Assembly: GCA_965644315.1 (NCBI GenBank)
Contig: CBFFRQ010000057.1
Coordinates: forward strand, 62,001 to 126,000
From: Caecitellus pseudoparvulus
Taxonomy: Eukaryota; Protista; Bigyra: Bicosoecida
Direction: 5' to 3'
DNA length: 64,000 bases
Part shown: positions 1 through 64,000 of the stretch, piece by piece
How positions within the stretch are numbered: the stretch's first letter is position 1
Layout: the number at the start of each line of letters is the position of its first letter
Translations under genes and position numbers: made by a program
Notes under the pieces: model-generated
Seen by the model: only the letters and a program-made list of their open reading frames with translations
Told to the model about the DNA's origin: nothing
Database searches by the model: none

Positions 1-1209
1 GCGAGGGACTGCAGCACGAGCCTGGCCCAGACGCTGATGGAGTACTTGTCCCGGCCCCCCGGGGAGATTGACTGCACGGACGTGTGTCACATGATCCACG
101 AGGTGAAGGATGCCGTTATTCCCATCGTGCAGCCACACATGACTGAGAAGAACTGGAGTAAAATCGGCATTTTGGCGGGGTTCTATGGCTCCCATGAGTT
201 TGCCTCTTTCTTCCTGAACGATCCAGACGTCGCTGAGGAGCGTGCGGCGTTCCTGAGCGTGCTGCAGACGCAGCTCCCGGAGGCTGCTAGGCGGCAGGTG
301 TGCTCCGTCGTCGGCTGCTTTCTGCCGCGCTGCACCATGCCCGGCTCCCTGTACTGTTTCCCACACCACGCTGTGAAGTTCCAGGCGCCCCCCACTCTGG
401 ATGACTTCCTGCGCAACTCGCACTACTGCGCCCTCCTGCGGGAGTGGATGGTCACACAGCAACCCGCCTCCATGCCCCTGCTCGAGTTCTACTTCAAAGC
501 AGAAGACTACGCCGAGGTACGGTCACGCCAGACACTGGCCGCGCGTGCACCCACCCTATGGCGCAAGTACCTCGCCTCGACAGCTTCCACCCGCGCGCCG
601 CTGGGAGACTTTGACGGCGACGCAGAGCTGCGAAGCGCCCTGGAAGCCATCAAGGCTGTGTTGGACGGAAGCACGCCGCCGAAAGCCACCCTCTTTGCTG
701 AAGTGCAAGCCAGGGCGCACGCAGCTCTGGAGGAGGTGTTCCAGGGGCCCTTCAAGGCCAGTGACGCGTATGCTGCGTGGGCGGAGGTGAACACTGGCTT
801 GCCTCTGCCCCAGGTTCCTGCAACGCGTGCGGCGTTGCTGGAACAGCTGGGAATTTCTCAGGAATCTGCCTATGGCATCCTGGCTGCAGCGCCAGGGACG
901 GCTTCGGAGGCAGGCGCGACAGCTGCCCCGGCAGCAGCAGCAGGAGGCGAAGCAGGCGCCGGCAGCACGAGCCTGGCGAGCGCCTTCCTCACCACTGCCG
1001 AAAAGGGAGGCACTGGAGCAGATAGCAGTGTATCAGCGACGTATGCTGGGATGGCTTCTACCGCCGACGTGCACATCATGGCTGGGGGGTACTCCGGTGG
1101 CGCTGCGGCTGCTGAAGAGGGTCCGGGGGGGGGCGCCGCTCCCAGTGAACCTGTGTCGGAGGGTGCTGCTTCAAAAGCCCCCACAAGCGCAACCACCTTT
1201 GATGAATGA
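1..1209 (+). CDS. RGS-domain protein, 3' part (5' end lies before the window)
   Basis: Frame 1 is open from base 1. The segment LDDFLRNSHYCALLREWMVTQ..LLEFYFKAEDY...LWRKYL...LFAEVQARAHAALEE.F..PFKASDAY follows the RGS helix pattern. An Ala/Gly-rich tail follows; stop TGA at 1207-1209. Confidence 0.7.
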   Translation, partial: ARDCSTSLAQTLMEYLSRPPGEIDCTDVCHMIHEVKDAVIPIVQPHMTEKNWSKIGILAGFYGSHEFASFFLNDPDVAEERAAFLSVLQTQLPEAARRQVCSVVGCFLPRCTMPGSLYCFPHHAVKFQAPPTLDDFLRNSHYCALLREWMVTQQPASMPLLEFYFKAEDYAEVRSRQTLAARAPTLWRKYLASTASTRAPLGDFDGDAELRSALEAIKAVLDGSTPPKATLFAEVQARAHAALEEVFQGPFKASDAYAAWAEVNTGLPLPQVPATRAALLEQLGISQESAYGILAAAPGTASEAGATAAPAAAAGGEAGAGSTSLASAFLTTAEKGGTGADSSVSATYAGMASTADVHIMAGGYSGGAAAAEEGPGGGAAPSEPVSEGAASKAPTSATTFDE

Positions 1210-1300
1210 AACAGCCCCCTGCTCCCCGTCTCCGTGGTCTCGTAGGCACGCTTGCTTGGCACTTGGAGAGGTGCGGTATTTGGTCCCCCTCGCCAGCAGC

Positions 1301-2061
1301 ATGACGACCAGCTTCGTCGACAGCAGCGGCGCGCCTCGCCAGCAGGCTGTACACCTCATGCCCTTCTTTGTGGATCATGATGGCCACCACCCTGCGCTTG
1401 TTGGTGGCTTCCCTCACAAGCAGACCGGTGAGCAGTTCTGTCTGAGCAGCGTGGCGGGCGCATTTGAAGCGAATCCAAAGCCACATGACCCCCTCGAGCC
1501 TGTTTCGCAGACGGTGGGGATTTGACGGCGAAGTTTCGCGGCAGAGAGCTCACGGCAAGCCGTGTTGCGCTTCCAGAAGGCGCACAGGGCCGTGTTCTGG
1601 CGCTCTCCAAGGCGCCTGCTGCTCCTCGCCCAAGCAAGAGCTCAGCTGCTGCAAAGAAAGGAAGCTGGCGGAAGCTGCGAGGGCGTGGGAGGTCTGCGTG
1701 GAGTGACGAGAGCGATTCTGGCGAGGAGGGCGCGGAGGCATCTGTGGATGCCGCGCCAGCTGCCGTGGCATCGCTGGCTGACCGCCTGCAAGCCGCCCTT
1801 CGCCCGGACATGGCTTGGGCAAGCGAAACATCTTTCACCACAGTCAACCAATGGTGCGTGCCCGTGCGCACACAGGACGGACGAACAACCTCATGTTCCT
1901 CCCTCGCCCACCCCTTTCGCAGGTTGTGGGATCAAGAGCCTCACGGGAGCGACCATATTCAGCAGTGCGTGACCTGGGTTGGTGTGGCAGGTGCGCTGGC
2001 AGGTCCAGTTTCGGAGGCTGAACTGGATGAAGCCAGCAAACTTTTCCCAGGCGCAAAATAA
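1301..2061 (+). CDS. RNASEH2C: Ribonuclease H2 subunit C (3 exons)
   Basis: Motifs VHLMPFFVDHDG, AKFRGRELT..VALPEG..G, FTTVNQW.WD..P..SD..QCVTW. GT-AG introns 1428-1510 and 1854-1922 give a continuous frame. Confidence 0.82.
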
Positions 2062-2193
2062 ATGCAGCAATCCTGGGTGTTTCCCGCGCTGCTGTTTTGA
2101 CAGTCAACAGTAGACGGGCTTGCAACCTTGCCGCAGCAACCAGTCTGTTTGAATGCCCTTGCAAGCGAGTGGGCCAGCACACACGGCACGAAC

Positions 2194-2760
2194 ATGGCCT
2201 CTGCAGAGCTGCCACCCAAACCAAAGTGGGAGGATGTGCATGCACTTCTCATCAAGCGAGAGGCGCTGTGCGAGCGCTTGTTTGAGCAGCTTGCTCGAGA
2301 GCGTGACGCAGCGTTGCACAGAGCTGCCGCGGCGCAAACTCAGCCAGCGCAGCAGCGCAGCGCCCATGCAAAGCCACACCAAGCCCTGATCGATGCACTG
2401 GAAACAGCACGCATCAGCGAGGAAGCCCTCATGCACCAAGCAACCACCGTGCGCGACTTGACAGAGCGGTGCCTGCAGGCGGAGCAAGCAGCGCAGCAGA
2501 GTGGCAAGCTGCTGGCAGCGGAACGGGCTGCTCACCAAGCCACCCGAGCAGCGCTGGAGGCACACGTAGAGGGCTTGGCGCCAGCAGGCGCTGCTGCAGC
2601 GCCTGTGAAGGATTCCAGCTCCGTTGTGCGGCTTGCTGCACTGCAGTCTGAGCTAGCTGCACTTCGGGAGACATGCGCGCAGCAGCAGGCGAAGTTGGAC
2701 ACCTTGGGGCGCCTGCTGCGATCTCGTCGGGGTTCCAAGCGCAAGGGGCAGGCGCCATGA
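2194..2760 (+). CDS. Hypothetical coiled-coil protein (188 aa)
   Basis: ATG at 2194, heptad-rich Ala/Leu/Gln/Glu sequence, basic C-terminus RSRRGSKRK. Fills the gap between two recognisable genes. Confidence 0.55.
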   Translation: MASAELPPKPKWEDVHALLIKREALCERLFEQLARERDAALHRAAAAQTQPAQQRSAHAKPHQALIDALETARISEEALMHQATTVRDLTERCLQAEQAAQQSGKLLAAERAAHQATRAALEAHVEGLAPAGAAAAPVKDSSSVVRLAALQSELAALRETCAQQQAKLDTLGRLLRSRRGSKRKGQAP

Positions 2761-2924
2761 CCCTTGCCGCTGCGGGGAGGGGGGGGGGCGCTTCCCGCTT
2801 GCAGCCGAGTTTGAGGCTGCTCGGAGCAGCTCCTCCAGTGGGAAAAAACACTCTCTCCCCGTGCCTGCGTTGCTCCCGGCTCGCCTTTGCCGTCGAATGA
2901 AGTCCACAACCCCATAGTTCTACC

Positions 2925-4359
2925 ATGCTGAGCCTCGTGTCTCGAGCGGCTGCGCGCGGTGCCGCGTGCGCCGCGGCGCTGCCCTCCAGCCTCATGCCAG
3001 GCGCCCAGGCAGCATGGCTGCACTCCTCTCCCGCTGTGTGGGCAGACGAGGCAGCCTTTTTGAAGGCAAAGGAGGCCATCACTGCTGTGCCCTCTGTTGA
3101 CAACATGGACAAGTTGAAGTTGTATGCCCTGTTCAAGCAGGCAACTGTGGGGGCGAACGACACAAAGGCCCCAGGCATGCTGGACTTTGTGGTGCGGCCA
3201 AGTGCAGTGCAGCACCCAACTTCCGCTCGTGCCTCACTTCGCTGCCTTGCGATTGCAGGGGAAGGCAAAGTGGGACGCGTGGACCAAGCTTGGGGATATG
3301 AGCAAGGAAGATGCCATGCAGGCCTACATTGACACTGCGAAGGTGAGGCTCTCAGGCCTCGCCTGCCTGCCCGGCGTGTCGGGATATTCCCTCCCCCTTG
3401 CCCCGCACCCGCCCGCCCCCGTCCACGTAGCGCAGAGCCTGGGAGCTGACGTTGACGGGACCGGTAGCAGCTCTGCAGCTGCAGCAGATGCACCCGCTGC
3501 TTCGCCAGGGGAGTACACCGCCATCAAAGTGGACGTGTCCGACCGCGTCATGACCATCACGATGGACCGCCCATCCAAGCGGAATGCCATCACCTTCGAG
3601 ATGTACATGGAGATTCAGGCGGCCATGGATGCTGCCGCAGCGGACGACTCGGTTTCTGTTGTGGTGCTTACGGGCTCTGGCGAGTTTTACTCTGCAGGCA
3701 ACGACCTGTCCAACTTCACCAAGGCCATGCCGCCAGGCGGCCCGGCAGAGTTGGCAGAGCAGGCAGCTGTGGTGCTGGAGGGCTTCGTGGGGAAGTTCAT
3801 CGACTTCCCCAAGGTGCTGGTTGCGGCGGTGAACGGCCCTGCCGTTGGCATCCCAGTGACCACGTTGGCCCTGTGCGACATCGTGTACGCCAGCTCCACA
3901 GCCACCTTCCACACCCCCTTCACGGCCCTGGGGCAGTCTCCCGAAGCCTGTTCCAGCGTCTTATTCCCCGCCATCATGGGCCCCTCGCGGGCCAACGAGC
4001 TGCTGCTATTCGGCAAGAAGATAGACGGTAAGTGTCTGGTTGATGCGCTGCCCAGCTCGCCCACACAACGCTCACGCACGCCCCCCTCCGCTCTGTTTCC
4101 AGCCGAGACTGCAGCACAATGGGGGCTGGTCTCCGAGGTCTTCGAGGCTTCGTCGTTCCAGGAGCAGGTGAGCGCCAAGGTGAAGGCTGGCGCGGCGCTG
4201 TTTCCGCAGAGCATGAAGCTGAGCAAGGGCATCATTCGGCAGCATGACCGCGAAGCCCTCCATGCAGCCAACAAGGAAGAGGTGGCCCTCATCAAGACCC
4301 GGTGGGTCAGCGACGAGTGCATGCAGGCCATCATGAACTTCATGAACCGCAAGAAGTAG
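2925..4359 (+). CDS. ECI2: Acyl-CoA-binding domain + enoyl-CoA delta isomerase (crotonase family), with mitochondrial presequence
   Basis: ACBP motifs KLKLYALFKQATVG, PGMLDFVGKAKWDAW, MSKEDAMQAYI. Crotonase motifs YSAGNDLSNF, AAVNGPAVGI, FHTPFTALGQSPEACSS. Introns 3192-3258, 3343-3435, 4028-4102. Arg/Ala/Ser-rich N-terminus. Confidence 0.92.
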
Positions 4360-4542
4360 GCGCTGCAGGCGCCTGGAGAGCTGAGGGCCAGCGACACCAA
4401 TGCAGCGCCAGCTTGCATGGTAGAATAGTTATGGGGTGCTTGTCTCCCAAACGTGCTTGCAGGGAGCAGGGCATCAGTGAACACAGCAGCATGCATTGAA
4501 CGGGCGCACACCGGACAACAGGAATTGCGTCGCACAGGCAGC

Positions 4543-5396
4543 TCAAGACTCGGCCCACGCGTTGTCGGCACGGATCTTAGCCTCCTCTTCGGGTGAAAAG
4601 TCCTTCTCAAGACGGAAGGCCTCCTTGTACTCTTCCATGGACATAGCCTTGATCAGGGTGGCGATCTTGCCGCACACCAGTAGAGTCATGGGGTGCACGC
4701 TCAGCTCCTCGGAGTGCTGCAAAGAAAAGAAGGAAAGCAGTGTAGCAAGCGGTTCCCGTGTGCCTTGACTCGAGGCAGCAAGCGCCGCCGGGGACGGCAC
4801 CTCGTGTGCCGCAACGCGGGCTCAAATGTGCTGTGCCTGCGCAGCAAGCCAGTGCGCTGGCAACTACTCACCCTTGCGTAAGCGAAGAGGTCGTCGCGGG
4901 ACAGAGAGTCCACCCACTCAACAGACCAGGCTGGGAAGTTGTGCTCAGCCAAGTTGGGGGACGACAGGGGCTGTGCGGGGCAGGGCACGGGACGTGCGCT
5001 GTTGAAGCCGCTTGCGCCGGAAGTGGCCGTACACACCTTGGGGATGAGCTTGGCCTTGCCCTCGCCCTGGGGGCCGAATGGGTCGGGGTGCTCAATCTCG
5101 GCGACGGGGATGGGGTTCTCCTTGTTCTTGGTGAAGAAGTCGACGACCTTGGTGAGCACTGCAGCGCGGGAGGGGCGACGGAGCGTGCTTTGCGCGATGC
5201 AGAAACCGGGCGGGCTCACTTGGCGTGGTGGCACTGGCGCAAAGCACGAACCTGTGGCGTCCATGGAGAAGATCTCCACAGCATCCTCACTGCCAATGCC
5301 AGCCTGCTCCTTCAAGTACTCGCTCTGCTCATACTGATCCTTGGACAGAGTGAACTCCTGGCCGTCGTTGGACTTGATGGTGAGGGTGTCAGCCAT
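4543..5396 (-). CDS. SKP1: Skp1-family protein (divergent)
   Basis: LTIKSNDGQEF, VLTKVVDF, and CGKIATLIK...AFRLEKDFSPEEEAKIRADNAW. Introns 5251-5159, 5036-4971, 4871-4717. Confidence 0.85.
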
Positions 5397-5816
5397 GCTA
5401 GCGGTTGTGGTAGGGCGGCGGTGCGAGGCGAAGACAACAGTGTGTCACGGCCAGGGCTGCTCAGCTGAGTCTGGTTAGCGGCATTTGGTCAGGCATGTTG
5501 CGTTTTGTATAGCGCGGGTCGGTTCGTCGAGGATGGAGCAGTGGCTTTCGTCGAGGGGGAGGGGGGTCAGCCTCAGCTTGAGGGGGGTTCCGCCTCCAGG
5601 CATCGTCTCACACAGGCTGCGTGTGCAAGGCCCAGCCAAACTGCCACCTCAAAGAACCACAAAAGGCCGGGTGAGAGACATGCTCGGTCGATTTTGTCCT
5701 TGCTGGGGGGTGTTGAAACTCTGCCTTGCGCGGCAGCAGTGCCGCGTTTTGCGCCACGCAGAACGGTGCGTTGAGCTGGAGTTTCAGATTGGAAACTCGC
5801 CTGCATTCAAGGCAGC

Positions 5817-8800
5817 ATGGCGTCCGCTGAACAGCACAATGCGGCTGAAGCTGAAAGCATTGCTGCCACACTTAAGACAGCTCTGAGTACAGCTGCTTCC
5901 TCCCCAAGCAGCAGCTCTCAAACAGGCCTGCACCACGAAGCTGGCTGGGTGAAAAGTGCGGAGCTGGCAGGTCACTCCCACCACCTCACTGCCAAAGCAT
6001 GGGAGGTCCTCCAGAGAAGTCATGAAGATAATGTGGCACAAGACTCCGAGGTTGACTTTCCGGAGCCAGGCCTGGTGCCTCCGCAAACGTTTGACGTGCT
6101 GCTGCGAGCTCGTAGTAGGGTGGATGCCGCCATCTCAGCGTTGCTGCCTACCAGCAGCGCGGAGGTTGAGGAGGAAGCTGCGAGCGGTGCAGCCACTCTC
6201 AAGGCCCTCTCTCGCGCCCTTCCCAGGTGTAGGAATGTCGAAGAGTACAAGGAGTGCGTGTGCCTGGCCGCCGGCAGCACTCCTCACGGGCCAGCAGACA
6301 TCGAAGTGCCGCACTCTGACGTGGCTACGGTGCCCGGGTCGCGGAAGACTGGTCACTCATCCATCGGACCAGTGTACTGGCCACAAGAGCGGCCAGCGAC
6401 AGATTCTGTAGGGCTTCGGCAGTGCAGCCTCGGTTGGCTGCCGGGCGAGATGCCGCGTGCCTTGCTCGTGCTGCCAGACGGCAAGGAGGTGGAGGACTGC
6501 GAAGCGCTGCAGACGTCTGTTCCCGAGCCGCAGCTTGTTTCTCTGGATGTGTTCTTGGAGCAGTTCATTGCCGCGGCGGTCATCGACGATTCCCGCCACC
6601 GCAGGGTGTTGGTGAATGGTGCTGAGGTTCGGGACACGGGGGAAGGGCTCCTTCGGAGCACCGTGGCAAGCCTTGCCGGCGCTCTTCAGGCAGAGGATCC
6701 GGCATTGGCTACATCCACTGCCTTCGTCCTTGCCTGTAGCATTGCGATGCAAGGACTCAGCATGTCTCACGCTCACATGCTGTGTCAGGACAGCGTAGCC
6801 ACCCTTGGGTGTCCGACCCTCGTGAGCATCACTCCGAAGGCTTCCCGCCGCATCTCCACTTTCCATGTCGCGTCAGGGAGACATGCAGGCGGTTGGGGGA
6901 CGTATGTTCGTTCTGCAATGATGCAGCCTCTGCGCGTCGAGCCGCTTGATGAAGGTGGTGAGCCGATTGCGAGCATCGAAGCCACGTACATTGTCACAAC
7001 AGCCATCAGCCAGGACCTGCGCCCGGAAGCTCTGCGCAGCATTCAGGAGGCGGGATTAAATCCGTCAGGGTCCCTTGCGCCTGTGACTGTGGCACGCATG
7101 GCAACCACTGTGGACGCAGCCAGCCACCTGCATGTCGCTTTCCTGAACGTTCCGGAGGAAGGTGCCCAGCAGGAGGCCCTCGAGCAGGCAATAGTTAGGG
7201 ACGCAGAGACCGAGCAGCCCACTCAAGGGCTGGAAGACTTCCTCAGAGCCATGGAGCGCAGGAAAGCTTCAGAAGGACAGGCCCTACCCATGCACACGAC
7301 AGCCTTCTCATGGGGAAGGGGGGACTATGGTGCCCTTGGTCATGCAGGATTCTCACCGAGGGAATATCCTGAAGCGGTGCCATTCCCCGCGACACTGGGA
7401 TTTGTTCGCATCCAGTGCATCAGCTGCAGCTGGTTTCATTCAGCTGCGGTGAGCGACATGGGGATGCTCTACACTTGGGGCTCGGGCAGCGACGGGGCGC
7501 TGGGTCACGGGAACACGAGCAGCGTGACCTCGCCTCTGCCAGTGGATTTCTTCGGCGCGGAACACCCCCTGAGTGCTGTAGCAGTTGCCTGTGGCTCTGA
7601 TGTTGGAGGCGCACACACTCTCGTCATAGCGAGAGGTCGTTTGTCAGAAGACCAAGCTGCCGCAGCCAGCGGGCCCAGAGTCTTTGCATTCGGCTTCGGA
7701 CCAGCTCTTGGTATCGGGTCCACTGCCGACTCCCTCAGGCCGACAGAGGTAGTGCACCCAGACTGGAAAGGGGACTCCCCGCACCTACTCACAGCTGGTG
7801 GAAGCTTTTCCGTAGCCGTCACACGCTCAGGCGCAGCGTATTCTTGGGGCAAGTGGGCGTCCGGCAGGCTAGGGCATGGTCCGATCCCGCAGCGCCGGCG
7901 GTCCGGGGAGCCGGCCTACCTGTTGCGGCCCCAGCAAGTGGATCTACTACGGGGGACTCGTCTTTTGGATGTGGCTGCAGGGGAAGCGCATGTTGTTGCA
8001 GTGGATTCTCACGGTTTCTTGTGGACTTGGGGGGCCGGCGGCGCAGGACAGCTTGGCGACGGGCTGGGAGCTGACTCCATGGTCCCCACAAGGCTCACTG
8101 TGGAGGAATGCCCCGACCAATCCGATGCTATGGATCAGTCGCCAGTGGACTCGCACACACCACATGTAGCAGAGCAGGTTGACGCATCTATCACAGGGGC
8201 AGGGAGCGACATGGAAACGGCCCGGAGCGAGGATGGGGATGAAGCCCAGCAGAGCCGGGCACAGCACGCGCTACGATTTGTACATGTTGCTGCTGGAAGA
8301 TCACACTCTCTTGCGATTTCAGCATCGGGCGGGTTGTATTCGTGGGGAGGGGGTGGGGGGAGCATGCTCGGCCATGGTGACGCCCTGCAGCGGGTCAGCG
8401 CTGCAGAAGACCAAGCGCTGGCAGAAGGAGCCGTGGTGAGTTTATGGTCTGCAAGGCTTCCAGGCACCGTCTGGAATCGACCCTGGCTCAGGCCACGCCG
8501 TGTGCAAGCCCTTTGTGGAACGGAGGGCTCATCCGGATGCGGCATTGTCGCAGCTGACGGCGGGGCGGAGCACTCCGTTGCAGTCACTGCCAGTGGGGAA
8601 GTATTCAGCTGGGGATCTGGCCCCGCTTGTGGCCTGGGTTCAGCCACTCCTGTCCTTGTACCCAGCCTCGTTTCTGGGGCGGCGTCAGCGGCCCTTCTGA
8701 GCTACAACGAGCACGGCGAATTGACAGCAGCAGCGTCCCCGCGTGACGCCAGCCGGTCGTTTGGGCAAGAACTGGCATACCTCATTGCCACCTCTGGGTG

Positions 8801-10223
8801 GCATACTTTAGCCGTCTCTGTGGGATCAAACATGGGATGTGACCTGCAACTGGCCACACCTCCCGGAGTGTCCTCTCAGCTGGTCGGTTTCCACCAACGA
8901 ACACTGGCTGCCATGGCCGCCAGCGCGGAGCCCAGCGAGCTAGGTGAAGACGACATCGACGGCGCGTCCACGGTAAGCAAGGTGGCTTCCTTTCTGACCA
9001 CAGACAGGGCGGTGGGCGGACACGATGTGCTCCTCCGTGTGGAAGACAGTCAGCTGCCGGCTCACAAAGCTCTGCTTGCGTGCCGCTCCAAGCGGTTCGC
9101 GGAGCTGCTCGAGGAAGAGGAGATAGCAGACCACGTGACTGAACTCACCTTGCCTGACGTGTCGTGGCAGGTACTGCTGCTCATGCTGGAGTTCATTTAC
9201 ACCGACAACATTTGTGTCCCGCTGACGCCGCTAACACCACACCTCCCTGAGCTCGCGCTTGCTGCAGAGGCCTACCACATTCCTGGGCTTCTGGAAAGCT
9301 GTCGTGCACTGCAGGCGTCCTCTGTTGCAAAACAACACAGGGAAGGTGATGGGTTTGCTGCAGGAGCAGCCTGGTCTGTCGGGACGCGCTCCCTTGCACC
9401 TGACCTGGCAAGCTCGCTCTTGACCCCAACGTGGGCGGACTCGGTGTTCGTCGCTGACGGCGAACGCCTTCTAGCACACCGAGCCATCGTGTGCAGCCGC
9501 TCCCAATTCTTCTCTGTTCTGTTTCAGGAAATCAGTGCGACGGCAGCGGGCGAAGCAAAGAGCACTACCCTCGTCGAGGTGGAGGTGCCTGACTCCAAGT
9601 GGGGTTTTCAGCGCCTGCTCGCCTTCTTGTACACATCAGAGCTGCCCCCTGTCACAGACTCTTTCTTGGCAGCGTGTGGGATGGAGAGTGAAACAGAGGT
9701 GCTCCTACAGGACCTCCTGCTCGCCGACCGATACTCGTTGCAGAGAATGAAGAGCGCCTGCGAATCCTGCATTGGACTGACGTACAGAAATGCGTGCAAG
9801 GTGCTGGAGATCGCAGATCTGGTTAGCGCTCCTCGTCTCAGAGAACGAGCCTTGTCGTTCATCACGTCTCATGTCGCTCAAGTGGCTGCATCGCCTGCCT
9901 TTGTTCACCTTCAACGAGAAGCACCGCAGCTGCTGGTGGAGGTTCAAGCACGCATACGGCAGCGAAACACGACGTACGTGGCACCACCAGCACCCTTGAA
10001 GACGGCTTTGCAAGCAGCAGCGGAGAAAGAACAGGAAGAGCAAGACGAACTGTTCTCTGTTCAGCCGCTTCCCTGGTGGGTGCTTCTCGCCGTGGTGTGT
10101 CTGGGGGTGCTGTACAGCTACGTCGCCGTGTTCAACACCTCCTTTGGTTTCGTAGTCCCTGCTCTAAACGTTGTCGTGCTGTTGGGAGCAGTGGCCGCGG
10201 CCTTGCGCAGCATGGGTGAGTGA
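5817..10223 (+). CDS. RCC1-repeat + two BTB/POZ domain protein (IBtk/RCBTB-like) with C-terminal hydrophobic hairpin
   Basis: Multiple RCC1 repeats (FSWGRGDYGALGH, YTWGSGSDGALGHG, WTWGAGGAGQLGDG). Two BTB domains (AHKALLACRSKRF...LEFIYTD; AHRAIVCSRSQFF...LAFLYTS), a BACK-like segment and two hydrophobic helices at the end. Single exon, 1468 aa. Confidence 0.88.
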   Translation: MASAEQHNAAEAESIAATLKTALSTAASSPSSSSQTGLHHEAGWVKSAELAGHSHHLTAKAWEVLQRSHEDNVAQDSEVDFPEPGLVPPQTFDVLLRARSRVDAAISALLPTSSAEVEEEAASGAATLKALSRALPRCRNVEEYKECVCLAAGSTPHGPADIEVPHSDVATVPGSRKTGHSSIGPVYWPQERPATDSVGLRQCSLGWLPGEMPRALLVLPDGKEVEDCEALQTSVPEPQLVSLDVFLEQFIAAAVIDDSRHRRVLVNGAEVRDTGEGLLRSTVASLAGALQAEDPALATSTAFVLACSIAMQGLSMSHAHMLCQDSVATLGCPTLVSITPKASRRISTFHVASGRHAGGWGTYVRSAMMQPLRVEPLDEGGEPIASIEATYIVTTAISQDLRPEALRSIQEAGLNPSGSLAPVTVARMATTVDAASHLHVAFLNVPEEGAQQEALEQAIVRDAETEQPTQGLEDFLRAMERRKASEGQALPMHTTAFSWGRGDYGALGHAGFSPREYPEAVPFPATLGFVRIQCISCSWFHSAAVSDMGMLYTWGSGSDGALGHGNTSSVTSPLPVDFFGAEHPLSAVAVACGSDVGGAHTLVIARGRLSEDQAAAASGPRVFAFGFGPALGIGSTADSLRPTEVVHPDWKGDSPHLLTAGGSFSVAVTRSGAAYSWGKWASGRLGHGPIPQRRRSGEPAYLLRPQQVDLLRGTRLLDVAAGEAHVVAVDSHGFLWTWGAGGAGQLGDGLGADSMVPTRLTVEECPDQSDAMDQSPVDSHTPHVAEQVDASITGAGSDMETARSEDGDEAQQSRAQHALRFVHVAAGRSHSLAISASGGLYSWGGGGGSMLGHGDALQRVSAAEDQALAEGAVVSLWSARLPGTVWNRPWLRPRRVQALCGTEGSSGCGIVAADGGAEHSVAVTASGEVFSWGSGPACGLGSATPVLVPSLVSGAASAALLSYNEHGELTAAASPRDASRSFGQELAYLIATSGWHTLAVSVGSNMGCDLQLATPPGVSSQLVGFHQRTLAAMAASAEPSELGEDDIDGASTVSKVASFLTTDRAVGGHDVLLRVEDSQLPAHKALLACRSKRFAELLEEEEIADHVTELTLPDVSWQVLLLMLEFIYTDNICVPLTPLTPHLPELALAAEAYHIPGLLESCRALQASSVAKQHREGDGFAAGAAWSVGTRSLAPDLASSLLTPTWADSVFVADGERLLAHRAIVCSRSQFFSVLFQEISATAAGEAKSTTLVEVEVPDSKWGFQRLLAFLYTSELPPVTDSFLAACGMESETEVLLQDLLLADRYSLQRMKSACESCIGLTYRNACKVLEIADLVSAPRLRERALSFITSHVAQVAASPAFVHLQREAPQLLVEVQARIRQRNTTYVAPPAPLKTALQAAAEKEQEEQDELFSVQPLPWWVLLAVVCLGVLYSYVAVFNTSFGFVVPALNVVVLLGAVAAALRSMGE

Positions 10224-10238
10224 CAGTGCTTGCATTGG

Positions 10239-12474
10239 TCAGTGCTCCAGCAGCGGCTGCTGCAGCGCACCTTGGGGTTGGTTCAAGGACCCTGGGACAG
10301 CGCTGGAGCCTTGCTGCGCTGGACCCACCTGGGGTGTCTTAGGTTTGCAGGGTTGGGCGAACTTCCGAGGGATGAAAACTATTGTGTTGAGTGCGCCAAG
10401 CAGGGCAGCAGCCAGCGGCACAGCAGCCACAACTAGGCGAATGAAGAGGGACTTCTGGTCCGCATGAGCATCAAACAGCGGCTGCAAAAACTGAATGGCC
10501 AGAATGAGGCCCCCGTTACTGGCTTTGTCCAGGAGAGAGAAGCAGCCGTACACGAATGCACCGCTAGCACAGCCGGAGCCCACGAGGTCAGCTTCGAAGG
10601 ACACCGTCGTCACCATCAGCACGGCGTTGCCTGCCCCGAGCACCATGGAGGCCGGGTAGACAAGGTAGGAGTGCTTGGGGTCCAAGAGCAGCATAGCTGT
10701 GCAGGCAAGGCCCGCCAGAACCGTGCCAAGGGCATATGTGAGCCGACGGCCAAGGCGAGCGTTGAGTGGCTTGGCCACCAGGGTGGTCAGGAAGGAAGCA
10801 ATGTACACCAGAAGGGGCACCAGCGCAATGCTGGTTGCGTCCATGTTCAGAGTAGCCGTGACGTAGAAAGGCAGGTACACCTGGGAGATGTTGACCACCA
10901 CTCGAGTGCACATGTAGTTCATGCCGACGATGTAGAAGTCCCACACCCAGAACCAATCGTACCACGCGTACGGCTCCGTGCCATCATCTTCATCGTCACT
11001 GTCACTGGCTTCGGCAAGGGTGGCTGGGATGCCTGCCAGGGCTAGGGGCTCGGGGGGGACGGGGTCTGGGCTGGCGCCGCGGTCCTGCACCGGGACCAGG
11101 CCACCCATGTCGAACGAGGGGCCGGTGGCGGCATCAGCCGAGAGAACACGACGCCAGTCAGGGACACTCATGGCAGTGCTTCCTGGAGAAGCAGCTCGGA
11201 GAGGGCCTTCTGCCGCTGGGCTGGGAAGGTCGTGAAAAGAGCTGGAGCGCTGCTTCACGAGAGCAGGGTGGGCCTTCCTGCACCGCCGGGACCACACGTG
11301 CGCAGGCCGCGGAACTGGGTGCGCGTCCAGGGCGGTGCCTGCTGTGTCCAGGATGTCAACGAACGCTTCCGCCACACTCTGTGTCCTCGTCTTGCTGCCA
11401 GAGCTCACAGTGCGATGGCCGTCCAGGTGGCTGCCTGACGGCGCTGGAGCTGACAGGCCCGCGCTGGCACCCTTGAATGCGCCCCCATCTTGGGAGAAAT
11501 CGTCATGCACAGCTCGAGTGGCCACTGCCCCCACCTGGTCGGCCTTGGCCAGCAACCGCTGAGTGTACTTTTCGAAGCGCAGCATCTGCTCCAGCTCAGC
11601 TGGCGGTCGCTCCCGGAGCAGCACAAGGAAGGCGAGGGAGCAGACCCCGCCCAGACTCATGACCACTAGGGCGAGGTCCAAGTACACGTCAGGGCGCTCC
11701 TTGTTGCTGTTGCTGCCGCCGTTCAGCACGTGGAGCAGCGTGAACATGGTGAGGAACACGATGAGGTTGGACAGGATGGTGTTTCCGTACCTCACGGCAT
11801 TCAGCAAGACGCGCTTGCCATCTTGGGTGGTCAGCTCGGGCACCAGGGACATGTGGCTTACCTGCACCGCTGCCCAGCCGAGGTTGAAGATGGCACAGGC
11901 TATGGCCAGTGCGATGGTCTTCTGAGTCTGAAAGCTGCTGTCCTCGTGGTAGAAGACCGGGTGGCCGGTCGCGAGGCAGGGGGCACACACCGCGAATACA
12001 AAGGTGTACGAGAGCGTGACCAGGAGCACACCTGCAAAGTTCCAAATCTTGCGCTTGCCGAGGCCCCACTGCGGAAAGCCAGTGGTCGCATCGCTGCCGA
12101 GTCCGACCAGCGGAGTAGCGACGGCGTCCTGTGAAAGGCCAGCAGCGCACGCCGCGGTTGCGCAACGGATTTCGAGAACGCAGACAAGGGCGCTCGAAAC
12201 GCACAGCAATCTGCCCCGCAAACATGACGATACCTGCCTCACCACTCTCCAGCTGAGCGGCATACGTCAGGAAGACCAGCAGGTAGCTGAACCATGTTGC
12301 AGCACACAAGTCATTGTAAACGTGACCAAGACTGTACACAAAAATTTGAAAGCGACTCAGTGGTGCCACATCCTCTATCACTCGCGTTGAAGGGCTCTGG
12401 GGTTCAGATCCACGAGGTGCACTGCAGGTGGCGCCTGCGAAATCCCGCCCCGCACCCCGTGCCTTCTGCTGCAT
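10239..12474 (-). CDS. MFS (GPH/MelB-like) transporter, MFSD12-like
   Basis: YSLGHVYNDLCAATWFSYLL, GQIA|DAVATPLVG (intron 12204-12129), FNLGWAAVQVSHMSLVPELT, GAFVYGCFSLLDK. About 12 hydrophobic segments with a long central loop. Confidence 0.88.
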
Positions 12475-12905
12475 CTCTTGTTCCAGGACTGAAAAGGTCT
12501 GCTTGGTGCTAGAGGGTAAAATGCCTTGCAGGCTCTTTTCTTCAAGCTGGGAGCAGCGCTATGTTGGCAGGCACCGCTCCGACCCGCTCTGGTGCCACTC
12601 TGGGGGGCGCCTGCTGAAGCCGTGCCAACTCCAGCGCAGGCCTGGTGCAGGGCGCTGGGGGGCACGTCGGAGATGAGATGCGGCCTTGAGGGCACGCACA
12701 CTGCCAATCCTGAGGTTACCGTGGGGTTCTTTCATTTACTGGTCTCCGTCCGCTTTCCTCCCTGGTGTTCTGCAGCACACCCCCCTGGATCGGGAAGCAT
12801 CGATGACCGCCCGCGCGCAGTGCCTGGCCATCCCACTCAGCGCGCACTCCACCCTTCAAGAAAAGTCTGCATTAAACGACAGCAAGTGGATCAGGCGCAA
12901 GCTGT

Positions 12906-15834
12906 CTAAAGAATAGTCGGCACTTGCCATGTGAACGGCACACAGGCATCATCCACAAGTTGGCGGTGCAGCCCTTGCAGGCGAGAAGCCAGGCGTGCAG
13001 GTACGGAGCCGGGGGCCTGAAGCACGCCAAGCACATGCGGCATGCCAATGATCTGCAGGTACAGCCTCACGGCACGGCGGTATGCGCGGCACGTCACTCG
13101 AGGCGGTGGCAGCTCCACAGTCCAGGCGAGAGCGCGGTGCCGCCACTGCAGCGCATCCCACGCTGAGAGGCCCCAGCCGTCTTGTGGCGAGCCCCAGAAG
13201 CGCTGCTGCCCAAGGGCGAGTGGATCGGCGCCCACACCTCGGACAAGAGATGCTGTGCTGCGAATGCGTGTGCTGCCTGGCGCCTTGCCCGCGGGCGGCA
13301 TTCGCCTAACAAAGTCCCGCATGGTCTCACCCTGCCGGGCCGCGAGGGGGTTGCGCTGGCCCTTTGCTTGGGTTGACTTTCCAGGCCGCTGCCAGCGTCG
13401 CTTGCGCTTGCGAGGGGGGCTGGCAGCGGGGCCGCCTGGGAACAGAGCACCCTCGCCGGCATGCCCTGGCTCAGCCGCTGTCCCAGTGACATTCATCCCG
13501 CGATTCTCCACACCAGGGTTGAACTGGGGCGACAGGGGCGAAGTTGGCGCAAAGTGGAAGGCAGGGGGGGCATGGGCGGGAAAGGCTGCCTGCAGGGCTT
13601 CTTGCGCTTCCTCCCCATCCAACACCTGCCCCAAAAGCCAGTGCAGCTTGGTCAGCTTCTTCCAGGAAGAGGCGCCAGCGGCATCCGCTGACATGCTTCT
13701 GCGATGAGGCCGCTGAGGGCTCGGATCCGCATCGCTCCCAGACATGCCAGCTGGCGCCCACTCAGGGTCCATTGGCGGCGCAACATTGTCGCCCAGGACC
13801 ACCTCTCCACGTTGTTGCATGTCCGCAGGGGAGCCGCGGTGCGCGCCTGAGGCGGCAGGGGCTTCGAGGAGGCCAGCGGCACGCTTTTCGGGGGTGCTCA
13901 GGCCAAGACCGATGTCAGCTTCGACAGCAACGTGCTGAAATGCCCAATGGCCGCCGCCGCTCTCGAACCTCGTCAGCTGGCCGTACTTGGCGTCATCGTT
14001 GTACCGGCCGTCGCGGGGTCGCCGCGTATTCACGACCGGCTCCAAGCTGGACGAGTGTGAAGGTGCCGCTGCGCGTGCATGCCGCCTTGGCGCCTCAGTG
14101 GGCACGTGCTTGGCTGCTTCCTGTGGTATCGACTGCAGCATGTTGCGTGCGTCACGGGCGGCTTCCGACTCCCGGTGGAAAGCACAGCCACGCTTGCCCA
14201 GGGCCTTGTCGCGAAGGATCTCCAGGGTTTCATCCACAATCTGCGTGCAGAGTGCAGGGTACGGGGTGCACTGTGTGCTGTGGGCTGGCGTGGGTGGGCG
14301 CAGTGCTCACCTCCGGAGTGAGCGTTGACGAGTAGCCGTCAGCCGCCAAGACAGCCTGCACAGCCTTGCCAAGCTCGACCGCCGCAAGGCAGTCATACAG
14401 CCCCACCCAGACGAAGACACTGCGCTTTGGCGCCCGCATGCGGGAGGCTGTGAGGAGAGGCTGCACCGCCTCCTGGGGGTTCCCGAGCAGGCGCTTTCGC
14501 TGCCCGATGTAAAACATGGGGTCTGCGCGCTGGGGGTCGAACTCGAAGGCCTTCTGGTAATACTCAAAGCCTTGAGCGAAATCTCCAAGGAAGCGCTCTG
14601 ATAGCTCGGCGATGGAGATGTAGGTGAAGTAGGTCTCCTCGAAGCTGTTGGGAGCAGGCACCTCCAACCGCCGCTTGTACCACTTCACGGCCTCTCGAAG
14701 GTGGTCCCAGTCACTGGCAGTGATGTTCCCTGTGAAAGACACAAAGCGCATAGTGCGTGCAGTGAGGCACGCATCATAAGGCGCATCGACCCACGCACTG
14801 GTATCGTAGCCGGCCATGAACACTCCGCGGTGCGAGTCGGCAATGTAGTACAGCGTACGGGGGTCGTCCGGCAACTCCTCCAGATCCTGCATGAGTAGCT
14901 TGATGTACCGGTAGTTGCGCCCTCGCCCAGACATGGTGCGAAGCTGGTAACCTCCCCCCAACTCGTGGATGTGCATGGTTTTTGACTCGCCCACAGTGAT
15001 GCCGCCCCCGGACCCAGCGAAGGGCGGCACGCGCAAGGTCTGGTGCACGCGCCGCTCAATGCGCACGCCAGGCATGTTGCGAAAGATCCAATCCATGCGT
15101 CTGACGTCGGACACGGCGGCAGCGTCTGACCAGAGGTTGTACAGGATCTTATTAGCGCCGATGTCCAGGTCCATCTTGTCAAAGTTGCCTCCCAGCATGC
15201 GCCGCGCAGGGGCGTAGTCTGCGTCCGCAATGATGCCATGGGTGCCTTCAGGGAAGGCCTCCCAGGCCTTTTTCGCAAGCTTTGTCCACGTCGGGCCCAT
15301 GCCGTCAAAGTGCACCTGCACAGGCGCAGCACCGTTTACGGTGTGGGCTGCCGCTGCTCGCGCTTCTCCAGGAGACAACTCACAGTCACGATCTCTCCGG
15401 GAATGTGGCCAACGTGTGCCTTGATGACATCAGGCGAGTTGTCAGTGTTCTGATCATCCAATCCGATGACCCAGTAGTCAATGATCTCCGCCCTGTGAGG
15501 GTGACCAGCGCCCTGGTGCCGAGCGGAAATTGAATGGAGCCACCGTCAAGCGCTCACCACAGCGGCAGGGTCCTGTTCAAGTTTTCCGCCTCGTCCTTTG
15601 TAAGCATGGTCAAGATCAGGGTTCCAGGCGGTCTGCGCGAGGAGATGCACGCCATTCGTGGCACATGCCGCCCTGCAGCGATTGGAGCACGCCGCACCGC
15701 TTGCCATCCACGTAGAAGTGACTTGGCGGGTGTTTCGAGGCATCCAAAGCATCGTGGCGCGCGTCAGCGACTGCACCCGAGCAAAGCAAGGCTAACACCA
15801 CAAGCAGCAGCCATGCTCGAGGAGAGAGAACCAT
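12906..15834 (-). CDS. Secreted glycosyltransferase family 2 + TPR repeats + low-complexity C-terminus (6 exons)
   Basis: Signal peptide MVLSPRAWLLLVVLALLCSGAVA. Spliced GT-A start LILTMLTKDEAENLNRTLPLWAEIIDYWVIGLDDQNTDNS, DxD in IIADAD, RRVHQ, and TPRs (DPRTLYYIADSH, YYQKAFEFDPQRADPMFYIG). Introns 15697-15633, 15557-15493, 15383-15316, 14798-14730, 14310-14241 join the 382-aa and 443-aa ORFs. Confidence 0.78.
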
Positions 15835-16074
15835 GGCTCGTCAGGGCACTGCCTGGGGGGGGTGAAGCCTTGTGCCAGGCGAGCCTGCAACTGCTGGTGT
15901 GCCAACACACACCCAAGGTGGGCTGGGTCTGCTTGCCAGCACGCCCTAGGAACGTGTACACATCACGCACATGCATTGCACAGGGCTTTTGTTTTACAAA
16001 AGGCCCCGCTGCGCTGTCACTGCTCCACGCATGTCTCCGTGCCACGCATGCCAGAAATCCCTGCTCTCTGCTAT

Positions 16075-19000
16075 TTACAAGCCGCCTGTCGTGGCGGCAA
16101 CATCGTCTGCTGTCATGGCGTCCGAGGTAGCCATGTCCCCACTTGCGCCCTCTCGACGTGTGGAGGTCGGCGAGAAGGCCAGCGTCGCCCCTGCAGCCTC
16201 CCCAGAGCCTGTGCTCTCAGCATCCTCATCGCCGCCTTCTGTGCCAGGCCCAGGCGCCTGGGAGGGAAGGTCAGCCAAGCGGCCACCTGTGGTGCGCTGG
16301 TGGGAATGGGTGCCGCCATGCAGTGGTGAGGCGGTCACCTGTGCGCCGCCAGGCAGCGAGGACTGCTCTGGCATGGCAGGCACCTCCACATCCCCCTCCC
16401 ACTCGTGCTGCACAGGTGCTTGCCCAGACTGCGGGCTGTGCAAGGGGTTCCTCGCCCGTGATGCGCTGGTGCTTCCGGTGGCTCGCTCAGACCTACGCTC
16501 CTGCCCCCTCGCTTTTGCCACTGCCAGGGGGTTGTTCACGGTTGTGCCGGGCGAGAAGCTGGCTCGCGCAGGGGACCGGCGTGAGGGGCTGTGTGAGCCC
16601 ACCTGGCGCCGCCCGGTCGCAGAGTGGGCCGCCAGCACGCTCTGGGCGTCTCCTTTCAGCTCCAAGTGAAACTTGGAGCCGCTGCGCCCTGCCTGGCCCA
16701 GAACGGTTGCGGAGCGGGTGGAGGCCCGGCCTTGCGACACGGAAGGCGGCGCCGCGGACTCGGCGTCGCCAACAAGGTCCAAGTTGCGCAAAGAACCCTG
16801 CCGCAGCGTACCGAACATGCCCAAGCCGCTTTGTGACATGCGCTGCTTTTTGCCCCTCAGCTGTCGGCGGGCACCGGGAGGTGACACGGACCCCCGCCGC
16901 GCCATGTCCACCAGAGCTTCCGTGGTGTCTCCGCCAACCACAGTGTCGGGTCTGAGCGGCGAAGGTGCGTCGTCATCTTCTTTGGGCTGCCGCAGCGCCC
17001 ACACGCACATATGCCCCCCCCGAGATCCACTCAGCAGGAATTCATCCGATGGGGCGAGCAAAGTGGACGGTGCAAAGACACTGGCTGAAGACGGGCGCAG
17101 CGTCGCATGGAAGCGCCGCAGCGCTCGGAAAGGCTCTCCTTCGCCCCCCGGCACCGTGTGCCACTGCAACACCAAGCCAGAGGAGTCTGCAGACAGCAAC
17201 TGCCGGCCACTCGGCGTGCAGGCGAGGTCTGCAATGTGGCCCGAGTGTCCGTGCAAGCCACAAAGAGGGCTGCGCTGGCGCAGGTGCGAGGCTGCCGATG
17301 CCCGGTCCCCCTGAGCCATGCTGCGCACACCAGGTGCCCCGCCTTCGCCCAACCACACGCACACTGTGCCGTCCCAGCCCCCGGTGAATACCAGACCTTC
17401 ACTGGGCCCCCCAGGAGGGGCCCACACCGCACAAGAAACGACGCCCGTGTGGCCAGCACAGGGACCGACGGCCACCCCCTCTGGGGGCGAGGCCGAGCCT
17501 TCTGCGAGGGCAGATGTCCACACCTTTGTGGCTCGGGGTGTCCCGCCGGAGCTACACTTGACGGTGAACATTTTCACTGTGTGGTCATCGCCTGTGGTGA
17601 TGAGGGCCGCCGACGCATCTTCGGCAGCCCCTCCCCGGAAGGCGATGTGTGTCGTGCGAGAGGTGTGAGGGCGGAGAGTGAGTGAAGGCGAGATGAGGGT
17701 CAGGGCCATGCTGCCTTTCGAGCCAGGCAACACGGCAGCGTCAGCGCCCTTCTGAGGGCTGCTGCTGCCGGCCATGCCAGCCACATTCCACAGACGCACC
17801 GTGAAGTCTGCGGCAGCTGTTGCCACAACTTGCTGGTTAGGGTGCAGGGCAACATCCAGCACACGCCCTTCATGGCCCAGCAAGGCGCCAATTTCTACAG
17901 CTCTTGCTGCAGCGCCTGCCGTGGCCAAGGCAAAGACACGCACAGAGTAGTCTGCAGCGGCCACGAACAACAAGCGAACAGAGAGAGGCTCAGGCGCCCC
18001 TGCTCCTGTGACGTCTGCAAACGCCTCTGCCATGCCCGGTACGTGTGCGCTGCCCAGCGTCAGGGCAGTCGCAGCGGTGCCGATGCCTGCCGCAAATAGC
18101 CGCACGCCTGTGCTCATGTCCAGCACACACACCTCTCCGTCTGCTGAGGAGGAGATGAGGAGGGACGGCGCGCTGTCTCCACCGTCGATGGCAGCTGCGC
18201 CAGTGATGGTGCTGCTCCCGCCCTGCATGACCGCACTCGGGCAGCGACTGGCTAACGCGTACGCCCAGCGCTGGGAAGCCGGCACGACATCCAAGGCGGG
18301 CAGCACAGCCGGAGCAGGCGGCAGCAGAGAGAACAGCATGAGGGCGCCATCCGTGGTGGTGAGTGCAAAGGCATGCCCGGAAGGGGACGCAGCCATGCTG
18401 CAGACGCCGACGGCGTTGGCTGCCAAGGTCGCGCCGTCAGCGAGCCGGCCGGGCATATCTCCCGACAGCCCACGCGTGGCATCGCCGCCGAGGACGCCAG
18501 AGGTGACCAGCTCACTGGGTGATCGCGTGCGCGGCAGCAGCATGCGCTGGGAAATGGTCACGTCAGGCAGGGCTTTGTGCGTGCCTGGATGTGCATCCTC
18601 AGCTTCTGCTGCGCGGGCGCCTCCGGCATTGGGGTCCAGGGCCGTACCAGCAAGAATGTCGGCCAGAATGGCATCCAGCGCTGCCTCGTCTTCGGCAGAC
18701 CGCGTGGAGATTCCAGACTCATGGGGGCGGCTGAGGGTCGAAGCTGGAACTGACCACAAAATAACGCTGCCATCCATGCTGCAAGAAACGACAAAGTGGT
18801 CCTCGCCGTAAGCCGGCTCCACACCTCCCCCCAGTGACACCTCCTGCACATTCGACAAGTACCGGTGGGTGCATGGCAGCAGCATGCGGACGTCTCCCCG
18901 GTGGGCACCGTCCAGACCCGCACTGCTGTCTCGGACCTCGCCTAGGTCTTTAAAGGTCTCTGCATCCCAAGCCAGGATTTCGTTGTCCCGGCCGCCCGTC

Positions 19001-20080
19001 AGCAGGCGTGAGCCATCCGGGGACCACACCACAGTCGTCACGTCGCCCCGGTGCCCCTCCATACTACCCAGCACCTCGCAGCGCGCACTGGAGGCACCAG
19101 CCGCCCCACCCTGCCTGCCTTCTGCCACGGCGGCCTGTTCGAAGCGGGCTGAGATGTGCGTGGTGTCCCACACTTTGATAGCCCCGTCCCGGCCGGTGGT
19201 GGCTAAGCGAGCCGCCGTTGGGTGCGATGCGATGCTCAGCACCGCATCTTTATGGGCGTCAATGGTCTCCAGCAACTGCATGCCGTTGAGAAACATGGTA
19301 CGGGGCGGCCCAGGCTTTGTTGGGTCTTGAATCAAGCCCTTGGCCTGTCTGCCAGGCTGCAGCTGCCGCACATCCCACAGCTTCACGTCAGTGTCCTTGC
19401 TGCCGCTGGCCAAGACCACGCCAGGAATGACCCAGGCCAAGCACTCCACATCGTGGCTGTGCATGGTCACACCTCGCCCCGCTGCCTGCTCTTGCCGTTG
19501 CTGAGTAGAGTCAGCCACTGGCAGGAAGGCCACGCAGTACCCAGCGTCCACGTTCCAAGCCCAAATGCCGTCCGTTCCCGCCGAAAACAAAATGGAGGCA
19601 TCAAGGGGACTCCACAGCAGGTCCAGCACCCGCCCTGTCTGCCCTGAGAGCACAGCCACCGTCTCCGTGTCCCAGCTTGGTGGCCGAGGCGCCGGCGCAA
19701 GCGCGGCTTTCCCGGATTCTTCTTTGTGTCCTTGCAGTAGCGAGCCTGCAGGCTGAGGGGCGTCCACAGAGGCCACCAACACGCTGCCATCTGCTGACAC
19801 AAAAGCAATATGATCGCCTCGCGAATTCCAAGCAACAGGGGAACGCTCTTGCACGCCGAAGGAGTGGTATGGTTGCAGCACGCCCTGTAATCCCGCAAGT
19901 CCCCCCCAGCCAGCTTGGGCAGCTGCCGCTGCCGCGCTATCCACGACGACAGGCGGCGCAATCTGCGAGAGGGGAAAGCTTGTGCAAGGTTAGTGCCAGG
20001 GCACGGCAGCCGCTCTCCCGTAGCTCACGTACAGGCGGGGAGCTGCTGCTTGCATCAGCGGGAGGAGGTGCACTGGCCAT
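16075..20080 (-). CDS. WD40-repeat protein (probably double propeller)
   Basis: Many GH...WD units (HSHDVECLAW..SGSKDTDVKLWD, GHRGDVTTVVWSPDG..WD, GHEGRVLDVALHP..VRLWN). ATG at 20080 is joined in frame by intron 20032-19963. Confidence 0.85.
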
Positions 20081-20393
20081 GGCGCTGAAGTGTCTGAGAA
20101 AATAGTTCAGCAAGCAAGTCAATCTGGCAGCCCACCTCTGCTGGCGCTGGTAGCAGCGGCTGATATTGCCAGCCAACTACACCAGTTTTCACGTATACAG
20201 TCTTCGGGCAGAAGCACACCTGCCATGCGCGCCGTTGCGTGGCTCGGAATCTGCAGCCCGGCAGCAACTGAACGTGCAGATTGAAAGAGCTGGTGGGCAA
20301 AATCACTTCCCACCGCCCACTCAAAAGCACTCCATCCAAAGCTCCGTGGAGGTCCAGCATAGACCCCCTGGATCTTGCTTGTTGTTTCGCAAC

Positions 20394-21987
20394 ATGGGCT
20401 GCCAATGCGTGCCATGCATCGGCGCGACCAACCTTGCAACTGCGCAGAGCAGAAGTCGTCGAGCGTGCTACTCATGCTTGAACAGCTGCAGCGCAGCCCG
20501 CGTCTATGTGCTGCTTGGTGTTGCCACGATATCCGTCATTACTCTCGCCCTTGGCCTTGTGCTTGAGCAAGGCTCGCAGCCGGAGGCGTCGCCGAGTCAA
20601 AGCCCACCAATCGCTGAGCAGCTCAGCAACTCGACTGAGGCCCAACCTTCTGCTACCACGGTGCCCCAAGCAAGCAGCCTACCAAGCTGGGGGCCGGGCA
20701 GGGCACCCACTGCGTCTTCAACGACCCCTCTCACTTCAAGATTTGTTAGTCCATCGCCTCTTGCTGCATCGTCGGCGCCGCCGTTTCGTGAGTGACGCAG
20801 CTGTTTGAGCCCAGAAACGACAGACCATGTCCACCGGAATTTATTGCCCTTATCCAGGCCCCACTGATTCTGCAACTCAGTCCCCCTCTGCCATTGCATC
20901 GAGAATGAGTGCGAGCCCACGAAGCTCATCGTCGACTTCAGGCACGTCGACCCCAAGCCCGCCTTCCCCGTCTGCCGTTTCTTGGCCAGTCCCACCACCT
21001 TCTCAACAGCCCAGTGAGACGCCCAGGCCATCACCCTCTACCTCTGAGCAGATCCTGACATCGTCAACGGCGCCGAGCCCGCTTGCGTCAGCAAGCCGCC
21101 TGCCTTCTGCCTCGGTCAGTCAAACGAGCTCCGCCAGCCCAAGTGCAACGTCCAGTGCAAGTGTTCGAGCTCTGGCAAGCGAGGCGTCTCCTTTGTGTCC
21201 TCCCCTAATGCCAGAAAATATGTCACACTTTGAACAAGCCAGTGTCAAGTTCGTGCTCGTTGCAATTGGAGAAGTTGGCCCTCACTCTTGGTCTCACAAC
21301 ACAGCTCGTGACACTGTGCTTGAGCTTGTGAACAACTCGATCTGCGTGCCAAGCGCCCACGCCAGTATTCTTGCCGCCAAGTCAGGCAAGGGTGCCTCGC
21401 CTTCCTCAGAAGGCACGTTTACAGGCTTCGCACTCCGCTTCCTTGTAGCGTCGCGAGCCGATGCCACGTCCATTCGATCCCGCCTTCAAAGCAGTCCTGC
21501 AGAGCTCACGTGGCAAGCCACTTCCAGCGATGCCGCAGCACGGCGCAGCGGCCAGAGCAAAGCTTCAGTCCGCATCGAGTGGCTGCACTTTATCATTCAT
21601 CGGTTGGAAGACGAAGTGTGTGAGGCCCGTCCTCCAGCGGGCGGGGCTCCGAGTCGGCAATGCTCAGGGAATGGAGTGTGTCGCCCAGACGGAACGTGCG
21701 ACTGCAGGAGGGGGTTCGAAGGAAATTCGTGCCAAGAGCAGACGCAGCTCAGCTATCCTAGTGCCTGGACCTGGCAGCGAGTGACAGTTGTAGTGGCAGC
21801 CATTGTGCTCGCATCGTCGGCAGTGTGGGTTGGGTGCTTGGTGGGCCACAGCATCTCCACCAAAGCAGCGCGATGCTGTCCTTGCTGTGCGATAGGCGCG
21901 GAGGGTGCTGGGGCTGATAGGGCTCAAGCGACAACACCCCCCATGCGGCCAGCAGTGTCCCATGCCCAGAGCATTTCCTACGTTTGA
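20394..21987 (+). CDS. Membrane protein: N-terminal TM, Ser/Pro/Thr mucin-like stalk, EGF-like domain, second TM
   Basis: MGCQC start, hydrophobic VYVLLGVATISVITLALGLVL, S/P/T-rich region, CSGNGVCRPDGTCDCRRGFEGNSC, TM VTVVVAAIVLASSAVWVGCLVG. Intron 20788-20857 joins the two ORFs in frame. Confidence 0.7.
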
Positions 21988-22027
21988 CGTGCATTGTGCA
22001 GCCCGCATGCAACGACTGTCCGATCAG

Positions 22028-25000
22028 TCAGCCTTGGCCAGGCTTCGAGTGAATCGGCTTCCCAACGTGCGTCAGGAAAGCGACCAACCACTGGTACAAT
22101 GCCTTTGCCACTGAGCATGTGGATGTTGCCATGGCTTCGTTGATGGCAGCTTCGTTTGCCTGCAGCAAGCGCTTGGCTCTCACAACGTTGTCGGCAGCAG
22201 GGCGTAGGGGCCACGGCTCAAGAATGCACAGTTTCAGCATGGCATCTGGGTCGCTCATCACTCGGACGACTGTAGGCCACGACGGCTCCACGCCGAGGAG
22301 GCAACACAGGCTCCCTCCCACAGCCACGCACTCCAGCTTCAATGGTTCTGGTTGCTTTCTGAACATGTTGATGTCTTCAGCCCCCAAGCGGAGCAGCCCC
22401 CTTCGAGCGACTGTTACTGGGTGCCCTGGCACGGGAGCCAAGCACATGTGCTGGGACAGCAATCCGCGCAAGCCGTCAATGCGTGATCTGCTGCGCAACA
22501 AGCAGCACCGCATAGCGGTGACACTGGCCAAGGAGGCAATGTCGCTGTGAATGCCACCCTGCCCAAGAACAGCGGACGCGTGCGCAGCGGCCTCCGACTC
22601 GCTTTTCCCACTTGCAAGCGCCTGGTGCGACTGCAAGATGTGAGCAAGCCGCCCTGTCAACGCAGGAGGCAGCACTGGTGGCACTGCTCCGATACGCAGG
22701 CTTTGCAAGGCCTGCGCCTGGCCGTCCTCAGCACCCTCATCGCCACGCAAGGAGAGCAACTGGGATCGCTGGCTAGAGACAAGGCGCACATATGACACGC
22801 CTTCCAATCGAGACAGGCGCGGAACACGCACTCTGTGGGCGGGCGTGCCAGGGCTGCTGATGAGCGCTTGGGCCCACGTGAGGAACACCCCAAGCAGAGT
22901 TCCAGTGAGGCACAGCATGCCATCAGTAAAGGGCAGCAGAGATCGGGACTGCATGAGCGCAGCAATCAGCACCAGCCTGCGCTGTGGGAGGTCTCTGCGT
23001 CTCACAGCAACGAGGCGACTGAGAAGCTGTGTGGGCTCACGGAACAGGGCCTGCGCAGAGTCCCAGCAAGGGGGCACCTGCAACACCACGCACACAATGC
23101 TGGATACCACAGCAAGAGGCTGAATCGTGGGATCCAAAGTGCTCAACTTGGACACCGCGGCGGGGTCCAACTGGGCCAATGCGTTTCGAGCGCCGAGCAG
23201 CTTGGCCGGAGGGGTTGCGGGCTCGTCCGACCCAAACACGGCTGCCTGCCACTGCTCTGTGTCTTCGTCAAAGGCACCCTCATAGCCATCAGCCTCATCC
23301 ATGTCAGCTTCAATGGACGCAGCAGCTTCTTCAGTCGTTTTATCGCTGGGGTGCTGCACGAGTTCTTGAGTTGACTCAGCCGCGGCAGCCTTGCGACGCG
23401 CCGCGCGCAGGGCTGAGAAATGCCGCTGGAACTTCCGGAGGAGCTCAGGAGACAAAAAGAAGCCCTGCGCCTCCATGACTTCGTCCAAGGGTTTGCCACT
23501 GACGACTTCGGCAGCAGCGGCGGCTGCTGCTGCTGCTGCTGCTTCAGCCGGCTTGGCGTACCCCATGTCAGCGAAAGCCTGCAACACGTCCTCATCCAAC
23601 AGTTCCGAACTCATGCTTCCCATGCCTGTCGCTGGGATACCAGCTGTCTCTGGGTTGTAGTACGTCATACACAGGCACCAAGCGTGCAGCGCCTTGCTCA
23701 TGAGCACTGCCTTGGGCTCGCCGCGGTCGTGCACTGGGCGCTCCATCTGCTCCAGCAGGCTGGACACCGTCAGTCCAGCCTGAAGGGCGTGCAAGTGCCG
23801 GGAGTGCTTGCGGAGAATCTCCCTCGCAACTCTTTTGTGTTTCTCGTCCAGCATGGTGGGAGCCACAAGGCAGAGCTTATCCAGGAAACCGCCCTTCAGC
23901 ATCACTTTCCGGGCACGCTTCCAGTTTGGCTTTGGCACACCCAGCAGCACCATGAGCGCCGCTGCAACAACAAGGTCGTCATCTGATGGCTTGCTCTGGT
24001 CCACCATGGCAACGATGTGGGAACCGTCCAGTTGCCCCACCAGCGCAGCGAGCTCTGACAGCGTGCGGGCAGAAATCCTCGCCTGCCGCTGCTCCACGCT
24101 GGCCAAGTGTGCTCTGGCTTCCTCGGGATTCACGCTGGACACGGCACTGACGACAGAGAGCGTCCCGTCAGAGTCGTCTCCTCCAGCTTGCCCATCAGCG
24201 GATGCAATGACGGCTTCCAAGTCCCCAGCATCGCCGATGCCTTGCACATCAGAGAGCTCCCGCGCAGAGTACTGTGTCAGCGCCGACTCGGGTCGACCGC
24301 CACGAGGTGACGATGCGTTCTGCCGCACATGCTCTGCTATAGCGACGCGCATGCTTGATCGGGGAGACATCTTCAATGATGCCGCTGACCCGACGCTGAA
24401 GCCACTGATGGAGCGCCGGTCACCTGCGCGTGCAGATTGGGGGCCACGCAGCGGCTCTGCCACGAGTGCTTTTCCGCGTGGAGATAGCACAGCCACAACT
24501 GCGTCCTCAAAGTGCTGTATGGGCTGTGTGTCAGCCCGCGCCAGGTGCTTCTGGCCAGGTGGACCGCTGCTTTGTCCGTGTGACGTGTCCACTTGAATGC
24601 CAGGCACAAGTCGCACAGAAAAAAAACCCTCCTCGTCGTCTTCACTTGTTCCATGTCCTTCCTCCTGGACAGGCGCCAGCGCTCCACTGTCGCTGATACC
24701 AGATGCCTGCTGCTGTGGGGAGCAGTGCAACTCATCGGCTTCTGCGAGGTGCAAGGGGCGCCTGGACCTAGCAGCTCTGAAAGCCGCTTGGATGTGCCTC
24801 GCAGCCTGGTCTTCAGCGGCAGCTGCAAAATCGCGTCTATCCGAGGACCCGGTGCCACTGGGCGCTGTCTGTGCATCGAGGGAGTGGCGGTCCTCAAACG
24901 AGGCACTGTCAGGGCAAGGTTCTGATGGAGCTGCACTTCCTGCATCCTCAGAGCGGGGTTGTCGACCAATGTTTTTGCCTCTCTGTCGGCGTCGACGGTA

Positions 25001-27256
25001 GGCAGTCGGTATTCGCACATCTTGGCGGGCGGGCCACCAGGAGGCGTCCTCCAGCCACACTGATCCGTACGGACTGACCAACAGCCCTCCTGCTGGCTTG
25101 GCACGGACACGTCGGCCTCGCTGTGGTACGTTGCGCTTGTGATATGAAACCGGCTTTGATGAACCACCTCGAGCAGGGCTAGGCTTGGCTGCCGGCGACA
25201 CTTCTCTGGCTGGTGGAGGGGCAGAGCCTTCATGACGCCCTCCTTGGGCTTGCCTTGCGGAAGAGGGATGCCGCCCTTGAAGCGCAGCCTGGAAAGCCTC
25301 CTCCGTTCCAGAGTCACCACCCCCCTCTTCGACGTCATCAAGCGCTCGGTGAGTGCTCTGAGCGCGGGCTTCGCCCCCAGCGCCACCCTCGCGCAGCTCG
25401 GCCAGCACAGCTTCCACATCCTGACCAGACATAATTGCCTGCAGCAGCGCCTCCGCTTCCGCCTCTGCCCTCGCTTCCTCCTCCTGCTGGGCCAGTTTCA
25501 TGGCCAGAGCTTCGTCTGGGTCCACAGTTGGGCGTGCAAGGGCAATGATGCGCTGTGTGGACAGCAAACCTCTGGAGGCCTGGTGCACGTTCTGACTGGG
25601 TGCTGTGCTCGGCTGCACATGGTCCCTGCTGTGGGCATGCACATCCCGCAGGGACACACCCCTGAAACTCTTTGCCTTGGGTGCCGCTTGAGCAGCTTGG
25701 TTGCTGGGCAGTATCGGCGCAGATACATCCCACTCATCAGCGACAGGGGCGTACCTGCTCCGCTCCAGGGCGTGCGAGCCGCGCAAGGGCTTTCGCTGAC
25801 CAGCATCGTGTGCAGTTGCCTTGTTTTCCAAGCTGGGGGCCTCCGAGGCGGCCAGCGACCCTGACTCGCTGGTGTCTCGCCGTAGGCGGCGTTTGGCGTG
25901 CCATGGCACTCCGCCAGCGTACTTTGCACGCATGCGGCCCCGAAGCATGGAGCTTGCTTGCTCGCCGTACACGGCAGACGCCACCGCCCAGCGGGCTGCA
26001 GACATCTCTGCGGCATCGTCCATGGTCGTGCGGCGCACATGTCGCCCGACACCCAGCTCCCGTAGCACATGGGGAGTCAGGTGAGGCAGCTCCTTTGCTG
26101 GAAGGTCCCGCGCAAGAGCGGCCAGCGTGGGCATAAGCGCTTCGGATGCGATGTGGCGGCGCCTGCTGCGTCTCGAAGCGCGGCGTCGCGATCCGGGGGC
26201 CACAACAGCGTTGTCTTGTGTTTCCCGAAACAGGGGCATGGCCTCTTCCTGCGCCTCCTCCAGGTGCAGTGACTCTGACAGTGGCCCGTCGTCATCCCCA
26301 AAGTGCCCCCCCCACGCACCAGTGTCCACTAGCACCTCCTCACGCGGCCCTTGTTCACCGGTGCTTGATGTGGTCAGCAGATGGCTCTGTTGTGCAGATG
26401 CAGGCCCTTGCTCAGGCTCATGGTGCTGGACCATGCCCTGGCCGTCGAGGGAGGACTCGGGAGAAAGCAGGCCTGACTCTGAAGTCTGTGGGCGGGGGGA
26501 CGCTCCACCCCGGCCCCCATGCCGACGAGAAGTGGGGCGAGCAGTGGGTGCACGGTGCTGGGGGGCGGCGGCGCTGGTGCTGGGACGGGCGGAGGCTGGA
26601 TGTGTGGCCAGCAAGCCATCACCATGAGCAAGGGGAGCAGTGGCCCCAGCCCGTGCAGAGGCGTGGCGAAGACGACTGTGCTGCAAAGCTGCCCTACCGA
26701 TTCCTTTCAGTCCAATACCTGTACCAGACGCAAAGGGGGCCTTTATCATGCTGCCTGAACTGTCAAGCTGCCTGAACGGGCCGACTCCGCAGCGCGTTTC
26801 GCGCGGGTCGCGGCGACCGATCCACTCACTGGCTCTCATGCGGCCCAACTCTTCCTCATCGGGCTGTAGCGCCGCTGGTCGCCGCTGGTGCGCACCATCA
26901 CCTTGTTGAATAAGCTGCATGGCGCTGGAAAACGTCGCCGCATCAAACCCCCGTCGCGCAGGGCTTCGAGACCTGCCCCGGCCTGGCGCAGGCGCTGCTT
27001 CGCTCTGACGACTGCGGCCTTCCCTTGCCCCACGAGGGCTCCCATGTTTGCCGTGGCGCTTGCCCGCCGCGGCACTGCGTTCATGCACCAGGCGTGCAGC
27101 CCGGGCCCTTGCACGAGCCACGTCAGGGTCCATGAGGGCGTTGACACTGGCACGCTGCTTGGCAAGAGCTGAGCGGGAGCCAGAGCGAGCAGTGCGGCGT
27201 CCACCGCCACCCGCCGTGGCAGCGGAGTGCATGACGCCCAGGGACGATGCCATCAT
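22028..27256 (-). CDS. Large low-complexity protein with one IQ motif and three dynein stalk microtubule-binding-domain-like repeats
   Basis: Single-exon 1742-aa ORF. IQ motif ARHIQAAFRAAR. Three units of the form L..L....I....(K)P......AL.VLLG..P.W..A......FL..L...AL..W, at about 24064-23655, 23195-22858 and 22410-22072. Confidence 0.72.
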   Translation of the reverse strand: MMASSLGVMHSAATAGGGGRRTARSGSRSALAKQRASVNALMDPDVARARARAARLVHERSAAAGKRHGKHGSPRGAREGRSRQSEAAPAPGRGRSRSPARRGFDAATFSSAMQLIQQGDGAHQRRPAALQPDEEELGRMRASEWIGRRDPRETRCGVGPFRQLDSSGSMIKAPFASGTGIGLKGIGRAALQHSRLRHASARAGATAPLAHGDGLLATHPASARPSTSAAAPQHRAPTARPTSRRHGGRGGASPRPQTSESGLLSPESSLDGQGMVQHHEPEQGPASAQQSHLLTTSSTGEQGPREEVLVDTGAWGGHFGDDDGPLSESLHLEEAQEEAMPLFRETQDNAVVAPGSRRRASRRSRRRHIASEALMPTLAALARDLPAKELPHLTPHVLRELGVGRHVRRTTMDDAAEMSAARWAVASAVYGEQASSMLRGRMRAKYAGGVPWHAKRRLRRDTSESGSLAASEAPSLENKATAHDAGQRKPLRGSHALERSRYAPVADEWDVSAPILPSNQAAQAAPKAKSFRGVSLRDVHAHSRDHVQPSTAPSQNVHQASRGLLSTQRIIALARPTVDPDEALAMKLAQQEEEARAEAEAEALLQAIMSGQDVEAVLAELREGGAGGEARAQSTHRALDDVEEGGGDSGTEEAFQAALQGRHPSSARQAQGGRHEGSAPPPAREVSPAAKPSPARGGSSKPVSYHKRNVPQRGRRVRAKPAGGLLVSPYGSVWLEDASWWPARQDVRIPTAYRRRRQRGKNIGRQPRSEDAGSAAPSEPCPDSASFEDRHSLDAQTAPSGTGSSDRRDFAAAAEDQAARHIQAAFRAARSRRPLHLAEADELHCSPQQQASGISDSGALAPVQEEGHGTSEDDEEGFFSVRLVPGIQVDTSHGQSSGPPGQKHLARADTQPIQHFEDAVVAVLSPRGKALVAEPLRGPQSARAGDRRSISGFSVGSAASLKMSPRSSMRVAIAEHVRQNASSPRGGRPESALTQYSARELSDVQGIGDAGDLEAVIASADGQAGGDDSDGTLSVVSAVSSVNPEEARAHLASVEQRQARISARTLSELAALVGQLDGSHIVAMVDQSKPSDDDLVVAAALMVLLGVPKPNWKRARKVMLKGGFLDKLCLVAPTMLDEKHKRVAREILRKHSRHLHALQAGLTVSSLLEQMERPVHDRGEPKAVLMSKALHAWCLCMTYYNPETAGIPATGMGSMSSELLDEDVLQAFADMGYAKPAEAAAAAAAAAAAEVVSGKPLDEVMEAQGFFLSPELLRKFQRHFSALRAARRKAAAAESTQELVQHPSDKTTEEAAASIEADMDEADGYEGAFDEDTEQWQAAVFGSDEPATPPAKLLGARNALAQLDPAAVSKLSTLDPTIQPLAVVSSIVCVVLQVPPCWDSAQALFREPTQLLSRLVAVRRRDLPQRRLVLIAALMQSRSLLPFTDGMLCLTGTLLGVFLTWAQALISSPGTPAHRVRVPRLSRLEGVSYVRLVSSQRSQLLSLRGDEGAEDGQAQALQSLRIGAVPPVLPPALTGRLAHILQSHQALASGKSESEAAAHASAVLGQGGIHSDIASLASVTAMRCCLLRSRSRIDGLRGLLSQHMCLAPVPGHPVTVARRGLLRLGAEDINMFRKQPEPLKLECVAVGGSLCCLLGVEPSWPTVVRVMSDPDAMLKLCILEPWPLRPAADNVVRAKRLLQANEAAINEAMATSTCSVAKALYQWLVAFLTHVGKPIHSKPGQG

Positions 27257-27332
27257 GACACAACATCAGCAAGGCTGTCCAGGACTCTCGCATGGCATGT
27301 AGGTGTCGTGGAGTTGAATTTGGCGCTGCGCG

Positions 27333-30300
27333 TCACTGGTGTGCCCACACCGTGCCAGGCTGCGCCCCCACACTCGACACTGACGCAGCGCCAGTAGGCG
27401 AACCCTGCCGTTTAGCGCGCTCGGGCGTGGTCGTCTGCTTCTGCCGAGTCCCGGCTCGTGTCGCAGCATGGGAGGGTGCACCACTGGTCTGGTCTGCGAA
27501 GCGGACACTTGCGGCTGTCATGCCGGTCCCCACCGCCCCCGTGGAGCTCACCTCCACCTCATCCCCCACCGCACCACGGGGGGCACGGTCACTCCGCTGT
27601 GCTGGGGCCGCTTCTGCTCCAGGGCGCTTGGGCATGGGGCGCAGGCGCCGGCGCCCCCCCTCAGCGGCGACACGGCTGCCGCCTCCACCCGCCAATGAGG
27701 CAAGCAACGGGCTCGCCGCCGGCAGCGCCGACTTCGTTGGGGCCTTGCGTTGCCTCCGCTTGGGTGTCACCGATGGTCGTTCAGGCGACTTCGCTGATGA
27801 CGCGGGGTTCGCGGCGGGCGTGGGGCCCGCCCCTCGCTCGTCCTCTGCCAGATGCCGGAAGTCTCGGTCTGGCGACAGGGCGGCGCCAGACTTTCCACGG
27901 GAGAAACGCTGGGAGCTGGACAGAGGGTCCAGGCGCACAGTGGAAGACGTCGGCCGCTCTGCTATGCTTGCCTGCGTGATTGTCTTGTAGGGAGACCCGG
28001 CGCTGCCACGTTTGGTGCGCTTCACGCGGGTGTGCGAGCCAGGCAGCTTCACCGTCTGCCGCTGCGTCTTTGCCAGCGCTCGCTCCACTATGGGCGATGT
28101 GGCCCGCGCAACGTCGGCGCGGTCCGGAGAGCCCCCCCCCACCCGACTTTCCCTGCGCACTGAGCTGCCCAGCGCCGGTGTGCTTGCCTCCCCTGCTGTA
28201 GGGGGCGTGGTCGAGGCGCCGGGCTGCTTGGACTGCTCCTTGCCTGCCTTTTGCCCCTTCTCCTTGCGTTTCGACCCAGGCGTCGAGAGCTTGCCTCGCT
28301 TGCGCCGGGTGGGTGTGGCAGGGCCAAGGTGGGGTTGCGTCCCACCTCCCGCACTGCCATCCCCCGCCCCAGACGCCTCGCCTGCTGTAGCCTTCCCTTC
28401 ACTCTCAGCCGCACGCTGGTCTGCTGCGCGCTGCCGGGCCAGGCCCAGCAGGCCCTCCCACCCACCAGCGGCACCCCCGTCCTCAGCCGGCTTGGCACGG
28501 CCCGAAACGCCTGCAGTGCTCTTGCGGCGCTGCGCCACGGCGATGCCGACGTCTTTCCACCTGCTCACGGCGCGCTTGGTGCTCTCTGACACGGTCGCCT
28601 CCATGGCGGCCTGCCGCGCCGCCTCCGCCATGGCGGCCTTCCGCTCCGCCTCTCGCTGGCGCAGGGTCTCGGGGTCCAGGTCGCCTGCCACGACGTGCAC
28701 GCCGACGCCGCCTTCGCGTTCGTACATGGCGGCGACATCCGACAGCAGCTCCGCGAAGGAAGCAGGGTAGTCGGCATTGGCGAGGGGGGAGAGAGGTTCG
28801 TGCGTCTGACCCAGCTTCCCAACGCCGTCCTTTCCATGGCTGTCGCTGAGGCCCCTATGGCCAGGGGAAGCGCTAGGTGCAGAGGCTGGCGTGGTTGCTG
28901 GCGTGGCAGCCCCCGGAGAGGAGGAGCCGGGCTGCTTGGCCTGCCGGGTGGAGGCTGGCTTGGAGCCTGACAGTGTCACTTCTCCCAGGCCGGGCACGCC
29001 CGCAATACGAATAGGAACGCCGCCGCCCTTCATTTCAGCATGCAGTTTGGACCATGTTGCAGGCGGCGACGCCCAAGGTCGGCTGGAGGCTGAGCGCGGG
29101 GGCGTCTCCACCTTGAGTGGTTTGGGAGACGACACACGTGGCTTGGCCTTGCGCTTGCCACTCCCTCGACCCGATGCGCCCGGCGTGCCCCAAGCGGCAG
29201 TGGGCAGGCGGTGCGGAGGCTTGGACTGCGCCTTCCGCTTGGGAGCCTTGCTACGGCCTTCTGACTTGCCTTCTGACTTGCTCTCTGTGCCTGCACTCCC
29301 TGCATCCAGTGGTGCAGCCTCAGGGCTGGTGGCTTGGGAGGGGCTGCCGGAAGCCCCGTCTTCCTCCTCCCCCACTTCGAGGTGAGTGGGAAGGGGCGTT
29401 CGTGTCCCTGAACCTGCCTGTGGCGTGGTGGCCCTCTCAGGAGCACTGGACCTCCGTTGCTGCTCAGCTGGGCGCTGAGGAGTGGGTCGACTTTCAACAA
29501 GGGACTTGGTCCGGGCGCCACGGGGTTTGGGAGTGGCCATGACACCACTAGGGCCGCCCTTGCGCACTGCCGTGCTGCTCATCGCAAAAGCATCTCCACG
29601 AGTGGATGTAGAGGCCAGCAAGTCTGACACCCGGGCTGGCGTCATGGAGCCTGAGACGGGGCTGGGAGCGTCATCCTCGACAGGGGCATGGGCGGCCTCC
29701 GCCGCCTCCTCCCCGAGCCAGCGGGCGTGCACAGCTTTGGCGTGGTGGCCGCTAGGGTCCACCACGCTGCGGATGCGGTGGGCCGCTGACGTGGGCCGCA
29801 CCCTGGATGTGCCGGCTAGCTCCTTGGGTACGTGCCGCAAGCCGCGGTCGGGTAGGGGAGGGTGCGTCAGGCCCCCGAATACAGGTTGGGCCTCCTCCTC
29901 TGCCTCTGTTTGATTGAAACCGACGGTGTCTTGCGGCGCTGGGGCATCCTCAGCCCCACTTGGCGAATGCGCCTGGGCGGGGCGCTTCGTCGGAGCTGGA
30001 AGGCCCAAAGCTGCAGCCGCCACTGCATCCAGCGGTGTGTCTTCCAAGCTCGTTTTGGGAGCGGCTTCCCACGCACGGCGGCGGGAGGTAGAGCCCCGCG
30101 TACTGCCTCGACGCCGCCCACCAGACAAGAGAGGAGCAGACTCTGAGGCGCCCAGGCGGCCACTGCGCCGAGTCGAGCCGCCTGAAGACGACGCTGGGCG
30201 AGAAGCGGAACCCTGCCTGCTGTGCGAACGGCTAGGCAGCGCGCGAGCAGAGCCCTCAGACACCGGAGCGAGGAAGGCTTGCGTTGCAGCACGCTGGCGG

Positions 30301-33300
30301 AGAGCTGCGGGCACTGCCAGGGTGCTAGCTTGCAGCCGGGCGCGAGCTGTGCCAAGGGGGGTAAGCTTAGCAGCGCTTCGCGATGCAGGGGTGGCTGACG
30401 GCACCAATAGGGATGCAGCGTCAACGCGAGGGCTGTCAGCGTCGCTTGCCCGGCGGCGAACGTGTCCCCCCCCCTCCTCCTCTGGCGAGGTGGACGCCTT
30501 CACCCGTGGCAGGGAAGGCGTGTGATCTGGCGTGCGCAGGCGATCCGCTGACCGCAAGTGAGCGGCAGCCAGGCGCCCTGCCGCTGACACTGGGCGACCA
30601 GCTGTGCCATCTGCCACCGTGCCTCCCCGCACGGAGTGGGCCTCAGCGAAGGCAGACATGCGATCGCCTTCGTCTGCTGTCGGCATGCGAGGGCCCTGTG
30701 CATGCAACTGGCGCAGAGCCTGGAACTCGGCCAAGATGGCGTCTGCCGTCATGGGTGGCTCGTACGCAGCCCCTTCCTTCTGAAACGGCACGGTGGGGTG
30801 CATGGTTGCTGTGCCCAAGCCAGGGTCAGGCTGGGCCGGCGCGGACGCTTCGGGCAAGCTGAAGAAGGAAGCTTCCAGATCTGTGGTGGGGCTAGAGGCC
30901 TGTGCGATGGGCGGCTTTTGGCCGGAGCTGTCCACCTGCTCAGCACTGCGGGCAGGGGTGAGGAGCAGCGCACGCAAGCTTGTGCCGATGTCCATGCCAC
31001 TCTCCAAAGCAGAGGACGCCGAGAAGCCCCCAGCGGGCAAGGTCTGCAGCATGCTGCCACGCGACGCACCATTTTGGGCCTTTGCACTGCGTTTGGCAGG
31101 CTTGTGTGCGGAGGAGGTGGCGCCCGAGAGAGGGGGCAGTCCCCCCATGTCCTCCTCATCCTCCTCCAACGCAATGCCAGCGACAGACAGGGTGCGTCCC
31201 ACGTCATGTGCCTGTGAGGACTTGCCTGTGGCAAAGTGGTCTCGCGCGTTCCCCAGCGCGGCTGCCCTCACGCCCCGCACACCGCCCACGACGACTCCCC
31301 CGGTCGCAGACTCCAGTGCCTTGCGAAGTGCGCGGGGGGTCAGCGGCATCCCTGCCAGCTGGCTCAGGCGCAGGAGGTAGTGCGCATCGCGCTGGCGCTG
31401 GCCGCTCATTTGGGGCATTTCAGGCGGCACCACATTGAAGGCACGGGCCATGCTGTCGGAGCCTGTGCTCACGACGCGGGGGTCGGAACCTGCCAGCGGC
31501 CGTGAGTCAACGAGTGGCGAGTGGAAGAGCACACCGGGCTTGCTGTGCTGAGCCCAGTCGCTTGCGTCAGGACCTGAGGAGGCCAATTCCTCATACCCTG
31601 CGAAGTATGGCGTCACAGCCCCAGCTGTCACACGCGCAAGCTCGGCTCCACTGGAGCCAGACTGTTGCGCAGTCTGCCCACGCAAGCGGGCATCCGCGGC
31701 AGGCGTGCCTTTGTCTCGCTCAGCGGCTTCCTCTGCCTTCCGAGCAGCCCTGCCCGCCTTTCCTGTGTACGCAGCGGCTTTCTTCTGAGCCATCCACGCC
31801 AGGAGCTCTGCGCCAACTCCCTGCCGCACGCCCCCTGGCAACGTGGAAGGGGAGCCTGCCGCCTGCCGCGTGGCCTTTGAAAGCCCCAACACAGCCATGT
31901 TGGCAGACTTCAACGCTTCCTCGGCTGCCTTGGGGGTGCCACTGGACAGCCCGGAGGCCAGAACACCCTGTGACAGTTGCCCCGCTGGCATGCGGGACTG
32001 GGGCGTGCGGCTTGCTAGTGCTTGGGATCCTGGCAAGCTTGCTCGTGACACTCCACTCTCGGGCCCGTCGGGGCTGGTGCCCTTGCCGGCCGCCACCAAC
32101 TGCTCATACGTACGAGGAGCCTGCACTCCCAGCCCTTGTGCCAGTGCGTCAATGAGGCGGCCCAGTCGCAGCTCGATCAGTCCCAAGTATGTGCCAACAG
32201 TGTCTGGCGTCACGCCCGACTTCAGCAAGCTGTCGAGCTGCGTCTTGGCATACTGACGAGCCGTCTCCATGTCCTCCCCTGTCAGCTGAACGCCATCGTG
32301 TGAAATGGTGCGGTTCACAAGAGCACTCCCCTTCGTGCCACCTCCCTCACCCTCGCGGCTGGTTGTTCTGGTCGGCAGAGGTGTGCTCATGCTGACTCGG
32401 CGCTGACGGGGCTGTGGGGATTCCGCCCGCATCAGCAGTTCAACCACATCAACGTCTTCCTCGGCTGTCTCCACGCCCGGCCTGGTGTCAGCATCCTCAG
32501 GCTCTTGCGGCCGTGCTTTGTCATGCTTGCTTTCGCCACCACCCTCCACAACTCGAGCCCCAAGGCGCTCATAAGAGCCGGGTTCATCCCCTGCCGAACT
32601 GGCTTTCAACGCCGCCACATGCTTGCGGTCCACATGACCCCGCCAGCTGGCTTGTACGATGGTGGCAGCCTTGGCTTCGCTTGCAGCGGCTGCATGCTTG
32701 TCTGCAAGGGCTTGCATGTCAGTCAGCGACTCGCTGCCCGTGGCCTTGGAACGAACACTGTGTCCCCGCCAGCGAGCCTGAATGCTCGTGGCTGCCGCAT
32801 GGGAGCGTGGAGATGAAGCAGTGGGGATTCTAGGACTAGAAATCGCGCCTGATGGGAGCGCAGTGGATGCCTTGGGTGGGGCGGGCGCCGATGTCTCTCC
32901 ATCACTGTCCTCCTGCTCAGGCGGCGTCGGCGCCTCCAATGCCGTCAGAAAGAAGCCAACGTCTTCTCCACCACCTTCTTCATCAGACCTGCTGCTGCCT
33001 TCTTCGCGCTCAGAAAGCGGCGCTGGGGAGACGGCAAAGGCAGCCTCCTCGTCGCCTTCCACAGGCGTATCGAGCGTCGACGTCACGGGGCGCTGGGCTC
33101 GCCGACACAGCACGATGTGGTGCAATGCCTCGTCAAAAATTGTCCTTTTGGCGCCCGTCGTGGCAAACATGCCACTGACCATGCTGGCGGCGCTGCGAAT
33201 GGCTGCCTGGGTCACTGCAGCAGACGCATCCTCTGCTTCACGATCCCTGCGGAGGCGCAGCAACACGCGTTGCAAGAGCAACACCTCAGCGTGGGCTGTC

Positions 33301-34507
33301 GCTGTGGCTTCCGCGCGCGCTTGTGCCTCGGCAGCTGCAGTCAGCTGCAAGCTCTCCAGGGTGAGCAGCTGCTGCCGCAGCTCCGAACGGACGTCGCCCA
33401 GCCGCTTCGCAAGCTGGTAGTTGGTGTCCGACGTTCCGTGGAACTGGTCCAGCGCCTCTTGGATGCTGTCCGTGCCCGTGGCATCCGTGACATGTGCGAA
33501 TGCTGCCCGGACGGCGGCAATGTCAACCTCCATAGCCTTGATCTCGTGCTGCAGGTAGGCGACATCCTCTCCCAACTCCCGCACCTCCCGCCGAATGCTG
33601 GCCTCCTGCTTCACATCAAGAGTGCCGGCAAAGGCCTCAGGGGACACCAGCTCCTCTGGTTCCATGTGCATCTCCGAGACAGTTTGAAGGCCATGGTAAA
33701 TGGAATCGATTTCGTCCACCAAGGCATTGCGCAAGTCCTCAAACCGTGTCGCGTCCACCTTGGCAACCGCACTCATTTCCTCCCGGCGCTCCACCAGCAT
33801 GTCCTGCTCCTCCAGCACCTGGTTCGCACGCTCCAGTGCCAAGGCCAGCCGGTGCTTCAGTGACTGCAGCTGCCCCTGCTTCTTCTCGAAATCCTCGTCC
33901 AGAGCGACATTCTCGCGACGCAACGCGTTGATGCTGGCTTTCAGCGAGGACAACTCAGCATGCACATCGTCGCGCCGGCTGCGCTTGCGGTTTAGCTCCC
34001 GCTCCAGACGCCCTGACAGGCGCTCTTGGTACTTCAACATGGCCTGGGTCTTCTTGTTGACGCCGCTGCTGCGAACGGCATCCACCTTCGGCCCCAGCTC
34101 CTTCTGAGCCCGCTGGGCCCCCACGATTCCCTCCTTTGTTGCCTGGATGGCCAGATTCAGCTGCTCCAGGCGCCGTGTTTGCTCCGCAATTCTGAAAAGG
34201 CGCGCGTATGAGTCGTGCTGTGCGGGCTCAGCAAGCAAACGACGCCTTGACAGGTGCTGACCAGGCAGTCGCACGCGACCACACCAGCAACCCCACCGGA
34301 CACCACTTACCCCCTGGCAAGGACGACATTCTTCTTCTCAAGAGACAGCACAATGGCTTCTCCTGCGCTTGATGACTGCTTTCTGCGGGAGCTTGCGGTG
34401 CCTGACTTCTTGCTTCGGCCAGTGCTGCCCAAGGCTGGTGACGGGCCACCTGACGCCACTGGCCCTCCGCTGCTGGACAGCTCTGCCGCAACAGGCGTTG
34501 AGGCCAT
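27333..34507 (-). CDS. ODAD1/CCDC114 (ODA docking complex DC2)-like coiled coil + 2 IQ motifs + ~1,700-aa disordered tail
   Basis: LKASINALRRENVALDEDFEK and AFAHVTDATGTDSIQEALDQF....NYQL resemble conserved CCDC114/CCDC63 blocks. IQ motifs ATSIQARWRGHSVR and ATIVQASWRGHVDR. First exon from ATG 34507 with donor gtaag at 34310; acceptor uncertain (34246 restores frame). Confidence 0.68.
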
Positions 34508-34723
34508 GACGCGTGGCTGGGAAACGATGAAAATCTCCGCGAGCCCAGGCTTTCTGGTCTTTTTGGCTATGGTTTTCGTTTTGAGGTGGGTAAGAGTTGC
34601 TGCGCACGGCCGCAGGGCCGGGATCCCTTCTCAAACCTCAACCACAGCCGGAGCTTCCTTCCTAAAAGCAACAAAAATCGAATGGCTGTGTGCATTTGGA
34701 GTTCTTGGCATTCGCATGAAGGC

Positions 34724-35421
34724 TCATGCCTGGGCAGCTGGCTGGGAAGTGCTGCCGAGGTAGGCCAGATATCCCACCAACCCCAGGCCAACAGCCCAGA
34801 CGAGAGACCGAGTCGTGGTCTTCCACTTCTGTGCACCAGTCACGTACAGCCATGTGTACAGCAGGCGCGTACCCACCCATGCAGTTGTAATGGGTGTCAG
34901 GCTATCCTCAGGCACTCCGTTTACCTTGGCAAGCAGCACCGCAGCCGTCCTGCAAACGAAGCGCGCAGACACCGTCAGACACGGGCCAGCTGCAGAACGA
35001 GGAGAGCGATGATTACGCACATGAACACAAATGCCTCAACAGCGTTTTCATGGCATGACTGGCACCGCTGGATGAATCTGGGAAGCGCGGAGCCGTGCGG
35101 AAATTGAGCCGCAACACGCCAGCCCTGCGCTGCATGCCACGCACTGTGCTGCCGCCTCATCCCCCTTCTTCGCAAGGTTCTTGACTGCAGCTGCAGCACC
35201 TTCACGAGGATTGTAGTTGTATCCCTTGATTTGCTGCGAAGAGGTGCCCCCGCAACGCGAGGTAAGACAATGAGTGGAGAATGGTGTGTTGCGCGCTGCC
35301 AGTTCACCTTGTTTGACACGATGCTCAACACCTTCAGAGTGTGCGGGACAAAAACCAAAATCAGAGCGACTGGGATGACGCCATTGGAAGATACCTTCAC
35401 GAGACCAGTCAAGGACTCCAT
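34724..35421 (-). CDS. MAPEG family membrane protein (microsomal GST-like)
   Basis: Spliced YNYNPRE, RCQSCHENAVEAF, RLLYTWLY, RSLVW. Introns 35307-35234, 35144-35078, 35020-34950. Confidence 0.82.
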
Positions 35422-35895
35422 GTTGATGGGGCGGAAGTTGGGTCGCCAATGTGACAAAGCCACCAAGCCTGGAGAGGCAATCTGGCACTTGAGAGCAAAA
35501 CGGCGGGAAGAAAGGCTTGGCAGAGCGTTGATAGAATTGTCTGTACGGTGCAATGTGTCCCAGATACCCTGCTTGGAACCCTGAGGGGGGGCGCACGCTA
35601 GCCTGGTCCCTGCGAAGTGCGAGACGATTCTGGAAAAGTGGGCATGCTTCACTCCCCTTTTCTCCATGATGCCCACCAGCACCACCGGCACAGTGACCAG
35701 TGCGGCGGCTAGCGCAGTCACTTCCACGGTGGTGACGACTGTAGGCTGTGGGATGGCGCTGCATGGTGGCAGTCGTGACAGGGGATGTGTGGGTGCAAGT
35801 CAGTGTGGGCATGGGGATGTGAGGGGGTGGCCGGGTGAGTGTGTGAGGGGCAGCGCTGATGTGGGTTGAGGCGGTGTGTATTGTGGGTGTGATGG

Positions 35896-37941
35896 TCATG
35901 TGTGTATGGTGCGGATGTGTCTCTTGAGGTTGCCAGCCTCGCCATACCTCTTGTCGCAGTGCGGGCAGTGGTGGTCTTTGATCCCTGTGTGCACAGTGCG
36001 GATGTGCTTCTTGAGATTGCCAGCCGTGCCAAATGCCTTGTCGCAGCATGGGCAGTGGTGGTCTCGGATGCCTTCATGCACTGTGCGGATGTGGGTCTTG
36101 AGACTGCCAGCCGTGGAAAACCTCTTGTCGCAGTGCGGGCAGTGGTGGTCTCGGGCACCCTCGTGCACAGTGCGGATGTGGGTCTTCACGTACGCAGCAG
36201 TGCAAAACGCCTTGTCACAGTGTGGGCAGTGGTGGTCTCGGGCGCCCTCGTGCACTGTGCGGATGTGGGTCTTGAGACTGCCAGCCTGTGAAAAGCTCTT
36301 GTCACAGTGCGGGCAGTGGTGGTCTCGGGCACCCTCGTGCACAGTGCGGATGTGGATCTTGAGATCGGCAGCAGTGCAAAATGCCTTGTCACAGTGTGGG
36401 CAGTGGTGGTCTCGGATGCCTTCATGCACGGTGCGGATGTGGGTCTTGAGATGGCCAGCCTGTGAAAAGCTCTTGTCACAGTGTGGGCAGTGGTGGTCTC
36501 GGGCGCCCTCATGCACGGTGCGGATGTGGACCTTGAGACTGCCAGCAGTGCCAAATGCCTTGTCACAGTGCGGGCAGTGGTGGTCTCGGGCACCCTCATG
36601 CACGGTGCGGATGTGTGTCTTGAGGCTGCCAGCCTCGCCAAATGCCTTGTCACAGTGCGGGCAGTGGTGGTCTCGGGCACCCTCATGCACGGTGCGGATG
36701 TGGACCTTGAGATGGCCAGCCTCGCCAAACGCCTTGTCACAGTGTGGGCAGTGGTGGTCTCGGGCGCCCTCGTGCACAGTGCGGATGTGGATCTTGAGGT
36801 CGCCAGCTCGTCCAAATGCCTTGTCACAGTGTGGGCAGTGGTGGTCCCGCGCGCCTTCATGCACTGTGCGGATGTGGGTCTTGAGATTGCCAGCCTCGCC
36901 AAACGCCTTGTCACAGTGCGGGCAGTGGTGGTCTCGGGCGCCCTCATGGACGATGCGAATGTGCCGCTTGAGTTTTGCAGCTCCACTGAAGCTCTTCCCA
37001 CACACAATGCACACCACACGACCACCCACACCTGCCCCCTCATGACATTCATGCCTGTGCTCCTCCACAGCACCCCACGACTCCAGCACCACATCGCACA
37101 GCATGCACCGAGGCACGCCCTGCACACGCGCTCCTGCGCCTCGCCCCACATCTGACCCCGCCGCCCCAGCCACCTCGCCCTCGCCCTCGCCCTCGCCCTC
37201 GCCACGCGCCATGCTCGCTCCCACATCGCCCAGGGCGTCGCCCCCGCGCCCACTGCCGCCACGGCTGCCGCTGGCCACCTCCTCACATGCCGCCGTGCTG
37301 CCACTGCTACCGCTGTTGTCACTGTCCCACTCGCTGCCACTGCTGTGCCTCCTGCCACCGCCACCGCACTCCTCGACACCACCCACGCCCACACACCCCC
37401 CCGCCCCCCACTCCCCACAGCTGCTCGACCCCCCACTGCTCGTCACCGTCAACCCGCCACAACTCGCTCCGCCACTCCGACCACCACCGACCACACCTCT
37501 CACGCCCACCTTCCACAGTACCACGTCCGCCACCGTCCCCACACGCCACTGGGCAGACCATGACGGCAGCTCACCGTGCACTGCTGCCAAGCCCGCACGC
37601 GTCACGCCCTCCAACCGCCCCACCTGTGCCGCTGACTCTCCACACACCTCGCCACCACGCCCTGCGCCCACGCACTGACCGTCTCCATCACACAACGCGC
37701 CGCCGACACACCCCGCCACCACACCCGGCGCCTCGACACCACACGCTGTGCCACACTTCCTCTTGCAGGGACTGGTCTGGCCTCCCGCCAGCCTGCGCTT
37801 CGCGCCCCCCACGGCGCTCACCCTGCCCGCTTGCCTTGCAGGCGCTGCGCCGCGCCTCAAACTGCGCCGGCACGCCACGCCGGGCTGCCTCGTGCCCACA
37901 CAGCTCATGATGGGAGCGTGGGGTAGGGCAGCAGTGTGCAT
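35896..37941 (-). CDS. C2H2 zinc-finger protein with 13 tandem fingers plus one isolated upstream finger
   Basis: Intronless 681-aa ORF; repeat CPHCDKxFxxAxxLKxHIRTVHEGARDHH; Gly/Val/Cys-rich N-terminus. Start codon uncertain. Confidence 0.88.
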   Translation of the reverse strand: MHTAALPHAPIMSCVGTRQPGVACRRSLRRGAAPARQAGRVSAVGGAKRRLAGGQTSPCKRKCGTACGVEAPGVVAGCVGGALCDGDGQCVGAGRGGEVCGESAAQVGRLEGVTRAGLAAVHGELPSWSAQWRVGTVADVVLWKVGVRGVVGGGRSGGASCGGLTVTSSGGSSSCGEWGAGGCVGVGGVEECGGGGRRHSSGSEWDSDNSGSSGSTAACEEVASGSRGGSGRGGDALGDVGASMARGEGEGEGEGEVAGAAGSDVGRGAGARVQGVPRCMLCDVVLESWGAVEEHRHECHEGAGVGGRVVCIVCGKSFSGAAKLKRHIRIVHEGARDHHCPHCDKAFGEAGNLKTHIRTVHEGARDHHCPHCDKAFGRAGDLKIHIRTVHEGARDHHCPHCDKAFGEAGHLKVHIRTVHEGARDHHCPHCDKAFGEAGSLKTHIRTVHEGARDHHCPHCDKAFGTAGSLKVHIRTVHEGARDHHCPHCDKSFSQAGHLKTHIRTVHEGIRDHHCPHCDKAFCTAADLKIHIRTVHEGARDHHCPHCDKSFSQAGSLKTHIRTVHEGARDHHCPHCDKAFCTAAYVKTHIRTVHEGARDHHCPHCDKRFSTAGSLKTHIRTVHEGIRDHHCPCCDKAFGTAGNLKKHIRTVHTGIKDHHCPHCDKRYGEAGNLKRHIRTIHT
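35899..37012. repeat. 87-bp coding minisatellite (zinc-finger array, 13 units)
   Basis: Recurrent gtcacagtg(t/c)gggcagtggtggtctcgg...gtgcggatgtgg with 87-bp period. Confidence 0.92.
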
Positions 37942-37958
37942 TTATGTGCTACATGTGA

Positions 37959-37985
37959 TGTGTGTGTGTGTGTGTGCTGTGTGTG
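37959..37985. repeat. (TG)n microsatellite upstream of the zinc-finger gene
   Basis: tgtgtgtgtgtgtgtgtgctgtgtgtg. Confidence 0.7.
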
Positions 37986-38283
37986 GCCGGGAAGTGGTGC
38001 GCGGGGCGAAGTGTGCGGGGGGGGCAGGAGAGACTCGCCGGCGAGCTGCTCGGGCTGCACGCTCGACTCCACGCGCCTACGCCCAGCCCCAAGCCACCAC
38101 TGCCCCCACGCCCCCACATCACACACGGCCACCTGCACGCCAGCCGCCCATGAGCATGCTGCGGTGTACGACTTAAATCATCTTTCACTCCGTTCGCACG
38201 TTGTCCTCTCGTGCCATCCGCTTGCTTGGAGTGCTGCTTGGTCTGGCAAATTCCGCAGCAGACAGCGCTGTCAGCTCCTCGCC

Positions 38284-40229
38284 ATGCTCGCACGATGCTC
38301 TCGGCAAGCGCTAGTTAGGCGACTTTCCCAATTTTGGCGTCTAGCAGTGCCTCAGTGCGCCTTGCCTCGGGCTCACTTTGGTCAGGACACGCGACAAGGT
38401 GACCCCGAGGCTGACTTGGTGCACGTCAAACAAACCCCTCTCGTTGACGATCTTGAAGCAGCTGTGAGTGGCCCTCCGCTCCAGCGGGTGAGCTCCGTTT
38501 CTCAAATCTACTTAACCACGTTCTGCAGATTCTCACACGAGGCCCCATGAACATGTCTGACTTCATGCGTCATGTGCGGCTTGCATATGCGAGTCCGAGC
38601 CCGCTTGCTTTCCAGCCGACTTCACTCGCTTCCCGCAGTGCTTGCGACACCCAGAGCATGGGTATTACATGCAGAGCAACGTCTTTGGTCGATCAGGGGA
38701 CTTTATCACCTCCCCTGAGATCAGCCCGCTGTTTGGGGAGCATATTGCCTTCTGGTGCGGATCGCGCTGTGCAGCTGCAGCGAGGTGACATCATGCACGT
38801 GTCCTTTCACGCCGATCCATCCACAGGGCGATCTTGTTGTGGGAGCGAATGGGAAAGCCAGAGGAGTTCCACATCATTGAGCTTGGCCCTGGCACTGGCA
38901 AACTCATGAGTGACTTCTTGCGCATGGCAGGTCGCATGCCTGGATTTTATAAAGCTCTCACACTGCACATGGTGGACGTGTCGCCAGCTCTGAAACTGCG
39001 ACAGGCGAAGTCTTTGGGTGTCCAGCCTCCCGCTGGTCTGAAGTTGTCCGTGGAGCTGTTTTCTGGATCTGAGGGGGAAGCGGGGGCGCAAGCGACGTTG
39101 CAGATCCCAGTTGGCCCGAAGGTCTCTTGGTACGCTTCCTTGGGATCCGTTCCCCCTTTGGGTCCGAACCTCATCCTGGCGCACGAATTGTTTGACGCGC
39201 TCCCTGTGCACCAGTTTACATACACAGCCGAGGGTTGGCGCGAGCTGTGTGTGGATGTGGCGGAGGATGGAGCCGCTGGTCCAGACGAGCCGCCATTCCG
39301 CATGGTCACTGCCCCGCACGTTACGCCGGCCCTTGCTGCGTTTCTTGGCCTGACGGGTGACACGACCCAGGGGCGCGGCACCGGTGTTTCGCCAAGGGAG
39401 GCAGATACTGTTCAGGCGTTGCTGAGCGGTCAGGATGAAGCGGATCTGTCAGCTGCCAATGACTTGTGGACCAGCATTCAAGACGTGGCAGCCCGCCTGG
39501 AAGCTCTAGAACAGCAGGGGGGTAGTCAGGCGCCAAGCAGCCCCCTTCCGCATCCTCCCAGCGGGGATGATCCGGCTAGTAGCGAAACGTATGCCGCGCT
39601 GCGCGTGGGCTCTCAGACAAACAAGCTGAGAATGGCTGCTGGAAAGGAGGGCGACGTGGTTGAGTTTTCGCCTGCTGCAGCTGGTCTGGCATATGAAATT
39701 GCAAGTCGTGTGGCCTTATTTGGAGGGGGTGCCTTGATCGTTGACTATGGACACAATCACGCTGCAGGTGCAAGTGTCAGGGGCATCAAGGATCACAAAT
39801 TTGTTTCGCCGCTGGCTTTCCCCGGACGTACAGATCTGAGCGTAGATGTTGATTTCTCGCAGCTCGCACACGCTGCAAAGACGGCTGGCGGCATTAGCGT
39901 GCAAGGTCCCATCACACAGAGTGAATTCCTTCAGCGGATGGGCATCGTGGAGCGTCTGCAGCAAATCGTGGATACGGAGGGAATCAGTAAGTTTATCATG
40001 CCAGGCCTGAGCTGTGTGTTTTTCCTTTTGCAGGCTTGTGTGCTGCCAACTCTCCCACTCTGCAGGTGAAAGTGACAAGGAGGCAGTCATGTCGCAAGTG
40101 GAGCGCCTGGTGTCGCCGGACGCCATGGGCAGTATTTATAAGTTTATGGCATTTATCAGTCAGGAGGCTGCCGATGATGATGCTGGAGAAGTGCCAGGCT
40201 TCCCACCGCCTCCAGAATCTGGACGGTGA
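38284..40229 (+). CDS. NDUFAF7: Mitochondrial protein-arginine methyltransferase NDUFAF7/MidA
   Basis: Spliced GPMNMSDFMR.CLRHPEHGYY...FGRSGDFITSPEISPLFGE, IIELGPGTGKLM, AHELFDALPV, GGALIVDYG, PGRTDLSVDVDF, MGSIYK. Introns 38464-38528, 38574-38638, 38755-38826, 39987-40065. Confidence 0.92.
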
Positions 40230-41941
40230 AAGGCAGCGGAGGGAGACTTGTCGAACATTGAAGCCGTTGCGTGCAGCAGCTCTTTGTGAGCCTGCTTCGC
40301 CGCCTTCCATGCATGCCGAGCACCTTTGCTCGCTGCTGGCACAATGGTAGTGAGTTGTGGAGGGTCACCTTGCCAGCCTGCAAGAGTTTCCCACAACTTT
40401 GCTGGGTCCAGCGCGCAGATGTCAAAAGCAGACCCACCTGCGCTGTCCAAAATGCACGTTTGAGCATGGATCATGAGCCCAAGCATTGTAAGGGAGGGAG
40501 CACCCCTGCCTTGCGACCCTTGGCCGGTCGGAATGAAAACAGACCGGTTGAGGGCGCAGGCAAGCACATGTTGCCAAGCGTGACTGTGCTCCAAGGCCCC
40601 CCCGCTCCCAACGCAGCTGCCGCTGGCAAGCGCTGGAAAGACTTGAGTGAGGTGGTCCAAGATTATTGCCAAGTGAAACGCCACGCCCTGCATGCGCCCC
40701 TGAACATGCTCTTGTAGCCCTGTGGATCGAGATAGCCCGGCCAACACTCCGGCAGCTCTTGGGCGGTGAGAAGGAAAGCGCTCGCCCCCGAAGGCGGGCA
40801 GGCATGAGAGTGCACAAGGGCGAAGCCCACCCTCAAGCTGCCCTTGAGATGCAATGGCACCGAGGGCTCCTTGGATGCAGGTGTCCGCCGCCTCGAGCGG
40901 CAAGCCTGCCATGGCCAAGCTGGAGGAAAGGAGTGCAGTCACGTCATCCAAAACTGCGCCGCCATCCGTCAAAGCTGCGCCGACTAGCAAAGCCTTGGAG
41001 CTGATCCGGTACGCCCAGCCACCTGATACCTGCACAAATGATCGGAGAGCTTCCCGCTGCCCTTCTGTAGAAGGCAGGGGCACGATGACCCGCACTGCTG
41101 CAGTTGTCCCAATGCTCACCGCTACGACCGGAGTGGGGAGCCCACTTGCGGCAGCCAAGGCATGGCTCCCCAGGGATGCAGCCGCTCCATCGCCAATACA
41201 GGGCAGTCCTGACAGATGCGGAATGTGCAGACCACCTGGCGGGGTTGGCGTGGAGGGTACATCGCTCAGCGCCGCAAGGTGACCCAAGCACCACTGCAGC
41301 GTAGGGGGGGCCTGAAGCGCCAAAGCACTCTTGACGCCAACCAAAGCTGGGGAGTCAACTTCTATGTCCATAACCCCTAACCATGAGGCCTCGCTGATGC
41401 TTACGTGTGCATCTGCCCCGCAAACCTCCCTCAGAATCAAGCCGCCGATGCTCATGAGGACCGGCCTTTGAAGGCCTTCGGCATTTGCACACAAGGTGGC
41501 CGACATGCCTGCCAAGTAGCTGCTACTCGATGCTCTAGTCCCAGTGGAAGCCATCCAATCTACCTCCCAACTCCATCCGCTTTCAGAGGTTGGAGTGATT
41601 GCCTGGCTTGGCCCCCCATCAAACGCGTAGGTCAGCAATTGCCGCCCACCCAGATCGAGAGAGTCACGCTCACAGGCACAGCAAGAGCCCACGAAGCTCG
41701 TGCAAGCTAAAATTATGGGCTGTAGGTTCCCCTTTCGTGCGTGCGATGCGAGCGCGGAGCTGATCGCCCGCACACACAATCGCACCACACAATCGGCTGA
41801 GTGCACTCCACCTTCCTGCCGAGGCATCTCGACGCAAGTATGCGCCTCAACCTTCCAAAACCCCGCAGTCCATACACCTGCACGTATTCTACTAGATCCA
41901 ATGTCCAGGAGCAGCACAGACGTGCCATCCGTGACAGCCAT
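40160..41941 (-). CDS. FGGY-family carbohydrate kinase (gluconokinase/xylulokinase-like)
   Basis: LLLDIGSSRIRAG, IGDGAAASLGS, VSIGTTAAVR, ALTDGG, LPAFGGERFP, GSGGALEHS..W..VLA. ATG at 41941. Confidence 0.82.
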   Translation of the reverse strand: MAVTDGTSVLLLDIGSSRIRAGVWTAGFWKVEAHTCVEMPRQEGGVHSADCVVRLCVRAISSALASHARKGNLQPIILACTSFVGSCCACERDSLDLGGRQLLTYAFDGGPSQAITPTSESGWSWEVDWMASTGTRASSSSYLAGMSATLCANAEGLQRPVLMSIGGLILREVCGADAHVSISEASWLGVMDIEVDSPALVGVKSALALQAPPTLQWCLGHLAALSDVPSTPTPPGGLHIPHLSGLPCIGDGAAASLGSHALAAASGLPTPVVAVSIGTTAAVRVIVPLPSTEGQREALRSFVQVSGGWAYRISSKALLVGAALTDGGAVLDDVTALLSSSLAMAGLPLEAADTCIQGALGAIASQGQLEGGLRPCALSCLPAFGGERFPSHRPRAAGVLAGLSRSTGLQEHVQGRMQGVAFHLAIILDHLTQVFPALASGSCVGSGGALEHSHAWQHVLACALNRSVFIPTGQGSQGRGAPSLTMLGLMIHAQTCILDSAGGSAFDICALDPAKLWETLAGWQGDPPQLTTIVPAASKGARHAWKAAKQAHKELLHATASMFDKSPSAAFHRPDSGGGGKPGTSPASSSAAS

Positions 41942-42228
41942 GCGTGTGGTGGACGGTGGACGGTCGTGCGGAAATTGCTTGCCGGTGTGAGCGGCGAGAC
42001 GCCCCCCGCCAACTTCCTGTAGCTTCAAGCGCAAAATGCGCAAAGCAGGATTCAGTCTTTCTCCCTGAATTTGTGTCGGTGTAAGTGTCAGGTTTATGGC
42101 AGTTTCATGCGAGTGTTCAGGGTCCCATGTCAGGCAGTCGCTGAGGGATTCATGGACATTCACATTACGAGGCGGCTTCTCCTCTTGTCCAGCGACCATG
42201 CCCACACTTGGGATGCATTGAAGGTAAG

Positions 42229-45200
42229 TCAAATGGCGGCTGCGTCCATGGAGCTGCAGGCTTCCCCGCGGTACCCCTGGAAGCACTTGCACATCCCAGT
42301 GCTGCGGTCGCACACTCCGCGACGGCTGCACTCTGTCGCCTCATTGTGAACCCCTGCGCTTTGTCCATCACCATCAGTGTCTACGGAGCATGAGGCCAGA
42401 CTCCAAGCAAATTCGTACACTCCATCAGCGCATGTCGGGGCAGTGCTGGAGTCGAGGAAGTCCACAAGCAGGCCATGAGCGCCCAGTGGAACGCCGAGGC
42501 TGGCGGGTCCGTACGGCACTGGAGCCCATGGCGACCATGCCGCTGAAATACCCGCCGAGTCTGTGTCTGCTTGCTCCCGGAAGCGGAAAACCACATTTCC
42601 GGTGTCACCTGCATCGCTTGTGCTGGAGCTGCACTCCACCTGTGCCCAAATGTCAGAGTTCCCCACTTCGCTTGCTGCTGTCGTGCCGCGCTGAAGAGCC
42701 ACCCCGGCAGTCATCGCAACCACACTCGTGCTTGTTGAGGGATCAAGGGCGATGAGGCCTGCGTATCTTGGCTGGCAACCAGGGTGGCTGCAGCCTCCTG
42801 CAGCCGGGCATTTGAGTAGGTGTTGGTTTCCTGGAGCGAGCGGGGCATTAAACGTGACCAAATACTGCACCTGGGTTGCCGAGGCAGAGGCTTGTGATAC
42901 TGTCACGCCCCGAAGCGCGAAGCCTGGAAGCTCCAGGAGCGCCTTCTCCAGATTGCTGGCACCTGCTGCACTGGCAACCTGCTGAATGCGCGCTGTTGAT
43001 TGCGAGGCTCCGCGCAGGTCTGTGAAGGCGAATGCGACCTCCTCGCTGGACCAAGCGTCCGTGTTTGTTTTCGAGAACGTTACTCGCTGAACCATGCCCG
43101 CCTCTGAATCGCAAGTGGTAAGAGGGTCGTCCCCTAGCGGGCACGTGCGTTGAGAGCAGTCAACTCCAGTAAACCCTGCGTCGCACTGGCATCGCTGGAC
43201 GCGGTCGGCTTCCCAAGAGTCATACCCCGCTGCCTGCACATCAGGCAGTTCTGAGAGGAATCGGCACTTTCCATTCCCACTGCAAGCATTTGGGCACTTC
43301 TGACGCTGGCATGCGTCGCCCTCGAAGCCCTCAAAGCAGGAACAAGTTCCGGTCGCACGGTCACACACACCACGCCCTGCGCACTCCTCGTTCTGGCGCA
43401 CAGGCGCAGCCTCAGCACCCCATGATGCAGTTGAGGGGCACTTGCGAAGGGAGCAGTCGAAGCCGCCCCACTGAGGGAAGCAGAAGCACCGGCCATATGC
43501 GCGGCAGTACCCATGCCCGCTGCACTCGCTGGGGCAACCTCCCGCCATGCCAAGGTACTTCGGGTCAGTGGACGCAACCGGAACCGGCTTCTTTACAGCA
43601 CCCACCAAGGAAAAGTGCCTGATGTATCCCTTTAGCAGCCCCGTTTGGCAGTTGTACTCATTGTCAAACGTTGGTTGCCACTCTCCATAGCCAAACTGGG
43701 GGTTCTCAGGGTCCTCCAGCGATGCCGTGTACATGACGTAGTACGTTGCTGTACAGTCGAGATTGGTGCCAACATACATCTGCACCTCCACGTCTTTGTC
43801 AAACTGCGTGCCATCAGGGCCGAAATTGAAGACCAGGTCGCGGCTGAGCTCGTCACCAGGCCGCGGTGCTGGCAGCTCCACTCCTGGCTTGACCTCCTCT
43901 GCAGTCAGTGGTACTTGAGACGGCAGCGACTCAGAGGGAATCTCAATGGACATCGCCCCCTTGAAGTCATCGGCGTCAAAGCCTGGTGCTGTGGGGTCGG
44001 CCGCCGCGGCCTCGGCAGTTGACTTCCGAGCTGGCACGCTCACGCTTGTCTTCTGTGCGGGGTTGATCATTTCTTGTGGGAACTTGCAGCTCCGGGTGGG
44101 AAACGTCACCCACGGGTTGTAGTTGCCGAAGGGATTCGCTGCAAGCACGCCGGCAGGCAAGTCCACCCCGCCAACCTTTGCGTTGCCACACGCAGCCACG
44201 CTGATGTTGTTGAAGTATCGCTCCTCGGCTGGCAGGCCTTCACAGGCAATCCAGCGCGCGGCTGGATTTGCGCAGCCTGGAATTTCAATGTCAATCTTCA
44301 TGTCGAAGTGGATGGACTTGGCTCCGTTCGGGAACTCTTCAGCATCCTCACTGCCCAGCATATCTGCCCCGTCAGCCGGGTGGTGCGCAGCCCACGAATT
44401 GTCATCCTCCACAGTCAATCTGAAGTACATCACGCGCTTCTTGGGTGAAACGTAGTCAGCCCAGTTCTCTTCGCGAAGTTTTGTCTCTCCGTCGTAAGCT
44501 GGCGTGCCGCGCAGCTCGTATTCCTTCACGTCAGCATTCTGCTCCTGGCCCACGCGAACGAACGTAAAGGGGCTGCTTTCATCAAAGAGATCGTCAAGAG
44601 TTGACTTGTCGCCACTTGCAATGATGATGTTGTCAGCATCTCCCACAGGGCGAACGCTCGCCTCATCCCATTCGCTGGATTCGGCGTCCCAAGTGGCATA
44701 GCCTCGGTACTCCCATTGAATGACGTGATCCTGCGCAAAGTCCTCGTCCTCATCGTCGATAATTTCGTTAAAGTCCAGGGCAAATCTGTTGAACTGGCTG
44801 TGCATGAAGTCGAGCTTCACGTATTCAACAGTGTACTTCTCTTCCTCAGCATAGTTGTCTGCCGTTGTGTGCGGGAAGGCGCTGGAACTGGACAGCGGCT
44901 CTTCACTACGAATAACGATCTCTGTGGTGTCCTTGTCAAGTGCCACTCTGCCCTGGTCTGCACCAGTGGAACCGCGCACTATGCCACCTGCAACTATGAA
45001 ATCGTGGTGAATGCCATCTCGTCCACTGGCCTGGTTGGGGTCCACCTTCTGCGCTTCATCGTATGGGGCATAGAACTCCACGTACTCCCCTGGGTTGAAC
45101 TTGTCAACAAGGACATTGGGTCTGTCATTGCGATCCAGCACCCGAATGCTCACTTCCTGATCAGTGCACTGCGCATCACCGTAGCCCCCGTTGGTTCCCG

Positions 45201-48200
45201 AGTTGGAAGTGTATGCTTTCCCAGCGTGCGTGTACTCAATGCCCGCCACATCAGCATCCTTCGTGTACCCTGCAACACCATACATGTCACGATCGCAGAC
45301 GCGGATCGTTACCAAGGCGAAGGGTGTCTCTTCGTGGTTCAAGTTCGCAGTTGGGTTGTCAACACTCGTGCCCTCAACATCGCTCTTCACACAAAGTAAA
45401 GGGGCAGTTGGGTCATCAAACTCAAAAACAGGGTCTGATACGACGTAGAAGTACAGGTTATCTTTGTTGCCTGGGAACTGGGCATCAGGGAAAAAGAACG
45501 CGTCATCGCCGACTGTGTCTGCATCACCCAAGCCTTCCCCATTCGCAGCTGCCCACTTCCCCTGGTCATCTGGATCTGACGCGGCAAACTCGGCATCCAC
45601 TTCAGTGAGCTTAAACTTTTCTAATTCATCGATCAGTTTCACACAGTCTCCTGGTTGGGGGTTCTCCAGAATGCCGAACCGGCTGGAGGTTCCGGCGCCA
45701 TGGGTAGCCAACTCACGTGTGCTCATGACAGCGTAGCCATCAGAGCCAGGGGCGCCGCCTGTCCCTAGTGTAAACGATGGAGGGTTGTTTCCTGGAACCA
45801 CCAAGATCTGCAAAGATGCAGAGTCGCTGTGAAGTGGTGCGGGAGTTAGGGTGGCTGGGCTTGGGTCCCGTGCATCCTCCACTGGACTTGCGTGCGACAG
45901 GTCAGCATCTTGGACAACCACTTTGAGAGTGCGGAGCCCCAGATCACCATTTGCCCGATCGGAATCGTCCACAGTTCGGTATTGCACGCCAGATAGCATG
46001 GCTTCAAGTTCGGCCGCATTCAGCGTGTCCTTGGCCAAGCAGCTCAACGTGGGCTTCCCGTTCCAATCAACACCAGACTCTGTTGAGGTCGATTCAAAAG
46101 TGCAACTGTACAGAGATGAAGTAGATTCCATGCGCAACTGCTCTGTTGCGGCTTTTGCAAAGCCATCATCTACCCAGACGATCGCGCGGGTGTAGTTGTC
46201 TCGCCCACCTGTGGTCTCATCCGTGTCACCGTCTGTCACGCTGAGGCTGGGGAACACGACAATGGAATAATCCTTGCTGTCGGTGTAGCCAGTCACAAAC
46301 TCTTGAGCGCTGCTTGAGGAGTCTACAGAAATGGACGGTGGGTCGTTTGTCTGCTGGATACGCACGTACGTAGTGGCCGAGGCGGACTTCTTGTCAGCCT
46401 TTGCCGCGTCCCCGTTGCCAGCGTCAGTAAACGAGATGTCCACTTTACGTAAAACAGGGTCAGGATATGCGTCGTTGTCTGACTGGAAGAGAACTGCACG
46501 GAGAGCTGCGCTCGCGTCCACCATGCTTACACCGTCGCTGCCTGCGACAAGCTCCACAGAACTGCCGTCAGATGAAACGGTGAAGGAATCGATGCTCGCA
46601 GGCGTTGAGTAGTCATCATCAATACTGAGGGAATCGTGATCTGACTCATATCCAGAAGACGAGGAGCCGGACAGGGAAATGGTCACTTTAGAAAGGAACA
46701 GGTCATCTGGATCTGAGAAAAGATCTCCTGTGGTAAGGTAGACAATCGACACAGGGTCCCCGTCCTCCACAAAAGTTACAAACGTAGCATTGTACGATGC
46801 TGACACAACTGGGGGGTCATTGAAGGCTTCGATGCTCAGAGCCACCGCTTTCTCAGCATCATCTGCAATGGCGTTCTTTCCTGAAGACTCAAGTGCCTCG
46901 CCTTCCACCACCTCATCATCAACAATTTCAACAATAATGCTCCGGGTTCCGAGCACAGACTCTGTCAAAACACTCTCCGGGTCGTCACTAACGTGTCGGA
47001 ATTTCACCGTTGCAAGTGCAGCCTGAGCGTTTGACACTGAGGTGGAGCCGCCTGTGGCGACAAGGCTCAACTTGCAGTCGTCCTCGTCATATACCGGCGC
47101 ATCAAAGCCGGCAGGATCAGAGTCGAAAAACAGCAAGTCTTGACCCGAGCCAGTAATGCAGTCTTCAGCAATCGATACGTGGACTTCCGCAATATCAGAG
47201 TCCGTGTCAGAATCACGGGCATCACCATCGTCAAAATCAGTCACGGCGATGCCCACAGGGAAGACAAGAATGCCAGAGCTTTGGTGGTCCTCTTCGTTGA
47301 AAGTCGCTGAAGCTTCATGCGATGTTTCTGCGCTCTTGCTGCTGTCCAGAATGACCACTGGTCTGTTTTGGTTCAATGGAAGAGTCACATCGCCTTTGGC
47401 AGTGGGGCTCGAAGCTGATGCTGCAAGTGAGATCTGTGAGCGCGAACCATCCCACTTGAAAGACAGTTTGGTCGTGTCACTTTCATAAGAAACGGTGTCC
47501 GATTCCAGAGACCCGTCAACTTGCACGAAGTTACCAGCTGACAGCAGCGAAGATGAACTGATAACAAACGAACTGGCCAAAGGTGCAGAGGCCAACGGAC
47601 CACTGTACGAAGCTGAAACAATAACACTGGGCCCTGTTGCCACTGTTTCAATCGTGTCAGAAGCATCCGAGCTGGCAATGAGACTGCCTTCTTCATCGTG
47701 GGCTCGAAGAATAATGCTCGGAGCATATGAGACAGTATCAGAATCACCAGTACCAACAACGAACGAAAACAAATCAGAACCATCCAGTGTGACTGTGCAG
47801 GAGTCTGCCGTGCCCGTCATGGCGCCGTCCAAGAACCACACACTGTCGATGTCAGAGGCAGACAGCGCACGGGCACGGACCGCGGGGGTGCCCGCCTCCA
47901 GGGCACTGGCGTCAGCCTCACACCCCGCCGTGAACGTGATGCCGTCCACACCCGACGCGTACTGCACTGGCCCGGAGAAGGCCAGCTTCACTCGGAATGA
48001 CGGCTCCGACACGTCGCTGCGGGCGGCGTCGGCGCTCGTCTGCACGATGGTCACTGTGGCCGATGGCGTGTACGTGGCGGCGGCGGAGACACCACCTGCC
48101 GTGGCGATGGACAGAGCAGCCGCTGACGCGGCCAGCGTGACTGTGCAGGAGTCTGCCGCGCCCGTCATGGCGCCGTCCAAGAACCACACACTGTCGATGT

Positions 48201-51200
48201 CAGAGGCAGACAGCGCACGGGCACGGACCGCGGGGGTGCCCGCCTCCAGGGCACTGGCGTCAGCCTCACACCCCGCCGTGAACGTGATGCCGTCCACACC
48301 CGACGCGTACTGCACTGGCCCGGAGAAGGCCAGCTTCACTCGGAATGACGGCTCCGACACGTCGCTGCGGGCGGCGTCGGCGCTCGTCTGCACGATGGTC
48401 ACTGTGGCCGATGGCGTGTACGTGGCGGCGGCGGAGACACCACCTGCCGTGGCGATGGACAGAGCAGCCGCTGACGCGGCCAGCGTGACTGTGCAGGAGT
48501 CTGCCGCGCCCGTCATGGCGCCGTCCAAGAACCACACACTGTCGATGTCAGAGGCAGACAGCGCACGGGCACGGACCGCGGGGGTGCCCGCCTCCAGGGC
48601 ACTGGCGTCAGCCTCACACCCCGCCGTGAACGTGATGCCGTCCACACCCGACGCGTACTGCACTGGCCCGGAGAAGGCCAGCTTCACTCGGAATGACGGC
48701 TCCGACACGTCGCTGCGGGCGGCGTCGGCGCTCGTCTGCACGATGGTCACTGTGGCCGATGGCGTGTACGTGGCGGCGGCGGAGACACCACCTGCCGTGG
48801 CGATGGACAGAGCAGCCGCTGACGCGGCCAGCGTGACTGTGCAGGAGTCTGCCGCGCCCGTCATGGCGCCGTCCAAGAACCACACACTGTCGATGTCAGA
48901 GGCAGACAGCGCACGGGCACGGACCGCGGGGGTGCCCGCCTCCAGGGCACTGGCGTCAGCCTCACACCCCGCCGTGAACGTGATGCCGTCCACACCCGAC
49001 GCGTACTGCACTGGCCCGGAGAAGGCCAGCTTCACTCGGAATGACGGCTCCGACACGTCGCTGCGGGCGGCGTCGGCGCTCGTCTGCACGATGGTCACTG
49101 TGGCCGATGGCGTGTACGTGGCGGCGGCGGAGACACCACCTGCCGTGGCGATGGACAGAGCAGCCGCTGACGCGGCCAGCGTGACTGTGCAGGAGTCTGC
49201 CGCGCCCGTCATGGCGCCGTCCAAGAACCACACACTGTCGATGTCAGAGGCAGACAGCGCACGGGCACGGACCGCGGGGGTGCCCGCCTCCAGGGCACTG
49301 GCGTCAGCCTCACACCCCGCCGTGAACGTGATGCCGTCCACACCCGACGCGTACTGCACTGGCCCGGAGAAGGCCAGCTTCACTCGGAATGACGGCTCCG
49401 ACACGTCGCTGCGGGCGGCGTCGGCGCTCGTCTGCACGATGGTCACTGTGGCCGATGGCGTGTACGTGGCGGCGGCGGAGACACCACCTGCCGTGGCGAT
49501 GGACAGAGCAGCCGCTGACGCGGCCAGCGTGACTGTGCAGGAGTCTGCCGCGCCCGTCATGGCGCCGTCCAAGAACCACACACTGTCGATGTCAGAGGCA
49601 GACAGCGCACGGGCACGGACCGCGGGGGTGCCCGCCTCCAGGGCACTGGCGTCAGCCTCACACCCCGCCGTGAACGTGATGCCGTCCACACCCGACGCGT
49701 ACTGCACTGGCCCGGAGAAGGCCAGCTTCACTCGGAATGACGGCTCCGACACGTCGCTGCGGGCGGCGTCGGCGCTCGTCTGCACGATGGTCACTGTGGC
49801 CGATGGCGTGTACGTGGCGGCGGCGGAGACACCACCTGCCGTGGCGATGGACAGAGCAGCCGCTGACGCGGCCAGCGTGACTGTGCAGGAGTCTGCCGCG
49901 CCCGTCATGGCGCCGTCCAAGAACCACACACTGTCGATGTCAGAGGCAGACAGCGCACGGGCACGGACCGCGGGGGTGCCCGCCTCCAGGGCACTGGCGT
50001 CAGCCTCACACCCCGCCGTGAACGTGATGCCGTCCACACCCGACGCGTACTGCACTGGCCCGGAGAAGGCCAGCTTCACTCGGAATGACGGCTCCGACAC
50101 GTCGCTGCGGGCGGCGTCGGCGCTCGTCTGCACGATGGTCACTGTGGCCGATGGCGTGTACGTGGCGGCGGCGGAGACACCACCTGCCGTGGCGATGGAC
50201 AGAGCAGCCGCTGACGCGGCCAGCGTGACTGTGCAGGAGTCTGCCGCGCCCGTCATGGCGCCGTCCAAGAACCACACACTGTCGATGTCAGAGGCAGACA
50301 GCGCACGGGCACGGACCGCGGGGGTGCCCGCCTCCAGGGCACTGGCGTCAGCCTCACACCCCGCCGTGAACGTGATGCCGTCCACACCCGACGCGTACTG
50401 CACTGGCCCGGAGAAGGCCAGCTTCACTCGGAATGACGGCTCCGACACGTCGCTGCGGGCGGCGTCGGCGCTCGTCTGCACGATGGTCACTGTGGCCGAT
50501 GGCGTGTACGTGGCGGCGGCGGAGACACCACCTGCCGTGGCGATGGACAGAGCAGCCGCTGACGCGGCCAGCGTGACTGTGCAGGAGTCTGCCGCGCCCG
50601 TCATGGCGCCGTCCAAGAACCACACACTGTCGATGTCAGAGGCAGACAGCGCACGGGCACGGACCGCGGGGGTGCCCGCCTCCAGGGCACTGGCGTCAGC
50701 CTCACACCCCGCCGTGAACGTGATGCCGTCCACACCCGACGCGTACTGCACTGGCCCGGAGAAGGCCAGCTTCACTCGGAATGACGGCTCCGACACGTCG
50801 CTGCGGGCGGCGTCGGCGCTCGTCTGCACGATGGTCACTGTGGCCGATGGCGTGTACGTGGCGGCGGCGGAGACACCACCTGCCGTGGCGATGGACAGAG
50901 CAGCCGCTGACGCGGCCAGCGTGACTGTGCAGGAGTCTGCCGCGCCCGTCATGGCGCCGTCCAAGAACCACACACTGTCGATGTCAGAGGCAGACAGCGC
51001 ACGGGCACGGACCGCGGGGGTGCCCGCCTCCAGGGCACTGGCGTCAGCCTCACACCCCGCCGTGAACGTGATGCCGTCCACACCCGACGCGTACTGCACT
51101 GGCCCGGAGAAGGCCAGCTTCACTCGGAATGACGGCTCCGACACGTCGCTGCGGGCGGCGTCGGCGCTCGTCTGCACGATGGTCACTGTGGCCGATGGCG

Positions 51201-54200
51201 TGTACGTGGCGGCGGCGGAGACACCACCTGCCGTGGCGATGGACAGAGCAGCCGCTGACGCGGCCAGCGTGACTGTGCAGGAGTCTGCCGCGCCCGTCAT
51301 GGCGCCGTCCAAGAACCACACACTGTCGATGTCAGAGGCAGACAGCGCACGGGCACGGACCGCGGGGGTGCCCGCCTCCAGGGCACTGGCGTCAGCCTCA
51401 CACCCCGCCGTGAACGTGATGCCGTCCACACCCGACGCGTACTGCACTGGCCCGGAGAAGGCCAGCTTCACTCGGAATGACGGCTCCGACACGTCGCTGC
51501 GGGCGGCGTCGGCGCTCGTCTGCACGATGGTCACTGTGGCCGATGGCGTGTACGTGGCGGCGGCGGAGACACCACCTGCCGTGGCGATGGACAGAGCAGC
51601 CGCTGACGCGGCCAGCGTGACTGTGCAGGAGTCTGCCGCGCCCGTCATGGCGCCGTCCAAGAACCACACACTGTCGATGTCAGAGGCAGACAGCGCACGG
51701 GCACGGACCGCGGGGGTGCCCGCCTCCAGGGCACTGGCGTCAGCCTCACACCCCGCCGTGAACGTGATGCCGTCCACACCCGACGCGTACTGCACTGGCC
51801 CGGAGAAGGCCAGCTTCACTCGGAATGACGGCTCCGACACGTCGCTGCGGGCGGCGTCGGCGCTCGTCTGCACGATGGTCACTGTGGCCGATGGCGTGTA
51901 CGTGGCGGCGGCGGAGACACCACCTGCCGTGGCGATGGACAGAGCAGCCGCTGACGCGGCCAGCGTGACTGTGCAGGAGTCTGCCGCGCCCGTCATGGCG
52001 CCGTCCAAGAACCACACACTGTCGATGTCAGAGGCAGACAGCGCACGGGCACGGACCGCGGGGGTGCCCGCCTCCAGGGCACTGGCGTCAGCCTCACACC
52101 CCGCCGTGAACGTGATGCCGTCCACACCCGACGCGTACTGCACTGGCCCGGAGAAGGCCAGCTTCACTCGGAATGACGGCTCCGACACGTCGCTGCGGGC
52201 GGCGTCGGCGCTCGTCTGCACGATGGTCACTGTGGCCGATGGCGTGTACGTGGCGGCGGCGGAGACACCACCTGCCGTGGCGATGGACAGAGCAGCCGCT
52301 GACGCGGCCAGCGTGACTGTGCAGGAGTCTGCCGCGCCCGTCATGGCGCCGTCCAAGAACCACACACTGTCGATGTCAGAGGCAGACAGCGCACGGGCAC
52401 GGACCGCGGGGGTGCCCGCCTCCAGGGCACTGGCGTCAGCCTCACACCCCGCCGTGAACGTGATGCCGTCCACACCCGACGCGTACTGCACTGGCCCGGA
52501 GAAGGCCAGCTTCACTCGGAATGACGGCTCCGACACGTCGCTGCGGGCGGCGTCGGCGCTCGTCTGCACGATGGTCACTGTGGCCGATGGCGTGTACGTG
52601 GCGGCGGCGGAGACACCACCTGCCGTGGCGATGGACAGAGCAGCCGCTGACGCGGCCAGCGTGACTGTGCAGGAGTCTGCCGCGCCCGTCATGGCGCCGT
52701 CCAAGAACCACACACTGTCGATGTCAGAGGCAGACAGCGCACGGGCACGGACCGCGGGGGTGCCCGCCTCCAGGGCACTGGCGTCAGCCTCACACCCCGC
52801 CGTGAACGTGATGCCGTCCACACCCGACGCGTACTGCACTGGCCCGGAGAAGGCCAGCTTCACTCGGAATGACGGCTCCGACACGTCGCTGCGGGCGGCG
52901 TCGGCGCTCGTCTGCACGATGGTCACTGTGGCCGATGGCGTGTACGTGGCGGCGGCGGAGACACCACCTGCCGTGGCGATGGACAGAGCAGCCGCTGACG
53001 CGGCCAGCGTGACTGTGCAGGAGTCTGCCGCGCCCGTCATGGCGCCGTCCAAGAACCACACACTGTCGATGTCAGAGGCAGACAGCGCACGGGCACGGAC
53101 CGCGGGGGTGCCCGCCTCCAGGGCACTGGCGTCAGCCTCACACCCCGCCGTGAACGTGATGCCGTCCACACCCGACGCGTACTGCACTGGCCCGGAGAAG
53201 GCCAGCTTCACTCGGAATGACGGCTCCGACACGTCGCTGCGGGCGGCGTCGGCGCTCGTCTGCACGATGGTCACTGTGGCCGATGGCGTGTACGTGGCGG
53301 CGGCGGAGACACCACCTGCCGTGGCGATGGACAGAGCAGCCGCTGACGCGGCCAGCGTGACTGTGCAGGAGTCTGCCGCGCCCGTCATGGCGCCGTCCAA
53401 GAACCACACACTGTCGATGTCAGAGGCAGACAGCGCACGGGCACGGACCGCGGGGGTGCCCGCCTCCAGGGCACTGGCGTCAGCCTCACACCCCGCCGTG
53501 AACGTGATGCCGTCCACACCCGACGCGTACTGCACTGGCCCGGAGAAGGCCAGCTTCACTCGGAATGACGGCTCCGACACGTCGCTGCGGGCGGCGTCGG
53601 CGCTCGTCTGCACGATGGTCACTGTGGCCGATGGCGTGTACGTGGCGGCGGCGGAGACACCACCTGCCGTGGCGATGGACAGAGCAGCCGCTGACGCGGC
53701 CAGCGTGACTGTGCAGGAGTCTGCCGCGCCCGTCATGGCGCCGTCCAAGAACCACACACTGTCGATGTCAGAGGCAGACAGCGCACGGGCACGGACCGCG
53801 GGGGTGCCCGCCTCCAGGGCACTGGCGTCAGCCTCACACCCCGCCGTGAACGTGATGCCGTCCACACCCGACGCGTACTGCACTGGCCCGGAGAAGGCCA
53901 GCTTCACTCGGAATGACGGCTCCGACACGTCGCTGCGCCGTGAACGTGATGCCGTCCACACCCGACGCGTACTGCACTGGCCCGGAGAAGGCCAGCTTCA
54001 CTCGGAATGACGGCTCCGACACGTCGCTGCGGGCGGCGTCGGCGCTCGTCTGCACGATGGTCACTGTGGCCGATGGCGTGTACGTGGCGGCGGCGGAGAC
54101 ACCACCTGCCGTGGCGATGGACAGAGCAGCCGCTGACGCGGCCAGCGTGACTGTGCAGGAGTCTGCCGCGCCCGTCATGGCGCCGTCCAAGAACCACACA

Positions 54201-57200
54201 CTGTCGATGTCAGAGGCAGACAGCGCACGGGCACGGACCGCGGGGGTGCCCGCCTCCAGGGCACTGGCGTCAGCCTCACACCCCGCCGTGAACGTGATGC
54301 CGTCCACACCCGACGCGTACTGCACTGGCCCGGAGAAGGCCAGCTTCACTCGGAATGACGGCTCCGACACGTCGCTGCGGGCGGCGTCGGCGCTCGTCTG
54401 CACGATGGTCACTGTGGCCGATGGCGTGTACGTGGCGGCGGCGGAGACACCACCTGCCGTGGCGATGGACAGAGCAGCCGCTGACGCGGCCAGCGTGACT
54501 GTGCAGGAGTCTGCCGCGCCCGTCATGGCGCCGTCCAAGAACCACACACTGTCGATGTCAGAGGCAGACAGCGCACGGGCACGGACCGCGGGGGTGCCCG
54601 CCTCCAGGGCACTGGCGTCAGCCTCACACCCCGCCGTGAACGTGATGCCGTCCACACCCGACGCGTACTGCACTGGCCCGGAGAAGGCCAGCTTCACTCG
54701 GAATGACGGCTCCGACACGTCGCTGCGGGCGGCGTCGGCGCTCGTCTGCACGATGGTCACTGTGGCCGATGGCGTGTACGTGGCGGCGGCGGAGACACCA
54801 CCTGCCGTGGCGATGGACAGAGCAGCCGCTGACGCGGCCAGCGTGACTGTGCAGGAGTCTGCCGCGCCCGTCATGGCGCCGTCCAAGAACCACACACTGT
54901 CGATGTCAGAGGCAGACAGCGCACGGGCACGGACCGCGGGGGTGCCCGCCTCCAGGGCACTGGCGTCAGCCTCACACCCCGCCGTGAACGTGATGCCGTC
55001 CACACCCGACGCGTACTGCACTGGCCCGGAGAAGGCCAGCTTCACTCGGAATGACGGCTCCGACACGTCGCTGCGGGCGGCGTCGGCGCTCGTCTGCACG
55101 ATGGTCACTGTGGCCGATGGCGTGTACGTGGCGGCGGCGGAGACACCACCTGCCGTGGCGATGGACAGAGCAGCCGCTGACGCGGCCAGCGTGACTGTGC
55201 AGGAGTCTGCCGCGCCCGTCATGGCGCCGTCCAAGAACCACACACTGTCGATGTCAGAGGCAGACAGCGCACGGGCACGGACCGCGGGGGTGCCCGCCTC
55301 CAGGGCACTGGCGTCAGCCTCACACCCCGCCGTGAACGTGATGCCGTCCACACCCGACGCGTACTGCACTGGCCCGGAGAAGGCCAGCTTCACTCGGAAT
55401 GACGGCTCCGACACGTCGCTGCGGGCGGCGTCGGCGCTCGTCTGCACGATGGTCACTGTGGCCGATGGCGTGTACGTGGCGGCGGCGGAGACACCACCTG
55501 CCGTGGCGATGGACAGAGCAGCCGCTGACGCGGCCAGCGTGACTGTGCAGGAGTCTGCCGCGCCCGTCATGGCGCCGTCCAAGAACCACACACTGTCGAT
55601 GTCAGAGGCAGACAGCGCACGGGCACGGACCGCGGGGGTGCCCGCCTCCAGGGCACTGGCGTCAGCCTCACACCCCGCCGTGAACGTGATGCCGTCCACA
55701 CCCGACGCGTACTGCACTGGCCCGGAGAAGGCCAGCTTCACTCGGAATGACGGCTCCGACACGTCGCTGCGGGCGGCGTCGGCGCTCGTCTGCACGATGG
55801 TCACTGTGGCCGATGGCGTGTACGTGGCGGCGGCGGAGACACCACCTGCCGTGGCGATGGACAGAGCAGCCGCTGACGCGGCCAGCGTGACTGTGCAGGA
55901 GTCTGCCGCGCCCGTCATGGCGCCGTCCAAGAACCACACACTGTCGATGTCAGAGGCAGACAGCGCACGGGCACGGACCGCGGGGGTGCCCGCCTCCAGG
56001 GCACTGGCGTCAGCCTCACACCCCGCCGTGAACGTGATGCCGTCCACACCCGACGCGTACTGCACTGGCCCGGAGAAGGCCAGCTTCACTCGGAATGACG
56101 GCTCCGACACGTCGCTGCGGGCGGCGTCGGCGCTCGTCTGCACGATGGTCACTGTGGCCGATGGCGTGTACGTGGCGGCGGCGGAGACACCACCTGCCGT
56201 GGCGATGGACAGAGCAGCCGCTGACGCGGCCAGCGTGACTGTGCAGGAGTCTGCCGCGCCCGTCATGGCGCCGTCCAAGAACCACACACTGTCGATGTCA
56301 GAGGCAGACAGCGCACGGGCACGGACCGCGGGGGTGCCCGCCTCCAGGGCACTGGCGTCAGCCTCACACCCCGCCGTGAACGTGATGCCGTCCACACCCG
56401 ACGCGTACTGCACTGGCCCGGAGAAGGCCAGCTTCACTCGGAATGACGGCTCCGACACGTCGCTGCGGGCGGCGTCGGCGCTCGTCTGCACGATGGTCAC
56501 TGTGGCCGATGGCGTGTACGTGGCGGCGGCGGAGACACCACCTGCCGTGGCGATGGACAGAGCAGCCGCTGACGCGGCCAGCGTGACTGTGCAGGAGTCT
56601 GCCGCGCCCGTCATGGCGCCGTCCAAGAACCACACACTGTCGATGTCAGAGGCAGACAGCGCACGGGCACGGACCGCGGGGGTGCCCGCCTCCAGGGCAC
56701 TGGCGTCAGCCTCACACCCCGCCGTGAACGTGATGCCGTCCACACCCGACGCGTACTGCACTGGCCCGGAGAAGGCCAGCTTCACTCGGAATGACGGCTC
56801 CGACACGTCGCTGCGGGCGGCGTCGGCGCTCGTCTGCACGATGGTCACTGTGGCCGATGGCGTGTACGTGGCGGCGGCGGAGACACCACCTGCCGTGGCG
56901 ATGGACAGAGCAGCCGCTGACGCGGCCAGCGTGACTGTGCAGGAGTCTGCCGCGCCCGTCATGGCGCCGTCCAAGAACCACACACTGTCGATGTCAGAGG
57001 CAGACAGCGCACGGGCACGGACCGCGGGGGTGCCCGCCTCCAGGGCACTGGCGTCAGCCTCACACCCCGCCGTGAACGTGATGCCGTCCACACCCGACGC
57101 GTACTGCACTGGCCCGGAGAAGGCCAGCTTCACTCGGAATGACGGCTCCGACACGTCGCTGCGGGCGGCGTCGGCGCTCGTCTGCACGATGGTCACTGTG

Positions 57201-60200
57201 GCCGATGGCGTGTACGTGGCGGCGGCGGAGACACCACCTGCCGTGGCGATGGACAGAGCAGCCGCTGACGCGGCCAGCGTGACTGTGCAGGAGTCTGCCG
57301 CGCCCGTCATGGCGCCGTCCAAGAACCACACACTGTCGATGTCAGAGGCAGACAGCGCACGGGCACGGACCGCGGGGGTGCCCGCCTCCAGGGCACTGGC
57401 GTCAGCCTCACACCCCGCCGTGAACGTGATGCCGTCCACACCCGACGCGTACTGCACTGGCCCGGAGAAGGCCAGCTTCACTCGGAATGACGGCTCCGAC
57501 ACGTCGCTGCGGGCGGCGTCGGCGCTCGTCTGCACGATGGTCACTGTGGCCGATGGCGTGTACGTGGCGGCGGCGGAGACACCACCTGCCGTGGCGATGG
57601 ACAGAGCAGCCGCTGACGCGGCCAGCGTGACTGTGCAGGAGTCTGCCGCGCCCGTCATGGCGCCGTCCAAGAACCACACACTGTCGATGTCAGAGGCAGA
57701 CAGCGCACGGGCACGGACCGCGGGGGTGCCCGCCTCCAGGGCACTGGCGTCAGCCTCACACCCCGCCGTGAACGTGATGCCGTCCACACCCGACGCGTAC
57801 TGCACTGGCCCGGAGAAGGCCAGCTTCACTCGGAATGACGGCTCCGACACGTCGCTGCGGGCGGCGTCGGCGCTCGTCTGCACGATGGTCACTGTGGCCG
57901 ATGGCGTGTACGTGGCGGCGGCGGAGACACCACCTGCCGTGGCGATGGACAGAGCAGCCGCTGACGCGGCCAGCGTGACTGTGCAGGAGTCTGCCGCGCC
58001 CGTCATGGCGCCGTCCAAGAACCACACACTGTCGATGTCAGAGGCAGACAGCGCACGGGCACGGACCGCGGGGGTGCCCGCCTCCAGGGCACTGGCGTCA
58101 GCCTCACACCCCGCCGTGAACGTGATGCCGTCCACACCCGACGCGTACTGCACTGGCCCGGAGAAGGCCAGCTTCACTCGGAATGACGGCTCCGACACGT
58201 CGCTGCGGGCGGCGTCGGCGCTCGTCTGCACGATGGTCACTGTGGCCGATGGCGTGTACGTGGCGGCGGCGGAGACACCACCTGCCGTGGCGATGGACAG
58301 AGCAGCCGCTGACGCGGCCAGCGTGACTGTGCAGGAGTCTGCCGCGCCCGTCATGGCGCCGTCCAAGAACCACACACTGTCGATGTCAGAGGCAGACAGC
58401 GCACGGGCACGGACCGCGGGGGTGCCCGCCTCCAGGGCACTGGCGTCAGCCTCACACCCCGCCGTGAACGTGATGCCGTCCACACCCGACGCGTACTGCA
58501 CTGGCCCGGAGAAGGCCAGCTTCACTCGGAATGACGGCTCCGACACGTCGCTGCGGGCGGCGTCGGCGCTCGTCTGCACGATGGTCACTGTGGCCGATGG
58601 CGTGTACGTGGCGGCGGCGGAGACACCACCTGCCGTGGCGATGGACAGAGCAGCCGCTGACGCGGCCAGCGTGACTGTGCAGGAGTCTGCCGCGCCCGTC
58701 ATGGCGCCGTCCAAGAACCACACACTGTCGATGTCAGAGGCAGACAGCGCACGGGCACGGACCGCGGGGGTGCCCGCCTCCAGGGCACTGGCGTCAGCCT
58801 CACACCCCGCCGTGAACGTGATGCCGTCCACACCCGACGCGTACTGCACTGGCCCGGAGAAGGCCAGCTTCACTCGGAATGACGGCTCCGACACGTCGCT
58901 GCGGGCGGCGTCGGCGCTCGTCTGCACGATGGTCACTGTGGCCGATGGCGTGTACGTGGCGGCGGCGGAGACACCACCTGCCGTGGCGATGGACAGAGCA
59001 GCCGCTGACGCGGCCAGCGTGACTGTGCAGGAGTCTGCCGCGCCCGTCATGGCGCCGTCCAAGAACCACACACTGTCGATGTCAGAGGCAGACAGCGCAC
59101 GGGCACGGACCGCGGGGGTGCCCGCCTCCAGGGCACTGGCGTCAGCCTCACACCCCGCCGTGAACGTGATGCCGTCCACACCCGACGCGTACTGCACTGG
59201 CCCGGAGAAGGCCAGCTTCACTCGGAATGACGGCTCCGACACGTCGCTGCGGGCGGCGTCGGCGCTCGTCTGCACGATGGTCACTGTGGCCGATGGCGTG
59301 TACGTGGCGGCGGCGGAGACACCACCTGCCGTGGCGATGGACAGAGCAGCCGCTGACGCGGCCAGCGTGACTGTGCAGGAGTCTGCCGCGCCCGTCATGG
59401 CGCCGTCCAAGAACCACACACTGTCGATGTCAGAGGCAGACAGCGCACGGGCACGGACCGCGGGGGTGCCCGCCTCCAGGGCACTGGCGTCAGCCTCACA
59501 CCCCGCCGTGAACGTGATGCCGTCCACACCCGACGCGTACTGCACTGGCCCGGAGAAGGCCAGCTTCACTCGGAATGACGGCTCCGACACGTCGCTGCGG
59601 GCGGCGTCGGCGCTCGTCTGCACGATGGTCACTGTGGCCGATGGCGTGTACGTGGCGGCGGCGGAGACACCACCTGCCGTGGCGATGGACAGAGCAGCCG
59701 CTGACGCGGCCAGCGTGACTGTGCAGGAGTCTGCCGCGCCCGTCATGGCGCCGTCCAAGAACCACACACTGTCGATGTCAGAGGCAGACAGCGCACGGGC
59801 ACGCGCCACGCTGGTGCCCGCCTCCAGGGCACTGGCGTCAGCCTCACACCCCGCCGTGAACGTGATGCCGTCCACACCCGACGCGTACTGCACTGGCCCG
59901 GAGAAGGCCAGCTTCACTCGGAATGACGGCTCCGACACGTCGCTGCGGGCGGCGTCGGCGCTCGTCTGCACGATGGTCACTGTGGCAGATGGTGTGTACG
60001 TGAATGTAGCGGTTTCACTTGGCTCTACGTTTGGTGTTGTGGAGGAGGAGGCTCCAAGTTGGACACTGATGGAGCTTGTATCTCCGTCAGCAAGCAAGGT
60101 TACGATGTACTCGGTGTCAGATACCGTTGAAGTTGAGACGTAGGTGCACCCGCTCAAAGTGAGAAGGCCGTCTGAGAAGGACGTGAAGCCAACGTCAAAT

Positions 60201-61039
60201 GTAAACTTCGCTTTGAAGCGCCCAGGTGACGAGGCGCCTGCAAGAGTCGCTGTCGACGCATCTGGAATAGTTGTTGTTCCGTCGTCTTCAAGGAGCTCAA
60301 CTGAAGCTTTGGCTTTATATGTGTGAGTGGCAGAAGCAGTGGACGTGGATGATACTTCTGGTGTCGTGCTGTCCCAGGTGCCGGACGCGTCAAAAGAACA
60401 TGACTCTTCGTCGGTACTCATGGAGATTTCCCGAAGATAAAGAGTTGACAATGCAGTTGAGGGAGCGGTCGCCGTCGTGGCGGAGGTTGAGAGGTCCGTG
60501 GCGGCGGAGGTGCAGCCCGTCAGGCGACTTTTTAGATGCGCAGCGGTCGTTGTGACAGGGTGCTCAAAGTCCACTTTCAGCACTAAGGCAGAGTCAGTCT
60601 CAACCAATGCACTCCCAGAAGAGGAGATGAATGAAGCGGAGGTGACTGTCATGGCCGAGACGGTGATCGTGAAGGAATCTGTGACGTCCCCGCTGCCATC
60701 GTTGGCAGTGAGGGTGACAGTTACGACCCCCGCCGCAGGTGGAGTGGAACAACTAATGGAAACGCCACTGTCACCAGCAGTCCCATCAGGCCATGAAGCA
60801 GAATCGGAGTCGCCGGTCACAGAGAAGCAGTCTTGCAAAGCAGTCACAGGGCTTGAAACGGAAACGGAGAAGGAAGTCACCACGCCATCCGTCACAGAGT
60901 TTGGCAGAGTGCTCGAAATCGGCTCCCCTGTAGTTGCAGACGCGATGTCTGAAGGGGCTGTGACACTCAGAGATGCCGCACATGCTATGCAGGATGCAAG
61001 GAGCAGTGCGCTCGCTCCCAACTTCGCCTGCGCTGCCAT
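42229..61039 (-). CDS. Giant secreted adhesin-like protein (~6,240 aa): signal peptide, ~35 Ig-like repeats, cadherin-like units, ZU5, Sig1/Ocm1-type mastigoneme EGF module; frameshift near 53940 as assembled
   Basis: ORFs 61306-53834 and 53961-42229 share the same repeat and join if a 94-bp duplication is removed. Signal peptide MAAQAKLGASALLLASCIACAAS at 61039. NDPP/NDRP cadherin-type motifs. ZU5-like FGPDGTQFDKDV...RHFS. C-terminal CPSECSGHG..DCSLRKCP..ECAGRGVCDRATG..CPLGDDPLT..ECSRRGVCDRSTGMCKCF. No TM anchor. Confidence 0.85.
47785..60000. repeat. Coding tandem repeat, 348-bp unit, about 35 copies, internally identical
   Basis: The helper track shows identical 89-aa off-frame ORFs every 348 bp (17 copies, one junction copy, 16 copies). 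Visible differences occur only in the edge copies. Confidence 0.97.
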
Positions 61040-61898
61040 GATGTGCCTGTGCTGTGCAGGGAGGGTCAGACTAGTGCACGTTTGCTGGCAAGGCAGGCAA
61101 GCATCCAACAAGATGAAGCGTTGCTCCCATAATTCTTGGCAGCGAAGGCTGCAACTGAACCACAGAAGCCTTCTCTGCTTGCATCCACGAAGACGTCGTG
61201 TGCAAGGCGAGTGTGCGCAGGCAGCCGCGTGAAACGTCTTGCTCCAAACACACAACCCCGCAAGCCTCGGCGCACACCCTGGAACAGAGTGGGAGACAGG
61301 ATACATAAACTCACAATATCAAGCCTGATGGGGACGTGGATGCTAGGCAGCGGCCCTGTAGGCTTGTGGCAGGCGCCTTGCGGAAACTCGTGCGTTTCGC
61401 TGTGGCAGCTGCTGCAAAGCCTTCGTGCACGCCAGCTTTTCCGAGCTCGCGAGCTGGTTTGGGCCAGTAAGGCTTGTCGTGGGCATCTTCCCATGTCCAG
61501 GAGGATGTGGGGCAGATTTTTTTGTACCGTGTTAGATTGTGCAGGATGCAATGTCGCTGGTGCCAACCACCAGGTGGTGGTCCAAGTACTGGGTGCTCAA
61601 GTCGGAATCTTCACTCCTTGTTGGCACTGAAGGGGTGGTCGGGCGCAGTGCATGTATGTCGCAGTGACAGCAAGGCTTCAGGGTGCTCAACAGTCGGCCA
61701 GTCACGCTCCAGGCAGGCGTGCAACACGGTCACAATCCTCCACTCCCACCTCGATCACGCATTGCCACCTGCAAGCAGTGAACTACACTGGCCAGTGAGG
61801 CACCTTCTAGGAGCCAAGTCTGAGTTCAAGTAACTCACCCTTCGCCGAGCTCAGCGCCTGCTCTTCATCAACGCGAGAGCGCCCTACGCGATCGCGAC

Positions 61899-64000
61899 AT
61901 GGAAGGCGTTCCCCCCGAGCTGCTAAGGCAACTCCTGGAGGCCTCTGGCAGTATGGCATCTCCCTCTGGAGCTTCAGAAGATGGGGATGGCAGCGACACG
62001 GAGGGCGGACACCAGGAGTGGCTGTCAGCTGGTGCCTGGCAAGCCACGCTTGCGAAAGCACGAAAGGCTGTCGTTGTCGTGCGGATGGAAATCATGTGCG
62101 ACCCAGAGGGGGGCAGCGGAGGCACGAGCCAAGGCACAGGCTTTGTCGTTGATGCACGAGGCGGACTCATCGTCACCAACCGCCACATCGGTGAGTGAAC
62201 TGCACTTGGCGTGGTGAAGCTGTGCACCCACATTTCCGCACACGGAACCGGACTTCACACGCCCCTGCCGCGCCTCGCAGTGGGGGTTGGCCCAACCATG
62301 TATCGAGTCACATTCGTGAGCTCCAACGAGGAGGTCAAGGCTTACGCAGTGTACAGGTGGGTGGCCTTTTTCCGCCCTTCTACACGACAGGCGCAGCTGA
62401 TGCAAGTCTGATGGTGCTTGCTTTGCGCAGAGACCCGATGCACGATTTTGGCGTGCTGAAGTACGATCCGAGCCAGCTGCTGCACACAGCCCCCGTGGCG
62501 CTTGCGTTGAGGCCTGACCAGTGCACGATTGGGACGGAAATCCGCATCCTCGGCAACGATGCAGGGGAGCGTGAGCAGATCTTGGCTGGCACCATTGCCC
62601 GCGTTGACCGCAACCCTCCCGAGTACGGGGACGGGACGTGGAACGACTACAATGTCGCATACGTTGGCGCAGCTTCCAACACTTCGGGGGGCTCCAGCGG
62701 CTCCCCTGTGATCAACATCTCGGGCAACGCCGTCGCGCTCAATGCGGGTGGCGCCTCCAGGGCGGCCTCCGCCATGTACCTGCCCCTCTACCCTGTCAAG
62801 CGAGCCGTGGAGTTGATCCAAGCCGGGAAGTATGTGCCACGTGGAGACATTCATACGCAGTTCTTGCTGCAGTCCCTGTCCGAGTGCCGCAAGCTCGGCC
62901 TGCCCGCCGAGGTTGAGAAGGAAGTGAGAGAGGCAGAGGCTCAACGCGTGGCTGCCCTGGGCGTGGAAGGAGCTGAGCTGGACTCCGAGGACATGCGCTA
63001 CAACATGCCAGTCGTAGAGGCTGTCCTTCCAGCGGGAGCCGCTGCGCCAGACCGCTCCTTCCCAAGCCCCGTGCCTGGGTCTTCGCTGTCCCTGGGCAGT
63101 CTGCAAGCGGGGGATATTCTGTACAAGGTTGAGGGCAAGTTTGCAGGTGGGGATTTCCAGCGCCTTGAGCGTGCCCTGGATGCCGCCATTGAGCGAACCA
63201 TGGCCATGGACGCGGAAGCCTTGAACGTGGCGTCCAGGGCCGCCGGTGTGGTGCTGCACCCGCCCCCCACGGCCTGCCGAGCCCACGGCAATGGCCGCCT
63301 GCCCGGCGACGCCACTCCGGCTGATAGCACTGACAGTGCTGCATCTGAGCTGGCTGTTCTGGCCCCCTCCAGCAGTGCTCGTGCGGTGTGTGGCGTGGTG
63401 GAAGTGAGCGTGTTCCGGAACGGAGAGCTGGTGCACGTTCAGCTGCCTGTCGTGGATGCACATGCCCACGTCCCCCGCCTGTTCTTGCAGATCGGGGGTG
63501 CTATGTTGAGCGAAGTGCCGTACACACTCAGCCTTGGCGCCAACCGCCCGGCTGGCGGGGTGCAGGTGCTGGAGCCGGGCATGATGCTGGCATCGCTGGC
63601 CAGCGTTGGCCCTGTGAATGGCGCCATCATCCAAGCCATTGACGGTGTGCAGGTGCCCACCTTGCCACATGTGGCGGCGCTCCTGGCATCGTTTTCAGAG
63701 GGCTCCACGCGGCAGTTCACGGTGTATGAGCTGGCGGACCACATGTCCCCGCCTCAAGCGGCGGCCGCCGCCATTCACCGCAAGTTCGCCCAGTGCCGCC
63801 TGCTCAGTCGAAACATCATGGAGGACATTCTCAGCGCCACGGCGGGCTCGCACAGCGCTGAGGCAGGTGCCCTGACCTCCCCAGCAGCGCGCCGGCGCGC
63901 TGCTGTGCTGTCCACGTCTCGAATGGAGACGGCAGCGGAGGCTTGCCACCGGGAGTGGCGCGTGACGCCGCTGCCCTCAGTGCAGGAGGGCGCCAGCGCA
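61899..64000 (+). CDS. NMA111: Nma111/HtrA-like serine protease with PDZ domains (continues past the window end)
   Basis: GTGFVVD..GLIVTNRH (His), YRDPMHDFG (Asp), GNDAGE, RVDRNPPEYG, TSGGSSGSPV (Ser), VPRGDI. Introns 62191-62280 and 62357-62430. Confidence 0.88.

What the first reader, a model, noticed from the sequence alone, without database searches (positions are those of the whole stretch)
42229..61039. Giant adhesin-like stalk fused to a tubular-mastigoneme (Sig1/Ocm1-type) module: candidate flagellar-hair adhesin
Seen: one secreted, apparently intronless ORF of ~6,240 aa with no TM anchor. The last ~440 aa (43550-42232) have EGF-like units with CSGHG, DCSLRKCP, ECAGRGVCDRATG and CPLGDDPLT, a spacer, and a terminal ECSRRGVCDRSTGMCKCF unit. 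Established: this Cys pattern characterises the stramenopile Sig1/Ocm1 tubular mastigoneme proteins, which are normally only several hundred aa long and begin right after the signal peptide. Here ~5,800 aa of Ig-like extender repeats, cadherin-like units and ZU5 precede the module, an arrangement like bacterial giant repeat adhesins. Inference: the module is built into the flagellar hair while a rod of roughly 38 Ig domains (about 150 nm at ~4 nm each) projects from it, as a lateral or terminal filament for prey capture or surface attachment. I know of no description of such a fusion.
Basis: partly seen in the sequence, partly recalled or inferred. Interest (0 to 1): 0.88.

Follow-up and report, generated by a model that had tools for sequence, protein, structure and literature searches.

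The report
Self-cleaving giant flagellar-hair protein
A non-photosynthetic flagellate encodes a flagellar-hair subunit behind a huge secreted stalk, with a predicted self-cutting domain at the joint; the same layout recurs in dozens of unnamed environmental relatives, and I found no description of it.

Summary
Partly confirmed. As assembled this is not one ORF: a 94-bp duplication (53842-54031) shifts the frame mid-way through about 35 near-identical 348-bp repeats. It is most likely an assembly join; removing it gives 6,238 aa. Repeat number and the 150-nm length are unverified.

The C-terminal module is a true tubular-mastigoneme (Mas/Sig/OCM) protein: PDB 9UFE chains match at E 1e-75 to 1e-48, teneurin at 5e-11.

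The domain in front of it folds as ZU5 (Z 10.1) and carries HF|S at the position where PIDD and CARD8 self-cleave. In 49 aligned sequences F is invariant and S/T is invariant. About 57 fused proteins (up to 4,300 aa) cluster together in the module tree, and 45 of 49 long ones share a cadherin-like unit. Several lie on single-gene, transcript-like contigs.

Best reading: a secreted precursor that cuts itself, freeing a normal-sized 460-aa hair subunit, with the stalk probably held non-covalently by the cut strand. Cleavage, localisation and adhesion are inferred, not shown. The scan's first stage noted the HFS separately on this window (s1-652877); I found it before reading that note.

The parts
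53834..61039 (-). ORF-A as assembled (2,401 aa): signal peptide, unique N-terminal region, first ~17.4 repeats, then out-of-frame tail
42229..53997 (-). ORF-B as assembled (3,922-codon open frame, no signal peptide): remaining repeats, cadherin-like units, ZU5, mastigoneme module
60974..61039 (-). Signal-peptide-like hydrophobic N-terminus (about 22 aa; cleavage point judged by eye)
59993..60973 (-). Ser/Thr-rich unique N-terminal region with a diverged beta-sandwich unit (59993-60340)
   Evidence: low-confidence model; single copy in the genome
47784..60002 (-). Array of ~35 copies of a 348-bp (116-aa) unit, probably Ig-like; 32 of 33 full units identical
   Evidence: ESM Atlas lead Big_5/SWM_repeat, score 0.94, recognition below threshold; no Pfam hit
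53842..54031 (.). Exact 94-bp direct duplication that shifts the frame; probable assembly join
45835..47397 (-). Three cadherin-like units (46855-47397, 46351-46848, 45835-46374), acidic, ending in N-D/N-x-P
   Evidence: ESM Atlas 0.96 to bacterial clusters and 0.94 to a Cadherin_4 cluster; one such unit in 45 of 49 long homologues
43963..45834 (-). Acidic ~625-aa region of unknown fold, with one further N-D-x-P unit end at 45147
   Evidence: no Pfam hit
43579..43962 (-). ZU5-fold domain
   Evidence: model pLDDT ~90 here; ankyrin ZU5 3ud1_A Z 10.1, rmsd 2.8, 117 aligned; GAIN, CARD8 and UNC5b below it
43609..43617 (-). His-Phe-Ser motif; predicted self-cleavage between Phe (43614-43612) and Ser (43611-43609), leaving a 460-aa C-terminal piece
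42232..43548 (-). Mas/Sig/OCM tubular-mastigoneme module: three EGF-like units, CPxGDDP, beta-rich spacer with CxxxGCxP, terminal EGF unit

Best explanation
One gene, broken here only by an assembly join, encodes a secreted precursor: signal peptide, long beta-sandwich stalk, cadherin-like units, ZU5 domain, mastigoneme module. After folding in the ER the ZU5 domain cuts itself at HF|S by an N-to-O acyl shift. This yields a 460-aa Mas/OCM subunit of ordinary size that co-assembles into the tubular flagellar hair, plus the stalk. The first strand of the C-terminal piece is the last strand of the ZU5 sandwich, so the stalk most likely stays attached non-covalently and projects from the hair as a detachable appendage. 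Shown: architecture, family, fold, motif conservation. Inferred: single gene in this strain, cleavage, hair localisation, continued attachment, any adhesive role.
For: Module matches six chains of the Ochromonas-type hair structure 9UFE (profile E 7e-75 to 4e-48; teneurin 5e-11). Best matches are the ~367-aa chains BA and OCM5, over EGFs, spacer and terminal EGF. ZU5 fold, with HFS between the last two strands (E115-122, E125-132). In alignment A1 (49 rows, mean column identity 36%): H 42, S 6, G 1; F 49 of 49; S 41, T 8. The motif is 27 residues before the first EGF in most homologues; background HF[ST] is about 1 per 10,000 residues. PIDD cleaves at HF/S after its ZU5 domains, CARD8 and NLRP1 at SF/S, and CARD8 fragments stay associated (PMC3210808). 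Homologue P0010 (1,923 aa) is the only gene on six ~6.0-6.1-kb contigs from six runs; P0015 (3,803 aa) and P0007 likewise fill their contigs. P0330 lies head-to-head with an ordinary Mas gene; P0154's contig has two more EGF genes of Mas size within 6 kb.
Against: The frameshift may be real in this strain. Ankyrin and UNC5b ZU5 domains, the closest folds, are not known to cleave (own knowledge). A minority of divergent homologues lack the motif (ASS, AAM, GFS). Not every Mas protein is in the mature hair: PnMas3 seems to act in development (bioRxiv 10.64898/2026.09.11.750887). 9UFE lists no stalked subunit among the six matching chains.
Confidence: 0.45

Rival explanations
1. Same self-cleaving precursor, but the pieces separate: the stalk is a pro-region or a shed secreted protein, and only the 460-aa module enters the hair.
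For: Same motif evidence. Two signal-peptide-bearing stand-alone proteins (P0215, P0048) fall within the wider fused group and begin just before the first EGF, so this module type can exist without a stalk. Stalk length varies from about 650 to 3,600 aa.
Against: The cut leaves a ZU5 strand on the module; in CARD8 the fragments stay together. A conserved cadherin-like unit 224-522 aa upstream suggests a lasting extracellular role, although a shed protein could have one too.
Confidence: 0.2
2. The protein (cleaved or not) is not a hair component; the Mas module is reused as an oligomerising base for another surface or attachment filament.
For: The genome has many ordinary Mas paralogues, including L002 in the sister group, which could build the hair. 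First-stage notes list other giant Mas fusions in this genome (s1-668475, s1-661157; not checked). No full-coverage hit among named oomycete or ochrophyte proteins, which also have hairs.
Against: Full module, including spacer cysteines, is conserved; two homologues sit next to ordinary Mas-type genes.
Confidence: 0.15
3. One reading: an uncleaved covalent fusion built into the hair, ZU5 being only structural.
For: One ORF in all homologues; non-cleaving ZU5 domains exist.
Against: F and S/T are invariant in 49 of 49 rows while flanking columns vary, and the variants seen (HFT, SFS, HLT) are mostly known cleavage-type motifs.
Confidence: 0.12
4. The frameshift is real in this strain: a truncated secreted repeat protein and an orphan or pseudogenised 3' half.
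For: The assembled sequence as it stands. Long identical arrays are prone to slippage.
Against: Both halves stay open for 2,401 and 3,922 codons. The break is mid-array between arms of near-equal length. A wild relative (96.9% DNA identity) keeps the 3' end open, with 6 silent and 4 replacement codon changes. Unit-specific splicing cannot easily repair it because all units have the same sequence (inference).
Confidence: 0.08

Closest known systems
Stramenopile tubular-mastigoneme proteins (Sig1-3, Ocm/OCM, Mas1-3; PDB 9UFE chains BA and EA/OCM5)
   Same: Three EGF-like units, CPxGxD, beta-rich spacer with CxxGCxP, terminal EGF; best PDB sequence matches; predicted fold TM 0.72 to an Atlas 'tubular mastigoneme protein' cluster.
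   Different: The 9UFE chains are 209-748 aa, with the first EGF at residue 16-21 in five of six chains. Here the module is the last 440 aa of a multi-thousand-residue chain, behind a ZU5 domain.
Autoproteolytic ZU5 proteins (PIDD, CARD8, NLRP1), Nup98, and GAIN/GPS of adhesion GPCRs and polycystin-1
   Same: ZU5-type beta-sandwich with HF|S before the last strand.
   Different: No UPA, death or CARD domain; no transmembrane segment; secreted; the C-terminal piece is a structural filament subunit, not a signalling unit.
Bacterial giant repeat adhesins (Big_5/Big_12, Cadherin_4 stalks)
   Same: Long acidic Ser/Thr-rich beta-sandwich repeats and cadherin-like units (leads only).
   Different: Eukaryotic signal peptide, no RTX or type I secretion signal noted, no adhesive tip domain identified; order is stalk first, EGF module last.
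Teneurin/tenascin EGF proteins
   Same: EGF repeats score with Pfam EGF_Teneurin and EGF_2.
   Different: 37 to 64 orders of magnitude weaker than OCM chains in the profile search, below the EGF_TEN cut-off, and no match to the spacer or any other teneurin domain.

Membership tests
Mas/Sig/OCM tubular-mastigoneme proteins | Three tandem EGF-like units plus CPxGxD, spacer and terminal EGF | tested here: met
Mas/Sig/OCM tubular-mastigoneme proteins | Closer to OCM proteins than to teneurin/tenascin | tested here: met
Mas/Sig/OCM tubular-mastigoneme proteins | Module begins shortly after the signal peptide; a few hundred residues long | tested here: not met
   would hold only for the predicted 460-aa cleavage product
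Mas/Sig/OCM tubular-mastigoneme proteins | Occurs in a flagellated stramenopile with a Mas gene set | tested here: inconclusive
   Many Mas paralogues; nearest named NDUFAF7 hits are oomycetes; no LHC genes; exact lineage not determined
Mas/Sig/OCM tubular-mastigoneme proteins | Localises to tubular hairs | not testable with these tools
   needs proteomics or immuno-EM
Autoproteolytic ZU5 domains | ZU5 fold | tested here: met
   Z 10.1, rmsd 2.8, 117 aligned to 3ud1_A; Foldseek probability 1.0. Pfam ZU5 does not hit the query; one homologue at E 0.096
Autoproteolytic ZU5 domains | H/S-F-S/T motif just before the last beta-strand | tested here: met
Autoproteolytic ZU5 domains | Actual self-cleavage | not testable with these tools
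   needs biochemistry
Bacterial-type giant Ig-repeat adhesin | Repeat unit is an Ig-like domain | tested here: inconclusive
   No Pfam hit; Atlas lead below recognition threshold; single-sequence model pLDDT 43 with Z up to 6.6 to beta-sandwiches
Bacterial-type giant Ig-repeat adhesin | Ligand-binding or adhesive domain | tested here: inconclusive
   None identified in the stalk by Pfam
Teneurin/tenascin | NHL/YD shell, FN3 or fibrinogen domains, transmembrane segment | tested here: not met

The most novel reading that the evidence does not exclude
Many heterotrophic stramenopile flagellates carry on their flagellar hairs a giant, fast-evolving stalk that is tethered through a self-cleaved ZU5 strand, like the GAIN tether of adhesion GPCRs. 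It would be a detachable hair appendage for catching prey or touching surfaces, and the first molecular candidate of that kind for hair filaments.
Probability: 0.25. Interest if true: 0.9.

Novelty: new variant of a known kind. Interest (0 to 1): 0.72.

Why it matters
Tubular hairs define stramenopiles and reverse flagellar thrust. The matching hair subunits in the solved structure are all short (209-748 aa), and functions of hairs beyond propulsion are described as enigmatic (PMC11412368). A conserved subfamily with a long variable stalk and a predicted self-cleavage site gives a concrete, testable candidate for how hairs are decorated in heterotrophic flagellates. It would also extend ZU5 autoproteolysis to a secreted structural filament. 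A full-text search for 'mastigoneme' with 'ZU5' returned no paper, but the main Mas papers (Hee 2019, Harada 2026) and the 9UFE paper were not readable here, so prior description is not excluded.

Tried and rejected

Pfam found nothing in the stalk, repeat or ZU5. Pfam ZU5 over the genome rang nowhere, controls included. The repeat found no relative in JGI metagenomes or elsewhere in the genome. The single-sequence model of the repeat was too poor to name a fold. Foldseek did not return 9UFE, probably absent from that library copy, so I could not place the module in the hair.

Synteny: two relatives keep the NDUFAF7-FGGY pair but not this gene next to it. Apparent extra ZU5 domains in homologue stalks vanished with a domain E-value filter. 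One search had one out-of-frame seed and was redone. The first tree run timed out; only a FastTree tree was made. Homologues carry no organism names, so the family's range is unresolved. The long antisense ORFs (47495-54010, 53913-60143) are shadows of the repeat and were rejected.

Full report
Observation. From ATG 61039 the minus strand reads 2,401 codons to a stop at 53834; a second open frame of 3,922 codons runs 53997-42229. Between them one unit of a 348-bp tandem array is 442 bp long, because 94 bp are duplicated exactly at 53842-54031. The copy number (about 35) and the rod length are therefore soft. The signal-peptide-like start, the lack of a membrane anchor and all quoted Cys motifs are as described. 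The gene is single-copy.

Host. A 30.6-Mb genome with many Mas paralogues, no light-harvesting genes found, a 1,697-nt 18S and oomycetes as nearest named hits of a neighbouring gene. This fits a heterotrophic stramenopile flagellate.

The C-terminal module. Pfam sees only generic EGF models. A profile of 49 aligned sequences hits six chains of PDB 9UFE, named tubular mastigoneme protein, OCM3, OCM5 and OCM6, at E 7e-75 to 4e-48; teneurins follow at 5e-11. The best single-sequence matches are the ~367-aa chains BA and OCM5, over the EGF trio, the spacer and the terminal EGF. The predicted fold matches an Atlas tubular-mastigoneme cluster at TM 0.72 by the match.

A conserved family. A search with the last 590 aa returned about 45 proteins that match both the module and the domain before it, many of 1,200-4,300 aa. 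In one search all full-coverage hits were environmental or Logan sequences; named oomycete proteins matched the EGF part only. In a FastTree tree of 172 module cores, all 57 ZU5-fused rows lie in one group of 65 rows (SH-like support 88, not strong). The other eight are mostly fragments, plus two true stand-alone proteins, P0215 and P0048. Neighbouring branches hold short stand-alone Mas proteins, including this genome's L002 (84-row set, support 100). One cadherin-like unit lies 224-522 aa upstream of ZU5 in 45 of 49 long homologues; this gene has three. Homologue stalks have no near-identical repeats, so the 35-copy array is a local expansion.

One transcript in relatives. P0010 (signal peptide, 1,923 aa) is the only gene on six contigs of 6.0-6.1 kb from six runs, with similar short ends. 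P0015 (3,803 aa) fills an 11.5-kb contig and P0007 a 5.6-kb contig. I infer these are transcripts; the library types were not shown. P0330 lies head-to-head with an ordinary Mas gene, and P0154's contig has two more EGF genes of Mas size.

The joint. The AlphaFold model of ZU5 plus module (mean pLDDT 85.7) aligns over residues 5-134 with ankyrin ZU5 (Z 10.1, rmsd 2.8, 117 residues), with GAIN domains, CARD8 and UNC5b lower down. His-Phe-Ser (43617-43609) lies between the last two strands, 27 residues before the first EGF. In alignment A1: H 42, S 6, G 1; F 49; S 41, T 8, with variable flanks. A wider set of 50 adds three departures. PIDD cleaves at HF/S after its ZU5 domains, CARD8 and NLRP1 at SF/S, the cut lies before the last strand, and CARD8 fragments stay associated (PMC3210808). 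Cutting here would leave 460 aa, the size of an ordinary Mas protein.

The stalk. The 116-aa repeat resembles Big_5/SWM_repeat clusters in the Atlas, but below the recognition threshold, and its model is poor. P0022 has a Big_12 hit. The cadherin-like unit scores 0.96 to bacterial clusters and 0.94 to a Cadherin_4 cluster. No ligand-binding domain was identified, so 'adhesin' is an analogy.

Mechanism. Most likely the precursor enters the ER, ZU5 cuts itself, the module joins the hair, and the stalk stays on through the inserted strand (0.45). Rivals: the stalk is released (0.20); the module serves another structure (0.15); no cleavage (0.12); real frameshift (0.08). Bouck 1971 reports shaft assembly in the perinuclear space and addition of lateral filaments in the Golgi of Ochromonas (PMC2108286), so equating this stalk with those lateral filaments is not straightforward.

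Verdict. A new variant of a known family: it works like a Mas subunit and probably like a self-cleaving ZU5 protein, but fails the 'short, module-first' feature of known Mas proteins. No paper in the library holds both 'mastigoneme' and 'ZU5'; key subscription papers were not available. Interest 0.72.

Noticed in passing
window 42360-43140 (-), model residues 282-542: The Mas spacer domain aligns with a mycobacteriophage Bxb1 tail-tip chain (9d93_Ma, Z 10.3, rmsd 2.8, 106 aligned) and other phage virion proteins.
   Followed up: no
L030:8500-17452: A fused homologue and an ordinary Mas gene lie head-to-head, 55 bp apart as called (about 136 bp between likely ATGs), suggesting a shared promoter.
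   Followed up: partly
P0215, P0048: Stand-alone signal-peptide Mas proteins fall inside the wider fused group and keep its MGG-CP start; either the stalk was lost or they branch before the fusion.
   Followed up: partly
window 20827-21987 (+): A separate 386-aa ORF with one teneurin-type EGF unit, 20 kb from the giant gene.
   Followed up: no
L025, L026 versus window 12900-20000 and 38800-42300: In two relatives the FGGY gene is followed by the cluster found at window 12.9-20 kb, not by the giant gene: a local rearrangement.
   Followed up: partly
window 35908-36963 (-): C2H2 zinc-finger gene with twelve 87-bp (29-aa) units.
   Followed up: no
L010 and L012 (G000:C11, C7): Two nearly identical spliced Mas loci on different contigs, either a recent duplication or two haplotypes.
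   Followed up: no
window 22028-27256 and 27333-34274 (-): Two long ORFs (1,742 and 2,313 aa) with no Pfam family apart from IQ motifs in the second.
   Followed up: no
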